From Escherichia phage EP1, in the sequence record OR892555.1: a DNA stretch of 64,000 nt; one strand, given 5' to 3'. The translations under genes were made by a program, and so were the position numbers. Shown here one piece after another: positions 1 through 64,000 of this stretch. The number at the start of each line of letters is the position of its first letter. Positions within the stretch are counted from its first letter, which is position 1. Under the pieces are notes generated by a model that made no database searches, was not told the origin of the DNA, and saw only the letters and a program-made list of their open reading frames with translations.

Positions 1-21
1 ACCATTATTTGTAGTATACAT
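1..21 (-). CDS. 5' end of a minus-strand gene running off the left edge of the window (first 7 codons only)
   Basis: ATG at 19-21 read on minus strand, directly preceded by the conserved GGAG-attcaaa leader of the repeated cassette; frame open to position 1. Confidence 0.3.
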
Positions 22-69
22 TTTGAATCTCCAGTTTAGGAAGTGGGCTTGCTTGCCCGTCTGATAAGT

Positions 70-98
70 AATTTACTTGTTTTCGTTACCAGTTGCAA
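70..98 (-). promoter_or_regulatory. sigma70-like early promoter (TTGCAA-17 nt-TAAATT on minus strand), followed by GC hairpin leader (45-58) and GGAG RBS
   Basis: hexamers and spacing read directly; same architecture as the copy at 2609-2687. Confidence 0.4.
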
Positions 99-112
99 GC
101 CCTTTTATGAAT

Positions 113-436
113 TTATTTTCGTTTGCTTATTTCGTGAACAATAATAGCGTGATAATCTTTCAAGTCACTGATATTTAAAGCATTTAATAAAGTATTATAA
201 TCATCAACTAACTGAAAATCACCGCTTAAAATGTCGCTAATCTGATATGTGTTAGCCTTGAATCTGAAGCCCATCTCTAAACGCTTTAATTGTTCTACGT
301 TTAAACGCTCTAGGAAGGACGTCACAAGATTATTATTGATTTGCTTTGTGGTTGCATCACTTGCCACCTGATGCGCTTTATAGGCTTTATACAGTGCTAA
401 AATAGCAATGAATAAGGCAACTCCAGAAATTAACAT
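113..436 (-). CDS. hypothetical early protein with N-terminal hydrophobic membrane anchor
   Basis: 107-aa ORF; N-terminus ISGVALFIAILALY is hydrophobic. Confidence 0.55.
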   Translation of the reverse strand: MLISGVALFIAILALYKAYKAHQVASDATTKQINNNLVTSFLERLNVEQLKRLEMGFRFKANTYQISDILSGDFQLVDDYNTLLNALNISDLKDYHAIIVHEISKRK

Positions 437-726
437 GATGACTTACCTTTGTGAAATAGTTTACCAGTGTGACTAATCTCAAAAGAATCTACCATATCCT
501 TTGTGGATTTAACAGAACTTTTATTTGCATTATCATAGATATCTACCTGAAGCAATGGCTTTTTGTATTCTTTACAAAAGTTCCAAATACAGATAACAAC
601 TTCTTTACCATTGATTTTTCCGTGATACCATTCTGTCACTTCATGAGTCCGGCGCATAGATTCTACAAATTTGATATCTTGTAAAAGCTTGCTCAATTTT
701 GAGCGTACATTTGCAGCAATAAACAT
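430..726 (-). CDS. hypothetical early protein
   Basis: 98-aa ORF; ATG at 726 preceded by GGAG-attcaaaa leader of cassette copy 1. Confidence 0.5.
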   Translation of the reverse strand: MFIAANVRSKLSKLLQDIKFVESMRRTHEVTEWYHGKINGKEVVICIWNFCKEYKKPLLQVDIYDNANKSSVKSTKDMVDSFEISHTGKLFHKGKSSC

Positions 727-778
727 TTTTTGAATCTCCAGTTTAGGATTGATTTGATAAATCTCTTTATCTGGGGCT

Positions 779-807
779 ATCTTATCAGCCTGATAACCCC
801 ATGTAAA
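779..807 (-). promoter_or_regulatory. sigma70-like early promoter, cassette copy 1 (minus strand TTTACA-17 nt-TAAGAT), conserved leader to ATG at 726
   Basis: conserved -35 and TAnnAT -10 with conserved spacer length across copies while spacer sequence varies. Confidence 0.45.
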
Positions 808-816
808 GCAATTTAT

Positions 817-1329
817 TTAGATATCGAAAATATTCATCATTGAATCTTTCAAGGCTTCTAAACGTTCCATTACTTCAGATTCTGCGTCTGCGTTGCTTAC
901 TTCCTCTTTTAGTCTATCCTCTAAATCGTCGCCGTCACTATAGCACCAATCGAAAGCGTAGCCAAGATAAAAACTATCTAAAACCGTATTCCCGTTTGCA
1001 TCGACAACCTTTGCAGATAGGTTATATTCTGAAGCCTCTAAATCCCTTTCTAGTTCTTTCTGTAAGCTGATGTAAGCCTCTTGTGATGGATTTTCCCGAC
1101 CTTGTTTTGCATAGTCGCTAGAAAGCTGTTTAAGGCTATAGCGTAAAGGGATTGCATATTTAAACTCGTTACGCTGGAAGTTAGGATTCTTAATAGTTAC
1201 CCCGCCTTGATGGTTATCTGTAAATTCCCAATCACTGATGCTATGGCTTGCTTCATAGCAGTTAACAGCTTCATAGATGATAGAGAATTTTTCTTTTACA
1301 ACTTCAAAGGTGGCGTCTACAGTTCTCAT
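817..1329 (-). CDS. hypothetical early protein
   Basis: 170-aa ORF, ATG abuts cassette copy 2 leader (GGAG, 7-nt spacer). Confidence 0.55.
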   Translation of the reverse strand: MRTVDATFEVVKEKFSIIYEAVNCYEASHSISDWEFTDNHQGGVTIKNPNFQRNEFKYAIPLRYSLKQLSSDYAKQGRENPSQEAYISLQKELERDLEASEYNLSAKVVDANGNTVLDSFYLGYAFDWCYSDGDDLEDRLKEEVSNADAESEVMERLEALKDSMMNIFDI

Positions 1330-1379
1330 TTTGAATCTCCAGTTTAGGATTGATTTGGTAAAGCTCTTTATCTGGGGCT

Positions 1380-1409
1380 ATACTAGCAAACTTTATAACC
1401 CCATGTAAA
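1380..1409 (-). promoter_or_regulatory. sigma70-like early promoter, cassette copy 2 (TTTACA-18 nt-TAGTAT on minus strand)
   Basis: near-identical ~90 bp element to 1675-1760 and 2143-2230. Confidence 0.45.
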
Positions 1410-1416
1410 GCACTTT

Positions 1417-1674
1417 TTAGATTAAATTGCCAGTTAATGATAAGTGCATTTTGTAACCTTGTTTAGTGTAAACATTAGTTTTACCGATAGTCTTTACACC
1501 TTTAAAAAGATTGTAAGAGCTATGCTTTAAGGTTAATTGCTGGTCACACTTTACACCCCATCTTACAGCAGAATCTTTCCCGTTGTCAATCACTTTTCCG
1601 TCTAAATCTTTTGCCAGTAAACGAGCGTTATCACGAGTTTTTGCATTCACTACTACGTTTTTGATGATAGCCAT
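1417..1674 (-). CDS. hypothetical early protein
   Basis: 85-aa ORF with cassette leader and GGAG RBS. Confidence 0.5.
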   Translation of the reverse strand: MAIIKNVVVNAKTRDNARLLAKDLDGKVIDNGKDSAVRWGVKCDQQLTLKHSSYNLFKGVKTIGKTNVYTKQGYKMHLSLTGNLI

Positions 1675-1723
1675 TTTTGAATCTCCAGTTTAGGTTAGTG
1701 ATAAAATCTCTTTATCTGGGGCT

Positions 1724-1753
1724 ATACTAGCAAACTTTATAACCCCATGTAAA
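1724..1753 (-). promoter_or_regulatory. sigma70-like early promoter, cassette copy 3 (TTTACA-18 nt-TAGTAT)
   Basis: repeat copy; hexamers read on minus strand. Confidence 0.45.
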
Positions 1754-1761
1754 GCACTTTA

Positions 1762-2142
1762 TCAGTTAATTTTAAAGATAGTTACATAACCATCACTACC
1801 AATCATCTGAGAAACTCCAGCTTTCTCGACATTGTAACCCATTTTATCAAGATGGTAAATAGCATCTTCATAACCATATGCCGCGCCTTGATAGCGTCTC
1901 TTCTCACATTTTATCAAGGTTTTACCACGTCCAGCAAGTGCATTAATGATAGCTTTATCACCTGATAAACTACCGTCTAGCATAGTTGCGCGGTAATGGT
2001 TTATTTTGTTGCCATTCACATCATACTTAAAATTGTATGCGTGAACAACAATTATTTTACCTTTGAATTTTTCATCAAGTGTTTTCTCCAGTACATCACG
2101 AAAATTTTCTTTGCTGATGAACTTAGGTGCACGATATTTCAT
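1762..2142 (-). CDS. hypothetical early protein
   Basis: 126-aa ORF with cassette leader. Confidence 0.55.
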   Translation of the reverse strand: MKYRAPKFISKENFRDVLEKTLDEKFKGKIIVVHAYNFKYDVNGNKINHYRATMLDGSLSGDKAIINALAGRGKTLIKCEKRRYQGAAYGYEDAIYHLDKMGYNVEKAGVSQMIGSDGYVTIFKIN

Positions 2143-2193
2143 TTTGAATCTCCAGTTTAGGATTGATTTAGTAAAGCTCTTTATCTGGGGCTT

Positions 2194-2223
2194 ATGGTAT
2201 CAATCTTTTAAGCCCCTTGTAAA
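2194..2223 (-). promoter_or_regulatory. sigma70-like early promoter, cassette copy 4 (TTTACA-18 nt-TACCAT); perfect inverted repeat GGGGCTTA/TAAGCCCC spans it
   Basis: repeat copy; -10 differs in sequence but keeps TAnnAT and position. Confidence 0.45.
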
Positions 2224-2228
2224 GTACT

Positions 2229-2390
2229 TTATGCAATAATTTTTATAACTTCTTTTAGTGTGATGTTTTCGCCATTTGTCAAGGCTAAGCATTTGTTACC
2301 AGTGCATGACAAGTAACTAAACGAGACTTTACCAGTTTTAGAAAATCCGTCAAGCCCTTTGTAAGTAATGATAGAGTTTTCTTTTATCAT
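2229..2390 (-). CDS. possible small ORF (53 aa) missed by the 60-aa ORF track
   Basis: ATG at 2388-2390 to TAA at 2229-2231 translated by hand (MIKENSIITYKGLDGF...); fills a gap between genes but has no clear Shine-Dalgarno. Confidence 0.25.
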   Translation of the reverse strand: MIKENSIITYKGLDGFSKTGKVSFSYLSCTGNKCLALTNGENITLKEVIKIIA

Positions 2391-2401
2391 TTGTCAAGCC
2401 C

Positions 2402-2608
2402 TTAAACATCATAATAATAGGTTGCTGTATGTCGAATATGTTTTCTTGTGTGAGTTGTCAAGTAACAAGCTGAATTAATTGATGTATTTACATACATATC
2501 ATAATCTTTCTCTGATATACGTTGCCAAACGTCACAAATCAACATATAAAAACGACGATGTTTTGTTTCAGTATTATCTACAATCATTAATTCACGTTGA
2601 TATAACAT
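2402..2608 (-). CDS. hypothetical early protein
   Basis: 68-aa ORF immediately downstream of cassette copy 5. Confidence 0.45.
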   Translation of the reverse strand: MLYQRELMIVDNTETKHRRFYMLICDVWQRISEKDYDMYVNTSINSACYLTTHTRKHIRHTATYYYDV

Positions 2609-2658
2609 TTTCAGATTCTCCAGTTTAGGAAGTGGGCTTGCTTGCCCGTCTGATGCAA

Positions 2659-2687
2659 ATACTAAATAACTTTGTTTTGCAGGTCAA
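2659..2687 (-). promoter_or_regulatory. sigma70-like early promoter, cassette copy 5 (TTGACC-17 nt-TAGTAT), GC hairpin leader at 2634-2647
   Basis: hexamers and spacing read directly on minus strand. Confidence 0.4.
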
Positions 2688-2779
2688 GCAAATTTTTAAA
2701 AATATTTTTAGGAATTGCCAGAGGAGAACGCGCACACGACTACCACAAAACATAGCACAAATCAAGAATTATTTTTCAG

Positions 2780-3042
2780 TTCTCTACAGATTTTTCTCTT
2801 GACTTTTGGGGAGAGGGGGAGTAAGAGGGGGAGAGGGGCAGGGCTGGCACTATCTACCTACCTGCACAATTCTAAAATGATTTTTCTTGCCCGACACTCG
2901 CCGGGTCTGCACGTTTTGAAAATGAAAAAGCTCTTTGGAGTCCACCTGCACAAATTGAAAATGAATTTTCCCTTTGGATTTCAAAATTTTCTCTACAGAT
3001 TTCTGTCCAGACTTTTACCTGCACAATTTTAAAATGAAAAAG
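2780..3042. repeat. ORF-free region with four copies of a ~20-25 bp motif (CCTGCACAAnTTnnAAAATGAA; 2861-2880, 2907-2930, 2945-2965, 3018-3042) and two copies of TTCTCTACAGATTT (2780-2795, 2989-3005)
   Basis: direct repeats at irregular spacing; no credible ORF on the transcribed strand. Confidence 0.6.
2808..2846 (+). repeat. polypurine G-rich tract (GGGGAGAGGGGGAGTAAGAGGGGGAGAGGGGCAGGG) with five G-runs
   Basis: read directly; stands out in an AT-rich genome. Confidence 0.6.
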
Positions 3043-3110
3043 CCCTCCTTACCTGAAAATTTTACCAGATAAGAAAGGCTTAGTCTATTGTGAATATGCT
3101 ACAGAGTTTC

Positions 3111-3893
3111 TTAGTTCTTTGCAGCTAAGAACTTGATATTGGAAATGTCTACAATTGCTTCAGCATCTTTCTCATTTGCTGCAAGAATGTACACATCAGG
3201 TTCACTTCCAAATGTCGCTGCACGTTGCATACTGCCTTTCAACGGTGGGGTAACTTGAGCGTTACTTAGAGACATTCTCTCAACCGGAGGGTTACTCCGA
3301 TGTACCTTGTTCTTACGATGCCTGAAGAGGGTAACTCCGTCTTCGTTGACAACGGCTACCCCTGCAAAGTATTGTGGTTCACTGTGATTACCCCATGTTG
3401 ACAGAGTATTAAACATTGCCTCTTCAAATACGTAAAGGTAAACATCAACATCTTTCAAGATGTGATTCATGATTACCACAACAGCTTTCGGGTCAAGTCC
3501 ACCAATACCTGCACCAATCATTGGGAGACCAACTTTCTTCAGTTGATTCACTTTGCAGTACTGGTTAAGGCTCAACAAAGCACTCTCAAGAGCATCGTAA
3601 CGAGCATCTTTACCAGTCTTCAACTGAGTGTACAGGTTAGCAATACGGCCTTGTTTAAGACGTGCTACAGAGAGTTTACCAAGCAGTTTCTGACAAGGTT
3701 TATGCTCTCTTCCTCCTGCTACACGGTAGACTTCGGCATCAGTTTCATAGGCTTTTGGGTAACCTTTAGAAATCTTGTCAGCAATACCTGCACCCATCAG
3801 GTTCATACAGTTGCAACCGTGACCAATGATATCAAACTTACCTTTTTCAAAGTCTGCGAAGATATCACCTTTGATGACTTTTACAATACCCAT
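3111..3893 (-). CDS. macro-domain protein (ADP-ribose binding/processing) with ~90-aa C-terminal extension
   Basis: N-terminal GDIF...DIIGHGCNCMNLMGAGIADKI and later GLPMIGAGIGG match macro-domain glycine-rich signatures. Confidence 0.8.
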   Translation of the reverse strand: MGIVKVIKGDIFADFEKGKFDIIGHGCNCMNLMGAGIADKISKGYPKAYETDAEVYRVAGGREHKPCQKLLGKLSVARLKQGRIANLYTQLKTGKDARYDALESALLSLNQYCKVNQLKKVGLPMIGAGIGGLDPKAVVVIMNHILKDVDVYLYVFEEAMFNTLSTWGNHSEPQYFAGVAVVNEDGVTLFRHRKNKVHRSNPPVERMSLSNAQVTPPLKGSMQRAATFGSEPDVYILAANEKDAEAIVDISNIKFLAAKN

Positions 3894-3894
3894 C

Positions 3895-4095
3895 TTACCA
3901 TTTCTCCCATGATTCTTTATCTTCAGAAGGTTTTACACGTTGACCTTCATGGTCTACCCAGATTCCACCACAACCTTCACAGAGTGTTGGCATAGCATAA
4001 CCAGCTTTGAACTCTTCTTCAGAGATAAGACCTCTCAAGTCTCCTGTATCACGTCCAAACAGTTCGATGGAACAATCTTTGCAGAAATCAGCCAT
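3895..4095 (-). CDS. small zinc-ribbon protein (two CxxC pairs)
   Basis: 66-aa ORF with CKDC ... CEGC. Confidence 0.5.
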   Translation of the reverse strand: MADFCKDCSIELFGRDTGDLRGLISEEEFKAGYAMPTLCEGCGGIWVDHEGQRVKPSEDKESWEKW

Positions 4096-4315
4096 TTGAT
4101 ATTACCTCTTGGAAGAATGTACCTTTCAAATCCCATTCAGCTTTATAATCAGTCAATGTGTTAGTATCGAACATTGTATAATATTTGTAATCACCATTCT
4201 TAAACTGGTCATGCAGTGATGGGTTGCAGAACGGAGCTACTGTATCCCTGTCCAAGAATACAGCACCAGATAACACTTTGCGTGTATTTTTACACCTTAC
4301 TAATATTGCTTTCAT
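4088..4315 (-). CDS. hypothetical protein
   Basis: 75-aa ORF in the minus-strand gene array. Confidence 0.45.
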   Translation of the reverse strand: MKAILVRCKNTRKVLSGAVFLDRDTVAPFCNPSLHDQFKNGDYKYYTMFDTNTLTDYKAEWDLKGTFFQEVISNG

Positions 4316-4616
4316 AAAGTACCTTCTCTGTTAACTCGTACAAGTCTACATGTTCAATGCCAGCAATGTCAATACCAAGTTTAGCATATCGCTCTTTGAT
4401 GCCTTCTTTATTTTGAAATATGAGACACCAATGATTTCTTAAAGACTCTTCCAGTTTATCTACACAATCATGAAAGGTTGGTGTGTCACCTCTTGTACCA
4501 ACCATTGCCACAACACCATAAAGAAACTCACCATTACCATATGTGACTTGTGCTACACCAATATCTTTCTCACTATCTTGGATGACAGCTACAAAGGTTT
4601 TACCGTTCAATTCCAT
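4290..4616 (-). CDS. hypothetical protein
   Basis: 108-aa ORF. Confidence 0.5.
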   Translation of the reverse strand: MELNGKTFVAVIQDSEKDIGVAQVTYGNGEFLYGVVAMVGTRGDTPTFHDCVDKLEESLRNHWCLIFQNKEGIKERYAKLGIDIAGIEHVDLYELTEKVLYESNISKV

Positions 4617-4773
4617 CAGAGACTACCTCTTCAATTTGCTGTAGAATTGCTTCTGAAGTTTCTTCCCACATCGTCATACTGTCAATATCACCACAACAAC
4701 TTTCTCCAGCAACGTTGTAACGTGCTTGACCATATTCTTTGATGAGTTCAATCAACTTCTCTTTGCTTGACAT
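4600..4773 (-). CDS. possible small acidic ORF (57 aa) missed by the ORF track
   Basis: ATG at 4771-4773 preceded by GAGGAAG; fills the 4616-4775 gap and overlaps the next start by 17 nt. Confidence 0.3.
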   Translation of the reverse strand: MSSKEKLIELIKEYGQARYNVAGESCCGDIDSMTMWEETSEAILQQIEEVVSDGIER

Positions 4774-4774
4774 G

Positions 4775-5044
4775 TTACTTCCTCGTTTTGAGAACTGCCA
4801 TAATTTCTTTGGTATCTTCTAAGAACCATGTGTAGTGATTCTCTTTTATTTCTGGATGAGTGTCAATCTTTAATTTGCAATCTCTTCCAGTATCTTTCAG
4901 TTGAGTTGTGATACCCTTCATAAAGATATGGCACATCACATCATCCATAACCATTGGCATGAAGTCAATGCGCATGTAAGTATCTTTTGGTCTTGGAAGA
5001 AGTAAATAACCTTCTGTATAGAACAGTTCTGTCTCTTGACTCAT
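4775..5044 (-). CDS. hypothetical protein
   Basis: 89-aa ORF. Confidence 0.5.
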   Translation of the reverse strand: MSQETELFYTEGYLLLPRPKDTYMRIDFMPMVMDDVMCHIFMKGITTQLKDTGRDCKLKIDTHPEIKENHYTWFLEDTKEIMAVLKTRK

Positions 5045-5310
5045 TGCTGCTTATTCCCTAACAAAATCATATCAATCAAATTATTGGCTTTCATCGTACA
5101 CTGATAGTACCCATCACGATAAAATTCAAGGGCTTGTGACAGGTCTGTGCCTGTATTACCCTTGACAACGTAGCGTGATTCTTCTTGAGTATACTTATCA
5201 CTTTCACTTACTTGGGAGTTTTTGAACGTAGAGTTCACTTTGTTCATTGAACACCCTGACATAAGTATCAGTAGCACAAATGTTATAAAACTCTGGCTTA
5301 GTCTTTTCAT
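5041..5310 (-). CDS. putative lipoprotein, candidate outer-membrane spanin subunit
   Basis: signal peptide ending in lipobox-like LMSGC; gene overlaps the 3' end of the preceding membrane-protein gene. Confidence 0.4.
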   Translation of the reverse strand: MKRLSQSFITFVLLILMSGCSMNKVNSTFKNSQVSESDKYTQEESRYVVKGNTGTDLSQALEFYRDGYYQCTMKANNLIDMILLGNKQQ

Positions 5311-5551
5311 ATGTCAATACCTCTTTTGTGTGTTTGTTTTTAGCAAGCACGTCTTTCAAATCATTTTTGTAACTGGAGCTAAGATTTGCTAAACCTTCTT
5401 GGTAAGCATCCTTAGCAACACTTACAAGTTTCTGGTTAGTTAACTCTGTTTGAGTGACTTGGTAATCCTTGTAAGAATAACCCCCCCAGACACCTACACC
5501 AATCAGAAAAACAACTATGAAAGCGGCTTGACAGAACTCTTTAAATTTCAT
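5204..5551 (-). CDS. type-II membrane protein, candidate inner-membrane spanin subunit
   Basis: N-terminal TM (AAFIVVFLIGVGVWGG) then hydrophilic domain; overlapped by the lipoprotein gene in another frame. Confidence 0.4.
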   Translation of the reverse strand: MKFKEFCQAAFIVVFLIGVGVWGGYSYKDYQVTQTELTNQKLVSVAKDAYQEGLANLSSSYKNDLKDVLAKNKHTKEVLTYEKTKPEFYNICATDTYVRVFNEQSELYVQKLPSK

Positions 5552-5567
5552 TTGTCAATCTCCTAAA

Positions 5568-5592
5568 ACGAAAAAGGCTCCCGAAGGAGCCT
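5568..5592 (-). terminator. rho-independent terminator (GGCTCC-cgaa-GGAGCC then U-run on minus strand)
   Basis: perfect 6-bp GC stem, tetraloop, T-tract read directly. Confidence 0.6.
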
Positions 5593-5603
5593 GTATCATA
5601 ACC

Positions 5604-6068
5604 TTAACCGAGGACTTTAGCAAGGACATTTGCAGCCATCGTCGAAGCTTTTGCAGCAGCAGCTACGCCAGCTTTGATAGTGCTATCCTTAATGGCAGAT
5701 ACCGTTGCAGCATCAGTAAAGAGATATGTGGTAGTTTGTGAACCACTTGTAAAGGAAAGCATAAGAGCAGTTTCCAGATTGAAAGAACGGTACGGAGCAC
5801 CGGACTGTACAATTCCTTTAGCACCCAACTCTGAAGCCATACCCATGTCATAGATGGTCATCAGGTTTTCTTTATGTGCTGTAGTAGAACCGACACCTTT
5901 AACGTGTTTTGAAACGTTCAGCAGAGCACGATATTCACGGATATCACCATCAGCTTTTACATTGACAGCACGAAAGATTTTGCCATCAAAGTTGCTTTTA
6001 ATGATATCACGAACAACCTGTGATTTGTTTGCTGATGCGTCGATAGCTACTGTAATAATGTTTTGCAT
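5604..6068 (-). CDS. hypothetical protein (154 aa, Ala/Ser/Thr-rich C-terminus)
   Basis: ORF with own terminator downstream; no recognisable motif. Confidence 0.5.
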   Translation of the reverse strand: MQNIITVAIDASANKSQVVRDIIKSNFDGKIFRAVNVKADGDIREYRALLNVSKHVKGVGSTTAHKENLMTIYDMGMASELGAKGIVQSGAPYRSFNLETALMLSFTSGSQTTTYLFTDAATVSAIKDSTIKAGVAAAAKASTMAANVLAKVLG

Positions 6069-6080
6069 GATTTCTCTCTC

Positions 6081-6776
6081 TTAGTGTTTGATAAGCATTG
6101 TGTTAATTTCTGGAAGGATTCGTTTAACCTTCTCAACATTCCTTACTGTATCTTCTATAAAACATACTACATCATAGTACGGAAGAATGCAAGACTGAAT
6201 CATACGAACTTTCAAACTTTCTGCACTGATTCTATTTGAACCAAAACCACGCATAAAAAGCATGTAGTCAGTCACGATATGCTTGTCAATAAACAAGTGG
6301 GTTGGTACACGTTGAGACTCACCACGAGCAGTTAAAACACCGATTGCAGCACTTTTATGGATGCCTGAAATGATGTTAAAGATGTACGTAGGTTGTGCAT
6401 CAACTGACTCAATCAAGTTTGTATACTGTGACAGAGTGCCATCTTCCAGATATGTTGAGTTTGTTGGCTTATCAAACTTAGTGAGAACACCATCAATATC
6501 TGTTAAAACCATTGGCTTCTTCATATCAAGGTCTTTTGCAACCAAGATTAAGCTGTCACGTTTAACGGCTACTGACTTACCTGTTTGAAGGTCTGTACAG
6601 AGAACTGTTTCAGCAGATGAATGAAAGTTTTTGAAGTCACATTCAACAACCCTTGCAGTATCTGCAAAGTCTTCTTTCATAAGGTCTGTCCAGCTTGCAG
6701 CACTAATATCAATAGCCAGAGGATTGATATCGTAAGCGTGACAAAATACCTTATCCAATTGTTTTAATTCGCTCAT
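6081..6776 (-). CDS. HAD-superfamily phosphatase/nucleotidase-like protein
   Basis: DIDGVL (DxDG motif I), GVLTAR (motif II) and FIEDTVRN (motif IV-like); track start is TTG at 6818, first in-frame ATG is 6776 by frame arithmetic; start uncertain. Confidence 0.35.
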   Translation of the reverse strand: MSELKQLDKVFCHAYDINPLAIDISAASWTDLMKEDFADTARVVECDFKNFHSSAETVLCTDLQTGKSVAVKRDSLILVAKDLDMKKPMVLTDIDGVLTKFDKPTNSTYLEDGTLSQYTNLIESVDAQPTYIFNIISGIHKSAAIGVLTARGESQRVPTHLFIDKHIVTDYMLFMRGFGSNRISAESLKVRMIQSCILPYYDVVCFIEDTVRNVEKVKRILPEINTMLIKH

Positions 6777-7302
6777 GTTTAACCTTTTTGATGTTTGTTG
6801 CAAACTCACATTGAGCAAGCACCTTCATGTTATTGTACACATCTTGAGAGTATTGTCTAGCTTTTGGAATGTGGTATGAGTATCCTGCATTATATGAAGC
6901 CAAGACACGCTGTAAAGAGTATTTCCCATTAGGATTACCATGAACCTTAGTCCAGAACTGAAGCTCTTTGTGTGTCTCCTTTGCAGCATAATCGAAGTCT
7001 CTGACAAGTTTCTTCTTAGCTACATTTGGGTTAACTTTGTTACGCTTTACAACAGTCTTCAAGTGATTCTGGAACAATCCATAATCGTGAGTCTTTTTAT
7101 TTTCAAGACGAAGACCTAACTCTGACTCTTGTAAGGCTATAGCGGCTAAGGTTAATCCCCAACCTTTACCCATCTCTTTCTCACCGTAGTGATAAGCTTT
7201 AAGCATGTTTGTTTTCTGACTGATGGATAATTCTGGACAGTCTGAAGCGACTGCCAGATGTGCTGTTAAGAATAAGCACAAACCTAAAATGAACTTCTTC
7301 AT
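6751..7302 (-). CDS. secreted lytic transglycosylase (SLT domain) with cleavable signal peptide; candidate endolysin
   Basis: signal peptide MKKFILGLCLFLTAHLAVA; SLT motifs ES, GLFQ and SYNAG in order. Confidence 0.7.
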   Translation of the reverse strand: MKKFILGLCLFLTAHLAVASDCPELSISQKTNMLKAYHYGEKEMGKGWGLTLAAIALQESELGLRLENKKTHDYGLFQNHLKTVVKRNKVNPNVAKKKLVRDFDYAAKETHKELQFWTKVHGNPNGKYSLQRVLASYNAGYSYHIPKARQYSQDVYNNMKVLAQCEFATNIKKVKHERIKTIG

Positions 7303-7361
7303 TGGTTCTCCTATTTAGTTCAACATGCAAGCAATTATACACTAATCTTCACAAAACACAA

Positions 7362-7388
7362 ATAAAAAAGGCTGCCGAAGCAGCCCTT
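7362..7388 (-). terminator. rho-independent terminator (GGCTGC-cgaa-GCAGCC then U-run) after rIIB-like gene
   Basis: stem-loop and T-tract read directly. Confidence 0.6.
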
Positions 7389-7402
7389 TAAGAATTTACT
7401 TA

Positions 7403-8512
7403 TCAGATTTCACGTTTACGTTGAGAAATCAATTCACCAGCAGTACCTACAACAACATGCAGTGCTTCAGATTTGCCATCCCATTCTTTGACAACCTGAC
7501 GCTGACCATTCACGATTGCTGCAACTTCATAACGGGAAGCTCGCATTTTCATATCATGGTAATCAGTTGGTACAGATACAACGTCTCGTGGATGTACACG
7601 AACTTTCAGGATAGTATCACCAGAGAAGCTACGTACATAATCCCAAGCACCGACATGCAGACCTTGAGAGCAAGTTACTGTACGGTCATTATCAACCATC
7701 CAGCGTGGCATCTCTACAACGTTACCCAAATCGTTAGGAACTTTGCATGTACGGGAGTCAAACAGCTTACCACCACGAGTTGTAACTTTCTTCCAACCGA
7801 TGATATAACCTTCTTCATCAATCTCAACATCAAGGTGAGATACAAAGCCCCAAAGTTGTTCTACAGAATCTTTGGATGGGTTTTCCATCAGTTTTTCGAA
7901 GAATGCTACCAGACGTTTAAAGCCATCATCACCAACTTTCATCATGTCCAGAATACGGTCTACCAGAGTGGAACGCATTTGAACAGCACCGTAGTACAGG
8001 TTATCACCTTTGATAGTGATTGCACCCTGAGTGAAGTTCTCGATAGACTTACGAATGTTCATCAGTTCGAAAGCTTTCTTGTACTCACCACCTACAACAG
8101 CCATCACGATTTCTTTGTAGTTAGGATGGGTAGATTCAACGATTTCAGAATCTGCACCGAAAGTCATGATAACAGAATCACCAGTAATCATGTACTCAAT
8201 CTGGTTGCCATTCTGCATCGCTTCATGCAGTTGGTTAACAGGTTCCTTCTTCACTGCCTCTTTAACAGCCTTGGCAACTGGCTTAGTAGCCGTCTTCTTA
8301 GCAGACTTTGCAATCTGTTTCAGAGTCTGCTTAGCTGACTTAGAAGATGCTTTCTTAGCACCTTTCAGTGTTGCTTCGTGACGTTCTACAGCACGACCAA
8401 CGGAACGAGTAGAAGTGTTATACTTCATTGCAATGGCAGTTTTGGTAAGTTTACCTTCCTGAACCAGTGCGTAGATTTCTGCGTCGATTTGTGCTTTAGT
8501 TTTAGTAGTCAT
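7403..8512 (-). CDS. rIIB: rIIB-like protein
   Basis: 369-aa ORF immediately downstream of rIIA with basic Lys/Ala-rich N-terminal region; call rests on position and size. Confidence 0.5.
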   Translation of the reverse strand: MTTKTKAQIDAEIYALVQEGKLTKTAIAMKYNTSTRSVGRAVERHEATLKGAKKASSKSAKQTLKQIAKSAKKTATKPVAKAVKEAVKKEPVNQLHEAMQNGNQIEYMITGDSVIMTFGADSEIVESTHPNYKEIVMAVVGGEYKKAFELMNIRKSIENFTQGAITIKGDNLYYGAVQMRSTLVDRILDMMKVGDDGFKRLVAFFEKLMENPSKDSVEQLWGFVSHLDVEIDEEGYIIGWKKVTTRGGKLFDSRTCKVPNDLGNVVEMPRWMVDNDRTVTCSQGLHVGAWDYVRSFSGDTILKVRVHPRDVVSVPTDYHDMKMRASRYEVAAIVNGQRQVVKEWDGKSEALHVVVGTAGELISQRKREI

Positions 8513-8591
8513 CTTATTACTCTCTCTTGTTAGTTAATATTACTTAGTGGTTCGTATTCTAAGGGGCTTTTCAGCCCCTGTCAAACTGTTT

Positions 8592-10958
8592 TTAATCGAA
8601 AGCCTGAGTTCCTTCAGGAATGCACTTAACATCAAATCCTAAGAACTGACCAACTTCAACAGGACTTACTTTATTCCAGTCTAAGTTAGAAAGCAAGAAG
8701 TTTTCTGCTTTACGTGCTGTGAAGTACACATTCAACTTCTGCTTAATACGTTCTCTTGCATTGTAGATTGCAGAGTGTACCTTACTCTTAGCTCTTGTCA
8801 AGCGTTGTAAGTCATGCAGAACACTTGTAACGTCCTTATAAGCAATCGGTGAAGCGACATAAGCCAGCTTACCAAACATTGCTTCTACAGCATCTTCATT
8901 CCCTTCCAAGAAGATACGTTTGCTGTAATCAGTACTGTAGACATAACCTCTTGAGCACTTCTTATCACCAAACTGGAACGTTCTTGCAATAACACCTTTA
9001 TCAGTGATATCACAGTTTGAACTACACCATTCACGAGTTACAAAGCGGTTAAACTCAATCCAGTGAATGTCAGTGATAGAATCTTTGAAGACTTGCTGAT
9101 TCACCTCTAACCAGTCTTCAGGGATTTTCTTCCAGTTTGCTTTACGGAACACATAAACTGACTGTCCAGTTAAACGTGCAGATACCTTAGCAGCCGCCTC
9201 TGGAGAACAGTTAAATATACCACCAAGAACCTCATCACTTTGAGCCTTGATATAATACTGAGGTTCTTCAATATCATCAAAGTTTTCTTTCACTTCTCCA
9301 TAGGACACTCCATGCTCATGTACAGAAGCTTTGTAGAGTTTTACAACACCACGAGTCACGGTACGCTTCACATAGTGATGCTCTTTGTCAGACATTTTAA
9401 CAATCGTCAACAGACTCTTATCAAGCATGTGAAGACTGATAAAATCATCTAACTCTTTCTCATCAGAGAAGACGTATACAATACCATTATAGCGACGGAA
9501 GTTTGAATCTTCATTTTCACGGTCACGGCAAGCTCCACGAATAATTTGATTACGCCCTACAGTTTTTTCAGTACCATTTTTGTTTCTACGGTCATTAATG
9601 AGGAACAAATAGTTAATCATTTTGTTCTTACTCATTGCTCCGAAGATACTGAAGTTTGCACCCTCCTGAGTGTACAACGCTGAAGTAGCACGAATTTTGT
9701 TCTCAAGCTGGCTGTACTTAAAGTATGCAACAGGTTCATAAAGATTGCCAATCACTGGAATATGATTACCACTCTTATCAACAACCAAAGCTCCTGAATC
9801 ATCAGTCGCAAACTTTGGAGTACCGTCTTGATTACTTAATTGTCCTTGACGAATCTTTAAAAGTTTCTGCTCAAGGTTACTTAAGTTCTGACCATTCCAC
9901 TCAAGACGGGTAAACACATGCTGGAAGATTTCACGAGAGTTAGCTCGCAAGTCTGCATAAGCCTGTGCTGCATCTACCAGAGTTGGTTCGTCAGCAATAC
10001 GTTTTACCACATCTTCTACAATTGTTGCAGTAATCTTTTTAACTGCATCTGTAATTGCTTTCTTGGTGGTCTCATTCATCTGCAATGCTTCACGAGATGC
10101 AGCGATAGCCACTGAACCAATCGGCATGTAGATGTTAACAAGGTCTACAGCGTTACGGAAGAATGTAGGAAGAACATTGGTGAACTCTGCACCAAGCAAG
10201 TCTCCTAAGTCAACAGGATAAGCAATGTTACCCATGACAACGTTGAAATTTGTCTGGTTATTACTTGAACGCCAGTTCTCTTTATACTTCATCGCATCGT
10301 AAACACCGTCTTCACGAACAATAGTGGTCATCTCACTGAGAATGTCACGATACTCTACGTTGCATTCTGGCTTCAGTTTGAAGTAAGAGAATACGTTGCT
10401 CGCTTCTTCATGGAACTTCTGAATACGATGGTCAGCCACTGCAACACGAACTGCTAAACCGTTTGGTTCGGTGGTCTGGTTAGTCGTCAGCTTAGTAACT
10501 TGAGGAATACCATTCTCAAGATATACAGAGTACTTATTAACCACGCCGTCTACGTAGCTGGACACGGTGAATGATTGTGCAATTGCAAAAGGTGACTTTG
10601 AACCAATACCCATAGCACCGATGTAGTCGTTTGAGTCATTCTTAGTAGAAGCTCCATAGTTCAGGTACAGAGACATAACCTTCTCATGAGTCAGACCAGT
10701 ACCAAAATCACGAACTTCAAAGTATGGGTCAAAACGAGTTGGCAGGTGTACACGGAACGGTACATTCTCTTTTCCAGCTTCTTTGTGAGTATCTACAGCA
10801 TTACAAGATAACTCACGAATTACAGCACGTTCTTTAAAGGTATAAACACCTGAACTTAACAGGCTGAACATTTCAGGAGTCATCGTGATAGATGCCTGAG
10901 AAGTTTCTAATGAAGATGAACTCTTAATCACCTCTGCGTGGTCATTTACCATGCGCAT
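8592..10958 (-). CDS. rIIA: rIIA-like protein with GHKL (histidine-kinase-like) ATPase domain
   Basis: 788 aa; N-terminal NAVD...FEVRDFGTGL...GAMGIGSKSPF matches GHKL N, G1 and G2 boxes; followed by rIIB-sized partner. Confidence 0.75.
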   Translation of the reverse strand: MRMVNDHAEVIKSSSSLETSQASITMTPEMFSLLSSGVYTFKERAVIRELSCNAVDTHKEAGKENVPFRVHLPTRFDPYFEVRDFGTGLTHEKVMSLYLNYGASTKNDSNDYIGAMGIGSKSPFAIAQSFTVSSYVDGVVNKYSVYLENGIPQVTKLTTNQTTEPNGLAVRVAVADHRIQKFHEEASNVFSYFKLKPECNVEYRDILSEMTTIVREDGVYDAMKYKENWRSSNNQTNFNVVMGNIAYPVDLGDLLGAEFTNVLPTFFRNAVDLVNIYMPIGSVAIAASREALQMNETTKKAITDAVKKITATIVEDVVKRIADEPTLVDAAQAYADLRANSREIFQHVFTRLEWNGQNLSNLEQKLLKIRQGQLSNQDGTPKFATDDSGALVVDKSGNHIPVIGNLYEPVAYFKYSQLENKIRATSALYTQEGANFSIFGAMSKNKMINYLFLINDRRNKNGTEKTVGRNQIIRGACRDRENEDSNFRRYNGIVYVFSDEKELDDFISLHMLDKSLLTIVKMSDKEHHYVKRTVTRGVVKLYKASVHEHGVSYGEVKENFDDIEEPQYYIKAQSDEVLGGIFNCSPEAAAKVSARLTGQSVYVFRKANWKKIPEDWLEVNQQVFKDSITDIHWIEFNRFVTREWCSSNCDITDKGVIARTFQFGDKKCSRGYVYSTDYSKRIFLEGNEDAVEAMFGKLAYVASPIAYKDVTSVLHDLQRLTRAKSKVHSAIYNARERIKQKLNVYFTARKAENFLLSNLDWNKVSPVEVGQFLGFDVKCIPEGTQAFD

Positions 10959-10991
10959 AATAACTTTCCTCTTGGGTTGTTTGATGCAGAG

Positions 10992-11020
10992 ACTTTAAAG
11001 AACTCTGCACCGATTGTCAA
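10992..11020 (-). promoter_or_regulatory. sigma70-like promoter upstream of rIIA (TTGACA-17 nt-TAAAGT on minus strand)
   Basis: consensus -35, TAnnnT -10, GAGGA RBS 8 nt before the rIIA ATG. Confidence 0.4.
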
Positions 11021-11025
11021 TTGAT

Positions 11026-11199
11026 TTAGTTATGTTTCTTTCCAGTTCCGCCACAATAAGGGCAGCAACCATAACTTACCAGACCTGTACCATCACAATC
11101 TTCACACTCTTCTGCACCAAAATAGTGTTTAGCCAGAAGGTATCCAATTACAATCAGGCCACCAAATGACAGGATTAACTCTAACCAATAACCTTGCAT
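11026..11199 (-). CDS. possible small membrane protein (57 aa) with two CxxCxGxG zinc-finger motifs
   Basis: hand translation MQGYWLELILSFGGLIVIGYLLA...CEDCDGTG...CPYCGGTG; start overlaps the upstream stop in a different frame. Confidence 0.3.
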   Translation of the reverse strand: MQGYWLELILSFGGLIVIGYLLAKHYFGAEECEDCDGTGLVSYGCCPYCGGTGKKHN

Positions 11200-11516
11200 A
11201 ACTTCTCTCCAACATGTTTGTACAGAATGAAACTACGGTCATGAACAATACTTGAGGCAACTGCAAAGTTCTCTTCCAGTATTGCTTTGTTCGGATTATA
11301 GAATCCGTCTAAGAATTGGTCAAGTGCTAATTGGTGATTTTGTGGAAGACCTTTTACATAAATCTTCATAGATAGCGTGGCAACCGCTTCACATTGAAGC
11401 TCATCTCGTGCTGCTACCAAGATTTGGTTAATGAACTTGTGACCATCTTCAGGACGCTTGATATTATCCCAATTCTCTTCTAAGACCATGTTGATGTTCA
11501 TCTGTTTGATTTTCAT
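11181..11516 (-). CDS. hypothetical protein
   Basis: 111-aa ORF. Confidence 0.5.
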   Translation of the reverse strand: MKIKQMNINMVLEENWDNIKRPEDGHKFINQILVAARDELQCEAVATLSMKIYVKGLPQNHQLALDQFLDGFYNPNKAILEENFAVASSIVHDRSFILYKHVGEKLCKVIG

Positions 11517-11728
11517 AGAACCCCCGCAACAAATTTCTTAAACTTTTTACGCAGCTTTCTGATTTGCTTTCTTGTAGGCTTTACACAGAATTGGTGGCTT
11601 TCAATAATAGCTTGTCTGTCATCAGGCAAGTCAGCTTCTGTGAACCAAAGCACCCAATAAGATTCTTGATACCCTCCGAAACAACTTTGACTACCAGCAG
11701 TGAAGTATAAATCTGTTTTGAACTCCAT
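11513..11728 (-). CDS. hypothetical protein
   Basis: 71-aa ORF, start overlaps terminator-proximal region. Confidence 0.45.
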   Translation of the reverse strand: MEFKTDLYFTAGSQSCFGGYQESYWVLWFTEADLPDDRQAIIESHQFCVKPTRKQIRKLRKKFKKFVAGVL

Positions 11729-11743
11729 AACATTCTCCAGAAA

Positions 11744-11768
11744 TTAAAAAGGCTCCCGTAGGAGCCTC
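11744..11768 (-). terminator. rho-independent terminator (GGCTCC-cgta-GGAGCC then U-run) after the Nampt-family gene
   Basis: read directly. Confidence 0.6.
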
Positions 11769-11781
11769 TTATAATACTTAT

Positions 11782-13599
11782 TTAAAGCTGTCTGTCAATA
11801 ACATTTCGTACATCACGAAGATTAACGTAGCCATATGGCTGAGAGTCACAGAATACCAACTTCAGAGCACACTGAGGGTTATCTAGTACGCTTTCAAATT
11901 CTGCAAAACCAAAACCATCTACAGCTTCCAGCTTATCACCATCCCACATAGGGACTACACCGCCAAAAGCAGACTTCTTCAGACCACTATCAGTTTTAGG
12001 GTCTTTTGCCAGCATGATTTCTTCCCCATCTATCTGTGCAAGAGTTGCTTTGACAGCGAATGCAAAGGTATCACGAGTCAGGTACTGGTAAGTGTATGAA
12101 CCAACACCAAAAACAACGTTAGAACTTGCAAAGCCCTTTTCAGCAAGACGACTAAGAATCTCTTCAGCACGTTCCAGAGTGATAGAATCACCGTAGATTA
12201 AGCCAATGTGCTCATCAAGAACTTTGTAGCCTTTAGAGTTTACAGTTCCACCAAAGATATTGTACAGAGTCTTGATAGCACCATCAATTTCTGCTGTCAG
12301 CATACGTTTAACAACAACTTTACCAGTCTTGTAAGTTTCTTTCAGGTTAACTGTATCAGCAACGTTAAAGTCTTCTGCATCAACAACTAACTCATAACCT
12401 TCAGAGATTAGCCAAGCAGAGAAACCATAACCCATATCTGTCATGTTACAATTCAAGATTGCATCAAGCAGATAAGTATTGTCAGGAGAAATGGTTGACA
12501 TGTGTTTGTAATACATACTCTTAGCATTTTCCCATTCAATTGCACGATAACCAGTAACAATGTGTACAGGGTCACCGGAATCTGGACGGATTACCAGTTT
12601 ACCGTCACGTTTCAGGATTACTTCACGAAGTTCTGGAAGAATCTGTGTAACAGTGCGCCAGAAGTTATAAGTATCTGAAACCACACTTGCAATGCCAGTT
12701 GGGTAAACATCAACTAACAGATGTTCGAAGGTGTCTACTTCACCGCGCCAACGCATTGCATCTAACAGGTTTTCAGACTGCATAAGATGCCAATCACTAA
12801 CCTCTTTAGATGTACCATTCCATGAGATGTTTGCACACATCACAGAGTGTTCAGTTGCTGGTACAGAGTTGCCAATATCACTTACAGTCATGAACTGACC
12901 ATATGCACGTTTAGCAGTATACACAGCAGGGAAGCTGTCAGTGCCTTTAAAGCTGGTCAGGTGACCTACAGCATTGAAAGCATCATCTGTAAAGCCAGAC
13001 ATACCACGCATTGCAAAGTCGTGACACTGCCAAGGTAGATGGAAGTCATTATCACAGGTCTTATCAGCCCAAGATTTACAAATACGTTTGTAATGCAGTG
13101 CAATAGTTGCAATGGTACAAGCTTTCCAGATTTCAGCAGAGAAAGCATCTTCCAGATAACCAGCTACCCAATGGAAACCTTCGACGGTATTTTTGAAGAT
13201 AATCATTGGAACGCGCATAGGAACGATTGTACCTTCTTCAACAGAGTACACTGCAACTGGCAGATAACCTAAGTCATGAAGTTCTTCCCAATGATGACGC
13301 TTGATAGCATCTGCACCAAGAACACCATTCATTATTTCCAAGATTTCATCAACTGCTTCTTTCTTATCACGTTCAAAGAAAGTTGCGTTCCAATGGTCTA
13401 CTAAGTAATCTTTAACGAAACGTTGAATACCAAAAGCAACTACACCGTCAGTCTCCAAAGGGGTGTTAAACCATTTGTCACCACGAGGTGTCAGGTTCAG
13501 CATCAGATACTGAGTTGCACTCGGATACTGGTAGATGTGACCAGCTTTATAAGCATCTGCATTAAGACCTGCTGGAACTGCATAGATTGATTTAGACAT
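11782..13599 (-). CDS. nicotinamide phosphoribosyltransferase-family enzyme (Nampt/NadV-like, or nicotinamide ADP-ribose transferase of a NAD+ reconstitution pathway)
   Basis: 605-aa ORF with overall Nampt-family character; paired with a Prs-family gene; exact substrate cannot be decided by eye. Confidence 0.75.
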   Translation of the reverse strand: MSKSIYAVPAGLNADAYKAGHIYQYPSATQYLMLNLTPRGDKWFNTPLETDGVVAFGIQRFVKDYLVDHWNATFFERDKKEAVDEILEIMNGVLGADAIKRHHWEELHDLGYLPVAVYSVEEGTIVPMRVPMIIFKNTVEGFHWVAGYLEDAFSAEIWKACTIATIALHYKRICKSWADKTCDNDFHLPWQCHDFAMRGMSGFTDDAFNAVGHLTSFKGTDSFPAVYTAKRAYGQFMTVSDIGNSVPATEHSVMCANISWNGTSKEVSDWHLMQSENLLDAMRWRGEVDTFEHLLVDVYPTGIASVVSDTYNFWRTVTQILPELREVILKRDGKLVIRPDSGDPVHIVTGYRAIEWENAKSMYYKHMSTISPDNTYLLDAILNCNMTDMGYGFSAWLISEGYELVVDAEDFNVADTVNLKETYKTGKVVVKRMLTAEIDGAIKTLYNIFGGTVNSKGYKVLDEHIGLIYGDSITLERAEEILSRLAEKGFASSNVVFGVGSYTYQYLTRDTFAFAVKATLAQIDGEEIMLAKDPKTDSGLKKSAFGGVVPMWDGDKLEAVDGFGFAEFESVLDNPQCALKLVFCDSQPYGYVNLRDVRNVIDRQL

Positions 13600-13643
13600 G
13601 TTTTAATCTCTCTCAAAGTGGGGCTTAAAAGCCCCTGATTAAT

Positions 13644-14525
13644 TTAATAAATGTTTGCTACAGTTACTTGACCGAAATGAGTCAGACCACGGTCTTTCAC
13701 ACTACCTAAAGAATCTGTAGTGTAGATGTGTGAAATACCATTGTCAAGTAGGTTTTCAACACCTTTTGAGAAAATACCATGTGTTACATACAGTTCAACT
13801 TTAGCTGCTCCAGCTTCACGAAGATACTTGGCTGCTTCAATGAAGGTACGACCACCATCACAGATATCATCAATGATGAGTACAGTTTTACCAGTAAGGT
13901 CTACATCATCAAGCAGACGCATACCTGTAATCTCACCAGTCTTAAGGTCTCGAACCTTAGCCATTGTTACGTAAGGCTTATCAACCTCTTTAGCCGTCTC
14001 TGCAATCTTCTTAGCTGCTCCTGCATCTGGTGCTACCAAGAAATCAATGGTAGGCTCACTGGCATAATGTGCTGCAACATCTTTTTGATGGATGTTTTGG
14101 AAGCATTTGAATAGGTTGTCTGCAACGTCACTGTGAGCATCCAGAGCACATACTGCATCAAAATCCATTGCATTTACCAGATTAGCAAACACTTTAAGTG
14201 CTGCTGCATCACCTTTAAACATGTGACGGTCATATCTAGCATTTGGCAGATAAGCAAAAATAACAGTTTTCATAGTTGCTTTCTGAGGAATCATTTTGTC
14301 AATTGCCTCTTTTGCCAGAGCTAAAGCAAACAAGGTGTCTTTGTCATAACCCTGTACAGTGAAGATGACGTTCTCAATATTGGAAGCATTCTTTTCAGCA
14401 TAGGTCACTAGGTCTTCAGAGAAGTTACCACCAATTTCTCCAGACGGGAACTGGATAATGTTGAACTCTTCTTGGTGAGCACCTTTTTTCTGTGAATGCA
14501 ACAGTACGCTAATAATAGTTTTCAT
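13644..14525 (-). CDS. ribose-phosphate pyrophosphokinase-family enzyme (Prs-like, or ADP-ribose pyrophosphokinase of a NAD+ reconstitution pathway)
   Basis: 293 aa; Prs-type motifs DAHSD and PRPP-binding loop VLIIDDICDGGRT. Confidence 0.8.
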   Translation of the reverse strand: MKTIISVLLHSQKKGAHQEEFNIIQFPSGEIGGNFSEDLVTYAEKNASNIENVIFTVQGYDKDTLFALALAKEAIDKMIPQKATMKTVIFAYLPNARYDRHMFKGDAAALKVFANLVNAMDFDAVCALDAHSDVADNLFKCFQNIHQKDVAAHYASEPTIDFLVAPDAGAAKKIAETAKEVDKPYVTMAKVRDLKTGEITGMRLLDDVDLTGKTVLIIDDICDGGRTFIEAAKYLREAGAAKVELYVTHGIFSKGVENLLDNGISHIYTTDSLGSVKDRGLTHFGQVTVANIY

Positions 14526-14537
14526 CTTTAATCTCTC

Positions 14538-14825
14538 TCAATCAAAAGTTACAAAGGTCACAGCCATAGCTGTTTTACATTTTTGTGGATTCACATCATG
14601 ATAGATGACTGAACAGTTGCCTGTTCCATCTGGTACTGGTTTTGTCCAAGTACGTCGAATACGTGGTTCACCAAGTTCACAAAGTTCTTTGTAGAATCCA
14701 TTTGTGTGATGGTCAATCATCTCAATAGCTAATGAGTCTGGTACATGACCACGAATCATATACATCTCACAACCATTACCAGCATCACTTACAAGTTCTT
14801 TTATTTCCCAATCTGTTCTAGCCAT
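14538..14825 (-). CDS. hypothetical protein
   Basis: 95-aa ORF. Confidence 0.5.
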   Translation of the reverse strand: MARTDWEIKELVSDAGNGCEMYMIRGHVPDSLAIEMIDHHTNGFYKELCELGEPRIRRTWTKPVPDGTGNCSVIYHDVNPQKCKTAMAVTFVTFD

Positions 14826-15333
14826 GATAAGTCGCCCTATAAACTGTCTCGAACTTCAACAAGAGAGATATTGCCAGAACTGCATATTCCTTGTCAAGCA
14901 TTGATGGCATATTATTTTTAAGATAATCTTTTTGTTCTTCATAGGTCATCTTAGGAGTGTTCATAATAGTCTCTCCCTGCTTCTGGTTATCAAGCTGAGT
15001 CTGGATAAACCAGTTAGAGCAATGATGCTCACCACCCTTTGTGACGGGCTTGTGGTGGCCTAATGTAAAGGCTTGCTTGCCAGAGTATCTGCATAGCTTA
15101 TTAAGTACTGCAATAGTATTCTTGACAACACAGTACTCATATAGGTTATCTATGGTGTAATGAGGGTAGTATCTGAAGAGTGATTTGTCACGGAAGCTTC
15201 CACGATTCCAAAGAACCATGTGATTAGAGTTTGAAGGGTCATATTTATGAGAGTCTATAAATTCTTGACGCTCATCAAAGTCAAGACGTAGAACAGACAT
15301 TGCAGCAGAACGTTTAAGATTTGAAAGATACAT
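14818..15333 (-). CDS. putative HNH-family endonuclease
   Basis: GHHKPVTKGGEHHCSNW...LDNQKQG resembles the HNH core (HH..P...GG...N). Confidence 0.35.
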   Translation of the reverse strand: MYLSNLKRSAAMSVLRLDFDERQEFIDSHKYDPSNSNHMVLWNRGSFRDKSLFRYYPHYTIDNLYEYCVVKNTIAVLNKLCRYSGKQAFTLGHHKPVTKGGEHHCSNWFIQTQLDNQKQGETIMNTPKMTYEEQKDYLKNNMPSMLDKEYAVLAISLLLKFETVYRATYHG

Positions 15334-15385
15334 GTTTTCTCCAAAATAAAAAGGGAACCTTTTACAGTCCCCTCATAGTACAATC

Positions 15386-15706
15386 TTACTGAGTAGCTTT
15401 CAAGGTTTTAATGAAAACCTCTTCACCTACATCTGCTTTAACATCTTCAGTAAGTTTAATAGTGTGGTTTGTGCAGATAATCTTTTTAGCCCTCTTGTCG
15501 TAAGTTAACTTCAGTTTTTCAATGCCATATGAAGATTTTTCATCAACACTTAAATCATTGTACATTTTTACGGCTTGCTTAAATGGTGTATATGTACCAC
15601 CATCACCTAAGAAACCAGTGCCACAATACAGTGCATCGTGTTTGTCGTGCATGAACCCACACAGAACTGCAATCTGAATCTTACGAGTGTTATAAATCTT
15701 GCTCAT
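15386..15706 (-). CDS. hypothetical protein
   Basis: 106-aa ORF. Confidence 0.45.
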   Translation of the reverse strand: MSKIYNTRKIQIAVLCGFMHDKHDALYCGTGFLGDGGTYTPFKQAVKMYNDLSVDEKSSYGIEKLKLTYDKRAKKIICTNHTIKLTEDVKADVGEEVFIKTLKATQ

Positions 15707-15717
15707 GGCAATTTTCC

Positions 15718-15975
15718 TTATTTGCTACGTTTACGGTTACGTGCTTTCTTAGCTGCACGTTTAATAGCTGCTGCACCAGTCTGACGGTGGGCTTGTTTTT
15801 TACCACCTTTTCCACGTCCAACGTGGATGTAAGGCTGCTGTTCAATTTGGCTTGCAAGAACCTGTGCAACTGCTGAAGCATCTACACCAACTTGCTTACC
15901 CGTCATAGAGACGATTGCTGCTGCTTTTGCCAGTGCCGCTAAGAAACCAGCTTTCATATTGCTAAAAATTCCCAT
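15718..15975 (-). CDS. small basic protein with Gly/Lys/Arg-rich C-terminal tail
   Basis: 85-aa ORF; C-terminus GRGKGGKKQAHRQ...KKARNRKRSK. Confidence 0.45.
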   Translation of the reverse strand: MGIFSNMKAGFLAALAKAAAIVSMTGKQVGVDASAVAQVLASQIEQQPYIHVGRGKGGKKQAHRQTGAAAIKRAAKKARNRKRSK

Positions 15976-15992
15976 TTTAATCTCTCTCTCTT

Positions 15993-16265
15993 TTAAAGTT
16001 TGATGCAGAACTGTGTAAGTTCTTCTTCTGTAATCCCAATTCTTGCGCCGTTGTAAGTTTTGTCTGTAGGGTAAAGCTTGCCATAACTGTGGTCTTCTAT
16101 GACTCTGAAAGTCTTATATTTTAAGATTTCTGATAATGCAATGAGACCACGGCTACCTGAATTTTCATTTGTGAAAAGTACCCACTGGTTGAGTTTTGTT
16201 TCATCAATAGTATAATAACCTACTACACTACTCTGCTCTCCACTGACAATCGCCTTGCCACCCAT
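15993..16265 (-). CDS. hypothetical protein (start moved to internal ATG)
   Basis: ATG at 16265 preceded by GGAGA RBS and clear of the nrdG stop; the longer track ORF overlaps nrdG. Confidence 0.45.
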   Translation of the reverse strand: MGGKAIVSGEQSSVVGYYTIDETKLNQWVLFTNENSGSRGLIALSEILKYKTFRVIEDHSYGKLYPTDKTYNGARIGITEEELTQFCIKL

Positions 16266-16713
16266 ATTCTTTTCTCCAAAGGTTTTGGTTACCAGAACCA
16301 CGATACGGTTTGTTCGTTGGTTTAGAAGCATCATACTTACCATCAATCACCACGTCAACATATTTCATCACTTCATGGTGAATTCTTTGGTGAAGCTGGA
16401 AACCTGTCCAAAGCCAGATAGATTTCTCTGGATAATGCTCTTTAACAGTCTTGCAGATATACGCTACAGTGTCAATGTTACGTTCTTCTAAAGGCTCACC
16501 ACCTAACACTGACAAACCTTCTATACCATCATCCTTTAACATAGCTAAGATATCAGCCATATCAAAATCAGTAAACTCTTTGCCTGCATTGAATTTCCAA
16601 GATTCTTTGTTGAAGCAACCTTCACAGTGATGCTTGCAACCAGCTACAAAGATACTTACACGAGCACCTTCACCATTAGCTGTATCGAACTCTCGAATTT
16701 CCATAAAATTCAT
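16228..16713 (-). CDS. nrdG: anaerobic ribonucleotide reductase activating protein (radical SAM)
   Basis: CKHHCEGC radical-SAM-type cysteine cluster near N-terminus; adjacent to nrdD. Confidence 0.8.
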   Translation of the reverse strand: MNFMEIREFDTANGEGARVSIFVAGCKHHCEGCFNKESWKFNAGKEFTDFDMADILAMLKDDGIEGLSVLGGEPLEERNIDTVAYICKTVKEHYPEKSIWLWTGFQLHQRIHHEVMKYVDVVIDGKYDASKPTNKPYRGSGNQNLWRKEYGWQGDCQWRAE

Positions 16714-17108
16714 TCTACTACCTCCACTTCAATCTTTTCATAAGACATAACATATTCTGGACAGTGTTTGTAAATGAAGTCTTGCAAGATTTTACTATCT
16801 TGTGCAGCAGTCATCAAGGCCACATACTTAGGATTCATCTTCTGGATGTAGCTGTAGAATGAGATATCACCAATCTCGGTTCCCCAATCATCGTCCCAAG
16901 TACCCGTGATGATAATGATTTTATCAAGTAACCAATCAGGAACTACTAAGTTTTCATCCTCTTTGATTGAGTCGATTAACTCCTGAGTGATTGCTAGTTC
17001 ACTGGTGATGTAAAAGCTTGAACCACGACGATGCTCTTTCTCACACTTTCCGTCATCTAACGTGCATTCTTTCAGCACTTCCATTAACGCTTTGGAGATT
17101 TTAAACAT
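16710..17108 (-). CDS. hypothetical protein
   Basis: 132-aa acidic ORF between nrdD and nrdG. Confidence 0.5.
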   Translation of the reverse strand: MFKISKALMEVLKECTLDDGKCEKEHRRGSSFYITSELAITQELIDSIKEDENLVVPDWLLDKIIIITGTWDDDWGTEIGDISFYSYIQKMNPKYVALMTAAQDSKILQDFIYKHCPEYVMSYEKIEVEVVE

Positions 17109-17262
17109 TTTAACTTTCCTCTTAAGTCACAATAAAGGAGTCCTAGACAGAACCCTAGTAAGGTAGAACCGATGAATAAACCAATGATGTTCTCTGCCAT
17201 ATCTAACATCCAATAAAAAGGTGATGCAAGCCTATCAAGACCTACACCACCTTGTCAACTAT

Positions 17263-19404
17263 TTACATAGATTTTCTGTCACGAATTTCAGCAATCTTTG
17301 CATCATTCATTCTTGAAGTTCCCTTGATTTTAGTCCATCCAAGGTAACCACAAACACGGTTAATGACTGAGATATCATGTGAATGACACTTAGGACACTC
17401 TTCAACGTCTGCATTAGGACGATGACCACAATTCTCACAGATTGCTAAGTCAAAGTTCACACCTTGATAGAATCCCTTACCCATACCTCTTGAGACACAA
17501 GCCCTGATAGCTTTATGGTTCTCTGGATTAGCAAGACGAATGTACTGGATGTGACCACCGTTACAGCTATGGAACAGAGGTTCTTCCAAGTCTTGCTTCT
17601 GATACGGAGTAATATCTGCTGCAACGTTCATATGGAAACTGTTAGTGAAGTATTCTTTATCAGAAACATCTTTCACAACACCAAACATATTACGGAACTG
17701 CTTCAATTGCGTCCCACAAAGGCTCTCAGCAGGTGTACCATAAAGGGCATACAAGAAGCCATCTTGCTCTTTAAAGTTTGCCAGACGGTCATTCAGGTAG
17801 TCCAGAACTTGCTGTGCAATCACTTTCTGAGATTCATGCAGTCTACCTTCTCCAGCCAGTACAGAGAGTTCATCCAGTGCAGTTACACCGAAAGAAGCTG
17901 TGAAGGATTTCACAGTATCCCACCCAATCTTATCAGTTGGCTTCTTATCCCCTTTGTACAGGCCACCTTGTGTAAATGCCAGAGGGTTTGAACTTGCTGG
18001 CATATTAGCAATCATCTCATAGCGTTTCTTATGGAAGCTACGAATCATTTCAAGGTATTTGTCAAGCTCTTTCCAGAAGTCTAAACCATTCTCTTTAGCA
18101 TACTGGTAAATCATTGGCAAGTTCAAAGACACTGCACCAATATTTGCACGACCAACGTAGAACTCTTCTCCATTTTCGTCATAGTATGGTGACAGGAAAG
18201 CTCGACAACCCATCGGTGAAATAACCTTACCAGAACGTTCAAAAGATTCTGCAACAGCACCATGACCGGATACACTCAAGAAGTCTGGGTACATTGCTTT
18301 AGAGCAACACTCGATAGCTTTATTGTACAGTTGCCCTTGACAGATATCTTCACTGTGTCTTGTGTGGTCATGAATGTAAACAAGTTTAGGGAACACAACA
18401 GGCTTCTTGTTCTTACCTTGACCATTCATACGAACATCAAGAATAGTGTTTGCAATCATATACTGAAGACGGTTATCTTCGTCAGCCATATCTGAACCAA
18501 GTAAACCAAATGTTAAAGTTGTGAATGCAAAGTCACCACGACTGCAAGGTACGGTATTCAGTTTCATCTCTAGTGACTGGAAACCTTGAGTTAGCTCAAT
18601 CTGTAGCTGTTCCATTACATAATTGTAGTAATGCTCTTTTGGAATCCCATAAGAAGTTGCTTTCTCAGCATGGTAGCGCAAAGACTTCTTAGCATATGGC
18701 ACAAGAATCTTGTCAATCTCTGGGATTGTAAAACCTCCAAATTGTTGTGCAGTTGCTGACAATACAACATCACCGATAACCTGTAAAGCTGACAGAACAG
18801 ACTTAGGTTCACAGTATTCAATTCCAGACATTTCAAAGCCGCCTTTCAGGACTTTACCAATGTCAAACAGGCAACAGTTAATGCCACCAAATACCAAATC
18901 TCTCAGGTCATGAATGTAGATGAAACCTGCTTCAATAGCTTCAAGTTCTTCTGGTGTCAAGTGATACTGCTTGAAGATTTCTTTAGTCAGATATCCACGA
19001 ATGATAGAACCCTTTGTAGAAATTAAGCTGCTGTCAAAGTTAGCATTCTCACGGTCACCTAAGAAGAGGGTGTCTTTAGTCTTCTGATAGAGTTCATCCC
19101 AATTCTGTGCAACCTCTTTACGATAGTTACGATAGGTTGAATAAGATTCGTAAATCTCGTGATTAACCTCTGCTAAAGCCCCTTCAATAATGCTGTGAAT
19201 GTCATCTACAGAAATCAGCAAAGCATTCTGGTTAGAAGCCTTTACAAGAATCCGCATAAAAGCTGACTCAAGAGCATGAACAACTTCTAATGGGAGTTCT
19301 TTATAGCCAACTCGGTTAGCTGACTTTGTAACTGCTGCTAGGACTTTCTTAATATCTGGTTCTTCAAGTGAGCCATTCTTTTTAATAATTTGTACTTTGA
19401 CCAT
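17263..19404 (-). CDS. nrdD: anaerobic ribonucleoside-triphosphate reductase (class III)
   Basis: ATP-cone N-terminus, C-terminal zinc ribbon CENCGH...CPKC and glycyl-radical motif RVCGYLG; start set to ATG at 19404 with GGAG RBS. Confidence 0.9.
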   Translation of the reverse strand: MVKVQIIKKNGSLEEPDIKKVLAAVTKSANRVGYKELPLEVVHALESAFMRILVKASNQNALLISVDDIHSIIEGALAEVNHEIYESYSTYRNYRKEVAQNWDELYQKTKDTLFLGDRENANFDSSLISTKGSIIRGYLTKEIFKQYHLTPEELEAIEAGFIYIHDLRDLVFGGINCCLFDIGKVLKGGFEMSGIEYCEPKSVLSALQVIGDVVLSATAQQFGGFTIPEIDKILVPYAKKSLRYHAEKATSYGIPKEHYYNYVMEQLQIELTQGFQSLEMKLNTVPCSRGDFAFTTLTFGLLGSDMADEDNRLQYMIANTILDVRMNGQGKNKKPVVFPKLVYIHDHTRHSEDICQGQLYNKAIECCSKAMYPDFLSVSGHGAVAESFERSGKVISPMGCRAFLSPYYDENGEEFYVGRANIGAVSLNLPMIYQYAKENGLDFWKELDKYLEMIRSFHKKRYEMIANMPASSNPLAFTQGGLYKGDKKPTDKIGWDTVKSFTASFGVTALDELSVLAGEGRLHESQKVIAQQVLDYLNDRLANFKEQDGFLYALYGTPAESLCGTQLKQFRNMFGVVKDVSDKEYFTNSFHMNVAADITPYQKQDLEEPLFHSCNGGHIQYIRLANPENHKAIRACVSRGMGKGFYQGVNFDLAICENCGHRPNADVEECPKCHSHDISVINRVCGYLGWTKIKGTSRMNDAKIAEIRDRKSM

Positions 19405-19421
19405 TTGTGCTCCTTTATATA

Positions 19422-19446
19422 CGAAAAAGGTCTCCGAAGAGACCCT
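19422..19446 (-). terminator. rho-independent terminator (GGTCTC-cgaa-GAGACC then U-run)
   Basis: read directly. Confidence 0.6.
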
Positions 19447-19450
19447 TATA

Positions 19451-19657
19451 TTAATTCTTTTTGAAAATCTTCTCAACAAACTTTTTGAGTTTGCTGCTAA
19501 TGTCAAGATGGATTTCTAGAATCTCAAAGATTACCCATACTAGCATAGCACCAAACAAAGCACCTTGTTTGATATCAATAAACAGGTTCACAAAGAAGAA
19601 ACCTAAGATAATCATCGGTGCATCAACTGTGAAACCTTCCCACAAACGCTTAAGCAT
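19451..19657 (-). CDS. small two-TM membrane protein with charged C-terminus (holin-like topology)
   Basis: 68 aa; hydrophobic MIILGFFFVNLFI and ALFGAMLVWVIFEIL, C-terminus KLKKFVEKIFKKN. Confidence 0.45.
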   Translation of the reverse strand: MLKRLWEGFTVDAPMIILGFFFVNLFIDIKQGALFGAMLVWVIFEILEIHLDISSKLKKFVEKIFKKN

Positions 19658-19892
19658 TGTTCACCTCTGCCATAAAGTTTTGTAGTGTTCCAACCGGAGT
19701 CAGAACATTGCCATCAGTCTTCATGATGAATGGCATCTGACGAACTGGCATCTGTGCAATATCCATCAGTCCTGACAGTTCATAGTCCTGTCCTAACATT
19801 CTTACAACGTGGTCAATACCACGAGCCTTTGCAAAGTTCTTTGCAGTTTCACACTGAGGGCAACCAGTTTTTGAGTAAATTACGTAAGTCAT
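19650..19892 (-). CDS. glutaredoxin/NrdH-like redoxin
   Basis: 80 aa with CPQC active-site motif near N-terminus; sits beside nrdB. Confidence 0.6.
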   Translation of the reverse strand: MTYVIYSKTGCPQCETAKNFAKARGIDHVVRMLGQDYELSGLMDIAQMPVRQMPFIMKTDGNVLTPVGTLQNFMAEVNNA

Positions 19893-20965
19893 TAAGGAAC
19901 CTCTAAATATCCTGAGTTTAAATCATCTACAACGGTATTCAACAAGTACGCACCGTTTTGCTGTTCTTGGTTAGCATTCTGCTCTTTATCAATTTCCATC
20001 TTCTTAATCATGTATTTCAAAGGTGGTTCTTTAGGAGCTACGAAGTCTCTTGGAATACCAAACATATCATACAATGGTGCAGCGTTATAGTAAACCCACT
20101 CATGCAGAAGTTTTGTATTCAAACCAACTACGGCACGACATTCAGAGAAAATATAATAAGACCATTTCTCTTCACTTTCAACCACTTCATCAAGAATTAC
20201 TTTGATTTCTGGAAGAACCTGACGGAAAGCTTCTTGCCACTCTTCATCTTTCAAAGTTTCTTTCAGTGCTTCAATGTCAATCTTCGTGTGAAGGATTTCA
20301 TCAAGCATAATTTTCTGTACTGCCTGAGCAATACCTTGGAACTTATCTTGTGCATCAAGTGCAAAGGTACATGCAAAGGATGCCATAAAGGATACGCCTT
20401 CCAAGGCTGTTACTGCAAAGAGACCTTTCAAAATCACTTTGTGGAAGTGTAAAGGGTCTTTCTCAAGCAGTGAATCACGAACATAGCCTAAGCGATAGTT
20501 GATACCTTCGTCAAGTAGTTCTTCCAGTGCTCTGTTCACAGTCTTCAGACGGTCTTGCACAGCAGCATTCTGGTTAATCTCATCAAGGATTGTTTCAGGA
20601 TTCTTAATACACTGACGAACAATCTCTGAATAAGTCAAGGCATGAAGGTTCTCAATTTCAGATTGCTTCATAATTGCCGTTGCGTAGATATCATCAGAGA
20701 TGAATGGTGCAAAAGCAAATGCCAAACTCTTAGCAACCTGTGTATCAGCTTCCCACTGCCACTTAAGAATCTCAAGCATTACACCAGACATTGATTCTGG
20801 AACGCTTTCAAAGTCTAATCGTGACTGTTCAAACGGGAACTCATCTTCAGACCAGTCTTGTGCTTTCTGCTGTTTATACAGTTCAAAGATTTTTGGATAG
20901 TGTTTGTTGAGTGAGTCAAAAGTTTTTCGCTCACTCCCTAAAAAGATTGGATGTTGGTTAATCAT
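19892..20965 (-). CDS. nrdB: ribonucleotide reductase small (beta) subunit, class I
   Basis: 357 aa with R2-type di-iron ligand spacing; adjacent to nrdA. Confidence 0.9.
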   Translation of the reverse strand: MINQHPIFLGSERKTFDSLNKHYPKIFELYKQQKAQDWSEDEFPFEQSRLDFESVPESMSGVMLEILKWQWEADTQVAKSLAFAFAPFISDDIYATAIMKQSEIENLHALTYSEIVRQCIKNPETILDEINQNAAVQDRLKTVNRALEELLDEGINYRLGYVRDSLLEKDPLHFHKVILKGLFAVTALEGVSFMASFACTFALDAQDKFQGIAQAVQKIMLDEILHTKIDIEALKETLKDEEWQEAFRQVLPEIKVILDEVVESEEKWSYYIFSECRAVVGLNTKLLHEWVYYNAAPLYDMFGIPRDFVAPKEPPLKYMIKKMEIDKEQNANQEQQNGAYLLNTVVDDLNSGYLEVP

Positions 20966-21237
20966 TCTGGTAGTTTTCCTGTATTAAGAAATTCTCTGGC
21001 TTCAGATGTTGTCATTACAATCCAACGTTCAGTTTTAAACATATCAAGTGACCTTGCGTATGTCTGTCTAGGATTGAAACAATCAGTGTAGCGTATATGC
21101 TCTTTCCAAGAACCATCTGGCATCTTAACTTTTAAATCCAAATCTGCAATATAATACAGTGATTTTCTTGGTGCATAATACAAATACAACGAGCTATCTT
21201 TACTTCTTAGACTTGCAGCTTTGATAAGTTCTAGCAT
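20962..21237 (-). CDS. hypothetical protein inserted between nrdA and nrdB (start moved to internal ATG)
   Basis: ATG at 21237 with GGAGA RBS lies 55 nt after the nrdA stop; the longer track ORF overlaps nrdA. Confidence 0.35.
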   Translation of the reverse strand: MLELIKAASLRSKDSSLYLYYAPRKSLYYIADLDLKVKMPDGSWKEHIRYTDCFNPRQTYARSLDMFKTERWIVMTTSEAREFLNTGKLPE

Positions 21238-21292
21238 AGTTTCTCCAAAGTTATTTTTAGAGGGTCTTTTATGACCCTCATAGTTATTAAAA

Positions 21293-23527
21293 CTAAACAC
21301 CGCAACCCTCGCAGTAAGCATCTTGTAGTGCTGACTTACCAACACCGATACGACTGTTAAGGTAGTACATAGTCTTCATACCAACTGAGTTAGCATAAAT
21401 CATGTACTTCAAAGCTTGCTCTAATGATACCTTTTTCGATTTTGAATAGTCAACATAGAAATCTGAAGAGATAGCTTGACCAGTGAATTTTTGAACAATT
21501 GCATAGCAATCAATCATATCAAAGGTGTCAATATCCCAAGCAATTTCATAGACATACTTCAATTCTTCGTAATCTGGAACGATGAACAGGACGTTACCAG
21601 TTGCTGACTTCTTGGTTAAGATGAAGTCACGAATTGGATACAAACCATTTGTCGTATTAGTTGCCAGTGAAGAACTCTCGTTAGGCATGTAAGCCTCAAG
21701 TACAGAGTTTCTAATACCACCGTTTGCTTTAATACGGTCTGCTAAGTCATCCCAATCATAACGAAGTTTTGCATCGTGTTTTGTATCAATCTTCCTGTTA
21801 GCTGTCTTCGGAGGAACCCAACCTTCAGGGTACTTGGTGAACTTCATATATTCAGGTACACCACGTTCTTTTGCAAGTCTTAATGAAGCCTCATGCAGAT
21901 AGTAAGAGTGCATCTCTGCGAGTTCATGTAGCTTCGTTTTACCTGCTCTTGAAGAATAGTTCACGTAGTTCTTCGCAAGGTAATGAGCCACATTCGTAAG
22001 ACCAATCCCAACAGAACGACGTTTCTGAACGTGGTTACGCATTGACGGATACGGATAGTCCATAAGGTCAATAACGGAGTCAACCATTGCAAGAGCATAA
22101 TAAGCAACGTCAGCGTATTCATCTTCTGTGATTCTCCCTGCTACCAGACTAGCCAAGAAGCAAAGAGCAACTTCACCATCTTCTTTAGGTGCTGTGTAAC
22201 TGTAAAGGTCACGTTCATCTTCGAATCCGTGAACTGGCAATACAATTTCCATACACAAGTTAGACATTTTCAAAGGTTCTTTAAACGGTGTGTGAGTGTT
22301 CGCATTGTTCGTAAAGAACGGATACACACGACCTGTAGCATAACGTTGCTGGATGAACAACTTAGCAACTTCACGAGCCTTAACACGTTTATGCTTAACA
22401 CCTGAATGAACTGCGTGACCGACTGCCATAGCAAATTCATCAGCAGATGCTGTGTAGAACATGTCATAAAGCTTTGGAGCGTCCTTGTAAGAGAACAGCA
22501 ACCAATCTGTGTCGTACTGTACACACTGCCAGAAGTAATCATTTGCACCAAATGAATAATCCATCTCATTAATACGCTTAGAAGGAACCGTTGTAGGATG
22601 CTTCAAACGTAGTAAATCTTCAATCTGCGGGTCTATGGCAGTGTAGAAGTTGTTAGCTGAACCACCACGACTCTTCTGTTTATTAGCCTCTACAGCAGCC
22701 CGTACAAGTTTGTAGTAAGGCAGCTTACCCATGTGTTCAATGGTGTTTTGACGAATACCATCACCAATTGTACGGGTCTCCATCAGCATACCAATACCAG
22801 CTTGCTTCGTGGTCATATCATAAGCTACCTTAGTAGCAATACCAAGAGACTCAGCAGTGTCATTAGCCTTAATTAAGCAGCATGACGCATAACCTGACTT
22901 AGTAGCACGTAAACCATTCAGATAAGGCGTAGGAGCGTTAATCTTCAGGTCAGACAGGTAAGTATACAGATTGATAACATCTTCCAGTCTACGGTGCTTA
23001 GGTTGTCTCTCAAAGGCTTTCATAGCCATACCCATAAACATAAACTGTGGAGACTCAAACAGACGACCTGACTTGATATCTCGGATACCGTATTTGTCAC
23101 GGAACTGTTTCAGTACTGCATAGCCGTAAGAGATATCTTTTGAGTGAACAATGTGACCTTGCAAATAGTCAATCTCTTGTTCTGTGTAATCCATGTGTTC
23201 CCACAAACCCATTTGTTCCATCTTCATAACGAAGTTGAACAGTTGAGGAACTTTTGTGAAACCACCAAAAGCTTCTTTATAGATGATGCCAAGAAGTAAA
23301 CGACCAGCCATATCAGAGTATTCTTGAGTCTGCTTATCAATACAAACGTCAATCATAGCTTGGTGCATCTCTTTGGTAGAGCAACCTTCATAGACACGCT
23401 TCATAGCTTCCATAGTTACTTCTGACCAAATGATTCCTCGTTTGTCAGCCCATGAAGCCCATTTGTTTAAACGTTCTGGTTCGAATGGTACGATTGTACC
23501 GTCAGATTTGCGAATGGTCTTAATCAT
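21293..23527 (-). CDS. nrdA: ribonucleotide reductase large (alpha) subunit, class I
   Basis: 744 aa, ATP-cone N-terminus, C-terminal CEGCGV cysteine pair. Confidence 0.9.
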   Translation of the reverse strand: MIKTIRKSDGTIVPFEPERLNKWASWADKRGIIWSEVTMEAMKRVYEGCSTKEMHQAMIDVCIDKQTQEYSDMAGRLLLGIIYKEAFGGFTKVPQLFNFVMKMEQMGLWEHMDYTEQEIDYLQGHIVHSKDISYGYAVLKQFRDKYGIRDIKSGRLFESPQFMFMGMAMKAFERQPKHRRLEDVINLYTYLSDLKINAPTPYLNGLRATKSGYASCCLIKANDTAESLGIATKVAYDMTTKQAGIGMLMETRTIGDGIRQNTIEHMGKLPYYKLVRAAVEANKQKSRGGSANNFYTAIDPQIEDLLRLKHPTTVPSKRINEMDYSFGANDYFWQCVQYDTDWLLFSYKDAPKLYDMFYTASADEFAMAVGHAVHSGVKHKRVKAREVAKLFIQQRYATGRVYPFFTNNANTHTPFKEPLKMSNLCMEIVLPVHGFEDERDLYSYTAPKEDGEVALCFLASLVAGRITEDEYADVAYYALAMVDSVIDLMDYPYPSMRNHVQKRRSVGIGLTNVAHYLAKNYVNYSSRAGKTKLHELAEMHSYYLHEASLRLAKERGVPEYMKFTKYPEGWVPPKTANRKIDTKHDAKLRYDWDDLADRIKANGGIRNSVLEAYMPNESSSLATNTTNGLYPIRDFILTKKSATGNVLFIVPDYEELKYVYEIAWDIDTFDMIDCYAIVQKFTGQAISSDFYVDYSKSKKVSLEQALKYMIYANSVGMKTMYYLNSRIGVGKSALQDAYCEGCGV

Positions 23528-23546
23528 TATTTTAGAGTCCTACAGG

Positions 23547-23572
23547 TGAAAAGGGTCTCCGAAGAGACCCAT
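23547..23572 (-). terminator. rho-independent terminator (GGGTCTC-cgaa-GAGACCC then U-run) upstream of nrdA
   Basis: read directly. Confidence 0.6.
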
Positions 23573-23578
23573 TAGAGA

Positions 23579-23914
23579 TTAAATGCTAAAGATTTGTTTA
23601 TTTTGCCAAAGTTCATAGAACTTGTTAGAAACCTTGGTAAGTGAGGCTTTTGACATTGCGTTGAAGTACCACCAACGTTTAGTTTCATCAAACAGTTTTT
23701 CAAGGTCTTCGTGCAGGTTGTCTTCCATTCGTGAAATAACAAAGTTACCACGCTTCTTACCAGTAACACGACCAAACTTGATATCACTTCGTCCTTTACA
23801 ATCTTCTGTGTACATCACTATGTCACCGAACCGTAAAGGTTTGTCAAACTTATCTACTCCAAGTTCAACGCCAGCTTTTACATCTTCAATTGTAAGATTG
23901 TTTGCTTTAGACAT
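23579..23914 (-). CDS. hypothetical protein
   Basis: 111-aa ORF. Confidence 0.5.
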   Translation of the reverse strand: MSKANNLTIEDVKAGVELGVDKFDKPLRFGDIVMYTEDCKGRSDIKFGRVTGKKRGNFVISRMEDNLHEDLEKLFDETKRWWYFNAMSKASLTKVSNKFYELWQNKQIFSI

Positions 23915-24239
23915 GATATTTATCCAAGTTTCGTTTCAGGTAAAGCCACCCATCATCAGTGCGTTCAACACCCATGAACAGTGGAGCCGTTACAACCTTT
24001 CCAAACGTATTGCGATGCTGACAAATCTCATAAGAATACGTTTTCTCAATGTTCAGGCCATATTTGAAAAGAACTGCTTTCAAGACCTGTTCATTATCCA
24101 GTAAAGTTTCTGGTGTCTCTCCATATTTTGCTAACAGTGAATCATTCATAAACACTGTCATAGAGAGATTGTAGTTTGAGAAATGGCTCTTTGGAGCCAC
24201 CTCTTCAGTATTAATGTTCTGTGAATCCATTATAACCAA
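23907..24239 (-). CDS. hypothetical protein
   Basis: 110-aa ORF. Confidence 0.5.
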   Translation of the reverse strand: MVIMDSQNINTEEVAPKSHFSNYNLSMTVFMNDSLLAKYGETPETLLDNEQVLKAVLFKYGLNIEKTYSYEICQHRNTFGKVVTAPLFMGVERTDDGWLYLKRNLDKYHV

Positions 24240-24966
24240 CCCCTTTTAACCAATTCTTCAGGTTATTTGCATCATAGTTCAGTTTCGGGTATGAGGTCAC
24301 ATGGAACTTCTCACCGTCATAGTAAACAATATCCGCAAGCCATAATCCGTTTTCTCGGCAGAAGTCTTTGTCTGCTTTTGAACTGATTGGTCGAACTTCT
24401 GTGAAGTCACTCAATCCAAGGTCTTTCAAACTTCCTACAAGACCTTTACAGATAACGCATGTGTCAGATGTTACCACGAATAATTCTTTGCTTTCAAGTT
24501 CCGCAATGAACTCTGCAAGCTGTACTTTAGGAAGATTAGACTGCTTCATAACCTTCTTATCAGACTCACGGATAATGGCGTACCATTCTTTTCCATCAAT
24601 CATTGAAGCACGTACATGACATTCATCACCAGTATACTTCTCGATATCTGCAAGACGCTTCAAAGCTTCTTCGTAGTTATCGGTATACTTCAGGTTGTTA
24701 TTCTCACAGACTGCTTTCATAGCTCCGTCATGGTCATGCTGTGAAAGGTAAATCAGTCCATCAAGAACATACTGTAAATCCGCCTGAGCATCAAGAGCCT
24801 CAATAGGGTCTTTTTCATCAACAGCTTTTAAAAGCTCTTTGGCCTCTTCTAACATACAAAGTGCTTGACTACGCATTGAAGACCAGTACTCAGGTGTATA
24901 AGGAGTCAACGGGGTATTACCACAACGCTGATTCCAAGTTAAAACGGATTCTCTGGAATTAAACAT
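24211..24966 (-). CDS. two-domain protein: N-terminal all-alpha NTP-pyrophosphohydrolase-like region, C-terminal thioredoxin/glutaredoxin-like fold
   Basis: acidic EExxE...D helices (LEEAKELL, DAQADLQYVLDG) then CVIC with glutaredoxin-like spacing; both assignments tentative. Confidence 0.4.
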   Translation of the reverse strand: MFNSRESVLTWNQRCGNTPLTPYTPEYWSSMRSQALCMLEEAKELLKAVDEKDPIEALDAQADLQYVLDGLIYLSQHDHDGAMKAVCENNNLKYTDNYEEALKRLADIEKYTGDECHVRASMIDGKEWYAIIRESDKKVMKQSNLPKVQLAEFIAELESKELFVVTSDTCVICKGLVGSLKDLGLSDFTEVRPISSKADKDFCRENGLWLADIVYYDGEKFHVTSYPKLNYDANNLKNWLKGVGYNGFTEH

Positions 24967-25193
24967 TAAACCTCCTGAAACAGTTTCTGCTGAGACTCAA
25001 TATAATCCAGTCGGCCTTTCAGTTCAACACGTTTGTTAATCAGGTGCTGAATCTGGGACTCAAGAGCCTCCATTTCGGACTCCGTAGCTTCTTTAGCTTT
25101 GACAATTGCATCTTTCAGTGCTGCAATGTGGCTGTCAATTTTAGCTACGTGGTCATTATTAATTTTGTTAAATATCATCTTATTCTCTCTCAT
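24966..25193 (-). CDS. small coiled-coil protein
   Basis: 75-aa ORF, heptad-like charged sequence. Confidence 0.4.
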   Translation of the reverse strand: MRENKMIFNKINNDHVAKIDSHIAALKDAIVKAKEATESEMEALESQIQHLINKRVELKGRLDYIESQQKLFQEV

Positions 25194-25680
25194 TAAGTTT
25201 CATGATTTTATGGATTCTCTTCTCAGCATCTTCATAAGTCTCTTTAGTCAGAAACTTGATTGCTGCAATGTTTGCATTGTAGAAGAGTCGAAGCTTGGAG
25301 TCAATCCTTTTTGTCATGACGTCAAACTTATGTTGAAGGTTAGCTTCTCCGTAGACCAAACCACCTCGCGTATAATAAGTTTGCACAATATAGAAGTCAA
25401 ACTCTTTTTCACAGAAAGTTTCAATATCTTTCTTAATATACTCAGAAGAGGTCTGGTAAACCATCCAGTCACTCTCTTTTGTCACAATCTTACGTCTGGT
25501 CTTCCCAGCTACTTTCTTCTTGGTGACATTATTAAACTGCTTCTTACCAATGTAATACTGTCCAGTCTTTTTGCAGTACACTAAGTAAACGAAACCAAAA
25601 TACTTAGCGGGGTCAATCTCCCCGCACAGTGAAATCCAATGTCCATATTCATGGCAATTGCCAAAACCTTTAATCTTCAT
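25180..25680 (-). CDS. GIY-YIG family endonuclease-like protein
   Basis: FGFVYLVYCKKTGQYYIGKK matches the GIY...YIG spacing. Confidence 0.5.
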   Translation of the reverse strand: MKIKGFGNCHEYGHWISLCGEIDPAKYFGFVYLVYCKKTGQYYIGKKQFNNVTKKKVAGKTRRKIVTKESDWMVYQTSSEYIKKDIETFCEKEFDFYIVQTYYTRGGLVYGEANLQHKFDVMTKRIDSKLRLFYNANIAAIKFLTKETYEDAEKRIHKIMKLNERE

Positions 25681-26710
25681 TCATAACAGGCTCCCAACCA
25701 TATTTAGCAAAGGTGAAATCGTCTTTAGGGTTACGCTCTTGATAGGCAATCCAGAAGTGCTGGTGCATCAGTTCAAGAGGTGTTTTTGTAATCACCTGAC
25801 CATCCCACGATTCATAAGTGTATGACTCTTTCTTAGCGTAGAGTCCATAGATAGCATCAAGACACTCTTTATAGGTCTCTTTACCTTCCAGAGCGTTCAT
25901 TACAGCAACTTTCCCTGCACCCTTAAGGCCAAAGTAGTTATCTGCGTTATCTCCTGCTACAGCTTGATAGCAGAGGAATTTAAAGCCTACACCAACAGTC
26001 TTTTTAGCTTTTGGCTTAGACTTGATAGGGCAATCCCAAATATCACCTACATTGCCATCTGCAATGAAAATCAGAGGGGCTTTCTCGTAAGTCATATCAA
26101 TACAGTAAGTTCCTTCCGCTTGGCGAAGGTCTTTGTCAATGCTCATAAGAGCAGCCTTCTTACCCATCTTCTCAGCTTTTGCAATAACAATGGAGTCAGC
26201 TTCAAAGCCACCTTTGAGAAGCTTAAACTCAGGTCGTGACAGAAGATACTCACGACAAGCAACTAAATGCGTAGGGGTTACTGATTCTTTACGGTTACCT
26301 TGATACTGGTGTTCAAGACCTTTAATGTCTTTGTGTTTGTGTACACCTTTTTCAGTAAGGTATCCCATCCAAGTTCGCTCTTTACCAACAACCTTCAACC
26401 ATTCCTGAAGAACTTGCTGAGTTGCCATAATAGCTTCTTTTTCACTCTTAGCTTCTTTCCAAGACTGTCTTTCCCATTCATCTTCATCGAATGCAAGACC
26501 AAGTTCCTCTGTCAGAACTCTCTGGTCAGATAGCCATTGATTAGCATCTTTAGCACTCTCAAAAGCATCAGACTCTTCAGCAGTGAGTTTATTCACATAC
26601 TTGTACTTTGCTTTCTCAACGACACAGGCTCCCTTGTAAGCGATACTGTCAGAGTCAATAAAGACATGTGTCACAGTATCTGGGAGTTTTGTTAATGTGT
26701 ACTTTTCCAT
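25670..26710 (-). CDS. 5'-3' exonuclease / flap endonuclease (RNase H-like)
   Basis: HVFIDSDSIAYKG N-terminal motif and H3TH-like AGDNADNYFGLKGAGKVAV. Confidence 0.7.
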   Translation of the reverse strand: MEKYTLTKLPDTVTHVFIDSDSIAYKGACVVEKAKYKYVNKLTAEESDAFESAKDANQWLSDQRVLTEELGLAFDEDEWERQSWKEAKSEKEAIMATQQVLQEWLKVVGKERTWMGYLTEKGVHKHKDIKGLEHQYQGNRKESVTPTHLVACREYLLSRPEFKLLKGGFEADSIVIAKAEKMGKKAALMSIDKDLRQAEGTYCIDMTYEKAPLIFIADGNVGDIWDCPIKSKPKAKKTVGVGFKFLCYQAVAGDNADNYFGLKGAGKVAVMNALEGKETYKECLDAIYGLYAKKESYTYESWDGQVITKTPLELMHQHFWIAYQERNPKDDFTFAKYGWEPVMNED

Positions 26711-26723
26711 TTATATCTCCAAT

Positions 26724-26755
26724 ACGAAAAAGCCCCATACTAAGTACAGGGCTTT
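26724..26755 (-). terminator. terminator-like hairpin (AGCCCC...GGGGCT) then U-run
   Basis: imperfect stem with T-tract; lies between SSB-like gene and exonuclease gene. Confidence 0.5.
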
Positions 26756-26772
26756 GTAGTAACTACTGAGAA

Positions 26773-27627
26773 TTAATCTTCAGTATCAAAATCTTCTTCT
26801 TCGTCGTCATCTGGGTCTGGCATCTCTTCGTCGTCGTCGTCGTCAGAGTTAGTATCTTCAGAATCCTTCGCATCTTCTTCGGTAATTTCACCGTTATCTT
26901 CAACGCCATCCAGACCAAGCAGAGCCAGTTCATCTTCATCCAGTTCAGGCTCACCGTTACCACCTGTACCACCAGTGTACGGAACCAGAGTATCAATGAT
27001 AAACTGTTCCTGAATCGGCTTAGTCAGAACGTTGCTTTCAAAAGTGTAGAAGTGAGTTGCAAGAATCACACTACCAAATGAACCGTTACCTACTGCGATA
27101 TCTGGGTGAATAATGTCATAAGTTTTGTCGTCATCGTGTTTATCAGAATGTTGAGCCTTGATTTTCTTCATCGGCTGTTTAACTGCAACACGCTTACCGT
27201 TAACCTCTTCAATCAGCATAACAGGGAATGACTGTTTCGCTGTCCAGACCGCACCATCTTTATAAGCAGCAGCGCGACTTACTTTCAGAATGTGATAAGT
27301 GTCTGCTTCGAATGGTGGTTTGCAACCAAACTTCTCTTCGAAGTCATCTGCATCAACCGCTTCAGTTGTAACTTTATCCCAACCATCAGGATTCTTTTTA
27401 GACTTGGTGAACTCTTTAAAGAGTTTGTTACCGTCTTTTGCCAGAATCGAAACGCTGTAGTTACAGTCCTTGCCTGGGAATTTCTTATCAACTGACTTAC
27501 CTTTTCCCGGACGTGGGATAGTGTTCAGGTAGTAGAACCAAACATCTTTCAGCAAATAACGCAGAGTCTGACGTTCAGTACCGTTGTATTTTTCTACCGG
27601 AGATTTCATTTTAACAACTTTAGACAT
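26773..27627 (-). CDS. single-stranded DNA-binding protein-like, with acidic C-terminal tail
   Basis: C-terminus DDDDDEEMPDPDDDEEEDFDTED; start set to ATG at 27627 with GAGGA RBS. Confidence 0.5.
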   Translation of the reverse strand: MSKVVKMKSPVEKYNGTERQTLRYLLKDVWFYYLNTIPRPGKGKSVDKKFPGKDCNYSVSILAKDGNKLFKEFTKSKKNPDGWDKVTTEAVDADDFEEKFGCKPPFEADTYHILKVSRAAAYKDGAVWTAKQSFPVMLIEEVNGKRVAVKQPMKKIKAQHSDKHDDDKTYDIIHPDIAVGNGSFGSVILATHFYTFESNVLTKPIQEQFIIDTLVPYTGGTGGNGEPELDEDELALLGLDGVEDNGEITEEDAKDSEDTNSDDDDDEEMPDPDDDEEEDFDTED

Positions 27628-27712
27628 TCTTAAATCCTCTTTCTCAAAATTATTTCTTTCAAACTTGAAGGAGTACAATCTTACAGACTTCATACTCCCT
27701 TGTCAAACACTT

Positions 27713-27850
27713 TTAAGCAGATTTTTTAGCTGCTTTACGTGCTGTCTTACCAGTGCGAACACGTTTTGCTTCATAGTGTGCAGCAGATTTACCAGCAGTT
27801 GCTTTCAGTGAATCGCCAAATACTTTTTCAAACGCTTTAGAATGTTTCAT
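27713..27850 (-). CDS. possible small basic protein (45 aa) missed by the ORF track
   Basis: ATG overlaps upstream stop as ATGA; GGAGA RBS; translation MKHSKAFEKVFGDSLKATAGKSAAHYEAKRVRTGKTARKAAKKSA. Confidence 0.35.
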   Translation of the reverse strand: MKHSKAFEKVFGDSLKATAGKSAAHYEAKRVRTGKTARKAAKKSA

Positions 27851-28143
27851 ACAACTCTCCGATAAATTTCGTATTCAAATGTTTTGTCAGTTAACCTAAA
27901 CATATAGCCAGTATCGTTGTCAATAGAAACTAAGATTCCATCAATGACACTCTCAAGTTCTCTATATCCTAACTCAACCGTATGTCCTTTGTTAATGAGT
28001 ACTTTACAGAAATTGTCTATACGAGTCAAGCACTCTTTTTTAAATTTTACTGAATTTGTTTCTTCATAGAATGGCGTAAAACCCTCCTTAAGATACGCAT
28101 CAGTCAGTTTCAAACGGGCAGTCATCGTCTTCTCCATCTTCAT
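27847..28143 (-). CDS. hypothetical protein
   Basis: 98-aa ORF downstream of primase-helicase. Confidence 0.45.
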   Translation of the reverse strand: MKMEKTMTARLKLTDAYLKEGFTPFYEETNSVKFKKECLTRIDNFCKVLINKGHTVELGYRELESVIDGILVSIDNDTGYMFRLTDKTFEYEIYRRVV

Positions 28144-30097
28144 TTAACACTGGTGGAATGGTAGAACTTTGACGTTGCTCTTGAGTGTAAACCTCTCCAG
28201 TCTCACGGTCAAAGTCTTCGTCATCATAATGTGGCATAGAGTCATCATAGTGGTCATCGGCTTCACCAATACCAAACTGCTGACGAATATTCTCTGCTGC
28301 ACCATCAATATCAACACCGCTACCAGCAGCCTTGATAAGACGGCCTGTATCTGGATTATACCAAGTGTGACCAGCAATACCAGTTGACTTACCATGACGA
28401 CGGCATTTAGTTAACTTGATTTTTGTCAAGTTTTTCTTAACAGGGTCTGGGTCAACCTTGTTACGCATTAACAGAATGTTGTTCATGGAAATCTGGAAGT
28501 ATGCACCAGAACCCTTGATATCCTCTTCAGAAATATCACCACCTTCAGAGTTAGCTTTCTGACCGCCTGCACTCTTACGAACGTGGCAGACGTTTACCTG
28601 TGCATATTGGTAACGCTTGCAACGACGCAACAGTTCAGACAAGACTTCTTCTTCATCCGTATCAGAACGTGACAGAGCCAGTGTGATAGGGTCAAGAATG
28701 ATAATCTTACAGTCTAAGCTGTTAACCAGATAGTCAACAAACTCTAACAGGTTATCTTGGTCGATTGCCCCTTGGTGGTCAACGATATGGATACGACGAC
28801 CAGCAGACAACTCATCATGTGCAACCTTGATTTCATCCCAATTACGTTCATCGTAAGGAATCTCTGAAATCTGTTTACTCAAGTGAATTGCACAAAGCAT
28901 CTCCATTAACTCTTCATAAGTATCTTCTACAGGAATCACGCCAATATTGTAATCAGTTTCCTTCCAAGCAGTGTAAATCATTTCACGGGTGTAAGCTGAT
29001 TTACCTACTGAAGATGGTGCTGCCAGAGTTGTAATCTCCCCTAAACCGTAACCACCATAAGTCAGCCTGTTCAAGTCTCCAAAAGATTCTGGGAATGGAA
29101 TCAGTGGAATCTGACCACGATTCTTCATTGCATCAAAACCATCTGCGAAGTTCTTGATACCAGCAGGGCAGTAACGAGGTGCATTATAGATACGCTGTTT
29201 AAAACCTTCCAGTACTGTATCTTTCTCTTTGTAAAACTTAGTCCACCACTCATTCAGGTCTTTGACACCTTCTGGATACTGAAATAAGCGAACCTTCTCA
29301 ATCGGAAGAATACCAGCAGCCTCTTTAGTGGCTTTTGCACCTGCTTCATCGTTATCAAAGCACAGGTAAATCTCATCAAACGATGTGATGTACTGATAGT
29401 TGTCTTTGATAGACTTAATGTTTGCACCTGATGGAACAGATACGTGACAGTAATTCTTACGACGAGACTTGTCTTTGATTGCCAGAGAAGTCATGTAGAT
29501 TGCTGTAGCACATTCCATCTCACCTTCCCAGATGAATAGACGGTTGCCACCTTCTGGAGCAATCCATGAACCGAACATTGCCAGTTCACCTTTAATATCC
29601 CCTACACCACCTGAGAAGTCTTTAAGCTTACCACGAAGATGCTCTTTCGGATGGTCTTCTGGGTAACGGTGACGAACACGATAACCTACATGTTCAAGTT
29701 TTCCATTTTCATCTTTCTTGTAAGTTGGGTAAAAGTGTGCATCAATCTCACCTTCACCATCTACATCAACCTTTATTCCAAGACGGTCGAGAACCTTTGC
29801 AGGAATCTTACGGTCTTTCAAATCCATCGCTTCAAGGTTATCTTTTACATCGTCTAAATCCATACCACGGAAAGTACGATTTTTATTGTCTGAACCAGTA
29901 GAATAAGTACTCACAATTTGCCCTTTATCAAAATCCCACTCTGGAAAACCCTTGTTGCAACTAAAGCAAGTCATCGAATAAGAATCATCGTCATGATGAT
30001 AGATTGAACCAGCATCTGATGAACCACACTTAGGGCAAGCACAATGACCAACAAACTGACCAGCTTCCTTCAATTTACGACCTTTAGACATTAGCAC
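28100..30097 (-). CDS. bifunctional DNA primase-helicase (T7 gp4-like)
   Basis: N-terminal zinc ribbon CPKCGS...CFSCNKG, TOPRIM-type DNDEAG, Walker A LAAPSSVGKSAYT. Confidence 0.85.
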   Translation of the reverse strand: MLMSKGRKLKEAGQFVGHCACPKCGSSDAGSIYHHDDDSYSMTCFSCNKGFPEWDFDKGQIVSTYSTGSDNKNRTFRGMDLDDVKDNLEAMDLKDRKIPAKVLDRLGIKVDVDGEGEIDAHFYPTYKKDENGKLEHVGYRVRHRYPEDHPKEHLRGKLKDFSGGVGDIKGELAMFGSWIAPEGGNRLFIWEGEMECATAIYMTSLAIKDKSRRKNYCHVSVPSGANIKSIKDNYQYITSFDEIYLCFDNDEAGAKATKEAAGILPIEKVRLFQYPEGVKDLNEWWTKFYKEKDTVLEGFKQRIYNAPRYCPAGIKNFADGFDAMKNRGQIPLIPFPESFGDLNRLTYGGYGLGEITTLAAPSSVGKSAYTREMIYTAWKETDYNIGVIPVEDTYEELMEMLCAIHLSKQISEIPYDERNWDEIKVAHDELSAGRRIHIVDHQGAIDQDNLLEFVDYLVNSLDCKIIILDPITLALSRSDTDEEEVLSELLRRCKRYQYAQVNVCHVRKSAGGQKANSEGGDISEEDIKGSGAYFQISMNNILLMRNKVDPDPVKKNLTKIKLTKCRRHGKSTGIAGHTWYNPDTGRLIKAAGSGVDIDGAAENIRQQFGIGEADDHYDDSMPHYDDEDFDRETGEVYTQEQRQSSTIPPVLNEDGEDDDCPFETD

Positions 30098-30281
30098 CTC
30101 TGCGTTGTAGTTCTGCTTTTAAGCCATTTTCAATCTTGTCTAGCTCGTGAATCTCTTCTGCAATCTCTTTCCGTCTTGAAGCTACCCTTTCAAGTCGCTC
30201 CATCATAACTTCTTTGGAAAGAGATGAGAGTTCAACCGAACGATGGTCAATAACTTCTAAATTATTTACTCTCATCTTCAT
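30084..30281 (-). CDS. small coiled-coil protein
   Basis: 65-aa ORF. Confidence 0.35.
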   Translation of the reverse strand: MKMRVNNLEVIDHRSVELSSLSKEVMMERLERVASRRKEIAEEIHELDKIENGLKAELQRRGANV

Positions 30282-30286
30282 CTCTC

Positions 30287-31030
30287 TTATTTAATGATAA
30301 TAGTTTTCAGCTTATTTTCGAGGTCTTCAAGACTACCATTGTTTTGAATAATGTCACGTTCAAATTTGGTAGAAATCCCATTTTCTGATTTATGTGATGA
30401 AACCTTAACCAGATTGTCTCTTTTTACCTCAATGATTTGGCTATCAAAAGACTTTAAGAACTCTGCTTCGTGGTCAAAACGTAAGTCACTAATCAGTGCA
30501 ATACCATACTGGTTAGCTTTTGAGCATGATTCAAAGAACCTTTCCATCCTTTCTGCAAGGTCACGAATCCAGAACTTCTCTCCAAGAACTTTCCTGATAA
30601 CTTCAGTTCCCCAGATTTGTTGAATCTGACGTGAAGAGAACTTGTAGGTTTTGCTAAGTCCCATTCTGGTTAGTAGAGTCGGTTTAGCAACCTTCTTCAG
30701 CTCCATGATTAAGCGTCCAGTTAGTTCACCACATAACTTGACGTCAAGATGCAAGTTTTTGTGCGGGAATACCTGTTCAAGTGACCATTGAACTGCAAAG
30801 TACAGGTCAGAGAATCTTAAGTTGAACTTTTGAGGTGTCTCTTTAGTTTCACCATATAAATCATTCCAGTCAAGACCAAAGATGTATGCAGCAGATTCTT
30901 TTAAACTGTCTGCAAAAGCAAAGATGTGAACGTTGTAACCTTCTTCTTCTTGAAGAAAGTTCTTGGTCAACATGCAGGAAGTGTCCTTACCAGAACGAGC
31001 CTTTCCAGTAAATGCAATAATACTTTTCAT
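30287..31030 (-). CDS. deoxynucleoside monophosphate kinase-like P-loop protein
   Basis: N-terminal IAFTGKARSGKDT P-loop as in phage dNMP kinases. Confidence 0.55.
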   Translation of the reverse strand: MKSIIAFTGKARSGKDTSCMLTKNFLQEEEGYNVHIFAFADSLKESAAYIFGLDWNDLYGETKETPQKFNLRFSDLYFAVQWSLEQVFPHKNLHLDVKLCGELTGRLIMELKKVAKPTLLTRMGLSKTYKFSSRQIQQIWGTEVIRKVLGEKFWIRDLAERMERFFESCSKANQYGIALISDLRFDHEAEFLKSFDSQIIEVKRDNLVKVSSHKSENGISTKFERDIIQNNGSLEDLENKLKTIIIK

Positions 31031-31047
31031 ATACCATTATCTCCATA

Positions 31048-31075
31048 CGAAAAAGCCCCCAATTAAGGAGGCTTT
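31048..31075 (-). terminator. terminator-like hairpin (AGCCCCC-aattaa-GGAGGCT) then U-run
   Basis: 7-bp stem with one mismatch plus T-tract. Confidence 0.5.
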
Positions 31076-31090
31076 GGGAAAACAATTCTA

Positions 31091-31894
31091 TTAGTGAATA
31101 TGTGTAGAATCAAGCTTTTCTTTTTCAGACAGAGCCTGAATAGTTGCTACAAACTCGTCACCAAAGTTGATGGCAATCTTATCTTGAAGTACTGCCGCAC
31201 CAGTTTGCATGATAACTTCACGAAGTGCTTCACCACTTACGTTACCAGCAATCTGCTCTACAAACTCAATAGGTGCATCAATCAAACCTGCAACTTCGAA
31301 CAGGGCGTGAATACTCATAACAGTGATGATTGAAGGAACCAGAGCAGTCAGTTTGACTTGAATCTCATCAAGGCCACGTTCAGCTTCGTTGCCAACAATC
31401 TCTTGGAGTTGCTCTTTGGTTAACTTCACCATTTCCTGTGAACGCTCAAAGATATCTGCAAAACCCCAATCCAGTTTTTCATAACGTGGAAGTTTCTCTT
31501 GAACACGCTTCTCAAGTACAGCCATCACACTTGCAATGGAGTTGATAATCAGGTTGAATGTGTCATCTTCAGTGAATTCAAGCAGTGCTTCTTTCTCTTC
31601 TTCAGAGAGAACTTTGTAGTCACCAGTTTGCATCTTGTCAAAGATGTAGCCTGTAAAGGCATCCACACCAACAGCTACTGAAGCAAGAGCAAGTTGACGG
31701 TTATTCAGAAGCAGTTCAACCTGTGAGCGAAATGCTGACTCATCAGAGATTTCTGCATTAGCCTGATAAGATTCAGGAGTTGCTTGTGAACTGAAGGTAT
31801 TGCTACGCATGACAATAGCAAGGCTTTCAACAGTGTTCAGCATAAAGTTGCTATCAATACCTTTAGAGGCCAGCATTTCATTTACAGTAGTCAT
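31091..31894 (-). CDS. hypothetical protein
   Basis: 267-aa acidic ORF. Confidence 0.5.
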   Translation of the reverse strand: MTTVNEMLASKGIDSNFMLNTVESLAIVMRSNTFSSQATPESYQANAEISDESAFRSQVELLLNNRQLALASVAVGVDAFTGYIFDKMQTGDYKVLSEEEKEALLEFTEDDTFNLIINSIASVMAVLEKRVQEKLPRYEKLDWGFADIFERSQEMVKLTKEQLQEIVGNEAERGLDEIQVKLTALVPSIITVMSIHALFEVAGLIDAPIEFVEQIAGNVSGEALREVIMQTGAAVLQDKIAINFGDEFVATIQALSEKEKLDSTHIH

Positions 31895-31895
31895 A

Positions 31896-32318
31896 TTAAC
31901 TCTCTCTCATTTTGTTAAGTGTTTGTCGTGATAACTTTAAGCTTTCTGTAGAGGAAAAGTCAAGAACTTTTTCAGACCTTGGGAAGTAGTGTCTATCCCA
32001 TGAACTTTCTACATCGCTAATCAGTGTTGTTAGGTTATCTAAGTCTGTTCCGTTTTGCAACTTCTTTTTTAAAGAATCTATCAAGAAGAGTGTATCTTTT
32101 GCTTTACGCCTCTCAGCAGATATCTCCTTCATATGCTCAAAGACTGAACATTTCATTCTTTCATCGTAACCTTCGGAGAGTTCAATCTCATGTTGAACAT
32201 CAACCATTCGACGATGATGGTAAGCGTACTCCTTTTGAGCAGCAATGTCAAGTTCTTCCAACTTTTTTAAAGCTCTCATGAAGTCAGCTATGTCTGGGTG
32301 AACAAACATTCTCTGCAT
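31896..32318 (-). CDS. hypothetical protein
   Basis: 140-aa ORF, first gene of the minus-strand block. Confidence 0.5.
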   Translation of the reverse strand: MQRMFVHPDIADFMRALKKLEELDIAAQKEYAYHHRRMVDVQHEIELSEGYDERMKCSVFEHMKEISAERRKAKDTLFLIDSLKKKLQNGTDLDNLTTLISDVESSWDRHYFPRSEKVLDFSSTESLKLSRQTLNKMRES

Positions 32319-32515
32319 AATGCCCTCTTTTAAGTACCTATTAAACTTAATCTGTTTTCTTTACGTATTCTATACGTATAACTTTAAAGCTTCTTAAAAG
32401 CTATTAAAAATCTTTTAAGGGTTTTTAAAGAAACTGTATAGTTAATCTGTAAAGGGAGTCTTTTAAGTTAAAACCCACTCCGCAAGATTAACACCTTGTC
32501 AAGTGAATTGTCAAC

Positions 32516-32544
32516 TTGCTTTTTTAAACTTTTTGCAGTAATGT
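32516..32544 (+). promoter_or_regulatory. candidate sigma70-like promoter for the DNA polymerase operon (TTGCTT-17 nt-TAATGT)
   Basis: hexamers in the divergent intergenic region; GGAG RBS before ATG at 32576. Confidence 0.4.
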
Positions 32545-32575
32545 ATTGAGTCAATGATTTTGAGAGGGAGTAAAA

Positions 32576-35275
32576 ATGGAAAACGTAGATTTTGAAAACT
32601 TGCACTTGGTAGGTGATACAGAAACTGATGGGTTACTCCTTGAGTTCACAAAAGCACATGTAATGGCATTTGCAGATTACAAAGATGATGGTGATGAACC
32701 TGCTGTGTGGGTATTCACCGATGAACCTATTCTTGGTCACAAATGCACTAAGTACATCAAAGGTGGTCTTCGTGAAGGTGTAGAGTTTGCTCTCAAGGCA
32801 AAGCGTCTCTGTATTCATAACGGTCTTGGCTACGACTGGTGGGTGTTCAATCACATTGCACCGGACTTATGGAACTTTGACAATCCGAAGTGTAAACCTT
32901 GGGGAGACTTCTTTCAGGATTCTCTTATTCAGTCTCGTGTTCAGTGGATGGATAGACCTACACCAAAAGGTTACAAAGGTGCGCATGGTTTGGCTGCATG
33001 GGGTGCTCGTGTTGGTGTTCGTAAACCAGAGATTGAAGAGTGGGGTGTTTGGAATGCTGACATTCTGAACCGTGTTGTTGAGGATATTCGAATCAACGCC
33101 AAAACTAAACGTGCTCTTGATAACGAATACCTGAAGTTGAAGAAGTGTGGTGTAGACACTTACGAAACCTACATGCGAGCTAAAGAAACATCTTTCTGGA
33201 TGAGTCAGCAAGCCATCAACGGTTGGAAAGCTGATATTGAACTTATGCAGTTCCATGTCAAAGAACTTGACAGATTGACTGATGAATTAGCTGCTGAAGT
33301 TGAGCCTCATCTACCACCGACTATTAAGACGAAAGGTAAAGTTACTGGTGAAGAGTTTGCAAGGGCTTGGAACGAGTATGTTGAGACATTTGGTAAAGCA
33401 GATGGTCTGAAGCGCATCACTAAGTATCCAAAAACTAAGTTCCGTCAGCAGGTTCGTAATGGTGAGATGCAGACTTACGCTATCAAACCTTTTGGTAAAC
33501 CAACTACCAAGATTTTCAACATTGAGAAGCGTAACTGCTACACTCCAACTAACACGGTTACTGGAGAAGAGTACAAAGAAGGCTTCGTGGCAATGAAAGA
33601 TGCTCGTGCAGTTTGTAACGAGTTGAATGCTGCGATTGATAAGAAGTGCAAAGACTGGAAACCAGTTAAGACCGTGAAGACTGTGAAGTACTACAATAAT
33701 CACGTAGTAAATCACTTTGAACTTGAGTCAAGTCGTTACACAGGTTTGATTGATGCACCTTATACACCAATTGAGTTCGAAGTTTCACGCATGACTCAGG
33801 TTGCGGTTGTGAAGGATTATCTGAAAACTCTTGGCTGGATTCCTGATGACTGGAACTACAAGAAAGACTCTGATGGTCGTCCGGTGAAGGTTTGTCGCTT
33901 CAAAGACAACAAGAAGATGATTCGTAAACATCCGAAATGGCAAGAGATGGTGGAACGTTGCGGATTGAACTATGTTGAACATGAAGGTGTACAGTATATC
34001 GAACACAACTGGTCTGTGAAGAAGTACACAGATTTGCTTGAGCCTTGCTTGATTCGTACTTCACCGAAACTGACTGAATCATCTTACGATACAATTGAAG
34101 GTGAACTTGGACAGAAGATTGCGAAGTACTACACTTTGATGCACCGACGCAGAACTATTGAGAACTCAAAGGATGATGAAAAAGGTTGGTTAAACCAGAT
34201 TCGTCCAGATGGTCGTTTGAGTGCTGGTGCAATGGTGTTTGGTACTTCAACTGGACGCATGACACAATACGGAATTGTGAACGTACCTTCTGGTGCTGCT
34301 GTTTACGGTGAACCAATGAGGGCAGTCTGGATTTGTGAAGAAGGAACAAACGTAGTTTCCGTTGACATGAACTCTGCACAGCTTGTTTTACTGTGTAACT
34401 TTATGGGTGATAAAGAGTTCACCAAAGCGGTAACTCAGGGTAAAGAAGAGATTGAGTTTATCCGTCAGGAAGATGGCAGATATTACTGCAAACACTTTGA
34501 CGAATACCTGAATCCAGAAGTTGATAAGTATCTGCGTTATGACTCTGAAAACGACTTGTACGTAGTTTACTCAGGCACTGATGCTCATACACTGAACAGT
34601 ATCTACTTCAGCTTGAACGAAGAACAAGATATCTTGACTTGTCGTATGACTCAGGATGAAAATCTTCTTCACGAAATTAGTAAAGGTCGTAAAAAAGCTA
34701 AGAATGGTATCTATGCGTTACTGTTCGGTGCTGGTGATGAAAAGTTTGCTAAAACGATTAAAGCTGCGACTACTCAGGAAGGTGCATTGACTAAACAGAC
34801 TTACTTTGTGCGCTTGCCGAAGATTAAGAAACTGTTAGATGACTTGGAAGCTGACTTTAAGGCAACTAAGAAAGCACTTGAAGAGGTGTTTGGTAAAACT
34901 GCTGCAATTGCTAAAGGTGGTTTTGTCAAGGTAGCTGGAGCATGGTTGTGGTGTAAGTCTCCACACAAACTGTTAAACTATTTGCTGATGGGTTCAGAAA
35001 GTCAGGTTCAAAATGAGGCAATTAACCTTGCTTGTCGTAGAGCCTATGACGAAGGGTTGATGAAATTGAATGGACGTAAGCCAGCTATCGGCGCTAGGCT
35101 TCTTCTGGCATACCACGATGAGAATAGTTGGGAATGTCCAGAGAGTATGACTCAAGAAGTTAAAGCTATTACTGACTGGATGTACGGACAGGCTTCTAAA
35201 AACCTTGGGCTAAGGAAAGAAACTATGGTAACAGGTACTGGTAAGGTTGGTAAGAGTTGGTTGGAAGTGCACTAA
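32576..35275 (+). CDS. DNA polymerase, family A, with 3'-5' exonuclease domain
   Basis: 899 aa; exo motif VGDTETDGL; polymerase motif A DMNSAQLVLL, motif B KNGIYALLFGAG, motif C YHDE. Confidence 0.9.
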   Translation: MENVDFENLHLVGDTETDGLLLEFTKAHVMAFADYKDDGDEPAVWVFTDEPILGHKCTKYIKGGLREGVEFALKAKRLCIHNGLGYDWWVFNHIAPDLWNFDNPKCKPWGDFFQDSLIQSRVQWMDRPTPKGYKGAHGLAAWGARVGVRKPEIEEWGVWNADILNRVVEDIRINAKTKRALDNEYLKLKKCGVDTYETYMRAKETSFWMSQQAINGWKADIELMQFHVKELDRLTDELAAEVEPHLPPTIKTKGKVTGEEFARAWNEYVETFGKADGLKRITKYPKTKFRQQVRNGEMQTYAIKPFGKPTTKIFNIEKRNCYTPTNTVTGEEYKEGFVAMKDARAVCNELNAAIDKKCKDWKPVKTVKTVKYYNNHVVNHFELESSRYTGLIDAPYTPIEFEVSRMTQVAVVKDYLKTLGWIPDDWNYKKDSDGRPVKVCRFKDNKKMIRKHPKWQEMVERCGLNYVEHEGVQYIEHNWSVKKYTDLLEPCLIRTSPKLTESSYDTIEGELGQKIAKYYTLMHRRRTIENSKDDEKGWLNQIRPDGRLSAGAMVFGTSTGRMTQYGIVNVPSGAAVYGEPMRAVWICEEGTNVVSVDMNSAQLVLLCNFMGDKEFTKAVTQGKEEIEFIRQEDGRYYCKHFDEYLNPEVDKYLRYDSENDLYVVYSGTDAHTLNSIYFSLNEEQDILTCRMTQDENLLHEISKGRKKAKNGIYALLFGAGDEKFAKTIKAATTQEGALTKQTYFVRLPKIKKLLDDLEADFKATKKALEEVFGKTAAIAKGGFVKVAGAWLWCKSPHKLLNYLLMGSESQVQNEAINLACRRAYDEGLMKLNGRKPAIGARLLLAYHDENSWECPESMTQEVKAITDWMYGQASKNLGLRKETMVTGTGKVGKSWLEVH

Positions 35276-35284
35276 GGTATTGAA

Positions 35285-35797
35285 ATGATTACAGAAATTC
35301 GATTAAAGGAGATTTTAAAGTATGACCCCGATACAGGGGTCTTTACTTGGAAATTCAGAGAAGGTAATGCAAACTTTAACTCCAGATTTGGAGGCAAGAG
35401 GGCTGGAAACTACAGAACAAATACTGATGGTCACAAATCTGTCCAATTGCTGATTGATGGAAGGAGCTACCAAGCAAATCGTTTAGTTATCTTGTATATG
35501 GATGGATACCTACCCGATAAATCTTTACAGGTTGACCACAAAAACTGTGATGGATGGGATAACAGGTATTTGAATTTGAGGGTTTGCACAGCTTCACAAA
35601 ACTCTTGCAATCGGTCTAAGAAGTCTCTATCAGGTTTACCAAAAGGTGTTCAGAAGATAAGGAAACGTTTTAGGGCAATGCTTCGTTTGCAAGGAAGGAA
35701 TTACCATCTTGGGATGTTTGACACGCCTGAAGAAGCCCACGAAGCTTACTGTGAAGCTGCTATAAAACTCCACGGAGATTTTGCAAAACTTAGTTGA
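35285..35797 (+). CDS. HNH homing endonuclease with AP2 DNA-binding domain
   Basis: VDHKNCDGWDNRYLNLRVCTASQN HNH core; C-terminal AP2-like segment. Confidence 0.75.
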   Translation: MITEIRLKEILKYDPDTGVFTWKFREGNANFNSRFGGKRAGNYRTNTDGHKSVQLLIDGRSYQANRLVILYMDGYLPDKSLQVDHKNCDGWDNRYLNLRVCTASQNSCNRSKKSLSGLPKGVQKIRKRFRAMLRLQGRNYHLGMFDTPEEAHEAYCEAAIKLHGDFAKLS

Positions 35798-35822
35798 CAA
35801 GGTGCTCATGGAAGAGTACCAT
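35794..35822 (+). promoter_or_regulatory. sigma70-like promoter (TTGACA-17 nt-TACCAT) for downstream small genes
   Basis: consensus -35, TAnnnT -10, GGAG RBS before ATG at 35850. Confidence 0.45.
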
Positions 35823-35849
35823 ATACTATATATTGTATAGGAGACTTGT

Positions 35850-36050
35850 ATGACTATTTCAGAAATTGAAGTTCAACTGCAATGTGCTGGATACTCTCAA
35901 AGTGAGATTGAGTCTATGTGCATCATCATTTGCAGTAGCCATAAGCACCTCAAGCTTTCTAATGAAAATCTTCGCAAGGTTGATATTTTTATTGCTGGAG
36001 GTAAGATTATCAAGGATAAGACAGGCTACCTTAAAGGTGAACGTCTATGA
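35850..36050 (+). CDS. hypothetical protein
   Basis: 66-aa ORF with RBS. Confidence 0.45.
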   Translation: MTISEIEVQLQCAGYSQSEIESMCIIICSSHKHLKLSNENLRKVDIFIAGGKIIKDKTGYLKGERL

Positions 36051-36256
36051 GCCATCGTGGAAGAACTCATCTCGCCATGATGCAAGGGGCTTCAAAAGAG
36101 ACTATCAAGAATCGGAAGAAAACTCTTTTTGACAGAATGAATAGACTCATTGATAATGCAAGCCTACCTAACTCTGAAAAGGTTTTCTTGAAAGGGAATC
36201 TGAAGAGTATCGCACAGGAACTTATTGACATTGAATTTTGGAGACACCAAAAATGA
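36047..36256 (+). CDS. hypothetical protein
   Basis: 69-aa ORF, start overlaps upstream stop. Confidence 0.45.
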   Translation: MSHRGRTHLAMMQGASKETIKNRKKTLFDRMNRLIDNASLPNSEKVFLKGNLKSIAQELIDIEFWRHQK

Positions 36257-36504
36257 GCAATAAAGAGCAAGAAGCTTTAGCAATCTTCAAGAGCGAAGAC
36301 AAATCAATAGCTTTTGTCTCAGAGGCTTGGTGCAGAGATTTGGGGTATGATTGGTATCTCTTCTTATGCGCTAAGAAAGATGTTAAACCAGTTGATGAAA
36401 CCCGATTCAAAGAACTGTATAATATCTGCCAAGAGGGTTATGAAGAACATTACGAAGGTTCTTTGAATCTTGTAAATTCAAAAGCTTCAGACTTATTTTA
36501 TTGA
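36253..36504 (+). CDS. hypothetical protein (start moved to internal ATG)
   Basis: GGAGA RBS before ATG at 36253. Confidence 0.45.
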   Translation: MSNKEQEALAIFKSEDKSIAFVSEAWCRDLGYDWYLFLCAKKDVKPVDETRFKELYNICQEGYEEHYEGSLNLVNSKASDLFY

Positions 36505-36514
36505 GAGGTTCAAA

Positions 36515-36760
36515 ATGTTAAAATTATTGATACCAGCTTTAGTATTCTTACTGGTGGGGTGCAACCCTTCTTATGAGAATAAGGATGCCTCTTACAGACT
36601 TCCTCCAGAAATGCAAGACTGCAAGATTTACAAGCTTAATGGTGATGCCATTAGCAAAGATGTTATTGTAGTTCGCTGCCCAAATTCTCAGACGACAACT
36701 TCTTACAAGTATGGTAAGAATAATCAGTCACACACCACAGTTTTTGATGGAGGATATTGA
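36515..36760 (+). CDS. putative lipoprotein
   Basis: signal peptide with LVGC lipobox. Confidence 0.5.
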   Translation: MLKLLIPALVFLLVGCNPSYENKDASYRLPPEMQDCKIYKLNGDAISKDVIVVRCPNSQTTTSYKYGKNNQSHTTVFDGGY

Positions 36761-36761
36761 T

Positions 36762-36968
36762 ATGCAGGTTCTGGTAAACTTTATCTATAAGTATGAAAAC
36801 ATCTTCAGCACTATGACTGTAGCTCAACGCAATCCGGTTATCCCACGAGAAGGGGAGACTGTTGAGATTAATGATTGGAACTACAGAGTTGAAGAGGTCA
36901 AGCATAAACTTAAAGATGGTTATGACCACCAAGTTGTAAATGTGTATTTAAAAGGTAAGTGGCAATGA
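36762..36968 (+). CDS. hypothetical protein (start moved to internal ATG)
   Basis: GGAGG RBS before ATG at 36762. Confidence 0.4.
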   Translation: MQVLVNFIYKYENIFSTMTVAQRNPVIPREGETVEINDWNYRVEEVKHKLKDGYDHQVVNVYLKGKWQ

Positions 36969-37059
36969 GAGTCTTACATATCATCTCTGAAGATTTTGGA
37001 GGGTGCTCTTGGCACTCATTTTTCACAAAAGGCTGTCTAGCTTGTGAGGCACGTAATAA

Positions 37060-38160
37060 ATGACAATTCTGTACAAACAAAATAAAGATGGTTCTTTCAA
37101 CGTCTGGTCATGTGTTGCTGTAGGTGATAAAGTCGTCACAACTTATGGTAAAGAAAATGGCAAGATGATGTTTGAAGAGTACACAGCAGAACCTAAGAAC
37201 ATCGGTAAGAAGAATGAGCGTAATGCTGAACAGCAAGCTCTCTTTGAAGTTGCTGCTAAGTACAAGAAGCAGGTTGACCGTAAAGGTTATGCTTATTCAA
37301 AATCTGAAGCAGAGAACACTGAAAAGGTTGGTGTACAACTCGCACAAGATGCTGCAAAGGTAAGCCATGCCAAGTATTTGAAGTTCCCTGCTGATGCTCA
37401 ACCTAAGCTTGATGGTGTTCGTTGCCGCATATCAAGAGATGTTGACTCAGTGAACTTCACAGCTTATTCCCGTGAAAATACTGTGTACAACGTACCTGAA
37501 GAGTTGATTCCAGATTTACTCATGATGCTTAAACTCCATAAAGATGTTGATGATTTTGACGGTGAGATTTATGCTCATGGTTGGGACTTGGAAGATATTG
37601 TATCTATGATTAAGAATGCTGACAATCCAGACCGTCACCTGCTTAAATTCTACTGGTATGATATCTGTGATAAAACTAAAACTTGGCCTGAGCGTCGTGG
37701 AATCATTGATAACTCACCAATTGTTGAACTCGGTGATGCTTGCAGAGTTGTGCCTGTTCAAACTATCCGTGTCAACTCTTGGGAAGAGTTCGACAAAGCC
37801 CATGATAATTGGGTTAAGCTGAAGTTTGAAGGGGCTATGTACCGTTCAATCTCTGAAGAATCTTTCTACGAGTGTAGTCACCGTTCATACTTCTTAATCA
37901 AGCATAAGAAGATGCACACTGAAGAGTTTAAAGTAACTGGTGTGAAGACTGATAAACGTGGTCATGGTAAGTTCGTTGTAGAAACTCTTCCTAACGTCTT
38001 TGTAGATGTTTCATGGAAAACTACCCATGATAAGAAACAGTATCTTGCTGAACATCCTGAAGAGTTTATCGGGAAGCCTTTGACGGTTCAGTTCCAGAAG
38101 ATGACTCGTAAGGGGTCTTTACAGTTCCCTGTTGGCCTCGTTATACGAGATTATGAATAA
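37060..38160 (+). CDS. ATP-dependent DNA ligase
   Basis: adenylation motif I KLDGVR (KxDG) with ligase-like downstream motifs. Confidence 0.8.
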   Translation: MTILYKQNKDGSFNVWSCVAVGDKVVTTYGKENGKMMFEEYTAEPKNIGKKNERNAEQQALFEVAAKYKKQVDRKGYAYSKSEAENTEKVGVQLAQDAAKVSHAKYLKFPADAQPKLDGVRCRISRDVDSVNFTAYSRENTVYNVPEELIPDLLMMLKLHKDVDDFDGEIYAHGWDLEDIVSMIKNADNPDRHLLKFYWYDICDKTKTWPERRGIIDNSPIVELGDACRVVPVQTIRVNSWEEFDKAHDNWVKLKFEGAMYRSISEESFYECSHRSYFLIKHKKMHTEEFKVTGVKTDKRGHGKFVVETLPNVFVDVSWKTTHDKKQYLAEHPEEFIGKPLTVQFQKMTRKGSLQFPVGLVIRDYE

Positions 38161-38166
38161 AAGTTG

Positions 38167-38194
38167 TTGACATACACTCTCCGGTAGATATACT
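38167..38194 (+). promoter_or_regulatory. strong sigma70-like promoter (TTGACA-16 nt-TATACT) inside a 7-bp inverted repeat CCGGTAG/CTACCGG
   Basis: near-consensus hexamers; GGAG RBS before ATG at 38245. Confidence 0.55.
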
Positions 38195-38244
38195 AGCAAT
38201 ATAAAATTTGATATAGGAACTACCGGATGAGTTAGGAGAAGAAA

Positions 38245-38625
38245 ATGAAAAAGATTATGGTAGGTGTCATTCTGGCAACTCTGAGTTTTGGTGCATCAGC
38301 TATGAAGATGCCTGAAGCAGACTTTAGCAAGGTCTCTATGGAGGCTTGTCAGATTGTTCGTAAAGTCGTAACAGATGCTGGAGAGTTGACTAAACCGTTA
38401 TCTTCTCCAACTGTAATGGAAATGTCTGACCGTATCACTGATTACAATTACCGTGTGATGGCAGACTACTACGAAGCTGTTTCTGATGCTATGGTCACTC
38501 AGGATGTTGACTTGCTTGATGACAAAGACATTGAGAAGGTTGAAGATACTAAGCGTGACATGATGGATGAAACTTTTAAAGGTGTTCATTATTTTGTTGA
38601 AAAGCGTACTTGTGTAGGTTTATGA
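38245..38625 (+). CDS. secreted/periplasmic hypothetical protein
   Basis: N-terminal signal peptide MKKIMVGVILATLSFGASA. Confidence 0.5.
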   Translation: MKKIMVGVILATLSFGASAMKMPEADFSKVSMEACQIVRKVVTDAGELTKPLSSPTVMEMSDRITDYNYRVMADYYEAVSDAMVTQDVDLLDDKDIEKVEDTKRDMMDETFKGVHYFVEKRTCVGL

Positions 38626-38626
38626 T

Positions 38627-38830
38627 ATGAAGAAGAATCATTGCAGAAAGAACTATGGAGAAGTGCTTGACGATGAAGGTTATGCAATCTTTCGAGTTTA
38701 CTGTGCAGATGACTCTGAAGTAGATAAAGCACTTGATGATTATATCAATGGTACTCGTGAAAACGTCAGAGCAACAAACATAGATTCATTGATTGACACT
38801 TCCAGAAAACGGAGGAAGAAAGATGAATGA
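38627..38830 (+). CDS. hypothetical protein
   Basis: 67-aa ORF. Confidence 0.4.
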   Translation: MKKNHCRKNYGEVLDDEGYAIFRVYCADDSEVDKALDDYINGTRENVRATNIDSLIDTSRKRRKKDE

Positions 38831-39122
38831 AGTCTTTGACCCTTACGCCCCACAAGATAAGTGGGAAGCCGATAGAGAGTATGAGATGGAAAGTTATATC
38901 TGTCCAATGGATGTAGACGAAATGAGAGAGTTCGTTGCATTCCGTTTTGAAAAAGAAATTGAGAAAAGAAAACTTTCTCAGGCACAAGTGGCAAAAATTT
39001 GTGATATCTCTCAAAGTCGTGTTTCCAACATTGTCAATGGTACTGGAAAGATTACCCTTGAATACATGTTGAAAGCTTGTGAAAAACTTGGTGTTAACTT
39101 CAACTTAAGGTTGTCAGATTAA
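38823..39122 (+). CDS. helix-turn-helix DNA-binding protein (XRE-like)
   Basis: LSQAQVAKICDISQSRVSNIVNG HTH motif; GGAGG RBS before ATG at 38823. Confidence 0.55.
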   Translation: MNEVFDPYAPQDKWEADREYEMESYICPMDVDEMREFVAFRFEKEIEKRKLSQAQVAKICDISQSRVSNIVNGTGKITLEYMLKACEKLGVNFNLRLSD

Positions 39123-39123
39123 T

Positions 39124-39483
39124 ATGAAACGTGAAAATGCAATCATCAAAGGTAACTTCGCAATTGGCTTCTACGGGAAACCTACTGAAGCTGAGAAGGT
39201 ATGGGGTCATGAGATTCTCGAAGAGATGATTCCAAAACTCCAAAAAGGAGAAATCAAGCATTCTGAAAAGAATCGTGTGAAAGGTTATATGGCAATTGGT
39301 TCAGCTATATCTAACATCAAACTTGAGACGACATGTGCAAAAGATGTTCGTAACTCGTTTATCAAAGAACTTTTCAATAACCTTGATGGTGTTGATGCTA
39401 CCGCTATCTGGCTTGATATTGATGGTGTTAAGTATACAACTTTCGTATTTAAAAACGAGGATATCAAATGTCTCTTCCCGTAA
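39124..39483 (+). CDS. hypothetical protein
   Basis: 119-aa ORF. Confidence 0.45.
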   Translation: MKRENAIIKGNFAIGFYGKPTEAEKVWGHEILEEMIPKLQKGEIKHSEKNRVKGYMAIGSAISNIKLETTCAKDVRNSFIKELFNNLDGVDATAIWLDIDGVKYTTFVFKNEDIKCLFP

Positions 39484-39968
39484 AAATTGACTTGTTCTTC
39501 GGATACAATCTGATGACAGGATGTATGCTCAGTCTTCCAAAGTCTCCTTATCGTACTGAGAAGGGTGCTGTGAAACGTGCTGCACACTACAATAATGACT
39601 TAGGTCGTTTGCAGACGATTTACAAGTGGCTTGAAGAAGACGGTCGCGTGAATGAGTACTTTCATCAGCTTCGTATGTCTAATGAAGAAAATAAGATGGG
39701 TTACGAAATGTTCCCACGTCTTTACAAAGTGACTTCACCAACTTCTCAAACTTGGAATGAGAAGTCTATTGAGGGTTACAAAAAGGTCACAATGTCTCCG
39801 TTTAGTAGTGGTGCAGAGTTTGAGAAGCTACGTGAGATAATTTATCAGACTGTTGCAAAGCGTGTTGCAAAGGGTCTTTCTTATAATGAAAAGATTGACT
39901 GGAACACTCAAAAGGTTATACAATTCTTTGCATACGATAATGACAAACAAACTTTTGTAGAGGTTTAA
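39468..39968 (+). CDS. hypothetical protein
   Basis: 166-aa ORF. Confidence 0.5.
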   Translation: MSLPVKIDLFFGYNLMTGCMLSLPKSPYRTEKGAVKRAAHYNNDLGRLQTIYKWLEEDGRVNEYFHQLRMSNEENKMGYEMFPRLYKVTSPTSQTWNEKSIEGYKKVTMSPFSSGAEFEKLREIIYQTVAKRVAKGLSYNEKIDWNTQKVIQFFAYDNDKQTFVEV

Positions 39969-39969
39969 A

Positions 39970-40488
39970 ATGAAGATTGGAAACAGCTTAACAGAGCCAG
40001 AAGCAATCCTGCTTAAGGGTGTTATCAAAGAACATCTGAAAAATCGTAGACTCCAAGAAGGTACAATCCTGATTGAGACAAACTACGAAGCCGGAACGAT
40101 TGAGTTTCTTGATGAAGATACTGGTGATGCACTTTGCCTTTTACCAACTCACCTCTTCACTACTGAGTTCCGAGATTCTAAATCAATCTCTGTGAAGCTG
40201 GTTCCAAGCATTGAGTTGTATGAAGGTATGCAATATCCACGTAGCTTCAAAGCTTTACTTAACATCTTCATAGATGACATTGTAGATTTAGTAAGGCCAG
40301 AAGCTGGTGAGTATGTAATCACTGCTGAGTGTAAGAATAGCAGCTACATCACTCTCGCTGGTAATCTTTCAACGATGAACTTCTTAGATTTCATCCCGAA
40401 ACACTTTGAAGACTTTCTTTCATCGTGTGGTGATGACCTTGATTTCATTGTAAAACTGGAACAAGAATATAAGGTGAATAAGAAATGA
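39970..40488 (+). CDS. hypothetical protein
   Basis: 172-aa ORF. Confidence 0.5.
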   Translation: MKIGNSLTEPEAILLKGVIKEHLKNRRLQEGTILIETNYEAGTIEFLDEDTGDALCLLPTHLFTTEFRDSKSISVKLVPSIELYEGMQYPRSFKALLNIFIDDIVDLVRPEAGEYVITAECKNSSYITLAGNLSTMNFLDFIPKHFEDFLSSCGDDLDFIVKLEQEYKVNKK

Positions 40489-40754
40489 AAATCTTTAAAG
40501 TTGAACACTGTTACATGCAGAGTGGTGAGCCAATTCGTTGTCCACATTGTGGTGGCACAGACTTCCAAGGTGAGGTTACAGATATCATCTCTGGTCATGT
40601 AGCAGAAGAGTATACTCGTTGCCGTGGTTGTATGAAGATTGTTTCATTTTGGGCTTATGGAAGTTATGAGCCACACCCACACATTATTTACCATCCAGTT
40701 AAAGTGGTTAAGAACGTCATCAACTGGTTTATCATCAAGGGGTTTTTCAAATGA
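40485..40754 (+). CDS. small zinc-ribbon protein
   Basis: CPHCGG ... CRGC. Confidence 0.45.
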   Translation: MKIFKVEHCYMQSGEPIRCPHCGGTDFQGEVTDIISGHVAEEYTRCRGCMKIVSFWAYGSYEPHPHIIYHPVKVVKNVINWFIIKGFFK

Positions 40755-41296
40755 TTCGTTTAGTATTTGCAAGTGGTCGTAAAGGTGAGTTTGGTACTCC
40801 TGATGGAATGCCTTGGGAACGTAACCGTGAAGATATGAAAGAGTTTAAAAAGCTGACTCAAAACCAGCTTGTACTCATGGGTAATGAAACTTTCAAAACT
40901 CTTGGACGTAAACCTTTACCAAATCGTGAGAACATGATTCTGACAAACAACCTCCCATATTACGGTATAGACTTTGATAATGATGGCTTTGTCTTTGCAA
41001 AGGTTGACCCAGATTCTTTCGGTGCATTCTTGAAGAAGATTGACAGCCAGATTGATGAAAACGTATGTGTGATTGGTGGTGCAAACATCTTGAAAGCAGC
41101 TTTACCGTTTGCTGATGAAGTTTACCACACAGTTATCTATGAAATTACTAAAGAGCCAACTGTGTATCTTCCTGAAGAGGGATTCTTTGATTATTTACAC
41201 GAACCTGAACTCTTTGCTAGAATACAGGCTAAACCTCTGGATGACAAATCTGGGGTTGTAAATTTCTATGTTCCACAAGTAAGAGGACGTTTCTGA
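40751..41296 (+). CDS. dihydrofolate reductase
   Basis: DHFR-like GMPWERNREDMKEFKKLT...LVLMGNETFKTLG and VIGGANI; sits directly upstream of thyA. Confidence 0.75.
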   Translation: MIRLVFASGRKGEFGTPDGMPWERNREDMKEFKKLTQNQLVLMGNETFKTLGRKPLPNRENMILTNNLPYYGIDFDNDGFVFAKVDPDSFGAFLKKIDSQIDENVCVIGGANILKAALPFADEVYHTVIYEITKEPTVYLPEEGFFDYLHEPELFARIQAKPLDDKSGVVNFYVPQVRGRF

Positions 41297-41297
41297 T

Positions 41298-42194
41298 ATG
41301 TCACAAGCAGATGTAAGCTACAAAAATATCCTGAACCATGTTTTAACAGTTGGTGAGCAGCGTAAAACCCGAACTGGTTCTGTAATTTCAACGTTCTCAC
41401 CTCCAGAGTTTCGTTTTGATATGCGTACTGGTTTCCCTTTACTGACCTCTAAACAGGTTCTGACAAGACAAGTTATCGGGGAAGCTTTATGGTTCTTGAA
41501 CGGTGAGAATAAACTTGGTCATCTTCGCTATCGTACTTGGGGAGAAAACGATGGGGAACGTTGGACAATCTGGACAAATGACTTTGAACGCTGGCTTAAA
41601 ACAACATATGCAAGCGAGCAAGACTGGTTAGAGGATGCAGGTGGACGAATCTACGGTGTTCAGTGGAGAGCCTCAGAAGGTCATGGTGGCGTTACAGTTG
41701 ACCAGTTAGACAATCTGATTACCAAGATGAAAAAGTCTCCTACAGACCGTTACATGCTGGTTAACGCTTGGAATGCTGCTGATATCTCAGCTAATGCAAT
41801 GGCTTTACCACCTTGTCATGTGCTTTTCCAGATTTACATCTCGAATACTGGTGAAGTGGATTTAAAATGGTATCAACGTTCTGTAGACAGTTTCTTAGGT
41901 TTGCCATTTAACATTGCGTCTTATGGTTTCATCTTAGAAGTGCTTTGCAAGATGACTGGCTATACACCTCGTTATCTGATTGGTACTTTTGGTGACACTC
42001 AGATTTATCAGAACCATATGAGTCAGGTATTCCAGCTTTTAGGTAATGAAGAGTTTCCTGCACCGAAGTTTGAGATTGTTCAAGATTTGAAATGTCTGGA
42101 TGACCTAAAACATATGACTGCAAGTGACTTTATCGGTGGTTTCAAAGACTATCGACATGCAGGGAAGATTGAAGCTCCCTTGTCAGTAGGTTGA
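41298..42194 (+). CDS. thyA: thymidylate synthase
   Basis: active-site ALPPCHVLFQIY and WYQRSVDSFLGLPFNIASY match the ThyA signature. Confidence 0.9.
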   Translation: MSQADVSYKNILNHVLTVGEQRKTRTGSVISTFSPPEFRFDMRTGFPLLTSKQVLTRQVIGEALWFLNGENKLGHLRYRTWGENDGERWTIWTNDFERWLKTTYASEQDWLEDAGGRIYGVQWRASEGHGGVTVDQLDNLITKMKKSPTDRYMLVNAWNAADISANAMALPPCHVLFQIYISNTGEVDLKWYQRSVDSFLGLPFNIASYGFILEVLCKMTGYTPRYLIGTFGDTQIYQNHMSQVFQLLGNEEFPAPKFEIVQDLKCLDDLKHMTASDFIGGFKDYRHAGKIEAPLSVG

Positions 42195-42200
42195 TAGATA

Positions 42201-42240
42201 CAAAAAAGGCTCCTTTTTACGGGAGCCTTAAACTTATTTT
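42201..42240. terminator. bidirectional rho-independent terminator at the convergence of plus and minus blocks (A-run, GGCTCC-loop-GGAGCC, T-run)
   Basis: hairpin flanked by A-tract and T-tract between thyA stop and the converging minus-strand gene. Confidence 0.6.
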
Positions 42241-42608
42241 TTCTTAGCATTTTGAGTGTTCTGTTCAGTGATTGCTTGCAAAGCTGATACAGATTGTGCT
42301 AGGTTGTTAACACTGTCAGAGAATTTATCAAGGGTCTTGGTCAACTTGGCGTTTTCACCCTTTACGTTCTCTAGCTGAACCTTCTGGTTCTCCATGCCTA
42401 ATTGCAGGAGTTTCATGTCAGACTGTAAATCACGAATAGCTGAATAGTTGCTTTTGTTGTAACTATCTAGCTGCTGTAACTTTGTCGAAACGGAAACTTC
42501 CTGCTTCCCACTAGACACCTGCATTGTAGTGTACATACCAATTACACTGAAGATACCCACAACAATTGCACCAATGTTATTTTTGAAAGCATCCTCTAAC
42601 CACTTCAT
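42234..42608 (-). CDS. membrane-anchored coiled-coil protein
   Basis: N-terminal TM IGAIVVGIFSVIGMY then heptad-like Q/L/N-rich region. Confidence 0.45.
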   Translation of the reverse strand: MKWLEDAFKNNIGAIVVGIFSVIGMYTTMQVSSGKQEVSVSTKLQQLDSYNKSNYSAIRDLQSDMKLLQLGMENQKVQLENVKGENAKLTKTLDKFSDSVNNLAQSVSALQAITEQNTQNAKKK

Positions 42609-42802
42609 TCTTTCTCCCCTTTAAAGGCTTTTTCCAAGTTATTAACAAATTCATCATCAATAGGCGTATCTGTCTTACTCGCAAGGTATCTTGCAAGTCT
42701 GAAGAAGGCTTTCTCAATCATGTATTCACTCAGAAGGGAAAGTAGAAGTTTCCAGAGGAAGCTACCCAAGTTTTTTAAGAGGATTACTAGGATAGTCGGC
42801 AT
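42605..42802 (-). CDS. small hydrophobic/amphipathic protein
   Basis: 65-aa ORF with ILVILLKNLGSFLWKLLLSLL. Confidence 0.4.
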   Translation of the reverse strand: MPTILVILLKNLGSFLWKLLLSLLSEYMIEKAFFRLARYLASKTDTPIDDEFVNNLEKAFKGEKE

Positions 42803-42881
42803 TATGTCACCTCATCAGCCAAGATGGTGAGAATACCTATGAAAATATTAACACCGTCTTAACATTTAGTCAACAAATTGA

Positions 42882-45419
42882 TTACGCCGTTCTAACCCAT
42901 GCCATCAATCTGATAAACAAGTTTACAACACTGAATGCTGAACCAGAACCTGTACCACCAGTGTCACCACTAACTGTGTGGGTGTGAGCACCAATACCAA
43001 CCGTGTGAGCGTGGTTACCAGCAGAAGCAGCAGTACCAGAGATTGTGTGGGTGTGAGCACCACCTGCATCAGTGTAACCTGGCCCTGTACCAAGCTTACC
43101 ACCACCACCACCAGAGTAGTGAGTAGAGTTCTGACCAATCCATGAGATAGCATGTTTGTGACTACCAGCAGATGCAGCAGAACCACTTACAGAGTGGGTA
43201 TGAGCACCAGTCGTGTTAGAGGTCTTAGTACCATAGTCAAAGCTTGACGTTGTAGCTGAGAAGCTGTGAGTATGTGAAGGAAGGTGTCCTACAGCTAATG
43301 TCACAGTATCTGCACCACCAACTGTCTTAACATCTGAACCATTCGCTGCACCGATTCTGACAGTTCTACCGACACCTTCATTTAGATACGTCCAAGTTAA
43401 TCCCGGAAGGGTAGTATTAGGGTTCTGGTTAGTTGCAAACCATGTTACAATACCTACAGGGTAAACTTTCTTAAGGTCTGTAGAGTCTGTAACAGCATTT
43501 GCAATCTTCTGGTCAACTTCAGTTTTAGTATATGCACCAACATCTGATGCTGAAGGTTTTAACAAGCTTGTGTAAATAGACTGGACACTACCAGAAACCA
43601 TGCTAGTTGGTGGTGTTACAGAACCTTCAGGTGTTGTATACATAGATACTGCGGCATTTGAAGTGCATCTCCAACTAAAGCTAATACTGTGTGCATAACC
43701 ACCAGATTTAGCGTAGATATCATAACTATTGCTACCATTCGAAACATAACCAATATCAGTAAACAATGGACTAGTGTCAGTACTATTCCAAAGAACTGCC
43801 GTGATACCAACAGGTGTAGAGTTGTTTCCAGTCCTTAAAATAATACTAGTAGGCGCGGCTTGTGCTGTTGAGCCAGCATTATAACCAGCACCACCTGCAA
43901 ACCTCATTTCTACAGTTGATGTACTCTGTGGCATAACTACGGTTGCCACCTTAACCCATAAACCATTAGTACCTGAGCTATTTGGACTAATAGACCCAAT
44001 CATTTCATATCTTAAGTCTGATAAACTTTTTGTATAATATCTTGAATCAAAGTTTGCAAAGTCTGAAGGTTTCACCTGTCCAGTGATATTCACACTTTTA
44101 TTGGCGACAATCTCATTAGCAAGCTGCAAAGAACTACCAAGTATGTGGTTTTGCAATGACAGAGTTGTTGAACCATCTGAGCCAACACCAATAAACCACC
44201 TGTTAGTAGTACCATCTGAGTCTCTTGAGATGATATAAGAGGCTTTACCTGCACTGCTTGGCATTAATACTAGACCCTGACCATCATTCTTAATGGTCTG
44301 TACACCAGTAAAGGTGTTTGCAGTATTGTTCCTTGCAATTGTAGAAAGTGTTGCAGCAGGAATAAATCTGGCATCAATGTTAGACCAATCTGTAGGCTGA
44401 ACCTGTCCAGTGATTGCAAGACTCTTGTTAACTCTGACCATGTTATCAAGTAATACATAGGTATCATTTGAGATGTTTGTCAATACAACTGAGTTGCTAC
44501 CATCTGCATAGTTACCTACAGCCCACTTCATAGAAGCATCTGTGTTCTGACCTTCAATGTAAAGTGCTTTACCACTTGTCAAGTTCTTCAGAGTTAATCT
44601 TGCACCATCACCAAGTAACGTTGTAGTACCTCTGAGGGTGTTGTTTCCAGTAATCGTGTTAGCTGCTGCCAACTGAACAAATCTTTGGTCTGCTGCATCA
44701 CGAGTATAGAATCTTGCATCAAAGTTTGCGAAGTCTGAAGGAACAACCTGTCCAGTAACTTGAAGACTTTTGTTAATACCTACAGAACCAGTACCAAGAA
44801 CAATATTAGTATTCTGTTTGGTGTTTGCAATAGTAACGTCAGAACCAGAACTCAAGTTACCAATTGTGAACCTTACAGCGTTTGCTGTATCACGACCTTC
44901 ATAATACAATGCAGCCGCAGCAGTGTTCTTCAAAGTCAAACCAGCATTATCTGTCTGGAAAATCTGACTTGCTGTAAAGGTATTTTGAGTTCCCTTGATA
45001 GCAAATCTTGCATCGTTCTCATCATTAGTTCTCATCCCAAGTTCATTGGGAGATGGCTTATTCAGAGTGTGATAAACAGTTGCACTTCTTGAAGCATCTG
45101 CAATAGTCAGTTTAAGACCATTTGCATTAAGCTTGAAAGTTTTTGCAGTGTCACCGAAGACAATTTCGGAGTTACCTGTTGGGTCAAGTAAATCTTTTCC
45201 CCCATAGGTAAGCTTTACAATTCCTAAATTACCTGTCATGGTTCCACCAACTAATTGCAGAAATCTTTCCAGTCTAAATGATGCAAGGAAATCCGCATAA
45301 GTCATTCTACGGTCTTCATCACCTAGCATCTCAGTTCTTTTCTTAACTCTGACATGCAATAGGTCATCAGAACGAATCTCACTAATCGAGTTTAATTCAC
45401 TCAATTTAAATTCTGCCAT
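42882..45419 (-). CDS. long tail fibre protein with His-x-His repeat C-terminal tip
   Basis: 845 aa; C-terminal GAHTHS...HKHA...AHTHTISG...NHAHTVGIGAHTHTVSG repeats. Confidence 0.75.
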   Translation of the reverse strand: MAEFKLSELNSISEIRSDDLLHVRVKKRTEMLGDEDRRMTYADFLASFRLERFLQLVGGTMTGNLGIVKLTYGGKDLLDPTGNSEIVFGDTAKTFKLNANGLKLTIADASRSATVYHTLNKPSPNELGMRTNDENDARFAIKGTQNTFTASQIFQTDNAGLTLKNTAAAALYYEGRDTANAVRFTIGNLSSGSDVTIANTKQNTNIVLGTGSVGINKSLQVTGQVVPSDFANFDARFYTRDAADQRFVQLAAANTITGNNTLRGTTTLLGDGARLTLKNLTSGKALYIEGQNTDASMKWAVGNYADGSNSVVLTNISNDTYVLLDNMVRVNKSLAITGQVQPTDWSNIDARFIPAATLSTIARNNTANTFTGVQTIKNDGQGLVLMPSSAGKASYIISRDSDGTTNRWFIGVGSDGSTTLSLQNHILGSSLQLANEIVANKSVNITGQVKPSDFANFDSRYYTKSLSDLRYEMIGSISPNSSGTNGLWVKVATVVMPQSTSTVEMRFAGGAGYNAGSTAQAAPTSIILRTGNNSTPVGITAVLWNSTDTSPLFTDIGYVSNGSNSYDIYAKSGGYAHSISFSWRCTSNAAVSMYTTPEGSVTPPTSMVSGSVQSIYTSLLKPSASDVGAYTKTEVDQKIANAVTDSTDLKKVYPVGIVTWFATNQNPNTTLPGLTWTYLNEGVGRTVRIGAANGSDVKTVGGADTVTLAVGHLPSHTHSFSATTSSFDYGTKTSNTTGAHTHSVSGSAASAGSHKHAISWIGQNSTHYSGGGGGKLGTGPGYTDAGGAHTHTISGTAASAGNHAHTVGIGAHTHTVSGDTGGTGSGSAFSVVNLFIRLMAWVRTA

Positions 45420-45431
45420 TATACAATCCTC

Positions 45432-45455
45432 TTAAAAGGGGCTAAAAAGCCCCTA
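45432..45455 (-). terminator. terminator-like hairpin (GGGGC-taaaaa-GCCCC) between the two fibre genes
   Basis: 5-bp GC stem with short T-run. Confidence 0.5.
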
Positions 45456-45461
45456 TTATAA

Positions 45462-46610
45462 TTAAGCAGTTCTCTGCCATACATATAGAACAAATGATGG
45501 CTGTTCAATGTTAAATGCCTGACCAGAACCAGTTGAGCCAGTTGTACCAGAGTGAGAGTGTTCACCTGCACCTGTAACAGTTACAGTAGCCGTATGCGAG
45601 TGGCTACCAATTGATACAGAGTGGCTATGAGCACCAATCGCTACAGTATGAGTGTGCGCACCAATCGCTACAGTGTGCGTATGGTTGTTAGCGGTTGTCA
45701 GAGTGGCTCTTGGGTCATAGTCTGCACCAACTACTGAAAGTCCCGGATGACTCCCTGGGTCATAACCACGGTTAATCCACGTTGTCTGAGTGAATCCAGC
45801 AGAACTCGTAGTTTTATTACCATAGTTAAATGATGATGTGGTCTTAGTACCATAATCAAATGTTGTAGTGCTTCTATTCCCATAGTCAAATGAACTGATT
45901 GAAGCAGTTGCACCATGTGAGTGACCACCACCTGTAACGTACACTGAGTGAGTGTGAGCAGGGATGTTATTAGCTGTCAATGCAGCAGTCTGTGAACCAA
46001 ATGTCGAACCTGCTGGTCTAGAAGCACTGTCATAACCTACAAGCGCTCTACCTCTTGAAACCAGTTCCCAAGTACCTCCACAAATCAGGTAAGTAGATGG
46101 GTTAGCAGCATTCATCGACAAGTGGATAGTACCAACTGGATATGAAGCCTGAACAGCTCTGTATAGACTATTAACTGCTCTTGCTGTAGCATACTTATCA
46201 GCATCTTCATTATATGCGTTGGAGGCTAACCAGTTCTGAACATTACCCAAACCAACTTGTGATTTAGTTGTGTTGTGAGGGTTATTCTTATCATTAATGT
46301 GAGCCTGAATAAGTTGATTAACTTCATCAGAAGACATAATCTGTAAGTTCGCTCTTGCTTCAGCTACGTCAACGATATCTGATAAGTTATTTGCAGCGAC
46401 AAGCTGTAAAGCATTTAAGACATTACCTAATTCAACCTGAACTTTTGTGACACCGTGAGGGTTATTCCTCAAGGATGCGTGAGGGTCAAGTAGTTGTTCA
46501 AGTGTACATCTCTTGTCTTCAATACCTTGTTTAAGGTGGAAGATATCACTTAACTCAATTGGTAATGATGCTTGAGGCAAGGCACTAATTTGAATTTCAC
46601 CTACTGCCAT
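45462..46610 (-). CDS. tail fibre protein (paralogous tip with His-x-His and FDYG repeats)
   Basis: 382 aa; SSFDYGNRSTTTFDYGTKTTSSFNYG and HTHTVAIGAHTHTVAIGAHSHSVSIGSHSHT; C-terminal tail similar to the 845-aa fibre. Confidence 0.7.
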   Translation of the reverse strand: MAVGEIQISALPQASLPIELSDIFHLKQGIEDKRCTLEQLLDPHASLRNNPHGVTKVQVELGNVLNALQLVAANNLSDIVDVAEARANLQIMSSDEVNQLIQAHINDKNNPHNTTKSQVGLGNVQNWLASNAYNEDADKYATARAVNSLYRAVQASYPVGTIHLSMNAANPSTYLICGGTWELVSRGRALVGYDSASRPAGSTFGSQTAALTANNIPAHTHSVYVTGGGHSHGATASISSFDYGNRSTTTFDYGTKTTSSFNYGNKTTSSAGFTQTTWINRGYDPGSHPGLSVVGADYDPRATLTTANNHTHTVAIGAHTHTVAIGAHSHSVSIGSHSHTATVTVTGAGEHSHSGTTGSTGSGQAFNIEQPSFVLYVWQRTA

Positions 46611-46612
46611 TA

Positions 46613-46927
46613 TTAGCCTCCAATAAATTCATAAGTGTACTGATTAGTTGTGCTTGTTGGAGCAGTACCTGTCACTGTATTAATAAGATTCCATCCAGCC
46701 GATACTAAATCAGGCTGTTCAGTAGCAAAGCTTCTTACTTCACCAACAATAGCTGTTGTCCCATTTGCTCTTTCCAGCAAATAGTTTAAAATATAGTTAT
46801 ACCACTGACGACCCATTGGTTCACCACGTAGTAAACCTGTTGCCTGAATCTCAGGAGGTGGTAACACTTTTAACTGGTTACCATCAGCGTCTACATCATC
46901 TGTAGCCCATCTTACTGCATCTGCCAT
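46613..46927 (-). CDS. hypothetical tail/baseplate-associated protein
   Basis: 104-aa ORF translationally coupled in the late operon. Confidence 0.45.
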
Positions 46928-47784
46928 TATGAACTTCCTTCCTGTTGAGATTTATCTTTTCTGCCTTTGATGATTTGTGCAACTTCAGCCATTACACCGT
47001 ATTCACCACCTGCAACCGTTTCTTTGCCGACAATAAAGTTGTCGTTGCTGTTATTCGTTCTGCTCACATTCATATAATCTTTTGAAGTGCTTCCAGCAGT
47101 TCTATCAATTCTAAAATAACCGTCTCTTACACCTGCATCTGCTAAACTCCCTAGCAAGTTAGCTTCAAGAGAGCCACCAGTGTTATTCGTTACAAGACCT
47201 TTGTTATTGTCTGTTACAAACCAGTTATCTTTGTCATCAACGATAGCTAAGGCTGAATCAGCAACCTCTACAGGTGTCCAAGCAGTACCATTCAAAGTCA
47301 CATCTCTTAAGATGACTGCTGAACCAATTGTTGTTGCAGCAATCTTTGAAAGTGTGTATGCTGTATCTAGAACGTTATTTCTCGTGTTAACACGAATAAC
47401 AATCCCACCAGTCATCGGTGTAATATGCTCAAACACCTGTGAAAAGGTAGCATTGTAAAGTGTCATTACGGCATTTTGAAGAAACGCTGGAGTTGTGTCA
47501 GAACGTCTTAGGAAAATTTGGATATACAGCATTGCACGATATGAATCGTCATCAGCACCAAGAGGTCTAGGGACTTTAATCAAAGCCCCGATATTATCTA
47601 GTTGCTGACCAATAGCTGTACGGATATTACGTTCTGTGTGCATCTGCCAAGTAATATCCTCTAACAATTGTAACTCATCTGTAATAGATTTCAATAGACT
47701 AGTGTAAATAAACTTTTCTTTGAATTGAGTTACAGTTCTTTCATCCAATGTTTTGTAATAGACGTCTTCAATCTTTTCAAACAT
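46927..47784 (-). CDS. putative baseplate protein
   Basis: 285-aa ORF between J-like protein and fibres; by position. Confidence 0.45.
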
Positions 47785-47786
47785 TG

Positions 47787-49255
47787 TTACTCCTTAGTGA
47801 TAGTGTACTGGCTGCTTTCCCATACCGTATACTGGTCACCATCAACTGTGATTCTCGAAGTAGTGTACTGGTCATCCGAAGGTGGAACTGCTTGGTTATT
47901 TGAAAGAGCAACTTTAATTTCGTTGATTTCAATACCTTGAATAACGTCATAGATGTATCCATAGATTCTGTTAGGAATCACGTCATTACCAACTTTCAGG
48001 GTTCTACCATAATCGTTAATACCCTGTACAATACTGTCATGGATATCTTCTTCAGGGATTGTCAAGCTTTCTTCATCATACAACTCATAAGTTACCTTAA
48101 CAAAGACATACTTAGGTGTTGGTCTGCTGAAGTAAACGTTATGAGCCAAACCTCCAAGGTCATATGCAGTACCAAAGATGGAGCCGTAAGCCCTGATACC
48201 AGCAGGTTTAGTATCCCAGATAGCTTGAGCAACGTTATCATTCTGACCACCTACAACGACAATCTTGAAAGATTTCGGAGGAATACCATCAGAAGTTGTT
48301 GTCTCAGTGTCGTTCTCAACACCTGAAGCATCTGAAACACCCTGAACTCTCTTGACAGCAGCAACGATAGCGTCTAAAGTACCTACACCAGTAACAGTTA
48401 AAGATTCTAGGTAACGCTGACGAAGTTCTGTATCAGTTTCTTCATCACGTCCTGTTGTCAGGTCGTATCTGTTAAACACATTATCAAGACCGTCTACGGT
48501 TGTCTCGATTTCAATTAGTGTTCCTGCCAAAGCTGGAATAGCACCAACCTGTTCAGCAACTACATCGTGAATTGTAGTAATCTTCGTAAAGCTTAGGAAT
48601 GTCGTTGCAGTAACAACCATAGGGTTTGTTCTGGCAATAATATCCCCTTCATCTTTATAGACCCTTAGAGATGAACCATCATTAGTAACTTCAGCCTTAG
48701 CAACAATACCACCATTAATAGCATCTGCAAGTTCGTTTAGCAGAGTCGTGATAGTATCTGAAGAAGTAGGTTGATAAGAGAAAACAACGTTATCAATAAT
48801 AATAACATAGTTTGCATCAGTACGTAAAGAGTTAACTTCTAAAACTGCTTCAACACAATAAGATGGTGTCAAGGTGAAGGTAGAAACTGGATAGAAAATA
48901 TTACCAGCAGTACTTCTCAGTCTTGTTGTTGCAGGGATTGAAGCACCAGTTGTGCCAGTAAATTCAGCCTGTCCTCTTGTAGCCTGAGCAACGTATCTGT
49001 AGATTGCGTTTAAGGCTGTGATATCATCTAGGTTGAATCCTTCAGCTTTATCAATGGTATTACCATCATAAATCTCAGACAGAACTTCATGAGTATCTGC
49101 CAAGGCTCTTGCTACTGATGCTAAGAAGAGACCTAATTGGCTGTCTTCAGATACGTCAAGGTTTGGGGAGATATCTCTTAAAAGTCTTGCTTTGATATTA
49201 TCAAAGATTTCTTGATATCTCAATGTTTGTAATCCTGTTGCGGTTAATCCAGCCA

Positions 49256-49256
<1 letters not shown>
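47787..49256 (-). CDS. baseplate J-like protein
   Basis: 489 aa; size and position after a gp25/W-like gene. Confidence 0.55.
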
Positions 49257-51274
<2,018 letters not shown>

Positions 51275-51275
<1 letters not shown>

Positions 51276-51616
51276 TATAAGTTCTCCATCAAACGCATAT
51301 CTTCAGAAGTGTAATAGTTAAGTTCAAATGCCTTATCCCTCCCAAAGTTATTTCTCGATGGTTGTAAGTCAGTTCCGAAGATTTTTTCAACGAAGATTTC
51401 ACCAGATAAGGAAGGAACTACATAGCGGCCTGTGATAGATTGGTCGGCAAGGCATTTCTTTTCAGATAATAATACATTACCATCAACATCAGTTAGCGTC
51501 AAGAACCATCTGTCAAGCCTTTCTTTGTATTTCAATTCAATAACAAAAACAGCACCTTCTAAAGTCACTGTCTGAGTTGACCATTCCGTATCTGGAACAG
51601 GGATATACTGAGACAT
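51275..51616 (-). CDS. putative tail protein
   Basis: 113-aa ORF, coupled start/stop. Confidence 0.4.
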
Positions 51617-52413
51617 TAATAAGTTCCTTTCTTGTTTGGGTTAACTGAATGCTTCTGCATAGATTTACCACTTCCAGCACCAGTACTAAGAACTTGAGCA
51701 GCGTTTCTTTCAGCTTCATCACTAAAGGTTGTCTGCCCTTTACTGGTATTTGCAGAGCGACCACAAGCAGCCATAGCACGATATTCATCACTTGAAAGTT
51801 CTCTTACACCATTTGATTGTAGGTCATACAGAAGTTGACAGTTTAATTTACCGTTACCTAAAGAAGTTGTAGTATTACCAGTATTCTTCTTTGAAGTTGC
51901 TCCACCATCATTTGTGGTAGCTGTTTTACCAGTTGCTGCTGAAACGTCAGTTTGTCCGACTACAGCTTTAAATTCCACACCTTGAAAAGTCATCTGAATA
52001 CGAAGACCATTTGCAATCGTGTGTTCTTTATAAGCTTTGAAGTTTGTGATAATGCTATCGTCAATCTTAATACCATCTTTACAGATAACAGAAATAATCT
52101 GTTTCTGGTCTCGCCAAGTTTCTACAGTGTCGATAAAGTTTTCTACAAGTTGGCCTTGACGGGTGCGTAATAGGCTACCTTCGTAGCCCACTACAACAAC
52201 ACCAGAGATAGTAATAGTCTTTGGAGCACGTTGAACGTTATCAGTTACAGTCTGTCCAGATTGCATTGTTTGAGTAGTCACCATCATGGGTGAGTCATAC
52301 TCCATACTCTCTGTTGCAGATAATGTCAAAAATGCGTCAACATTATCTCTCAGATGGAAGTAAATACCATCCTTACCAGAGTATTTAATTTGCATATTAG
52401 AATTCCATAACAT
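51616..52413 (-). CDS. putative tail protein
   Basis: 265-aa ORF immediately after tape measure. Confidence 0.4.
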
Positions 52414-54656
52414 TATTCTTCCTCTGGGTAACTTGAGTTAAGAAGGATATCTTCTTGGTGCTTGTCCATGATATCAACCATCTTAGTAGCAATCTGCTTA
52501 CCATCAAGATTGAATGAAACATTCAGAGTCTGTCTAGTCTGCATAGGGAAACCAGAGGGTGTCATCATCATTGGTGTTTGATTGAACTTAGTTGCAAAGT
52601 TATTTAAAGACTCTGACAAGTTGTTCATGATAATATCCCAATTGGACATTCCGTTATCAACAAAGCTACGATTACCTTGAGCATCTACAGAATATTGTGC
52701 AAACTGTAGCTGTCCATTCTGGTCAAAAAACATTGGACGTTTTGGGTTGGTAATGCTTGATACAGCATCTTCAAAAGGCTTTGGAAGAGTAACTTCGTTG
52801 AACCTACCATTGTTCTTTCTGTCTGTAGAGCCAGATAACATCAATGATGAACCAACTGTACCAAGAACCATTCTGGTAGCTGTAACTCCTGCAACACCTG
52901 TAGCTGTTTCTGCTGTAGCTGCTGCACCACCTAGACCAAACTTCTGCATGATTTTTGCAAAGATACCTTCTTCAAAGATACTCTTAACGAATGCTACAGT
53001 GCCACCAAAGATTTTAGCAACCTTAGTAATAGCAGCAATTGCAACACCAATCATAGCAAAGGTTGAAACTAGTTCAGCAGAATCCTTGATAAGTTTCTGT
53101 TGACTTGCATCCAAATCCTTGTACCATGCCATTGCAGAGTAATACAGTGAAGATGTTCTATACATGATATCTGTTACGAAGTCAAGTAAGTTACCAGCAC
53201 CTTTTAACAGGTAACCAATCACTGTACCGAGTGCTTCAGCAGTACCCATAGAACCTTGTAAGAACATTGCAATGGATTGTGAAAGCTGTGAAATACCGTC
53301 GCTAGAGTTGTTAAACAATGCAACTAACATGTTATCCCACATAGACTTCGCTTGACCCATTGAGGTAGCTGTCTGCTTAGATACGGCATTCATACCACCT
53401 GCTGCCTGTACCAACTCAGCCATCTTTTCAGATACCTTTGGAAGTACATCTTCAGCAAGGAGCTTACCGTCTTTCATCAACTTATCAAGTTCTTGTGGGG
53501 TCTTACCAATAGCATCAGCAAATAACTGTACAGCACCTGCTAAACGGTCACCTAACTGACCACGAAGTTCTTCAGCCTGAATCTTACCCTTAGAAGCCAT
53601 CTGTTGGAAAGCAACCATGATACCTTTCAGGTCTTCGTCTGTTGCACCCCTGATACGAGAGAACATTGCAGCGTTCTTATAGAACTCCTGAGTTCCTTGG
53701 AATCCAAGAGCAGGTTGAGCACCAGCAGCAAAGTTTGAGTATTGCTTCATGGTATTTGTGTAGTTCTGTCCAATCTGATGAGCGAACGATGCAGCGAACA
53801 TTCTAGCTTGCTGTGTATCTGCTCCGAAGATAGCTGTTGAGGCTAACTGTGCAGACTGTCTTTTAACACCTGCATCAATTGTCTTCTGAGCCAATTCTAA
53901 GGCTGCATAAGCTGAAACAAAACCACCAATCATCTGGCGTAGAGATGAGTTAGCTCTTTCCTGAAGCCAAGCTGATTCTCTGACTGACTTGAGTCTAGCA
54001 TTTTCTGCAATAACCCAACGCTTGGTAACGTCAATGAGCTTTTTGACTTCCATCTCATATTCACCGACTTTACCAGTTCCCTTATATTTGTTATAAAGAC
54101 CTTGCAAGTTTCCTCTGAAGGAAGCTGCCATTTGGTTACCTTGCCCACCAATAGTTTCAAGGCGACGTGTCAGACCAGAATAGAAGTTGTTGTTAAACAT
54201 TCTTTCCATCTGTCTCTGAGCAATATCAGGTCTTGGAGGTCTTGGGTTGCCACTTCCACCAGTAGGAGGGAAACCAGTACCACCTTTTCTACCACCACGA
54301 ACAGTGACTTTTCCATCAACTTTCATAGCGTCTCTTAAAGCCTTGTTAATTTCCTTGGCAGTTTTTCTACCTTGCGTCTCCAGTCTTTTAAGAGATTTAA
54401 CACCTTGTGAATCAAGGTTAAGGGAGTTGTTGAGTGCTTTATTGATTCTGCCCGAAGCAGTCTGAGCGTTTTTTACAATTCTGTTTAATGCTTCCTGTGA
54501 AGACTTATTAGGTTTCACGTCAAAGGCTTTGTTAATATTACGTTCGATTCGTTGAGCAGACTGCATAGCCATCTTTTCAACTCTCTGCAAACCTTTAACA
54601 ACCTTTTCACTGAAACCCAACTCCACAATAAAGCTATCAACTGTATATTGTGCCAT
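52413..54656 (-). CDS. tail tape measure protein
   Basis: 747 aa, long alpha-helical/coiled-coil character with Gly-rich segments; follows the chaperone pair. Confidence 0.8.
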
Positions 54657-54895
54657 TAAATTTTACCTGCCCTTCTAAGTTCGTTATAAGCAATTTCTTC
54701 TTTGTATGACCTCTGGATTTCTAAATACTGTCGCAGAGATAATAAATCAGAGAAAGTCATTGAGAAGAGTTGGTCGAGTGTTTCTTTACACCCTTCCATA
54801 CCGTAAATAGCAAGCACAAATTTCATCTCATCTGCTTCTTCATAAGTTGCTGCTACAGCCCCATCAGTCAATGGGGTCTGCATAGCACTACTCAT
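54656..54895 (-). CDS. C-terminal extension of the tail assembly chaperone (predicted -1 frameshift product)
   Basis: 79-aa ORF starts 2 nt after the chaperone stop with no RBS; -1 frame from the slippery site is open into it. Confidence 0.5.
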   Translation of the reverse strand: MSSAMQTPLTDGAVAATYEEADEMKFVLAIYGMEGCKETLDQLFSMTFSDLLSLRQYLEIQRSYKEEIAYNELRRAGKI

Positions 54896-54897
54896 GC

Positions 54898-55308
54898 TTA
54901 CTGAGAAGTTAGGCTTTTGAAAATGCTTGCTTCGAAAAAACTTCCGAAATTAGCCTCCAGAGCAAATGCCAAGAAGTCAATAAATTCACCGTAGTTCGCT
55001 TGGAAGTATTTATCTACGTTTAGAGGGAAGTCATCTACAGTTGCACCTTGGAATAACAAAGCAGCCATTGAGTCAATATCGAGTTCATCAATACGGTCAA
55101 AGCAAGCTTCAACTAATTCTTTGAAAGGTACTGCTGTTACACTTTCTTCGCCTTCTTTCTGCTCTTTCCCAGATAAACTTGAAAACATCTGAGCAATTGT
55201 CGGTACAACAACTTTACCGAGTTTCATCGACATTTTAATACCATCTCTTGCACCTAGCAGGACAATATTCACTTTCTTACCATTAATAATTTTAGATTCT
55301 GTCTTCAT
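54898..55308 (-). CDS. tail assembly chaperone
   Basis: 136-aa acidic protein between tube and tape measure; slippery heptamer near its 3' end. Confidence 0.55.
   Translation of the reverse strand: MKTESKIINGKKVNIVLLGARDGIKMSMKLGKVVVPTIAQMFSSLSGKEQKEGEESVTAVPFKELVEACFDRIDELDIDSMAALLFQGATVDDFPLNVDKYFQANYGEFIDFLAFALEANFGSFFEASIFKSLTSQ
54934..54940 (-). other. candidate -1 programmed frameshift slippery heptamer U_UUU_UUC
   Basis: zero-frame codons ...AGU UUU UUC GAA...; -1 frame then reads R S K H F Q K P N F S V S M S S A M Q without a stop. Confidence 0.5.
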
Positions 55309-55342
55309 TGTGATTCCTTAAATTTCTTAGGTTCTATAAACG

Positions 55343-55375
55343 AAAAAAGGGAAGACCTTTTATAGTCTCCCCCTT
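55343..55375 (-). terminator. rho-independent terminator after the tail tube gene
   Basis: hairpin GGGGAGAC...GTCTTCCC followed by U-run on minus strand. Confidence 0.55.
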
Positions 55376-55387
55376 ATTAGGATGTTC

Positions 55388-55834
55388 TTAAACACTTGAC
55401 GCAGGAATCGTAGAAGTGTAGTCTAGCTTCTCACAACCAAAAATCCAAGTTTTAGAGTTCTGGTCACGACCAAGTTCAATCTGTGGAAGTTCCTGCAACC
55501 ATGCGTTAATACCAGTTGCCAGAACAGAACCAGATGGGTCGTAGATTACGAAGTTAGAAGAGATATCTTCTTCAAGTTCCATGTCATCTTGTTTAGCTTG
55601 AATCGCAGAAAGCATCTGGTTAGAGAGTGAAGTCTGCATTAGCTCAATCTCAATAGTACCTGTCTTATCTGCGTTTCTTGTCAGAGCTACCTGACCACCT
55701 GCACCAACAACTGGTGTAACAAGTGGAGAAGTTCTCTGTAGACGTAAGAATGAGTCTGGAGCAAAGCCTTCGATGGCAATACCATTCCAGCTACATACAA
55801 CGTCTTTAGGGGAATATTGCTGATACATAGCCAT
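55388..55834 (-). CDS. tail tube protein
   Basis: 148 aa immediately downstream of sheath. Confidence 0.5.
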   Translation of the reverse strand: MAMYQQYSPKDVVCSWNGIAIEGFAPDSFLRLQRTSPLVTPVVGAGGQVALTRNADKTGTIEIELMQTSLSNQMLSAIQAKQDDMELEEDISSNFVIYDPSGSVLATGINAWLQELPQIELGRDQNSKTWIFGCEKLDYTSTIPASSV

Positions 55835-55849
55835 TCCAATTTACCTCTA

Positions 55850-57202
55850 TTATTCGTAAGCCACTGTACCTTTCAAGTCAACATCCAAGATAGCACCTGC
55901 TAAGATACCTGCGAAGGTAACGTCTTTCAGGATACGAGCTTTCTTGTCTGCCAAAGCAACTTGAGAGGCTTTAGGAACATTAACTGTATAAGATGACAGG
56001 AAGTTTCTGTTAACTGCTCTTTGCAGAGAGGTTTCAATGACCTGACGAATACGGGTAATACCAGTATCATCATAAGTAATCTTACCACCCTTCTGATTAA
56101 TTAGCAAGTCTCTAAGAGAAGTTTTCAAGTCAGATTCTAACCAGTCAACACCACGGATGATATCAATCCATTCACCACCAGAAGTGATACCTCTACGTAC
56201 AACTGGAACACCGCCATCAAGGTCGATGAAGTTGCAGTGACGTACATCCAAAGCGGATTTCTGAATGCTTGTCAGAGGTCTCTGGTTAGCTGGCTGAAGA
56301 GATGCTTCAACACCAGTCAACTGAGCGTTACCCCAAGCAATGGAACCTGCGTCATATGGAGCACCATAAGCGATGTAAGCCATTTCTGGGTAGTCATAAC
56401 TTGCAGTGTGATGCCATAGGCAAACAGTACGTGTGTACATGCTCTTAGCAAGTTGTGCAGGAACATCAGAAGCTGATGCCAATTCAGTACCTTGCAGGGC
56501 AGCTACATCAGAGTTAGCTGTGAAGAAAATCTTCTTACGAGCCTGAATCTCAGAAGCCATTGCCAAGACGAACTGTGTAGTTCTATCTTCAGCAGCAATG
56601 AAGTACCAGTCAGTTGAGTACGTTTCAATTGCAGCCAGAGCAGTTGCAGCAGTATCAGCAGTTGTACCAGCGATTGATACAGTGTTGGTTGTTGATGTAA
56701 CTTTTACGAAGTCATTGTCACCAGCTTTTGTAACAATCATGGTTGCAGAGCTACCAGTACCTGTTACGTTGATAGTAACATCATCTTTGATTGTTTGGTC
56801 AGCTTCAATCTGCTCTTTAAACTGCGTCAGTACAATCAGAGCGGTGTCATCAGCTTGAGCAGTGTATTGGTATGGCTGAGAAACCCCACCACCTACAGCA
56901 ACCGTCAGAGAGTAATCTGTGCTTTCAGTTACTTCATCGGGGATTGAAACTGTATACTGCATAGCACGTCTACCAATATATAGCTGAGTTACTTTTGGAG
57001 TCTGACTCCATAGTTGTTTTGCAGCTTTATAAGCAGCAGTACTTTCACCGAAATCTTCAGCAACTTCAGTCAGAGAAGTATAGCCACGAACCCTTTCTTC
57101 AAAGTTGTCTGTTGACGCTAAGAATAATGGTAGACCAAAACCTTCTCTCGTAGTTCCTGCGGTGTTCAATGTAATATCTACATTAACAATTGGATTCCAC
57201 AT
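55850..57202 (-). CDS. contractile tail sheath protein
   Basis: 450 aa, upstream of tube/chaperone/tape-measure in canonical order. Confidence 0.6.
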   Translation of the reverse strand: MWNPIVNVDITLNTAGTTREGFGLPLFLASTDNFEERVRGYTSLTEVAEDFGESTAAYKAAKQLWSQTPKVTQLYIGRRAMQYTVSIPDEVTESTDYSLTVAVGGGVSQPYQYTAQADDTALIVLTQFKEQIEADQTIKDDVTINVTGTGSSATMIVTKAGDNDFVKVTSTTNTVSIAGTTADTAATALAAIETYSTDWYFIAAEDRTTQFVLAMASEIQARKKIFFTANSDVAALQGTELASASDVPAQLAKSMYTRTVCLWHHTASYDYPEMAYIAYGAPYDAGSIAWGNAQLTGVEASLQPANQRPLTSIQKSALDVRHCNFIDLDGGVPVVRRGITSGGEWIDIIRGVDWLESDLKTSLRDLLINQKGGKITYDDTGITRIRQVIETSLQRAVNRNFLSSYTVNVPKASQVALADKKARILKDVTFAGILAGAILDVDLKGTVAYE

Positions 57203-57802
57203 TTATTTTACCCCTTTGGAGTCTACATCTAGATGGATAGTATATTCTGGTGGCTCCTGTCCTTCCTCATAAACCAACTCACCATCAACGATAACGCACT
57301 CAATAATACCGCCACGTTCATCTTTCAAGACTGAGTTCATTACAAGGGTTACAACAAGAGGTGCAGAATTTTCGAAATCTGTATTAAGATAAGTGTAATC
57401 ATTCGGGATAGCTCCAGTATCAAGTACCGTAGCACCTGTCTGTTCAAGCAAGAAATCCCTTGTGGAACTCATCTCTAACCTTTGTTTTAGCTCCAGCATA
57501 ATACTGTGAGCACCTTTACCATTTACAGTAATTAGTACGGGAATCTGAAAAGCAATTCGATAACAAACTACATCATCTTCCACGAATTTATCAAGTAGCC
57601 AACCATAAGGTGTTGTAGCATCTTGGCAGTATACTGTAATGAATGGCTGGTCAGGTTTTAAACCTTTATCGTTAGAGTTGTCAGAGGGGTAAGCCCTAAT
57701 AACGTTTGGTCTGTTATTCTTATCACGCGCTAATCGGTGACCAATAACATCTGCCAAAGTTCTGACAATCCCTTTCTCAAGTTCTGCTGTTTCTAACTGC
57801 AT
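57203..57802 (-). CDS. putative tail completion / sheath-proximal structural protein
   Basis: 199-aa ORF, by position. Confidence 0.45.
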   Translation of the reverse strand: MQLETAELEKGIVRTLADVIGHRLARDKNNRPNVIRAYPSDNSNDKGLKPDQPFITVYCQDATTPYGWLLDKFVEDDVVCYRIAFQIPVLITVNGKGAHSIMLELKQRLEMSSTRDFLLEQTGATVLDTGAIPNDYTYLNTDFENSAPLVVTLVMNSVLKDERGGIIECVIVDGELVYEEGQEPPEYTIHLDVDSKGVK

Positions 57803-58178
57803 TCATTTTATCCCTTCTAATAATGATATATTCATAATGGGATGTGTAAGCTAATTGATTTGACCAGTCCATTGTCATAAATACTTCGTACTCGTGACCA
57901 TCAATCATCACAATATCGGATTCAGTCCAGTCAACATCATCAGATGCTCTCAACTTAGCTACAGTATAAAGGATTCTGGTATCAGTCAGACGAATACCTT
58001 CCGGTAAGACAATCTGCGTACCATTCTTTACAGAACCCTTAATATATGGCTGGATATTACCTTTGCAGTTAATCTCTACAATATCTTCTGAAGCTACCCA
58101 ATCACCATCGTTATTGTAATAACCATCTTCAGATACTTTGCGCTTAACTACAAAGCGGTGTCTGTTTAAGAGTCTCAT
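57777..58178 (-). CDS. putative head-tail joining protein
   Basis: 133-aa ORF, by position. Confidence 0.45.
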   Translation of the reverse strand: MRLLNRHRFVVKRKVSEDGYYNNDGDWVASEDIVEINCKGNIQPYIKGSVKNGTQIVLPEGIRLTDTRILYTVAKLRASDDVDWTESDIVMIDGHEYEVFMTMDWSNQLAYTSHYEYIIIRRDKMNAVRNSRT

Positions 58179-58657
58179 TTCTTAATACCTTTTTTAGTAG
58201 AAATTTTATAAGCAAGCTTGTCTCTCAAATCACCTGTCTCTACAAGAGGTGCGTTAAAACCTTTTTTCTTGACTGTGGAAGGTGCGTTAGGAGGAAGGAT
58301 AGCAGTATTACCGAAACCTCTTTTAATTGACTTCTGAGCACTCTTTGCAAATGCTTCCAAAGTATTTGTGGGGTCTACGTTAAGACTGTTAAGTTGCTTA
58401 TAGAGATTCTTCTTAGTCTGCTCTAACAAGGTCTGTCTGTTTAGCATCATAGTGATTTCAAACAACCTACGATATACTTTACCAGAAGCTGAGGGAACCC
58501 CAATAACTTCGTGTAAATACATTAAAGCAGGATAAGAAAAACCAGAGCTATGTTGACCTTGTTCTTGAAAATACCCAACTTGAGCATTAGCCGTATGCAA
58601 GTTCTTCATAGCCCCGACTAATTTAGCTCTAGCGGGGTGAATAACCCTTTTAACCAT
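58175..58657 (-). CDS. putative head-tail joining / head completion protein
   Basis: 160-aa ORF, by position. Confidence 0.45.
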   Translation of the reverse strand: MVKRVIHPARAKLVGAMKNLHTANAQVGYFQEQGQHSSGFSYPALMYLHEVIGVPSASGKVYRRLFEITMMLNRQTLLEQTKKNLYKQLNSLNVDPTNTLEAFAKSAQKSIKRGFGNTAILPPNAPSTVKKKGFNAPLVETGDLRDKLAYKISTKKGIKK

Positions 58658-59109
58658 TATTCATCTCGCTCGATAATAAATACGCCATTGACATTAGGGC
58701 AGAAGTCTCTACCATGATATCTAGCAGCATCGCCATATTCAGTATATTTCTTGACAGAGCAAGGATTCTGTTGACGTCTGATATCAATATCACACTGACT
58801 AATCCCACCCGCATAAGGTAGACCAGACACTGAACTTTTAATCAGGTCGTCGTAGACAGCTTTTAGAGACTTGAATCTGGAAGAGTTACGTAAGTAAACA
58901 CCACCAACTTTCTCATCTCCCATCTTGGCTACTTGAAAGAGTAAATATTTAAGAGCTTTGATGGCTGCTTTCTTTTCGTCTTTACCAGATTCCACATAGA
59001 ACCACTCTAGCACCGACTGTTCAATAAGAAGTTCATCGTTATTGGTGTCGGTGCAGAGGATTCTTACTCTATCAAGAGGGTTATTGGCTGGGTCGCCTGT
59101 ATAACACAT
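58657..59109 (-). CDS. putative head-tail adaptor protein
   Basis: 150-aa ORF directly after major capsid gene. Confidence 0.45.
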   Translation of the reverse strand: MCYTGDPANNPLDRVRILCTDTNNDELLIEQSVLEWFYVESGKDEKKAAIKALKYLLFQVAKMGDEKVGGVYLRNSSRFKSLKAVYDDLIKSSVSGLPYAGGISQCDIDIRRQQNPCSVKKYTEYGDAARYHGRDFCPNVNGVFIIERDE

Positions 59110-59130
59110 TTATAACCCTCCTTTCAAGTA

Positions 59131-60243
59131 TTAGTCTTGTGGTGCAGCGTCAGAACGAACGTCTACCAGCAACTGAGGACGTGTGCAGTATGGCAGCATG
59201 TAAGAGTGAGCTTCGAAGTCAATACCTTCGTCACGGTCTTTTTCGTATTCGAATACATACAGTTCCTGACCAAGAGTATTTGCGTAACCCATCTTCGGAC
59301 ATGGGCCATATGCAACTTCGAAGATGTTGTTAGCTTCACCCAACATAGAAACGTTAGGGAACGCATGACCAACACCTACAGTGTTTGCTACGCCGTCGAT
59401 GCTTACCAGAACGTGAGTCTTACCACGCTTATCTTGGAACTTACCGTTGTACTGTACAAACTTCACACCACCGTAGTAGAATGTGTTCATATGAGCCTGA
59501 ACGCCATCAGTACCACCAGTTCTCAGAGAGCCAGTAATCTGCTGCCAAGCCAGTGGAGTCTGCTGTGCAAGGTATGCGTCACGAATCTTCGGATGCTTGA
59601 TAAGCTTGCTGAAGAACAGACGGTCAACAACTACGTGAATTTCTTCACCGTTGATAACTGTACCAATCTTAGCTTCATCTTCCATGTGCATACGAAGTTC
59701 TTCGATAGCAGCGTCGATATCAGCGTTTGGATTGTCAAGGTCAAAGTAAACAGTCTTCTTCTCAACGTCAAACTGCTTGAACAGGTCAGCATAAAGAACA
59801 CCATTAGCGTCGATTACTTTACCCTTCAGAGCTTGCATAAACAAGAACTCACGAGTAATATCGAACTTGGTACGAATCTTCATCAGCTTACGAGCACGAA
59901 CGATAGCTTCAGTAGTCAGTTCGTTTGCAGTGCCTGGGCGACGTACACCCTGAATTTCATCAGGAGTGATGCTTTCAATTTCTTTGAAATACATCATTGG
60001 GAAGCTAATCTGCTTAACTTTCTCTGGAGCGCTCGTTTCAGCTTTGCGGCTGGTACGGTCTACAGCATCCAGTAAGCTAACATCAGACTCAGTTAAATCC
60101 ATCAGGAAAGTGGTCTGAGTGGTTGGAGCAGAACGGAAAAGACCCAAACCGGAAATATAACCGTAAGTATTTGGGATAGACTGGACTTCACCAGTCAGGT
60201 CAGCAAGGAAAAATCTGCTTTGTTCAGAATTGATTAATGCCAT
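59131..60243 (-). CDS. major capsid protein (lambda E-like family)
   Basis: 370 aa; C-terminal half resembles the lambda gpE pattern; follows decoration and protease/scaffold genes. Confidence 0.75.
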   Translation of the reverse strand: MALINSEQSRFFLADLTGEVQSIPNTYGYISGLGLFRSAPTTQTTFLMDLTESDVSLLDAVDRTSRKAETSAPEKVKQISFPMMYFKEIESITPDEIQGVRRPGTANELTTEAIVRARKLMKIRTKFDITREFLFMQALKGKVIDANGVLYADLFKQFDVEKKTVYFDLDNPNADIDAAIEELRMHMEDEAKIGTVINGEEIHVVVDRLFFSKLIKHPKIRDAYLAQQTPLAWQQITGSLRTGGTDGVQAHMNTFYYGGVKFVQYNGKFQDKRGKTHVLVSIDGVANTVGVGHAFPNVSMLGEANNIFEVAYGPCPKMGYANTLGQELYVFEYEKDRDEGIDFEAHSYMLPYCTRPQLLVDVRSDAAPQD

Positions 60244-60273
60244 TATAAAATTCTCCAGAATGTCTTATTGTTA

Positions 60274-60651
60274 TTACAGGCCAGTTGGTACGAAATCAAT
60301 GCCTTTCGCTTTAAGAGCAGTCTTAACAGCGTCAGCATCAACACCTTCAGCCAGAGTTAAGAGGTCTTTAAGTTCAGCATCACGGAAGATACCAACAACT
60401 TTCAACTGACCATGATAAGACAGTTGCAGGTCTGCGTAGAAGTTAACGATGCAAACAGAGTCAGCCTGAGCTTCTTCACCTGCTGCAACTTTAGTACCAT
60501 CAGCTTTCAGAACTTCACCTACACGGTAGTCTGTTGAAGCTACTGGTTCATACACTTTACGAGAGTGACCATTTGGTGTAATCTGTTCCCAAAGAATGAT
60601 ATCATTCAGTGGTTCTCTGTTACCTAAGTGAGTAAAACCTTGATATGCCAT
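60274..60651 (-). CDS. head decoration protein (lambda D-like)
   Basis: 125 aa between protease/scaffold and capsid genes. Confidence 0.55.
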   Translation of the reverse strand: MAYQGFTHLGNREPLNDIILWEQITPNGHSRKVYEPVASTDYRVGEVLKADGTKVAAGEEAQADSVCIVNFYADLQLSYHGQLKVVGIFRDAELKDLLTLAEGVDADAVKTALKAKGIDFVPTGL

Positions 60652-60662
60652 TATGTGTTTCC

Positions 60663-62015
60663 TTAATTGATAAGAGATTTCAAAGCATTCTGGAGAGCCA
60701 GTTTGCGTTGTTCTGCGGTGTCATCAGAAGCCTTTTCAGAAGGTTTTTCTTCATCAACCAGTTCTGCTTCACCGTCATTACCCATTTCTTCCATTGCATT
60801 AGAGTGTTCCAGAACAGCACCAGCAGTTTCTTTCAGCTTAGTGATTTCTGAATCTTTCTCCGACATTGCAGAAGCATGAGCCGCGATAGTTTCATTTAGT
60901 TTCTGGTTAGCACCTTCCATAGCATTCATAAAGAGAACACTCAGAGGGTTGTCAAGACCAGCGCCTAAGATAGCCTGAGCAGCTTCTGTTGCGTCAAACC
61001 CGAAAGCTTCAGCAGAAGCAGAAATCTTACCAGTCAGTTCAGACATAGTTTTTTCCTGTTCTTTTGCTTTCATCTGAGCAACCTGAGCGCGTAGAGCCTC
61101 TAGTTCTTGCTTTTCTTGTTCAGTCATTTCTTCACCTGAATTGTTAACGTTTAAACTTACAGGAGCTTCGTCAGAACCTTGTAAGTAATTTAAGAAATCA
61201 TCTTGAGACATGATTGAATTAATTAAACCAAGTTCAAGAGCTTCCTGAGCAGAATAAACATTCGCCTCAGTATTCTTTACAGCTTCTTCAGAGATGTTAC
61301 GTGCATCAGCTACAAAACCTGTGAAGGTGTTATAGGTGTCATTAATTCTCTGTTGAAGTCTTGTTTTGCTTTCTTCTGAGAGTGCTTGGAATGGAGAACC
61401 CAAACCTTTAAATTCACCAGCTTTAATAACGTTAATTGTAACGCCATTCTTTTCAAATGCTTTAGTTAATTCTTGGTGAACCATAATTACACCGATTGAA
61501 CCAACATCTGCATCTGGTGATGCAATTACTTCATCAGCAGAACATGCAAGTGCATATGCAGCGGAACATGCGAACTCATCAACATATGCTACAATTTTCT
61601 TTTTGCCTCTGGAGGCTACGATGTGACGTGCTAATTCAAAACAACCTGAAGCTTCACCACCACCAGAATCAACGTGCAGTACAATTGTCTTAATAGATTC
61701 ATCTGCTAAAGCTTCGTCGAAGCCTCTGCGTAAACCTTCATAAGAACTTAGACCACCAGTACACATTGCATCCATAAATGTCATACGATGTGTTAGGCCA
61801 CCCATAATAGGAATAATAGCAATGTCGTCTTTGACTTTTAAAAGACTTCTTGCCTCACCTTTAGGTTTGTCGAAATTGACTGCTGCTTGAACTTCACCTA
61901 ACAAGCGGTTATTTACATAAGTCGCTGCTGAGTGAGCTAGAGATTCAGTGGCTAGTAAAGGCTGGTTGAATAATCTATCAGCAAGTCTGAAGATATTCGA
62001 ACTCATTTTACTCAC
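60663..62015 (-). CDS. prohead protease (S49/ClpP-like) with C-terminal coiled-coil scaffold-like domain
   Basis: IVLHVDSGGGEASG...CSAAYALACSADEV...GSIGVIMVHQ protease core; Glu/Ala/Lys-rich C-terminus. Confidence 0.75.
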   Translation of the reverse strand: MSKMSSNIFRLADRLFNQPLLATESLAHSAATYVNNRLLGEVQAAVNFDKPKGEARSLLKVKDDIAIIPIMGGLTHRMTFMDAMCTGGLSSYEGLRRGFDEALADESIKTIVLHVDSGGGEASGCFELARHIVASRGKKKIVAYVDEFACSAAYALACSADEVIASPDADVGSIGVIMVHQELTKAFEKNGVTINVIKAGEFKGLGSPFQALSEESKTRLQQRINDTYNTFTGFVADARNISEEAVKNTEANVYSAQEALELGLINSIMSQDDFLNYLQGSDEAPVSLNVNNSGEEMTEQEKQELEALRAQVAQMKAKEQEKTMSELTGKISASAEAFGFDATEAAQAILGAGLDNPLSVLFMNAMEGANQKLNETIAAHASAMSEKDSEITKLKETAGAVLEHSNAMEEMGNDGEAELVDEEKPSEKASDDTAEQRKLALQNALKSLIN

Positions 62016-62016
62016 C

Positions 62017-62349
62017 CTATTTGTTTAAATCCACCGATACTGAAGCGATAACATAGATACCTTCTTCAGCAAAGAATTGAGGGCTGCTAAGAGCACCTGT
62101 TGCCACGCATTTATCGTTGGCATCCCATAGGCTATAGTGTGAGACCGTTGCAGAAGCTGGCACAGTGATATTAACTGTGTCTTCTGAGGCAATTAAGCCA
62201 TTGTTCGGTTCAGAGAAATAAATAGCCACTGGCTGAGTAACCTTATTTGCTGTAGGGTCTGCCGTTGGGTCTACATTGTGTAAAACAATAGTCGTTGGGG
62301 TTAGCGTGGCGAGGATTTTATTCTTACCATCAATAGTTAATGTTCCCAT
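62017..62349 (-). CDS. hypothetical head-module protein
   Basis: 110-aa Thr/Val-rich ORF between portal and protease. Confidence 0.4.
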   Translation of the reverse strand: MGTLTIDGKNKILATLTPTTIVLHNVDPTADPTANKVTQPVAIYFSEPNNGLIASEDTVNITVPASATVSHYSLWDANDKCVATGALSSPQFFAEEGIYVIASVSVDLNK

Positions 62350-62849
62350 TAATTGAACCTTACTTTCTGTTTAAGGACTGTTGAATGGTTACCAGATTCA
62401 TCCACCACATTTACAATCATATCATATACTTTACCTTTGACAAGTACTTTGTAATCATTTTGTGAAAAAATGTACTCAAGTCTGTTAGACTCTTTGTTTA
62501 CTGTCATTGGAGATTGAAATGCTGTGTCAATGGTAATGAACGCAGCTTCAACGCTATTAACGTTTATACGTTTATTCTCACAGTTATATAACTTTACACC
62601 CAAAAGGCATGAACTGTCAAATGGAATTTTAACAATTTCACTACAATTGTTTGAAATAAACGAATTTCCGTCCATTGGGGCATCAAGTAACCTGCAAATA
62701 GTGAAAACGTTAGAGGTTCCACCATCACTTACATAACCTGAAAGGCTGACCCTTGAGCCAGCCTCCACAGATAATGTATCAGTAATAACCAGAACACCTC
62801 TATACGAATGCACTCGTGTAGCATTTGAAATAGAGATAACTTCAGCCAT
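62349..62849 (-). CDS. hypothetical head-module protein
   Basis: 166-aa ORF between portal and protease. Confidence 0.4.
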   Translation of the reverse strand: MAEVISISNATRVHSYRGVLVITDTLSVEAGSRVSLSGYVSDGGTSNVFTICRLLDAPMDGNSFISNNCSEIVKIPFDSSCLLGVKLYNCENKRINVNSVEAAFITIDTAFQSPMTVNKESNRLEYIFSQNDYKVLVKGKVYDMIVNVVDESGNHSTVLKQKVRFN

Positions 62850-64000
62850 TATTTATTTGCCTTATTCGCTGTACTTGGGTCTTTTGCTGAAGGGGTCTTT
62901 GCAGTCCCCTCTCCGGCAGTCTTATAACCATCACCTGAACGACTTTGAGTGTTAGGAGATAATTCTTCAGACACAGGTTGGGACTCATCAGCAGGTGGTA
63001 AGCCAATGTGTTCTCTAAGCTTGTTAGACAGTTCCTTATCAACTTCCATAGCACCAACTGCAACGGTCTTCTGGATATAAGCACCGATAGCTTCAAGGTC
63101 TGGAGTTTCAATGTCGTCATAAACGATTTGGACGTGTTCTTCGTCATCCCACATATTCAGAGCGTAAGTCTGTGCTACTAGGTCACGGTTAATTACGTTT
63201 CTGATTTGTTTCAGAAGAATATCTACAGACATTGCAAGTAAACTTGTCTTAGAATCTGCTAAAGAGAATGAACCGTATTTTGACTGACCCATTGCAAGAA
63301 CATCTGACATAAACGCCATCATAATCTGCTTAGAATAACGGTCAATAATAGCTCCAGTATCATAAGCCTTTGCACCCTGTCTAGACACTAATGAGAACTC
63401 AAAGATATCCTCTTTAGTTTCTGGGTCGATGAATCTAGGCCAGATTAAACCTGCTCGGTCATTTGCAATCATATCATTAACTACAGATTTGCAGTATTCT
63501 ACGAAAGCTTTCTTTTCAGGTTCAGCATTCTCATCCAGATAATCAGGTGGTAAACCAATCTTTGGCATACCTACTAAATCTCTGGAAACACCAACTGCTT
63601 CGTACTCTTCAATTTGGACTTTATATTTCCAAGGTACATAAGCATTAAGTAATGGTGAACGACCTTCTGGGTTACCGTATTCATCATCATATTTGAACAG
63701 CAAGAATTTACTTCTTGGAAGTTTTCTTGTTAATGGCTGTTCAGCCATATTAATAGCTCCAGCAATGTGTGAAACGTTTCTCAGATTCTGTCTAACACCT
63801 GTTACTTTTCGATAGTCTGAATCAAAATACCATTTATCAAGTGTTGATTGGTTTCTGATGGGGAGTTTAGCCCAACCAATTAAACCATCATTATATCTCG
63901 AAGGGTATTTCCCTTTATTACCCTGACGCTTCTTGTAAACTTTCTCATTCACGCAGAATCCGTAAGTGCAGAATGACATTACAGAGTTAATAAAGTCAGC
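62849..64000 (-). CDS. portal protein, 5'-truncated by the window edge
   Basis: frame stays open upstream of the track ATG to position 64000; sits upstream of protease/scaffold and capsid genes. Confidence 0.55.
   Translation of the reverse strand, partial: ADFINSVMSFCTYGFCVNEKVYKKRQGNKGKYPSRYNDGLIGWAKLPIRNQSTLDKWYFDSDYRKVTGVRQNLRNVSHIAGAINMAEQPLTRKLPRSKFLLFKYDDEYGNPEGRSPLLNAYVPWKYKVQIEEYEAVGVSRDLVGMPKIGLPPDYLDENAEPEKKAFVEYCKSVVNDMIANDRAGLIWPRFIDPETKEDIFEFSLVSRQGAKAYDTGAIIDRYSKQIMMAFMSDVLAMGQSKYGSFSLADSKTSLLAMSVDILLKQIRNVINRDLVAQTYALNMWDDEEHVQIVYDDIETPDLEAIGAYIQKTVAVGAMEVDKELSNKLREHIGLPPADESQPVSEELSPNTQSRSGDGYKTAGEGTAKTPSAKDPSTANKANK

Follow-up and report, generated by a model that had tools for sequence, protein, structure and literature searches.

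A macrodomain protein with an Ounavirinae-specific C-terminal domain in a Felix O1-like coliphage: a putative AdfM-like counter-defence enzyme

Macro domains are very common in phages, with a reported presence in 41% of myoviruses (Iyer et al. 2022), and roles for phage macro domains have been assigned from 2025-2026 on only. Two preprints have given a single phage family two jobs, protection against DarTG2 in T4 and removal of the phosphate from ADP-ribose-1''-phosphate (ADPR-1''P) for NARP1 in Vibrio phages. The T4 member, Tk.4, formerly annotated as an 'A1pp phosphatase', is now termed AdfM (anti-DarT factor Macrodomain); its knockout renders T4 sensitive to DarTG2 in HIDEN-SEQ, and the evidence for it is genetic only (bioRxiv 10.1101/2025.11.20.689424). 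The PhiKZ-type AdfM, which has the DarG-type Lys, is the sole phage AdfM for which DNA de-ADP-ribosylation was shown biochemically (PMC13309987). For Vibrio phage Gary, purified Adpp was shown to produce ADPR from ADPR-1P, and the aRES defence is beaten by the Adps-Adpp-Namat operon (bioRxiv 10.64898/2026.01.28.702374). Outside phages, the removal of thymidine-linked ADP-ribose is common to DarG, TARG1, SCO6735 and the Targ proteins of flies (PMC9411070; PMC12879935), and SCO6735 protects from DarT (PMC9411070).

The window analyzed here is the whole stretch of 64,000 nucleotides from Escherichia phage EP1 (OR892555.1), an Ounavirinae (Suspvirus) coliphage of the Felix O1-like type. An initial annotation had placed a macro-domain gene at 3111-3893. 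These coordinates are exact, but the gene lies on the minus strand, where the list of open reading frames contains a 260-aa frame from ATG to stop; the plus-strand translation of the same interval is riddled with stops. The features of the locus, all on the minus strand, are as follows.

3030..3081, minus strand: terminator-like hairpin with a 17-bp stem and a T-run, 30 nt past the stop codon, found by a consensus scan
3111..3893, minus strand: whole coding sequence, 260 aa plus the stop codon at 3111-3113, ortholog of SUSP2 gp090
3114..3422, minus strand: residues 158-260, the beta-rich C-terminal domain, for which relatives were detected in macro fusions of the Ounavirinae type only
3423..3893, minus strand: residues 1-157, the macro domain; its class is TARG1/DarG/Poa1p, and among phage proteins it falls in the Tk.4 (AdfM)/Adpp family
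3498..3524, minus strand: P124-M-I-G-A-G-I-G-G132, second glycine-rich loop, with P124, G127 and G129 invariant
3624..3638, minus strand: N86-L-Y-T-Q90 motif, with Q90 at the position of the catalytic Lys (DarG K80, TARG1 K84)
3780..3797, minus strand: M33-G-A-G-I-A38, first glycine-rich loop, predicted to bind the phosphates of ADP-ribose, with G34, G36 and A38 conserved
3807..3821, minus strand: H25-G-C-N28-C29 motif, with invariant or near-invariant columns
3895..4095, minus strand: 66-aa CxxC...CxxC open reading frame, ending directly before the start codon of the macro gene
11782..14525, minus strand: NARP1 pair, Namat (Nampt-like, 11782-13599) and Adps (Prs-like, 13644-14525), transcriptionally upstream of the macro gene by about 8 kb

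The protein is 98.8% identical in amino acids to SUSP2 gp090, which is annotated as 'phosphatase', and its residues 1-259 match PHROG 335 (E=8e-100), a widespread phage family represented in 2,859 phage records. The gene is genuine; at the DNA level it is kept in 279 phage records, and dN/dS is below 1 for the macro domain and the C-terminal domain alike. Orthologs are labeled 'O-acetyl-ADP-ribose deacetylase' in some database records, which is an automatic annotation carried over from TARG1/OARD1.

A macro domain followed by a C-terminal extension had been proposed for this gene, and this architecture was borne out. Pfam Macro (PF01661) is matched at 33.3 bits against a gathering cut-off of 22; the match takes in residues 25-142 and nearly the whole profile (positions 2-118 of 118). 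The AlphaFold2 model of the 260-aa protein (pLDDT 92.9, pTM 0.89) displays a macro fold over approximately residues 1-157 and a beta-rich domain over residues 158-260. The macro fold is an alpha/beta/alpha arrangement with two glycine-rich loops, MGAGIA and IGAGIGG, both of which are conserved. In Foldseek searches of the PDB, TARG1 (1.9e-11), Poa1p (1.7e-10) and DarG of M. tuberculosis (Mtb; 6.9e-10) were matched, and the target-normalized TM-score to TARG1 was 0.84-0.89. When the family profile was compared to the PDB, the best solved relative was the Mtb DarG macrodomain (9.8e-17), with TARG1 and SCO6735 next; the profile values were 1e-14 and 3.4e-14 for SCO6735 / BT1257 and 3.5e-13 for Poa1p. 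The NCBIfam and PADLOC models of DarG also match the macro part of the protein, over profile positions 3-149 of 338 (NF048014) and 17-146 of 329 (PADLOC). It can be seen that TARG1, DarG, SCO6735/BT1257 and Poa1p come out on top whether sequences, profiles or structures are compared, and that viral nsP3 macro domains score far lower. The macro domain belongs to the ALC1/TARG1-like class (TARG1/DarG/Poa1p type) and not to the MacroD/Af1521, PARG or viral Mac1 classes. MacroD and Af1521, which had been suggested as comparators, do not describe it; assignment to their type was rejected, with TARG1, DarG, Poa1p and SCO6735 ranking first in every search.

All of the motifs quoted earlier for this protein, GDIF, GHGCNCMNLMGAGIADKI and GLPMIGAGIGG, are present in it. 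A check of the catalytic residues had also been called for: the Asn is retained as N28, the Lys is replaced by Q90 and the Asp125 of TARG1 by G131. The invariant N28 aligns with the catalytic Asn of DarG, which is N22 in TaqDarG and belongs to 'VNTVNC' in Mtb DarG, as well as with N23 of PhiKZ AdfM; the catalytic roles of TaqDarG N22 and PhiKZ AdfM N23 have been described (PMC13309987). The M33-A38 loop aligns with MGAGIA of TARG1 and MGKGIA of DarG. The catalytic Lys itself (TARG1 K84, DarG K80) is absent; Q90 is aligned to the K of 'FPTK' in Mtb DarG and of 'ITK' in TARG1. Among 24 family members N86 and Q90 are invariant, and Gln at this position is found in T4 AdfM, within the same NLYTQ, as well as in all Adpp-type proteins. 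G131 occupies the place of Asp125 in the alignment with 'PRIGCGLDRL' of TARG1, and an equivalent of this Asp is missing from DarG too (PMC9411070). In SCO6735 the residue at the position of the DarG/TARG1 Lys is Gln85, which is essential (PMC9411070); Q90 is equated with it transitively, via DarG and TARG1 and not by a direct alignment. Since SCO6735 requires Q85 and cleaves thymidine-linked ADP-ribose, a Gln at the Lys position does not, by this analogy, preclude such removal.

T4 Tk.4 is the closest characterized homolog; 40% of residues are identical between it and the macro domain (E 2e-24). In a neighbor-joining tree the Ounavirinae proteins form a clade (bootstrap 80) inside the HGCNC/NLYTQ group with T4 AdfM, and the Adpp clades of Gary and Pakpunavirus fall outside it; deep nodes of this tree have bootstrap values of 25% or less. 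From this relationship we infer the substrate and the targeted defence: the most likely role, to which about an even chance is given, would be that of a counter-defence enzyme which, like AdfM, clears DarT2 marks off phage DNA. Reversal of DarT-type ADP-ribosylation, one of the functions suggested by the initial annotation, has become one of two leading hypotheses, resting on a T4 relative that is needed against DarTG2. The Felix O1-like phage would encode, in its early region, a two-domain enzyme whose macro domain binds ADP-ribose via its two glycine-rich loops and hydrolyzes the group on the 1'' carbon of the distal ribose. Because the active site pairs Asn28 with Gln90 and lacks the catalytic Lys, a water-mediated mechanism as proposed for SCO6735 is probable. 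Thymines in single-stranded phage DNA would be ADP-ribosylated by host DarT2 and the ADP-ribose stripped off by the enzyme, allowing replication and packaging to continue, so that the protein may be considered a putative 'orphan antitoxin' against DarTG2. The macro gene is located among early genes of the host-takeover type. The defence panel of the genome-wide knockout screen of phage Bas63 (PhageMaP) was composed of systems other than DarTG.

The C-terminal domain, which is confined to Ounavirinae, changes at about double the rate of the macro domain (ω 0.35 against 0.16), and purifying selection on it persists. No residue is invariant across this domain, and only Pro, Gly and Tyr are near-invariant; because it has no invariant polar residue, the domain is probably non-catalytic. 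A catalytic domain, such as a 2H phosphodiesterase, was judged unlikely on the same ground. A consistently acidic DNA mimic and a consistently basic DNA-binding domain were both rejected, since homologs differ in pI between 4.8 and 9.2. The domain does not resemble the DarT-binding part of DarG, beyond whose macro portion the NCBIfam and PADLOC DarG models find no match, an observation that speaks against the AdfM role. It is also dissimilar to T4 tk.3, the gene downstream of tk.4. We infer an accessory module that may bind DNA or a toxin or mediate self-association, and that may have been gained once, in the ancestor of Ounavirinae.

Around the macro gene, the hairpin at 3030..3081 coincides in place with a rho-independent terminator annotated in phage wV8. 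On the other side, the 66-aa CxxC frame is probably co-transcribed with the macro gene. In Felixounavirus, Suspvirus and Mooglevirus the two genes are neighbors; in one divergent contig the frame retains 47% identity, and in two others it is unrecognizable. The idea that it is an obligate partner of the macro protein was rejected, as it is kept in the closer genera only. The Prs/Nampt pair is NARP1: the Pfam signatures of Adps (PF00156+PF14572) and Namat (PF04095+PF18127) are the same as those of g79-80 of Bas63, and the genomic position also matches. The earlier view of this pair as a counter-defence system is supported by this agreement. The macro gene had been described as close to the NAD+ genes, and this needs correcting: it lies on the same strand as NARP1, but a distance of about 8 kb with at least 15 genes separates it from Namat. 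Among these genes are rIIA and rIIB, a HAD-PNKP-like gene, the spanins and a number of small ones, and the macro gene is not physically coupled to the pair. A shared operon with NARP1 was rejected for this gap, the many intervening genes and the macro gene's own terminator-like hairpin. Among Escherichia phage records, macro was found in 1000 and Adps in 177, and the majority of phages with a macro family of the PHROG 335 type, T4-like phages among them, are without NARP1. In all Ounavirinae lineages examined, NARP1 and the macro gene occur together in conserved synteny, and no Ounavirinae phage with macro but without NARP1 was found in four genera and three metagenomic lineages. In an unrelated phage, Phapecoctavirus nepoznato, no annotated Prs/Nampt was found in approximately 26 kb around macro, a stretch reaching some 8 kb to one side of the gene and some 17 kb to the other. 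No ADP-ribosyltransferase Pfam domain was detected in the neighboring small phage ORFs, and the macro gene is an orphan gene of a lytic phage with no adjacent darT.

The company of NARP1 in all Ounavirinae lineages examined counts against the AdfM role and fits another reading, less probable though to be taken seriously, in which the macro domain would be an ADPR-1''-phosphate phosphatase acting in trans with the NARP1 (Adps plus Namat) that the window itself contains 8 kb away. A RES-domain defence of the aRES type would phosphorolyze NAD+ to nicotinamide and ADPR-1''P, a product unusable by NARP1; the enzyme would remove the phosphate and NARP1 would then rebuild NAD+. Besides the results on Gary Adpp described above, it is known that aRES, cloned from E. 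coli, Klebsiella and Enterobacter, defeats NARP1 alone (10.64898/2026.01.28.702374). Pylo gp175 lies between Adps and Namat, as Gary Adpp does, and is closely similar to the Gary Adpp of Table S1 (10.64898/2026.01.28.702374); between gp175 and the window protein identity is 32% (E 4e-18). T4 Tk.4 and Pylo gp175 share 34% identity, so the window protein, Tk.4 and gp175 constitute one family, with Gln at the same position in all members. A further source of phosphorylated ADPR may be the NARP1 intermediate ADPR-PP, which decays to cyclic ADPR phosphate. That products of NAD+-consuming defences might be processed had been anticipated; this is consistent with the formation of ADPR from aRES-made ADPR-1''P by Gary Adpp, but nothing points to O-acetyl-ADP-ribose. 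However, Adpp has been defined operationally as lying no more than 2 genes from NARP1, which the window gene does not, and Table S1 of the same study contains neither Escherichia or Salmonella phages nor Felix-like phages (10.64898/2026.01.28.702374). In identity, motif states and tree position the window protein is nearer to T4 AdfM than to Adpp of the Gary type; T4-like phages retain the macro family without NARP1, and the stable layout of Ounavirinae genomes may alone explain the conserved synteny. The NARP1-associated macro protein of Acinetobacter phage phiAbaA1 has HGCNC/NAYTQ, the T4-like motif state, which favors the phosphatase, and the use of motifs alone to tell AdfM from Adpp was rejected on this account. 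Because of this case and the deep bootstrap values of 25% or less, position in the subfamily tree is no clean predictor of substrate. The two roles do not exclude each other, since both substrates are 1''-substituted ADP-ribose. Their combination is an unlikely possibility: one active site would serve two counter-defences, erasing thymine-ADP-ribose made by DarT2 and dephosphorylating aRES-made ADPR-1''P for the distal NARP1. The fast-evolving, lineage-specific C-terminal domain, as a new and non-homologous module for binding, would then supply a second, stoichiometric layer, for instance through docking on DarT2, aRES or ssDNA.

Two further readings have little weight. It is very improbable that the enzyme acts on a different macromolecular target, taking ADP-ribose off proteins or RNA modified by further host ADP-ribosyltransferase defences or toxins (for example, an mRNA ADP-ribosyltransferase such as CmdT) or deacetylating O-acetyl-ADP-ribose. 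The class relatives TARG1 and SCO6735 do act on protein-linked ADP-ribose too (PMC9411070), one defence against T-even phages is an mRNA ADP-ribosyltransferase (PMC11618068), and the deacetylase label is attached to some orthologs; but none of these three activities has been shown for any family member, the Lys84/Asp125 dyad used by TARG1 for protein de-modification is absent, with Q90 and G131 in its place, and the label is inherited automatically. Still more remote is a clean-up role in RNA repair like that of Poa1p, in which ADPR-1''P released by a 2'-phosphotransferase during tRNA repair would be dephosphorylated together with the nearby HAD-PNKP-like gene. The rank of Poa1p among the best structural matches, the presence of that gene about 2 kb from the macro gene, a faint resemblance of Bas63 gp107 to the C-terminal domain of Tpt1 (PhageMaP) and the historical phosphatase annotation of T4 Tk.4 are in agreement with it. 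Nevertheless, the 10 neighboring ORFs contain no Tpt1/KptA domain, the PNKP-like match, a weak one, is limited to the phosphatase domain, no RNA ligase was seen nearby, and the phenotype of the T4 homolog is specific to defence. An RNA-repair context was rejected, as Tpt1/KptA is missing from the neighbors, the window has no tRNA genes, and no Rfam family occurs in the gap downstream of the macro gene.

Felix O1-like phages represent a natural test case for the two assigned jobs of the family, as no phosphatase adjoins their NARP1 and a T4-AdfM-like macro gene is present at another place in the genome, and knockout tools exist for Bas63. A phosphatase was reported in 15% of NARP1 phages; if the distal macro protein completes NARP1 against aRES, this value is an underestimate. 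If it blocks DarTG2, AdfM reaches a therapeutically important group of phages. Felix O1-like phages serve in diagnostics and therapy, and which defences they evade is of practical value. The C-terminal domain is an orphan fold under purifying selection, whose function could show how a generic eraser finds a particular target. If both activities reside in one protein, it would be a dual-specificity enzyme, an 'orphan antitoxin plus metabolic repair' protein joined to a novel fold, and its C-terminal module would represent convergence on the two-domain logic of DarG.

Compared to the known systems, T4 Tk.4 is similar in its identical HGCNC, NLYTQ and P-IGAGIG motifs, including the Gln at the DarG-Lys position, and both are orphan phage genes in an early or accessory region with no adjoining toxin; however, Tk.4 is a single domain of 155 aa, whereas the window protein adds a 103-aa C-terminal domain that has no T4 counterpart. 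Adpp of Vibrio phage Gary (KNV71_gp137) is of the same phage macro family, with His-x-x-Asn-Cys and Asn-x-Tyr-x-Gln motifs, and its phage likewise encodes Adps and Namat. Adpp genes are situated between Adps and Namat or no more than 2 genes away, in contrast to the distal window gene with its own hairpin, and Adpp is a single domain. The motifs of Gary and Pakpunavirus Adpp are HQ(C/A)NC, N(V/L)YGQY and IGCGLAG, with an insertion at N(V/L)YGQY in the Vibrio proteins, compared to HGCNC, NLYTQ and IGAGIGG here. The chimallivirus AdfM, PhiKZ gp104, is also an orphan phage macrodomain of the DarG/TARG1 class, with N23 aligned to N28; it differs in its low identity (22%, E 5e-4), in Lys78 of 'FPTK' where the window protein has Gln90, and in being a single-domain protein that is imported into the phage nucleus (PMC13309987). 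DarG2 of DarTG2 has a superficially parallel layout, a macro domain with an extra C-terminal domain, but the DarG equivalog model NF048014 scores the window protein at 45.2 bits against a cut-off of 250, and the protein has Gln for Lys80, no DarT-binding domain and no adjacent darT. SCO6735 of Streptomyces coelicolor and BT1257 are ALC1-like macrodomains that similarly lack the catalytic Lys, with Gln at its position in SCO6735; SCO6735, however, is bacterial and inducible by DNA damage, has a longer 'mobile loop' and is without the C-terminal domain. Finally, yeast Poa1p, an ADP-ribose 1''-phosphate phosphatase, is a strong structural match and the origin of the 'phosphatase' annotation, but it is a single-domain, eukaryotic housekeeping enzyme of tRNA splicing.

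As seen in the ORF list, a 260-codon ORF, ATG to stop, occupies exactly 3111-3893 on the minus strand, and the plus-strand translation of this interval is broken by stops. The ORF and motifs reported there in the initial annotation were recovered, with the strand corrected to minus. The gene is kept at the DNA level in 279 phage records, and PHROG 335 ('phosphatase') matches the whole protein (E=8e-100). The window is 97.8% identical to Escherichia phage EcSzw-2 over 4 kb and approximately 96% identical to SUSP2 (genus Suspvirus), in which the ortholog is gp090 'phosphatase'; it derives from a Felix O1-like phage of the subfamily Ounavirinae. In EcSzw-2 (MH791400.1, 6081-10743), 4,663 bp lie opposite 4,001 bp of window 2000-6000; therefore, EcSzw-2 carries an insertion of about 660 bp that is absent from the window. 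Additionally, a 21-nt direct repeat within the macro gene (3500-3520 and 3779-3799, 90% identical) corresponds to two glycine-rich loops, GAGIGG and MGAGIA, coded by near-identical DNA.

The Pfam Macro model matches residues 25-142 with 33.3 bits (gathering score 22). The nearest solved relatives are TARG1/OARD1, Poa1p, and DarG by sequence, and TARG1 (1.9e-11), Poa1p (1.7e-10), and M. tuberculosis DarG (6.9e-10) by structure. The family profile ranks M. tuberculosis DarG (9.8e-17), TARG1 (1.5e-16), and SCO6735 (1e-14) ahead of BT1257 and Poa1p, and the NCBIfam and PADLOC models of DarG match the macro part only, at 45 bits against a cut-off of 250. According to these sequence, structure, profile, and DarG-model matches, the domain belongs to the ALC1/TARG1-like class. 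The MacroD/Af1521 type is ruled out by TARG1, DarG, Poa1p, and SCO6735 as nearest relatives; of the structural comparisons proposed initially, that with DarG was borne out (TARG1, Poa1p, and DarG rank top) and those with MacroD and Af1521 were not. Residues G26, N28, C29, G36, A38, G72, N86, Q90, P124, G127, and G129 are invariant in 24 family members. In the profile alignment, N28 lies opposite the catalytic Asn of DarG, Q90 exactly opposite the catalytic Lys of DarG ('FPTK') and TARG1 ('ITK'), and G131 opposite Asp125 of TARG1. Therefore, of the catalytic positions that were to be checked, the Asn is present, whereas neither of the two hallmark residues of TARG1 nor the lysine of DarG is found. 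The missing Lys and Asp are no argument against activity, since SCO6735, with Gln85 at the position of Q90, still works: it takes ADP-ribose off thymidine and shields cells from DarT, and its Q85A form is inactive (PMC9411070).

The AlphaFold2 model of the protein (input 24 homologs; pLDDT 92.9, pTM 0.89) displays a macro fold in residues 1-157 and a separate beta-rich domain in residues 158-260, and the high pTM at full length points to a fixed orientation of the two domains against each other. Modelled by itself, the C-terminal domain reaches pLDDT 83.7. It matched nothing in Pfam at E<=10, only the SUSP2 ortholog in BFVD, and neither the DarT-binding part of the DarG profiles (NCBIfam, PADLOC) nor the T4 gene downstream of tk.4. 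Searched by profile against 1.84 billion representative proteins, it turned up only at the C-terminal end of these ~250-aa macro proteins themselves and in two gene fragments; other weak matches, in long repeat proteins, were judged spurious. The Pfam Macro match, the predicted folds, and these null searches uphold the original description of a macro-domain protein with an unassignable C-terminal part. Only one Pro, one Gly, and one Tyr of this domain are conserved at 90% or more and no column is invariant, which disfavours a catalytic role; its pI ranges from 4.8 to 9.2 among homologs, with inconsistent charge. Mean pairwise identity is 23.9%, compared to 51.7% for the macro domain (lower in 105 of 105 pairs), and divergence is about twice the macro domain rate. 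Among eight orthologs, dN/dS is 0.35 in the C-terminal and 0.16 in the macro domain; dS is equal in the two (0.94 and 0.96). The identity and dN/dS comparisons therefore indicate a real domain under purifying selection, with weaker constraint than the macro domain. It was apparently gained once in the Ounavirinae lineage, and may be an accessory binding module for substrate, a defence protein, or self-association.

The macro start codon adjoins the stop codon of a small ORF:

3895-4095, minus strand: 66-aa ORF from the ORF list with two CxxC pairs (CxxC...CxxC), zinc-ribbon-like

This ORF is next to the macro gene in Felixounavirus, Suspvirus, and Mooglevirus as well, cannot be made out in the most distant relatives, and has no Pfam match. 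A terminator-like hairpin (17-bp stem and T-run) is located 30 nt past the macro stop codon, and the phage wV8 record has its authors' rho-independent terminator at the matching place. In the gene-free gap 2609-3110, TCATTTTN6GTGCAG occurs four times within 176 bp (2862-3037, minus strand), against 0.19 copies expected across all 64 kb of the window; the copies precede a C-rich tract (~2800-2850) and a sigma-70-like site (2687-2659). The region has no Rfam family match; possible readings of the copies are sites bound by a regulator, promoters in tandem, or iterons. Also, a module of ~60-100 nt, probably an early promoter or terminator cassette, is repeated between successive small minus-strand genes, with copies 60-98% identical:

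728-816, intergenic module
1329-1428, intergenic module
1675-1772, intergenic module
2142-2242, intergenic module
25-65, partial copy
2614-2654, partial copy

The NAD+ genes of the window form a NARP1 pair:

13644-14525, minus strand: Prs-like gene (Adps), with the Pfam signature of Bas63 NARP1
11782-13599, minus strand: Nampt-like gene (Namat), with the Pfam signature of Bas63 NARP1

The genomic position of the pair (11782-14525) is also that of the experimentally defined Bas63 NARP1. Because both signature and position agree, the names given in databases, 'ribose-phosphate pyrophosphokinase' and 'nicotinamide phosphoribosyltransferase', probably misstate the functions here. Upstream of NARP1, 16228-16713 (minus strand) matches the 4Fe-4S/radical-SAM activase family PF13353 (1.3e-43) and is presumably an anaerobic ribonucleotide reductase activase. 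The closeness of the macro gene to the NAD+ genes, as first described, holds for the genome but not for the neighbourhood: about 8 kb lie between them, with rIIA, rIIB, a HAD-PNKP-like gene, spanins, and small ORFs. In the 'polynucleotide kinase' of the SUSP2 annotation (6081-6818, minus strand), only a HAD-type PNKP phosphatase domain was found, at 18 bits and below cut-off, and no kinase domain was detected. The layout of macro gene and NARP1 is kept in all Ounavirinae examined, namely Suspvirus, Felixounavirus, Mooglevirus, Kolesnikvirus, and three divergent metagenomic contigs.

Two roles of the macro family are experimentally supported. Homologs occur in 2,859 phage records (tblastn), among them T4 tk.4, long annotated as 'phosphatase, A1pp motif'. 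It is the sole T4 gene turned conditionally essential by DarTG2; a clean knockout confirmed the phenotype, and the gene was named adfM, for anti-DarT factor Macrodomain (November 2025 preprint, 10.1101/2025.11.20.689424). Defences with a RES domain ('aRES') split NAD+ by phosphorolysis into nicotinamide and ADPR-1''-phosphate, which NARP1 cannot use; 15% of NARP1 phages carry inside the operon a Poa1p-like macro protein, the phosphatase Adpp. The purified Adpp of Vibrio phage Gary turns ADPR-1P into ADPR, and the operon of three genes beats aRES (January 2026 preprint, 10.64898/2026.01.28.702374). The two roles suggested in the initial annotation are those shown for these homologs; its NAD+ link stands by genome content, not as an operon.

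A neighbour-joining tree (40 sequences, 200 bootstraps) was built from the family alignment, Table S1 of the aRES paper, T4 Tk.4, PhiKZ gp104, and TARG1 and DarG segments, and motif states were compared. The two-domain proteins of Ounavirinae form one clade (bootstrap 80) within a poorly resolved HGCNC/NLYTQ/IGAGIG group that includes T4 AdfM and other single-domain phage macro proteins. Adpp of the Gary type and of Pakpunavirus, with HQ(C/A)NC, N(V/L)YGQY, and IGCGLAG, falls outside this group. By clade position and motif states, the tree favours the AdfM side, within the limits set by deep nodes of bootstrap <=25% and by the NARP1-associated macro protein of Acinetobacter phiAbaA1, which shows T4-like states. 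The best explanation, at about even chances, is an AdfM-type enzyme, which would remove DarT2 marks from phage DNA.

A strong rival, compatible with the AdfM role and to be taken tentatively, is an Adpp-type phosphatase that would work for NARP1 in trans. Besides phiAbaA1, it is favoured by genome content, as no Ounavirinae lineage examined has only one of macro gene and NARP1; however, outside Ounavirinae the macro family is for the most part not tied to NARP1, and among Escherichia phage records the macro gene is found in 1000 and Adps in 177. The genomic context is therefore as ambivalent as the tree. DarTG was not among the defences in the genome-wide knockout study of Bas63, which leaves the macro gene unmentioned, and a literature search found no paper on an Ounavirinae AdfM.

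Among known systems, T4 Tk.4 has 40% identity with the window protein (E 2e-24), and the motifs HGCNC, NLYTQ, and P-IGAGIG occur in both, Gln included, whereas PhiKZ AdfM (gp104) belongs to the DarG type (N23, K78) and has just 22% identity. Vibrio phage Pylo has the order Adps-macro-Namat, and identity of the Pylo macro protein is 32% with the window protein (E 4e-18) and 34% with T4 Tk.4; these identities place T4 AdfM, Adpp, and the window protein in a single family. The two proposed substrates have ADP-ribose in common and differ in what its 1'' carbon bears, thymine N3 or phosphate. Felix O1-like phages offer a clean system for asking whether the macro family does one job or both, and what its extra domain is good for: the known part is a phage macro family, and the added part is a lineage-specific orphan domain.

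What the first reader, a model, noticed from the sequence alone, without database searches (positions are those of the whole stretch)
5041..7302. Lysis-like cluster in the early/middle block: signal-peptide lytic transglycosylase plus overlapping spanin-like pair, no obvious holin
The protein at 6751-7302 has a Sec signal peptide followed by an SLT domain with the ES, GLFQ and SYNAG motifs in order. That is a secreted lytic transglycosylase, so an endolysin that could reach the wall without a holin. Downstream (after a HAD-like gene and a 154-aa unknown) is a textbook spanin arrangement: a type-II membrane protein (5204-5551) whose 3' end is overlapped in another frame by a lipoprotein gene (5041-5310). 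No adjacent holin is evident; the only holin-like small membrane proteins are distant (19451-19657; 42234-42802). The cluster is also separated from the late structural module. Alternatively the transglycosylase could serve another periplasmic role.
Basis: partly seen in the sequence, partly recalled or inferred. Interest (0 to 1): 0.5.

Follow-up and report, generated by a model that had tools for sequence, protein, structure and literature searches.

The report
Known spanin pair plus Vs.1-type transglycosylase
This stretch of a Felix O1-like coliphage holds an already catalogued spanin gene pair and a secreted cell-wall-cutting enzyme related to phage T4's uncharacterised Vs.1 protein; the phage's real endolysin and putative holin lie elsewhere, so this is an ordinary, T4-style scattered lysis system rather than a holin-free lysis cassette.

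Summary

- The window is a Suspvirus (Felix O1-like, 98.9% identical to EcSzw-2).
- Its relatives carry a canonical soluble GH24 endolysin, which lies outside this window, and a widely annotated putative holin at window 42237-42608.
- The literature already states that Felix O1-like lysis genes are scattered, as in T4.
- The spanin pair is listed in the 2018 spanin census.
- The SLT protein is a full-length homolog of T4 Vs.1 (PHROG 600, 31% identity). This family occurs in 2,129 phage records, and its SLT similarity was noted by 2006, but no function is known.
- T4 needs e and t to lyse although it has vs.1, so this family is very unlikely to be a holin-independent endolysin.
- It is most likely a non-essential periplasmic enzyme that remodels peptidoglycan.
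- Terminator hairpins separate it from the spanin genes.

Novelty is low. The unresolved role of the Vs.1 family is the only open question.

The parts
6751..7302 (-). Vs.1-family secreted lytic transglycosylase, 183 aa. Signal peptide is aa 1-19 (nt 7246-7302) with predicted cleavage AVA|SD. Catalytic Glu59 is at nt 7126-7128. Cys22 and Cys165 are a likely disulfide pair.
7366..7389 (-). Intrinsic-terminator-like hairpin (UUCG loop plus T-run) between rIIB and the SLT gene
   Evidence: Scan result: 10 pairs, 5 GC. A terminator is annotated at the same position in Michonne.
6081..6776 (-). HAD/PNKP-phosphatase-like protein, annotated 'polynucleotide kinase' in relatives. The mechanical ORF extends to TTG 6818; the likely start is ATG 6776, overlapping the SLT 3' end by 26 nt.
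   Evidence: PHROG 3970 E=3.8e-117, aligned from residue 15. Pfam HAD_PNKP weak. Only the phosphatase half aligns to T4 PseT. Relatives annotate a 231-aa form.
5604..6068 (-). 154-aa protein of unknown function with no TMD or signal peptide, restricted to Ounavirinae
   Evidence: PHROG 2267, unknown function. No Pfam or NCBIfam hit. 298 phage records, all Felix O1-like. Hydropathy.
5575..5592 (-). Intrinsic-terminator-like hairpin (UUCG loop plus T-run) between the 154-aa gene and the i-spanin gene
   Evidence: Scan result: 7 pairs, 5 GC. A terminator is annotated at the same position in Michonne.
5204..5551 (-). i-spanin, 115 aa: N-in single TMD (aa ~6-27), periplasmic domain with invariant Cys92
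   Evidence: PHROG 1152 Rz-like spanin E=5.9e-38. Hydropathy. Alignment across genera. Annotated i-spanin in relatives. AGGAG RBS.
5041..5310 (-). o-spanin, 89 aa: lipoprotein signal with lipobox LMSG|C20, Ser at +2, invariant Cys71. It is in the +1 frame, overlaps the i-spanin gene by 107 nt and extends beyond it (overlapped architecture).
   Evidence: Lipobox test. Conservation of start codon, lipobox and Cys71 down to 36% identity. PHROG 4180, with a weak match to PHROG 456 spanin. Annotated o-spanin in Michonne. Felix O1 pair listed as overlapped.
42237..42608 (-). Putative holin of the same lysis system (124 aa, one N-terminal TMD plus a coiled-coil tail), last gene of the tail-fibre operon. 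Its function is unverified.
   Evidence: 99% identical to mistaenkt_81 'holin'. Annotated putative holin in many of the 244 matching records. PHROG 4038, unknown function. Hydropathy.
7403..10958 (-). rIIB (7403-8512) and rIIA (8592-10958), the genes immediately upstream (context only)
   Evidence: PHROG 609 E=1.3e-85 and PHROG 612 E=2.4e-179.

Best explanation
The window is part of a Felix O1-like (Suspvirus) genome whose lysis genes are dispersed in the same way as in T4. Two independent things sit side by side at 5041-7302.

(a) An overlapped two-component spanin.
- The i-spanin is anchored in the inner membrane by its N-terminal TMD.
- The o-spanin is lipidated at Cys20 and sorted to the outer membrane.
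- The two form a complex that spans the periplasm. It is probably stabilised by homotypic disulfides through Cys92 and Cys71.
- The complex fuses or disrupts the outer membrane after the wall has been degraded.

(b) A Sec-exported, soluble, disulfide-bonded family-1 lytic transglycosylase of the T4 Vs.1 family.
- It is made before or alongside the lysis proteins.
- It cuts glycan strands in the periplasm in a limited, non-lethal way.
- It is an accessory enzyme that remodels or pre-conditions peptidoglycan. It is not the endolysin.

The main wall degradation is done by a separate cytoplasmic GH24 lysozyme, encoded outside this window. That enzyme is released by the putative holin at 42237-42608.

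Shown here: gene anatomy, export signals, fold, catalytic conservation, homology to Vs.1, and the presence of the canonical lysin and putative holin in near-identical genomes.
Inferred: actual export, enzymatic activity, the accessory role, and the disulfides.
For: Identity of the phage: 98.9% to EcSzw-2 and 96-97% to SUSP2, CHB7 and mistaenkt.

Spanins:
- PHROG 1152 E=5.9e-38.
- TMD and lipobox.
- Lipobox, start codon and single periplasmic Cys in each subunit invariant down to 29-36% identity.
- Annotated as i-/o-spanin in Michonne, mistaenkt and Sf13.
- Felix O1 pair listed in the overlapped class, together with the rule of at least one homotypic disulfide, in Kongari 2018 (PMC6139136).

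SLT:
- Core model pLDDT >90.
- Profile hit to EtgA.
- E59, Y137, G140 and Y151 invariant in 154/154.
- 114/121 family representatives have a hydrophobic N-terminus.
- Cys22 and Cys165 are present together or absent together (74/63 against 17 single), as expected for a periplasmic disulfide.
- Same PHROG as T4 Vs.1, with full-length BLASTP E=3e-15.

Not the endolysin:
- A canonical Phage_lysozyme (E=2.6e-39, no TMD) is present in EcSzw-2, mistaenkt, SUSP2 and CHB7 and absent from the window.
- A putative holin is present in the window.
- The Felix O1 and Moogle papers name the GH24 protein as the lysin and describe scattered lysis genes.
- vs.1 is among the conserved T4 ORFs not identified as essential.
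- T4 e and t mutants do not lyse despite carrying vs.1 (established T4 genetics, own knowledge).
- gp3 is not in the Felix O1 virion protein list.

Separate transcription units: terminator hairpins at 7389-7366 and 5592-5575.
Against: - No experiment on any Vs.1-family protein was found, so the accessory role is argued by exclusion.
- In the Felix O1 RT-PCR table the SLT ORF peaks at 25 min, the same class as lysin gp35. Timing therefore does not separate it from lysis functions.
- The GH24 protein has not been shown genetically to be the lysis enzyme of a Felix O1-like phage in anything I read.
- The holin assignment rests only on position and topology (PHROG 4038 'unknown').
- The canonical lysin is inferred for this phage from near-identical genomes and is not seen in the window itself.
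- The window protein alone falls just below Pfam's SLT gathering score.
Confidence: 0.72

Rival explanations
1. One reading: the SLT protein is a Sec-delivered endolysin. It accumulates in the periplasm and lyses the cell without a holin, or on membrane depolarisation, as described for secreted endolysins such as Lys44 of Oenococcus phage fOg44 (own knowledge). With the nearby spanins it would form a holin-less lysis module.
For: - Genuine muralytic fold with invariant catalytic residues.
- Canonical cleavable signal peptide, conserved family-wide.
- Lies 1.2 kb from the spanins.
- Transcript peak in Felix O1 is in the same class as the lysin.
- CHB7, finno and UniRef call it 'lysin'.
Against: - A canonical soluble GH24 endolysin and a putative holin exist in the same genomes.
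- T4 carries the homolog Vs.1 yet strictly needs e and t for lysis (own knowledge). vs.1 is not among the genes identified as essential.
- Terminators separate it from the spanins.
- The adjacency is not conserved in T4.
- The gene sits in the rII/nucleotide-metabolism block, not with late genes.
Confidence: 0.1
2. The SLT is a 'specialised' lytic transglycosylase in the sense of EtgA, IagB, VirB1 and P19. It would open local gaps in peptidoglycan so that a phage-encoded trans-envelope structure can assemble through the wall. The obvious candidate is the i-spanin/o-spanin bridge. It might be activated by a partner protein.
For: - It shares that group's build: about 160 aa mature, single domain, Sec signal.
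- It lies near the spanins in Ounavirinae.
- vs.1, pseT.2 and pseT.3 are all among the 11 ORFs of then-unknown function conserved in all T4-like genomes studied.
Against: - There is no direct evidence.
- vs.1 and the spanin genes are about 73 kb apart in T4.
- No partner gene is conserved next to it across families: HAD in Ounavirinae, DUF7270 in Kuttervirus, vs in T4.
- Lambda-type spanins function without any such enzyme (own knowledge).
Confidence: 0.1
3. The SLT is a virion or ejection protein that digests the wall during infection, like T7 gp16 or the phiKZ gp144-type SLT domains.
For: SLT domains are common in virion-associated lysins. T4 Vs.1 gives weak PHROG hits to lytic tail protein and internal virion protein families.
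Against: - A cleavable Sec signal peptide sends the protein out of the cytoplasm, where virions assemble.
- It is not in the Felix O1 virion proteome list.
- It is small and single-domain, and lies in the early/middle gene block.
Confidence: 0.03

Closest known systems
T4 Vs.1 (NP_049725, 'hypothetical protein'; PHROG 600)
   Same: Full-length homolog: 31% identity, E=3e-15. It has the same length (181 against 183 aa), an N-terminal signal peptide, and the QES, YG(L/M)FQN and SYN(A/S)G motifs. It is in the same PHROG and lies in a pre-late gene block.
   Different: Its neighbours differ (regB and vs in T4; rIIB and a HAD phosphatase here). T4 Vs.1 lacks the Cys22/Cys165 pair. Function is unknown in both.
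Felix O1 gp3 / ORF10, gp6 and gp7; Michonne gp142, gp139 and gp138
   Same: Orthologs at about 80% identity in the same gene order: rIIA-rIIB-SLT-HAD-unknown-i-spanin-o-spanin. The Felix O1 record already notes the similarity to the T4 'vs-regB intergenic' protein.
   Different: Only sequence divergence. Annotation quality varies between records.
EtgA (EPEC T3SS specialised lytic transglycosylase, PDB 8urn/4xp8)
   Different: EtgA is encoded in a secretion-system locus and acts with the rod protein EscI. The phage protein has no such context or conserved partner.
Lambda Rz/Rz1 and T4 PseT.3/PseT.2 two-component spanins
   Same: Same topology (type II inner-membrane protein plus outer-membrane lipoprotein) and periplasmic Cys residues. 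As in T4, the pair lies away from the holin and endolysin and next to a PNK-type gene.
   Different: No detectable sequence similarity to T4's pair, and different PHROGs. The architecture is overlapped, not embedded (lambda) or separated (T4). There is one Cys in each subunit here, whereas T4 has none in the i-spanin and two in the o-spanin.
Secreted and SAR endolysins (fOg44 Lys44; P1 Lyz; phage 21 R) - from own knowledge
   Same: A muralytic enzyme exported by the Sec system independently of a holin.
   Different: Those are the phage's only endolysin and sit in a lysis cassette. Here a separate canonical GH24 endolysin exists. The signal is a cleavable AxA signal peptide, not a SAR anchor.

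Membership tests
Two-component spanin (overlapped class) | i-spanin: a single N-terminal TMD with N-in topology and a periplasmic C-terminal domain | tested here: met
   KD19 maximum 2.01 at residues 6-24, the only hydrophobic segment. Lys2 and Lys4 lie on the N-side.
Two-component spanin (overlapped class) | o-spanin: a signal peptidase II lipobox with an outer-membrane sorting residue (not Asp) at +2 | tested here: met
   MKRLSQSFITFVLLILMSG|C20-S21 matches the PROSITE-type lipobox. Cys20 and Ser21 are invariant in 4 genera.
Two-component spanin (overlapped class) | The o-spanin gene starts inside the i-spanin gene in another frame and extends past its stop | tested here: met
   5204-5551 against 5041-5310: 107-nt overlap in the +1 frame. 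The same layout occurs in Felix O1, Michonne and phi63_307.
Two-component spanin (overlapped class) | Periplasmic cysteine(s) allowing homotypic intermolecular disulfides | tested here: met
   i-spanin Cys92 and o-spanin Cys71 are invariant at 29-36% identity. The rule is from PMC6139136. Bond formation itself was not tested.
Two-component spanin (overlapped class) | Homology to proteins classed as spanins | tested here: met
   PHROG 1152 Rz-like spanin E=5.9e-38. The o-spanin matches PHROG 456 only weakly (5e-4). The Felix O1 pair is listed in the census.
Two-component spanin (overlapped class) | Required for outer-membrane disruption; complements lambda Rz/Rz1 amber mutants | not testable with these tools
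   Needs a lysis assay.
Family-1 lytic transglycosylase (SLT domain, GH23) | Goose-type-lysozyme-like alpha-helical fold | tested here: met
Family-1 lytic transglycosylase (SLT domain, GH23) | Catalytic Glu in an E-S motif, plus the G-L-x-Q, A/S-Y-N-x-G and downstream Tyr motifs | tested here: met
   E59-S60, G75-LFQ78, S136-YNAG140 and Y151. E59, Y137, G140 and Y151 are invariant in 154/154.
Family-1 lytic transglycosylase (SLT domain, GH23) | Score above Pfam PF01464's gathering threshold | tested here: inconclusive
   Window protein 20.5 bits, below 21.3. Homologs T4 Vs.1 (25.1 bits) and STP55 (21.4 bits) pass.
Family-1 lytic transglycosylase (SLT domain, GH23) | Non-hydrolytic cleavage that yields 1,6-anhydroMurNAc ends | not testable with these tools
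   Needs muropeptide analysis. A g-type-lysozyme-like hydrolytic mechanism cannot be excluded from sequence.
T4 Vs.1 family (PHROG 600) | Full-length homology to T4 Vs.1 | tested here: met
   BLASTP E=3e-15 over residues 1-155. Both match PHROG 600 end to end.
T4 Vs.1 family (PHROG 600) | About 160-200 aa, single domain, with an N-terminal export signal | tested here: met
   Median length 182 aa. 114/121 representatives have a hydrophobic N-terminus.
Holin-independent (secreted or SAR) endolysin | A muralytic domain with a Sec-dependent export signal | tested here: met
   The signal is a cleavable AxA type, not a Gly/Ala-rich SAR anchor.
Holin-independent (secreted or SAR) endolysin | It is the phage's principal or sole lysis muralytic enzyme | tested here: not met
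   A separate canonical Phage_lysozyme endolysin is present in near-identical genomes. T4 has both e and vs.1.
Holin-independent (secreted or SAR) endolysin | Encoded in a lysis cassette with a (pin)holin | tested here: not met
   The neighbours are rIIB and a HAD phosphatase, and it is flanked by terminators. The putative holin is 35 kb away.
Holin-independent (secreted or SAR) endolysin | Loss of the gene gives a lysis defect | not testable with these tools
   Needs a phage knock-out. By analogy, vs.1 was not identified as essential in T4.
Specialised secretion-system lytic transglycosylases (EtgA/IagB/VirB1/P19) | Encoded within, and acting with, a trans-envelope secretion or conjugation apparatus | tested here: not met
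   All contexts examined are phage genomes or phage-like contigs.

The most novel reading that the evidence does not exclude
The Vs.1-family exported lytic transglycosylase occurs in thousands of T4-like, Felix O1-like and Ackermannviridae genomes and has invariant catalytic residues. It could be an unrecognised extra component of the lysis pathway of large virulent myoviruses. In that reading it is a Sec-delivered enzyme that pre-conditions the sacculus before the holin fires. It might do so by opening the peptidoglycan mesh so that spanin bridges can form, or by setting lysis speed or lysis inhibition.
Probability: 0.15. Interest if true: 0.55.

Novelty: already known. Interest (0 to 1): 0.2.

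Why it matters
For this window it matters little. The genes are near-identical to deposited, annotated Suspvirus genomes. The spanins are catalogued, and the SLT's similarity to T4 Vs.1 was written into the first Felix O1 record.

The useful outcomes are corrective:
1. The region is not a holin-less lysis cassette.
2. Several public records mislabel this family as 'RegB endoribonuclease'.
3. Several records mis-start or omit the o-spanin.

The one real open question is what a conserved, exported, catalytically intact lytic transglycosylase does in T4-, Felix O1- and Vi1-type phages that already have an endolysin. It is present in 2,129 phage records and 876 clusters at 50% identity. A simple knock-out in T4 or a Felix O1-like phage could answer it.

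Tried and rejected
1. Single-sequence search of the SLT against PDB sequences gave only spurious kinase hits. A profile and a fold search were needed.
2. Sequence homology between these spanins and T4 PseT.3/PseT.2: none. The shared position next to a PNK-type gene is positional only.
3. A conserved SLT-phosphatase gene pair across phage families: rejected. The Kuttervirus neighbour is a DUF7270 protein and T4's is vs.
4. The 'endoribonuclease' annotation: rejected. There is no similarity to RegB.
5. Lipoprotein or SAR status for the SLT: no lipobox, and a canonical AxA site.
6. The virion-protein idea: the signal peptide and the Felix O1 proteome list argue against it.
7. A secretion-system context for divergent family members: not seen.
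8. Literature searches for functional work on vs.1 found nothing beyond the 2006 domain note.
9. The sigma-70 promoter scan gave no more sites than shuffled sequence (23 against 18.7±4.3), so I make no promoter claim.
10. NCBIfam gave no meaningful hits.
Full report
**What the window is.** The region 4700-7500 is 98.9% identical to Escherichia phages EcSzw-2 and EcSzw_1. It is 96-97% identical to SUSP2, CHB7, PC79-13 and mistaenkt (Ounavirinae, genus Suspvirus), and about 80% identical to some 230 other Felix O1-like genomes. The window corresponds roughly to positions 4.7-68.7 kb of the 86.8-kb EcSzw-2 genome.

**Checking the observation.** The order of transcription is:
- rIIA (8592-10958)
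- rIIB (7403-8512)
- SLT protein (6751-7302)
- HAD/PNKP-like protein (6081-6776/6818)
- 154-aa unknown (5604-6068)
- i-spanin (5204-5551)
- o-spanin (5041-5310)
- a run of small unknown genes
- a macro-domain protein (3111-3893)

**SLT protein: export signal.**
- It begins MKK-FILGLCLFLTAHL-AVA|SD, a canonical Sec signal with an AxA cleavage site.
- It has no lipobox.
- A strong AGGAG ribosome-binding site precedes the start codon.

**SLT protein: domain call.**
- On its own the Pfam SLT match is marginal (E=3.5e-4, 20.5 bits against a gathering score of 21.3).
- A single-sequence search of PDB sequences gave only noise.
- A profile of 14 homologs (A1) hit the specialised lytic transglycosylase EtgA at E=3e-5.
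- An AlphaFold model built on that alignment is confident over the whole mature domain (pLDDT above 90 for residues ~30-165).
- The SLT call is therefore sound.

**Spanins.**
- The 115-aa protein has a single N-terminal TMD (residues ~6-27) and matches PHROG 1152 'Rz-like spanin' at E=5.9e-38.
- The 89-aa protein has a PROSITE-type lipobox (LMSG|C20) with Ser at +2.
- Its gene starts inside the i-spanin gene in the +1 frame, overlaps it by 107 nt and runs past its stop.
- The upstream ATG, the lipobox Cys, one mature-domain Cys (C71) and one periplasmic Cys in the i-spanin (C92) are invariant in Felix O1, Michonne and the distant Kolesnikvirus phi63_307 (29-36% identity).
- The pair is annotated as i-/o-spanin in Michonne, mistaenkt, Sf13 and others.
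- The Felix O1 pair is listed in the 'overlapped' class of the spanin census by Kongari et al. 2018. [quoted passage not shown]
- This part of the finding is correct and already known.

**Where the rest of the lysis system is.**
- The annotated genome of mistaenkt carries a 'holin' next to the tail-fibre gene and a separate 154-aa 'putative lysin' about 35 kb further on.
- tblastn shows the holin homolog in the window at 42237-42608, with a small membrane protein at 42608-42802. The lysin has no match in the window.
- The near-identical EcSzw-2 has the lysin at 80800-81264, outside the stretch the window covers.
- That lysin is a clear Phage_lysozyme (Pfam E=2.6e-39) with an E-x8-D-x5-T motif and no N-terminal TMD. 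It is a soluble endolysin that needs a holin.
- All close relatives have it, and the putative holin is found in 244 records.
- The Felix O1 genome paper names the Phage_lysozyme protein gp35 as the lysin and notes that, 'as with coliphage T4', no holin is adjacent (PMC3185647).

**What the SLT protein is.**
- A tblastn search of the phage collection found homologs in 2,129 records. They include T4-like Straboviridae, Kuttervirus (Ackermannviridae) and KVP40-like vibriophages.
- In T4-like genomes the gene lies directly downstream of regB. In T4 itself it is vs.1 (61726-62271, 'hypothetical protein').
- The window protein aligns with T4 Vs.1 over its full length (31% identity, E=3e-15). The signal peptide and the QES, YG(L/M)FQN and SYN(A/S)G motifs are shared.
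- Both match PHROG 600 'unknown function' end to end (E=1.5e-56 and 2.1e-68).
- The original Felix O1 GenBank record already describes its ortholog as the 'hypothetical 20.7 KD protein in vs-regB intergenic region'.
- Nolan et al. 2006 list vs.1 among 11 ORFs of unknown function conserved in all T4-like genomes studied and 'not identified as essential'. [quoted passage not shown]
- I found no later functional work.
- An exhaustive profile search found 876 clusters (50% identity) at E≤1e-3 and 566 at E≤1e-10, with a median length of about 180 aa.
- Of 121 representatives with a complete N-terminus, 114 have a hydrophobic N-terminal segment. The seven exceptions look like truncated start calls.
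- E59, Y137, G140 and Y151 are invariant in 154/154 aligned members.
- Cys22 and Cys165 are present together (74) or absent together (63) far more often than singly (17). The Fisher p-value is about 1e-24, not corrected for phylogeny. This pattern is what a disulfide in an exported protein would give.
- The family is therefore a catalytically constrained, exported enzyme.

**Why it is probably not the endolysin.**
1. The same genomes have a canonical endolysin and a putative holin.
2. T4 carries vs.1, yet e mutants and t mutants fail to lyse (classical T4 genetics, my own knowledge). A Vs.1-type enzyme is therefore not sufficient for lysis there.
3. The gene lies in the rII/nucleotide-metabolism block.
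4. Strong UUCG-loop terminator hairpins lie after rIIB (7389-7366) and after the 154-aa gene (5592-5575). They are also annotated in Michonne and set the SLT-HAD-unknown trio apart from the spanin genes.
5. Adjacency to the spanins is confined to Ounavirinae. In phi63_307 about five genes intervene, and in T4 the two loci are about 73 kb apart.

Two caveats apply. The Felix O1 RT-PCR table puts the SLT ORF (number 3 or 10, depending on the numbering) in the 25-min class, which is the class of lysin gp35. The holin assignment is only positional and topological (PHROG 4038 'unknown').

**Most likely mechanism.**
- The protein is exported by Sec, its signal is cleaved after Ala19, and it folds in the periplasm with a C22-C165 disulfide.
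- There it cleaves glycan strands at a level the cell tolerates. It acts as an accessory enzyme that remodels or pre-conditions peptidoglycan.
- Lysis proper follows the usual pathway. The holin releases the GH24 lysozyme, and the spanin complex then disrupts the outer membrane.
- Export, activity and the accessory role are inferred. Anatomy, fold, conservation and homology are shown.

**Rival readings.**
- A secreted endolysin held inactive until membrane depolarisation (about 0.1).
- An EtgA-like 'specialised' transglycosylase that opens the wall for a phage envelope structure such as the spanin bridge (about 0.1).
- A virion enzyme (about 0.03). The signal peptide and the Felix O1 virion protein list argue against this.
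- I tested whether a partner gene is conserved next to the SLT across families. It is not: HAD phosphatase in Ounavirinae, DUF7270 in Kuttervirus, vs in T4.
- A divergent family member lies on a phage-like contig, not in a secretion-system locus.

**Comparison with T4 as a whole.**
- The layout repeats T4's in several respects: dispersed lysis genes, spanins next to a PNK-type gene (T4 pseT.3-pseT.2-pseT.1-pseT), and a Vs.1 homolog within a few kb of a Tk.4-type macro-domain gene.
- The spanins themselves show no sequence similarity to T4's.
- The 'polynucleotide kinase' here matches only the phosphatase half of PseT.

**Verdict.** The spanin pair and the SLT protein are real, but both are already known. 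The region is not a holin-independent lysis module. Interest is low. The only open question is the function of the widespread Vs.1 family.

Noticed in passing
window 5041-5310 (-); L001 4342-4548; L002 2342-2548; L003: The o-spanin is annotated as only 68 aa in mistaenkt and CHB7, starting at Met22, after the lipobox Cys20. It is not annotated at all in SUSP2 RefSeq. The 89-aa form from ATG 5310 carries the lipobox and is conserved across genera, so those records mis-start or miss the gene.
   Followed up: yes
window 6751-7302 (-); L001 6010-6603; L012 2902-3519: Vs.1-family SLT proteins are labelled 'endoribonuclease' or 'RegB site-specific RNA endonuclease' in mistaenkt, Kuttervirus STP55, selz and others. 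There is no similarity to T4 RegB (E=11). The name appears to have bled from the neighbouring regB gene of T4-like phages and then propagated.
   Followed up: yes
window 6081-6818 (-): The gene annotated 'polynucleotide kinase' matches only the HAD phosphatase half of PNKP/T4 PseT. I saw no P-loop in its N-terminal ~100 residues. The likely start is ATG 6776 (231 aa), which overlaps the SLT gene's 3' end by 26 nt, rather than the TTG at 6818.
   Followed up: partly
window 42237-42802 (-): The gene widely annotated 'putative holin' is 124 aa, with one N-terminal TMD and a coiled-coil tail. It is the last gene of the tail-fibre operon, as t follows gene 38 in T4. It has no functional family (PHROG 4038 'unknown') and gives a weak hit (E=0.003) to the T4 PseT.3 i-spanin family. 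Its neighbour (65 aa, PHROG 402) is another small membrane protein. The holin identity is unproven.
   Followed up: partly
window 3111-3893 (-) and 5041-7302 (-); T4 loci L007, L008: There is T4-like micro-synteny without sequence similarity in the spanins. The spanin pair lies next to a PNK-type gene, as with T4 pseT.3/pseT.2/pseT. The Vs.1 homolog lies within ~3 kb of a macro-domain (T4 Tk.4-like) gene, as in T4.
   Followed up: partly
window 7366-7389, 5575-5592, 3040-3081 (-): Three strong terminator-like hairpins divide the rII-to-macro-domain block into units. Two have UUCG tetraloops (GGCUGC-UUCG-GCAGCC and GGCUCC-UUCG-GGAGCC). The Felix O1 paper notes that it is not known how transcription passes such terminators.
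   Followed up: no
SLT family alignment (window residues 22 and 165): Cys22 and Cys165 are gained or lost together across the Vs.1 family (74 both, 63 neither, 17 single). This suggests an optional N-to-C-terminal disulfide staple. T4 Vs.1 has neither Cys.
   Followed up: yes
L014 4989-6579 (metagenomic contig ERZ21849166:contig_2694): A divergent Vs.1-family member sits on a 67-kb phage-like contig immediately downstream of a Gad2-domain gene, near a Mom-domain gene and a faint HAD_PNKP gene.
   Followed up: no
L003 2865-3023 (SUSP2): SUSP2 carries an extra ~170-bp insertion with a 52-aa ORF (gp084) between the 154-aa gene and the i-spanin gene. The insertion is absent from this window.
   Followed up: no

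Follow-up and report, generated by a model that had tools for sequence, protein, structure and literature searches.

Terminator-like junction hairpins and PeSL-type promoter/stem-loop cassettes in the Ounavirinae phage EP1

Promoter-early stem-loops (PeSLs) were defined in the T4-like phages RB49/phi1, PST/T4 and nt-1/KVP40 (Arbiol et al. 2010, PMC2839356; Comeau et al. 2014, PMC4122927). Their stem-loops possess arms consisting of a G-run and a C-run and are located between the -35 and -10 hexamers, overlapping the -10 or just past the -10 (PMC2839356; PMC4122927). Downstream lie a Shine-Dalgarno sequence and a start codon, and the elements are clustered among variable ORFs (PMC2839356; PMC4122927). 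PeSLs are further characterised by promoter and terminator activity and by mini-circles, assayed with reporter constructs and inverse PCR (PMC2839356). In a reporter assay, one PeSL stem-loop terminated like rrnB T1, and 'half' PeSLs comprising a -35 and a stem-loop, with no -10, were also described (PMC2839356; PMC4122927). For phage Felix O1, predicted rho-independent terminators include t76 (gggggctgtacagccctcttt) and t38 (ggggctgatgcccc...) (Whichard et al. 2010, Table 2). The Felix O1 genome paper states that gene timing and the passage of transcription through many terminators are unknown. A literature search retrieved neither papers that connect PeSLs with Felix O1-like phages nor any transcriptome or map of transcript ends for these phages, which are widely used in Salmonella and E. 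coli typing and biocontrol.

In E. coli, REP elements represent intercistronic, GC-rich repeated palindromes that are considered to block 3' exonucleases and to adjust how strongly adjoining cistrons are expressed relative to each other, and T4 reportedly carries C(UUCG)G hairpins at intercistronic positions. The lambda boxB/nut hairpin features a GC-rich stem of 5-6 bp and a GAAA(A) loop, and its function depends on the conserved loop.

The window analysed here, i.e., the whole stretch of 64,000 nucleotides of Escherichia phage EP1 DNA, represents a Suspvirus (Ounavirinae, Felix O1-like myoviruses) featuring 97.5% identity to Escherichia phage SUSP2 in the region 7000-10000. Among the matches listed, remoter Felix O1-like relatives showed approximately 78-80% identity over window positions 7000-10000. 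The hairpins recurring at its gene junctions are real and conserved and, based on their sequences, are best filed as terminator-like punctuation hairpins of PeSL-type cassettes in an Ounavirinae phage. By analogy, they look like fairly ordinary elements of the same sort as the promoter/stem-loop punctuation cassettes of T4-like phages; the PeSL design would extend beyond the latter group, and no new kind of mechanism is revealed. The junction hairpin family, its copy in the rIIB promoter and the PeSL-type repeats provide testable regulatory parts and a candidate gene-shuffling route in Ounavirinae.

Hairpins at three minus-strand gene junctions

Three copies of the motif GGGGCT-N4-AGCCCC were found in the window (8563-8578, 13620-13635 and 45438-45453), with sequences lying exactly where the first-pass annotation had located them, and all three are intergenic. 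The more permissive pattern GGGGC-N2-10-GCCCC was likewise matched three times, versus 0.02 matches expected from 100 dinucleotide-preserving shuffles of the window, among which the maximum was one match and none reached three. A search for GGGGCTNNNNAGCCCC with up to two mismatches across the window yielded two extra near-matches, both coding and neither hairpin-forming. Moreover, 10 of the 21 perfect GC-rich hairpins of the window are intergenic, though intergenic DNA accounts for 5.8% of the sequence. Screening of the whole window against Rfam 15 at the gathering score returned zero family matches. As deduced from the window ORFs and the SUSP2 annotation, the genes bordering all three hairpins are encoded on the minus strand:

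7403-8512, minus strand: rIIB, downstream gene at site 1
8562-8579 (core 8563-8578), minus strand: site 1 hairpin AGGGGCU-GAAA-AGCCCCU at the rIIA/rIIB junction, about -12.9 kcal/mol
8592-10958, minus strand: rIIA, upstream gene at site 1
11782-13599, minus strand: Nampt, downstream gene at site 2
13608-13614 and 13597-13599, minus strand: Shine-Dalgarno sequence GAGAGAG, preceded by ACUUU after the site 2 hairpin, and ATG of Nampt
13620-13635, minus strand: site 2 hairpin GGGGCU-UUUA-AGCCCC at the Prs/Nampt junction
13644-14525, minus strand: Prs, upstream gene at site 2
42882-45419, minus strand: tail fibre gene, downstream gene at site 3
45428-45433 and 45417-45419, minus strand: Shine-Dalgarno sequence AAGAGG, preceded by UUU after the site 3 hairpin, and ATG of the tail fibre gene
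45437-45454, minus strand: site 3 hairpin AGGGGCU-UUUU-AGCCCCU at the tail protein/tail fibre junction
45462-46610, minus strand: tail protein gene, upstream gene at site 3

Sites 2 and 3 are located in core operons (NAD salvage and tail fibres, respectively). An annotated transcriptional regulator is encoded by the phage, and an endoribonuclease and a polynucleotide kinase are annotated near rIIB in relatives.

The simple hairpins consist of a stem of 6-7 bp and a loop of 4 nt. Since the neighbouring genes are located on the minus strand, the RNA loops read GAAA, UUUA and UUUU at sites 1, 2 and 3, respectively. In the same order, the distance from stop codon to hairpin amounts to 12, 8 and 7 nt and that from hairpin to downstream start codon to 49, 20 and 17 nt; the window's clear terminators likewise begin 7-13 nt past stop codons. 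In structure prediction, each hairpin prevailed locally, with energies of about -10 to -13 kcal/mol. The minimum-free-energy fold around site 3 also contains long-range pairing.

The 3' tails are UAGAAUAC at site 1, ACUUUGAG at site 2 and, after an A-U closing pair, UUUAAGAG at site 3. Scored for their U-tracts, these tails reach 1.0, 0.9 and 2.5, respectively, versus 3.2-3.8 for most clear terminators in the window, e.g., the UUCG types at 5575 and 7366. These values agree with the first-pass annotation, which had described the hairpins as mostly without U-tracts and as distinct from GGCTCC-type terminators; unlike the GGCUCC-UUCG type, they possess no full U-tract. They resemble intrinsic terminators in being GC-rich stem-loops of 6-8 bp with a tetraloop and about -10 to -13 kcal/mol, positioned on the transcribed (sense) strand past the stop codon. 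In contrast to intrinsic terminators, the U-tract of about 6-8 nt directly 3' of the stem is missing at sites 1 and 2, and 3-4 U precede the Shine-Dalgarno sequence at site 3. With REP elements and the T4 intercistronic hairpins they share the form of short, GC-rich repeated palindromes between co-transcribed genes with no U-tract. They show no sequence relation to REP elements, and their loops are freely variable instead of belonging to the special UUCG/GNRA types. UUCG and UACG loops in the phage belong to strong terminators. On the plus strand, terminators at sites 2 and 3 that had been flagged by the scan were rejected, their T-rich antisense tails being unconserved in relatives.

Conservation of arms and sense-strand pairing

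The junctions were compared among approximately 30 IMG/VR genomes, namely 30 relatives for site 1, 21 for site 2 and 30 for site 3. Entropy of the arms was 0.00-0.11 bit per position versus 0.84-1.19 bit for the loops (21-30 relatives per site), with flanks being intermediate (upstream flanks 0.6-0.85 bit). The arms are essentially invariant, conserved across three genera and less variable than any flanking position; different tetraloops numbered 4, 9 and 12 at sites 1, 2 and 3, respectively. The assumption of a dispersed, non-random family of structural elements, for which counts in shuffled sequence and conservation in relatives had been suggested as checks, was thus borne out by excess over shuffles, intergenic position and conservation across genera. 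The only arm variants were a sense-strand G·U pair in Felix O1-type site 3 and a C·A mismatch in two relatives at site 1, and covariation within the simple hairpins is uninformative because their arms essentially never vary. The likeness of site 1 (GGGGCU-GAAA-AGCCCC) to lambda boxB is superficial: with 4-12 loop sequences per site, loop-specific recognition is excluded, and a boxB/nut-type antitermination hairpin was rejected on account of the tetraloop counts at the three sites.

Several relatives carry a different stem-loop at the same junction. A relative of 62% identity features a different 9-bp hairpin between rIIA and rIIB, where it overlaps the same rIIB promoter at its -10. Erwinia phage M7 (Kolesnikvirus) possesses GGGGCUG-GAAA-CAGCCCU at this junction, with one base pair more and an outer G·U pair. 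At the site 3 fibre junction, a relative of 47% identity contains the canonical terminator GGGACUC-UUCG-GAGUCC plus a run of Us, and Felix O1-type phages contain AGGGGGCU-GUAC-AGCCCUCU, in which a G·U pair forms on the sense strand. Site 3 has its Felix O1 homologue in t76, a TransTerm prediction; t38 is another GGGGC..GCCCC hairpin. In the window, the following element lies at a further junction:

21260-21279, minus strand: U-less hairpin GAGGGUC-AUAAAA-GACCCUC after the RNR alpha gene

At this junction, GAGGGUC-(A/G)UAAAA-GACCCUC was found in the window and in 27 of 29 relatives, and GGGGCU-GAAA-AGCCCC took its place in SUSP2 and one other lineage.

Furthermore, G·U pairs extending junction hairpins in the window, SUSP2 and Felix O1 occurred in 42 cases on the sense strand versus 4 on the antisense strand. 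In most relatives, sites 2 and 3 are followed by a conserved stretch of 4 U. In Erwinia phage M7, where the Prs/Nampt junction comprises 13 nt, the site 2 hairpin is absent, and it was lost in those genomes, among them Felix O1, whose junction has received an HNH endonuclease gene; judged from these genomes, the site 2 hairpin is dispensable. Taken together, invariant arms, free loops, hairpin replacement and the sense-strand G·U bias indicate stem-loops selected at the RNA level and not chance palindromes.

Promoter hexamers and early stem-loop cassettes

At site 1, the hairpin is nested within a predicted minus-strand promoter of rIIB:

8579-8584, minus strand: -35 hexamer TTGACA, directly adjoining the site 1 hairpin
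8556-8561, minus strand: -10 hexamer TAGAAT, 17 nt from the -35

In the reading direction, TTGACA (8584-8579) is followed by GGGGCTGAAAAGCCCC, T and TAGAAT (8561-8556), which agrees with the sigma70 consensus at 11/12 positions; the hairpin plus one T make up the 17-nt spacer. Transcription of rIIB would start at about 8549-8552. Among relatives, the -35 reads TTGACA in 29 of 30, the relative of 62% identity included, and TTGACT in one of 30; the -10 reads TAGAAT or TAAAAT in 29 of 30 and TCTAAT in the most divergent one, and the sequence downstream diverges. The relative of 62% identity keeps TTGACA-17-TCTAAT despite its unrelated hairpin. At the rIIA/rIIB junction of Erwinia phage M7, the hairpin is present and recognisable promoter hexamers are absent, indicating that the hairpin is more widely retained at this junction than the hexamers. 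In RT-PCR of Felix O1, rIIB (ORF2) peaked at 10 min and rIIA (ORF1) at 25 min as read from coarse end-point gels, and this split in time classes fits a separate rIIB promoter within the limits of such coarse data.

Promoter hexamers were also sought at sites 2 and 3, and an acceptable -10 was absent in the window and relatives. The best candidates in relatives (TTTACA/TTTATA-17-TTTAAG/TTTTGA) and an antisense candidate in the window (TTAAAA-16-TATTAT) were rejected, since they either miss key -10 positions or show no conservation. In Felixounavirus, site 2 reads CTTTATA-GGGGCT and site 3 TTTACA-GGGGCT; the corresponding -35 plus 5' arm of the early cassettes described below is CTTTACAT-GGGGCT. 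Sites 2 and 3 resemble this part of a cassette without a usable -10 and therefore resemble half cassettes.

The first-pass annotation had also reported the repeat within promoter cassettes, and four minus-strand copies sharing arms with the simple hairpins were indeed located between 773 and 2223. The minus-strand transcription, the rIIB promoter around site 1, the PeSL match and the listing of t76 are absent from that annotation. On the sense strand, the repeat reads GGGGUUAU...AUAGCCCC or GGGGCUUA...UAAGCCCC; individual copies are GGGGTTAT...ATAGCCCC at 773-801, 1374-1402 and 1718-1746 and GGGGCTTA...TAAGCCCC at 2187-2216 (all minus strand). The cassettes comprise:

773-807, minus strand: TTTACA 802-807; arms GGGGUUAU / AUAGCCCC; -10 TAAGAT 779-784
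1374-1409, minus strand: core from TTTACA to AGCCCC identical to the 1718-1753 copy
1718-1753, minus strand: TTTACA 1748-1753; arms GGGGUUAU / AUAGCCCC with a sense U·G pair; -10 TAGTAT 1724-1729
2187-2223, minus strand: TTTACA 2218-2223; arms GGGGCTTA 2209-2216 / TAAGCCCC 2187-2194; -10 TACCAT 2194-2199

Each cassette is arranged in the order cTTTACA, one base, GGGG(C/U)U, 10-14 nt, AGCCCC, AGAUAAAGAG, Shine-Dalgarno sequence and ATG. The -10 (TAGTAT, TAAGAT or TACCAT) sits in the loop and 3' arm at a spacing of 17/18 from TTTACA. Four copies are present in the window (773-2223), seven in SUSP2 and three in Felix O1. In these 14 cassettes from three genomes, all arm positions pair, the fifth pair being C-G, U·G or U-A and two others being flipped. 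Paired cells amounted to 100%, a level attained by 1 of 500 shuffles, compared with 89% for the shuffled data. The Felix O1 paper records the element merely as a 57-bp direct repeat. Felix O1 ORF16 and ORF20, located downstream of cassettes, fell into the earliest RT-PCR class (coarse end-point gels).

Further composites of promoter hexamers and hairpins were detected in the window:

11747-11770, minus strand: strong UACG terminator, directly adjoined by TTGACA-16-TATTAT at 11771-11798
35794-35822, plus strand: TTGACA-a-GGUGCUC-auggaa-GAGUACC with the 3' arm overlapping the -10 TACCAT, conserved in SUSP2 and Felix O1

All 28 relatives compared retain the promoter at 11747 (TTGACA-16-TATTAT/TATGAT), also at the synonymous positions within the ATT GAC codons. 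At the strong terminators 5575, 11747 and 15351, the -10 hexamer adjoins the hairpin with a gap of 0-2 nt, and transcripts from these promoters would begin within the 5' arm, so that they would escape the terminator. Promoter-like sites overlapped hairpins in 10 of 21 cases versus 5% for random positions. Against an intergenic-only null with cassettes counted once, the overlap was 7/18 versus 0.21 (p = 0.058, not significant), and the promoter/hairpin layout is therefore given as a conserved description and not as a proven association. The generalisation that promoter-less hairpins are always leaky was rejected: the hairpins at 17218, 55346 and 3040 have no promoter yet possess strong U-tracts.

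Compared with PeSLs, the elements described here share the order of stop codon, AT-rich stretch, sigma70-like -35/-10 with stem-loop, Shine-Dalgarno sequence and start codon. All PeSL placements have counterparts: the spacer (site 1), a position overlapping the -10 (early cassettes and 35794-35822) and a position after the -10 (5575, 11747 and 15351). A sigma70-like promoter with approximately 17-nt spacing is present at site 1 and in the early cassettes and not at sites 2 and 3; the upstream stop codon plus AT-rich stretch and the downstream Shine-Dalgarno sequence plus start codon can be read from the sequence. Like PeSLs, the early cassettes are repeated before small early ORFs. PeSLs also lie beside indels or gene replacements, a location suggested here by the gene-content differences given below. 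The clustering of copies among small, variable early ORFs applies to the cassettes, whereas the simple hairpins lie in the conserved core. Further differences are that two of the three simple hairpins are without a promoter, that the phage belongs to the Ounavirinae and shares the design alone, with no sequence homology, and that the elements are known here from sequence.

Differences in gene content between close relatives were recorded at several of these elements. Felix O1 is missing three early ORFs that the window shares with SUSP2, two of which (1417-1674 and 1762-2142) are each bordered by cassette copies. An ORF of 71 amino acids (11513-11728), missing from SUSP2 and Felix O1, directly follows the Nampt terminator/promoter. 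The gene after RNR alpha shows 73% identity to its SUSP2 counterpart versus 99% for the next gene, the hairpin being swapped with the gene. Moreover, some relatives carry an inserted HNH gene at site 2. In this small sample, several indel or replacement boundaries between close relatives coincide with cassettes, and a location of gene-content differences at hairpin cassettes is suggestive.

Proposed function and competing explanations

Based on conservation, sense-strand pairing and promoter hexamers, we lean slightly towards a function of the hairpins as sense-RNA stem-loops 3' of the upstream cistron, acting as leaky attenuators and in 3'-end protection and being nested in a promoter at rIIA/rIIB and in the early cassettes. 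The stem-loops would form in minus-strand transcripts just past the upstream stop codon and thereby punctuate polycistronic messages. Since a full U-tract is missing (0-4 U), only part of the host RNA polymerase traffic would be halted, i.e., attenuated. Furthermore, 3' ends made at or beyond the hairpin would be shielded from 3'-to-5' exonucleases, and by attenuation or 3' protection the upstream cistron would be favoured over the downstream one. Read-through from rIIA would meet the site 1 hairpin; rIIB transcripts would start beyond it and never contain it. The early cassettes would apply a longer version of the same inverted repeat likewise. In Felix O1, ORF76 and ORF77 peaked together, as did ORF127-129 (RT-PCR, coarse end-point gels). 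Since the downstream genes fall into the same functional unit and RT-PCR time class, termination is expected to be partial at most. Sites 1 and 2 are without the U-tract normally needed by E. coli RNA polymerase, so that true termination there may be negligible.

A model based on structure alone does not fully explain why the arms are exactly identical at every site in three genera. This identity can be accounted for if paired positions evolve slowly and copying occurs between sites, as at the SUSP2 RNR junction, and the invariance would equally fit sequence-specific recognition. In a highly improbable elaboration, the invariant arms would represent a recognition element for an antiterminator, an RNA-binding protein or an endoribonuclease, timing read-through at operon junctions; if true, it would supply part of the temporal control in Felix O1-like phages, which are without their own RNA polymerase, a recognised sigma factor or a MotA/AsiA-type factor.

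Two alternatives to the attenuator reading are considered unlikely. In one of these, RNase E or a phage enzyme would cut the AU-rich stretch upstream, and the hairpin would cap and stabilise the 5' end of the downstream message. Stem-loops at the 5' terminus stabilise E. coli mRNAs, the flanks upstream of the hairpins are AU-rich, at sites 2 and 3, as at the RNR junction of SUSP2, 4-5 nt separate the hairpin from the Shine-Dalgarno sequence downstream of it, and relatives carry the annotated endoribonuclease and polynucleotide kinase near rIIB. However, the site 1 hairpin precedes the predicted transcription start and is approximately 33 nt away from the Shine-Dalgarno sequence, spacing to the upstream stop codon is equally tight (7-13 nt), a distant relative possesses a canonical terminator at site 3, and the varying upstream flanks (0.6-0.85 bit) display no conserved cleavage motif. 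The other alternative, of similarly low probability and compatible with the attenuator reading, regards the elements mainly as recombination cassettes at the DNA level, i.e., crossover points for gene swaps as put forward for PeSLs, with the simple hairpins as stripped-down or decaying copies that would themselves contribute little to regulation. Mosaic boundaries do coincide with hairpin cassettes (early ORFs, the 71-aa ORF, the gene after RNR alpha and the HNH gene at site 2), but mosaic joints are expected in intergenic DNA anyway and homologous exchange would have to rely on a palindrome of 16 nt, which is very short. Likewise, sites 2 and 3 of relatives keep CTTTATA/TTTACA beside GGGGCT, like the -35 plus 5' arm of a cassette, and half PeSLs (-35 plus stem-loop, no -10) are known from the literature, yet decaying relics are unlikely to hold invariant arms in three genera while loops drift, and the sense-strand G·U bias indicates selection at the RNA level.

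Very unlikely is a palindromic double-stranded DNA site for a dimeric phage or host regulator, e.g., an operator in the spacer of the rIIB promoter. A free 4-bp centre is flanked by half-sites (GGGGCT/AGCCCC) that are invariant and identical at all sites and in all genera, one copy lies within a promoter, and the phage encodes the annotated transcriptional regulator; on the other hand, sites 2 and 3 are located outside promoters, the cassette arms are 12-14 nt apart instead of 4, unrelated hairpins substitute at the same junctions, and variants retain pairing via sense-strand G·U (Felix O1 site 3, M7 site 1 and the cassettes). Finally, the small copy number is the only point in favour of a chance or compositional artefact without function, and this explanation is refuted by three copies versus 0.02 expected, all of them intergenic and conserved in approximately 30 genomes.

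Promoter-like sites near or overlapping hairpins

Several promoter-like elements in the window were found close to, directly beside or merged with a hairpin:

5575-5623, 11747-11798 and 15351-15403, minus strand: sigma70-like promoter with a strong UUCG/UACG-type terminator
7334-7341, minus strand: promoter-like site with an extended -10, TGTATAAT, 24 nt 3' of the rIIB terminator at 7366-7389
35794-35822, plus strand: TTGACA-17-TACCAT with the 7-bp hairpin GGUGCUC/GAGUACC

At the three positions listed first, sigma70-like promoters are located directly 5' of the terminators, separated by a gap of 0-2 nt and with their -35 elements inside the coding sequence upstream, at its 3' end. RNA initiated at these predicted promoters would have its 5' end within the hairpin's 5' arm. 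The pair at 11747-11798 was kept in 28/28 relatives. The site at 7334-7341 follows the rIIB terminator in the classical terminator-then-promoter order and differs in this from the nested arrangements at other positions of the window, where the hairpin lies inside or overlaps the promoter.

The hairpin at 35794-35822 spans from just after the -35 element into the -10 element and contains one G·U pair on the sense strand. This composite comes after the ORF at 35285-35797 and was kept in SUSP2 and Felix O1; as judged by synteny, the ORF corresponds to the HNH endonuclease gene adjoining the DNA polymerase gene in these two phages.

Hairpins and gene content at junctions

Junction features considered here, and the genes next to them, are as follows:

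11513-11728, minus strand: 71-aa ORF immediately 3' of the Nampt terminator/promoter cassette
23553-23570, minus strand: terminator before RNR alpha, UUCG loop
42206-42229: bidirectional terminator, AAGGCUCC...GGAGCCUU, flanked by the thymidylate synthase and holin-side genes, which are convergent
Prs/Nampt junction of some relatives: HNH insertion (loci L035, L036, L038, L041, L044, L048; Felix O1 ORF128, L104 39214-39705)

In some relatives, a gene encoding an HNH homing endonuclease is located between Prs and Nampt (13600-13643 in the window), exactly at the position that the junction hairpin occupies in the window, and the relatives carrying the insertion have no hairpin there. Screening by tblastn revealed no counterpart of the 71-aa ORF in SUSP2 or Felix O1. 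Genes 3' of the Nampt cassette also differ in other relatives.

The terminator preceding RNR alpha features a constant UUCG loop and stems differing by genus, namely GGGGUCUC/GAGACCC versus GGAGCCUC/GAGGCUC (loci L107-L135 from relatives). As read from these sequences, the entire stem is replaced and its position is fixed. On the 3' side of RNR alpha, the small gene at 20962-21249 (minus strand) shows 73% amino acid identity to its SUSP2 counterpart, the next gene showing 99%. The junction hairpin at 21260-21279 is of the GAGGGUC type in the window and of the GGGGCU type in SUSP2 and one other lineage; divergence of the small gene from SUSP2 coincides with this swap.

The bidirectional terminator was kept in SUSP2 and Felix O1 (predicted terminators t79/t80).

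Predicted fibre junction fold and a second early cassette type

In the minimum-free-energy fold of 45410-45480 (minus strand; z = -2.85), CUGCU from the 3' terminal part of the tail protein gene pairs with GGCAG from the region where the fibre gene starts. This predicted pairing would enclose the GGGGCU-type hairpin of the junction.

Beyond the window limits, a second early cassette type was observed. It consists of TTGACA-N17-TTAAAT, followed by the hairpin GGGGAGGG-AAUGA-CCUUCCCC and then ACUAAAUAAAGUCCUUAAACUAGGAGA. Felix O1 harbors several copies (L103 9930-12030), and one similar copy, differing in hairpin and downstream sequence, is located at 70400-70470 of the SUSP2 genome.
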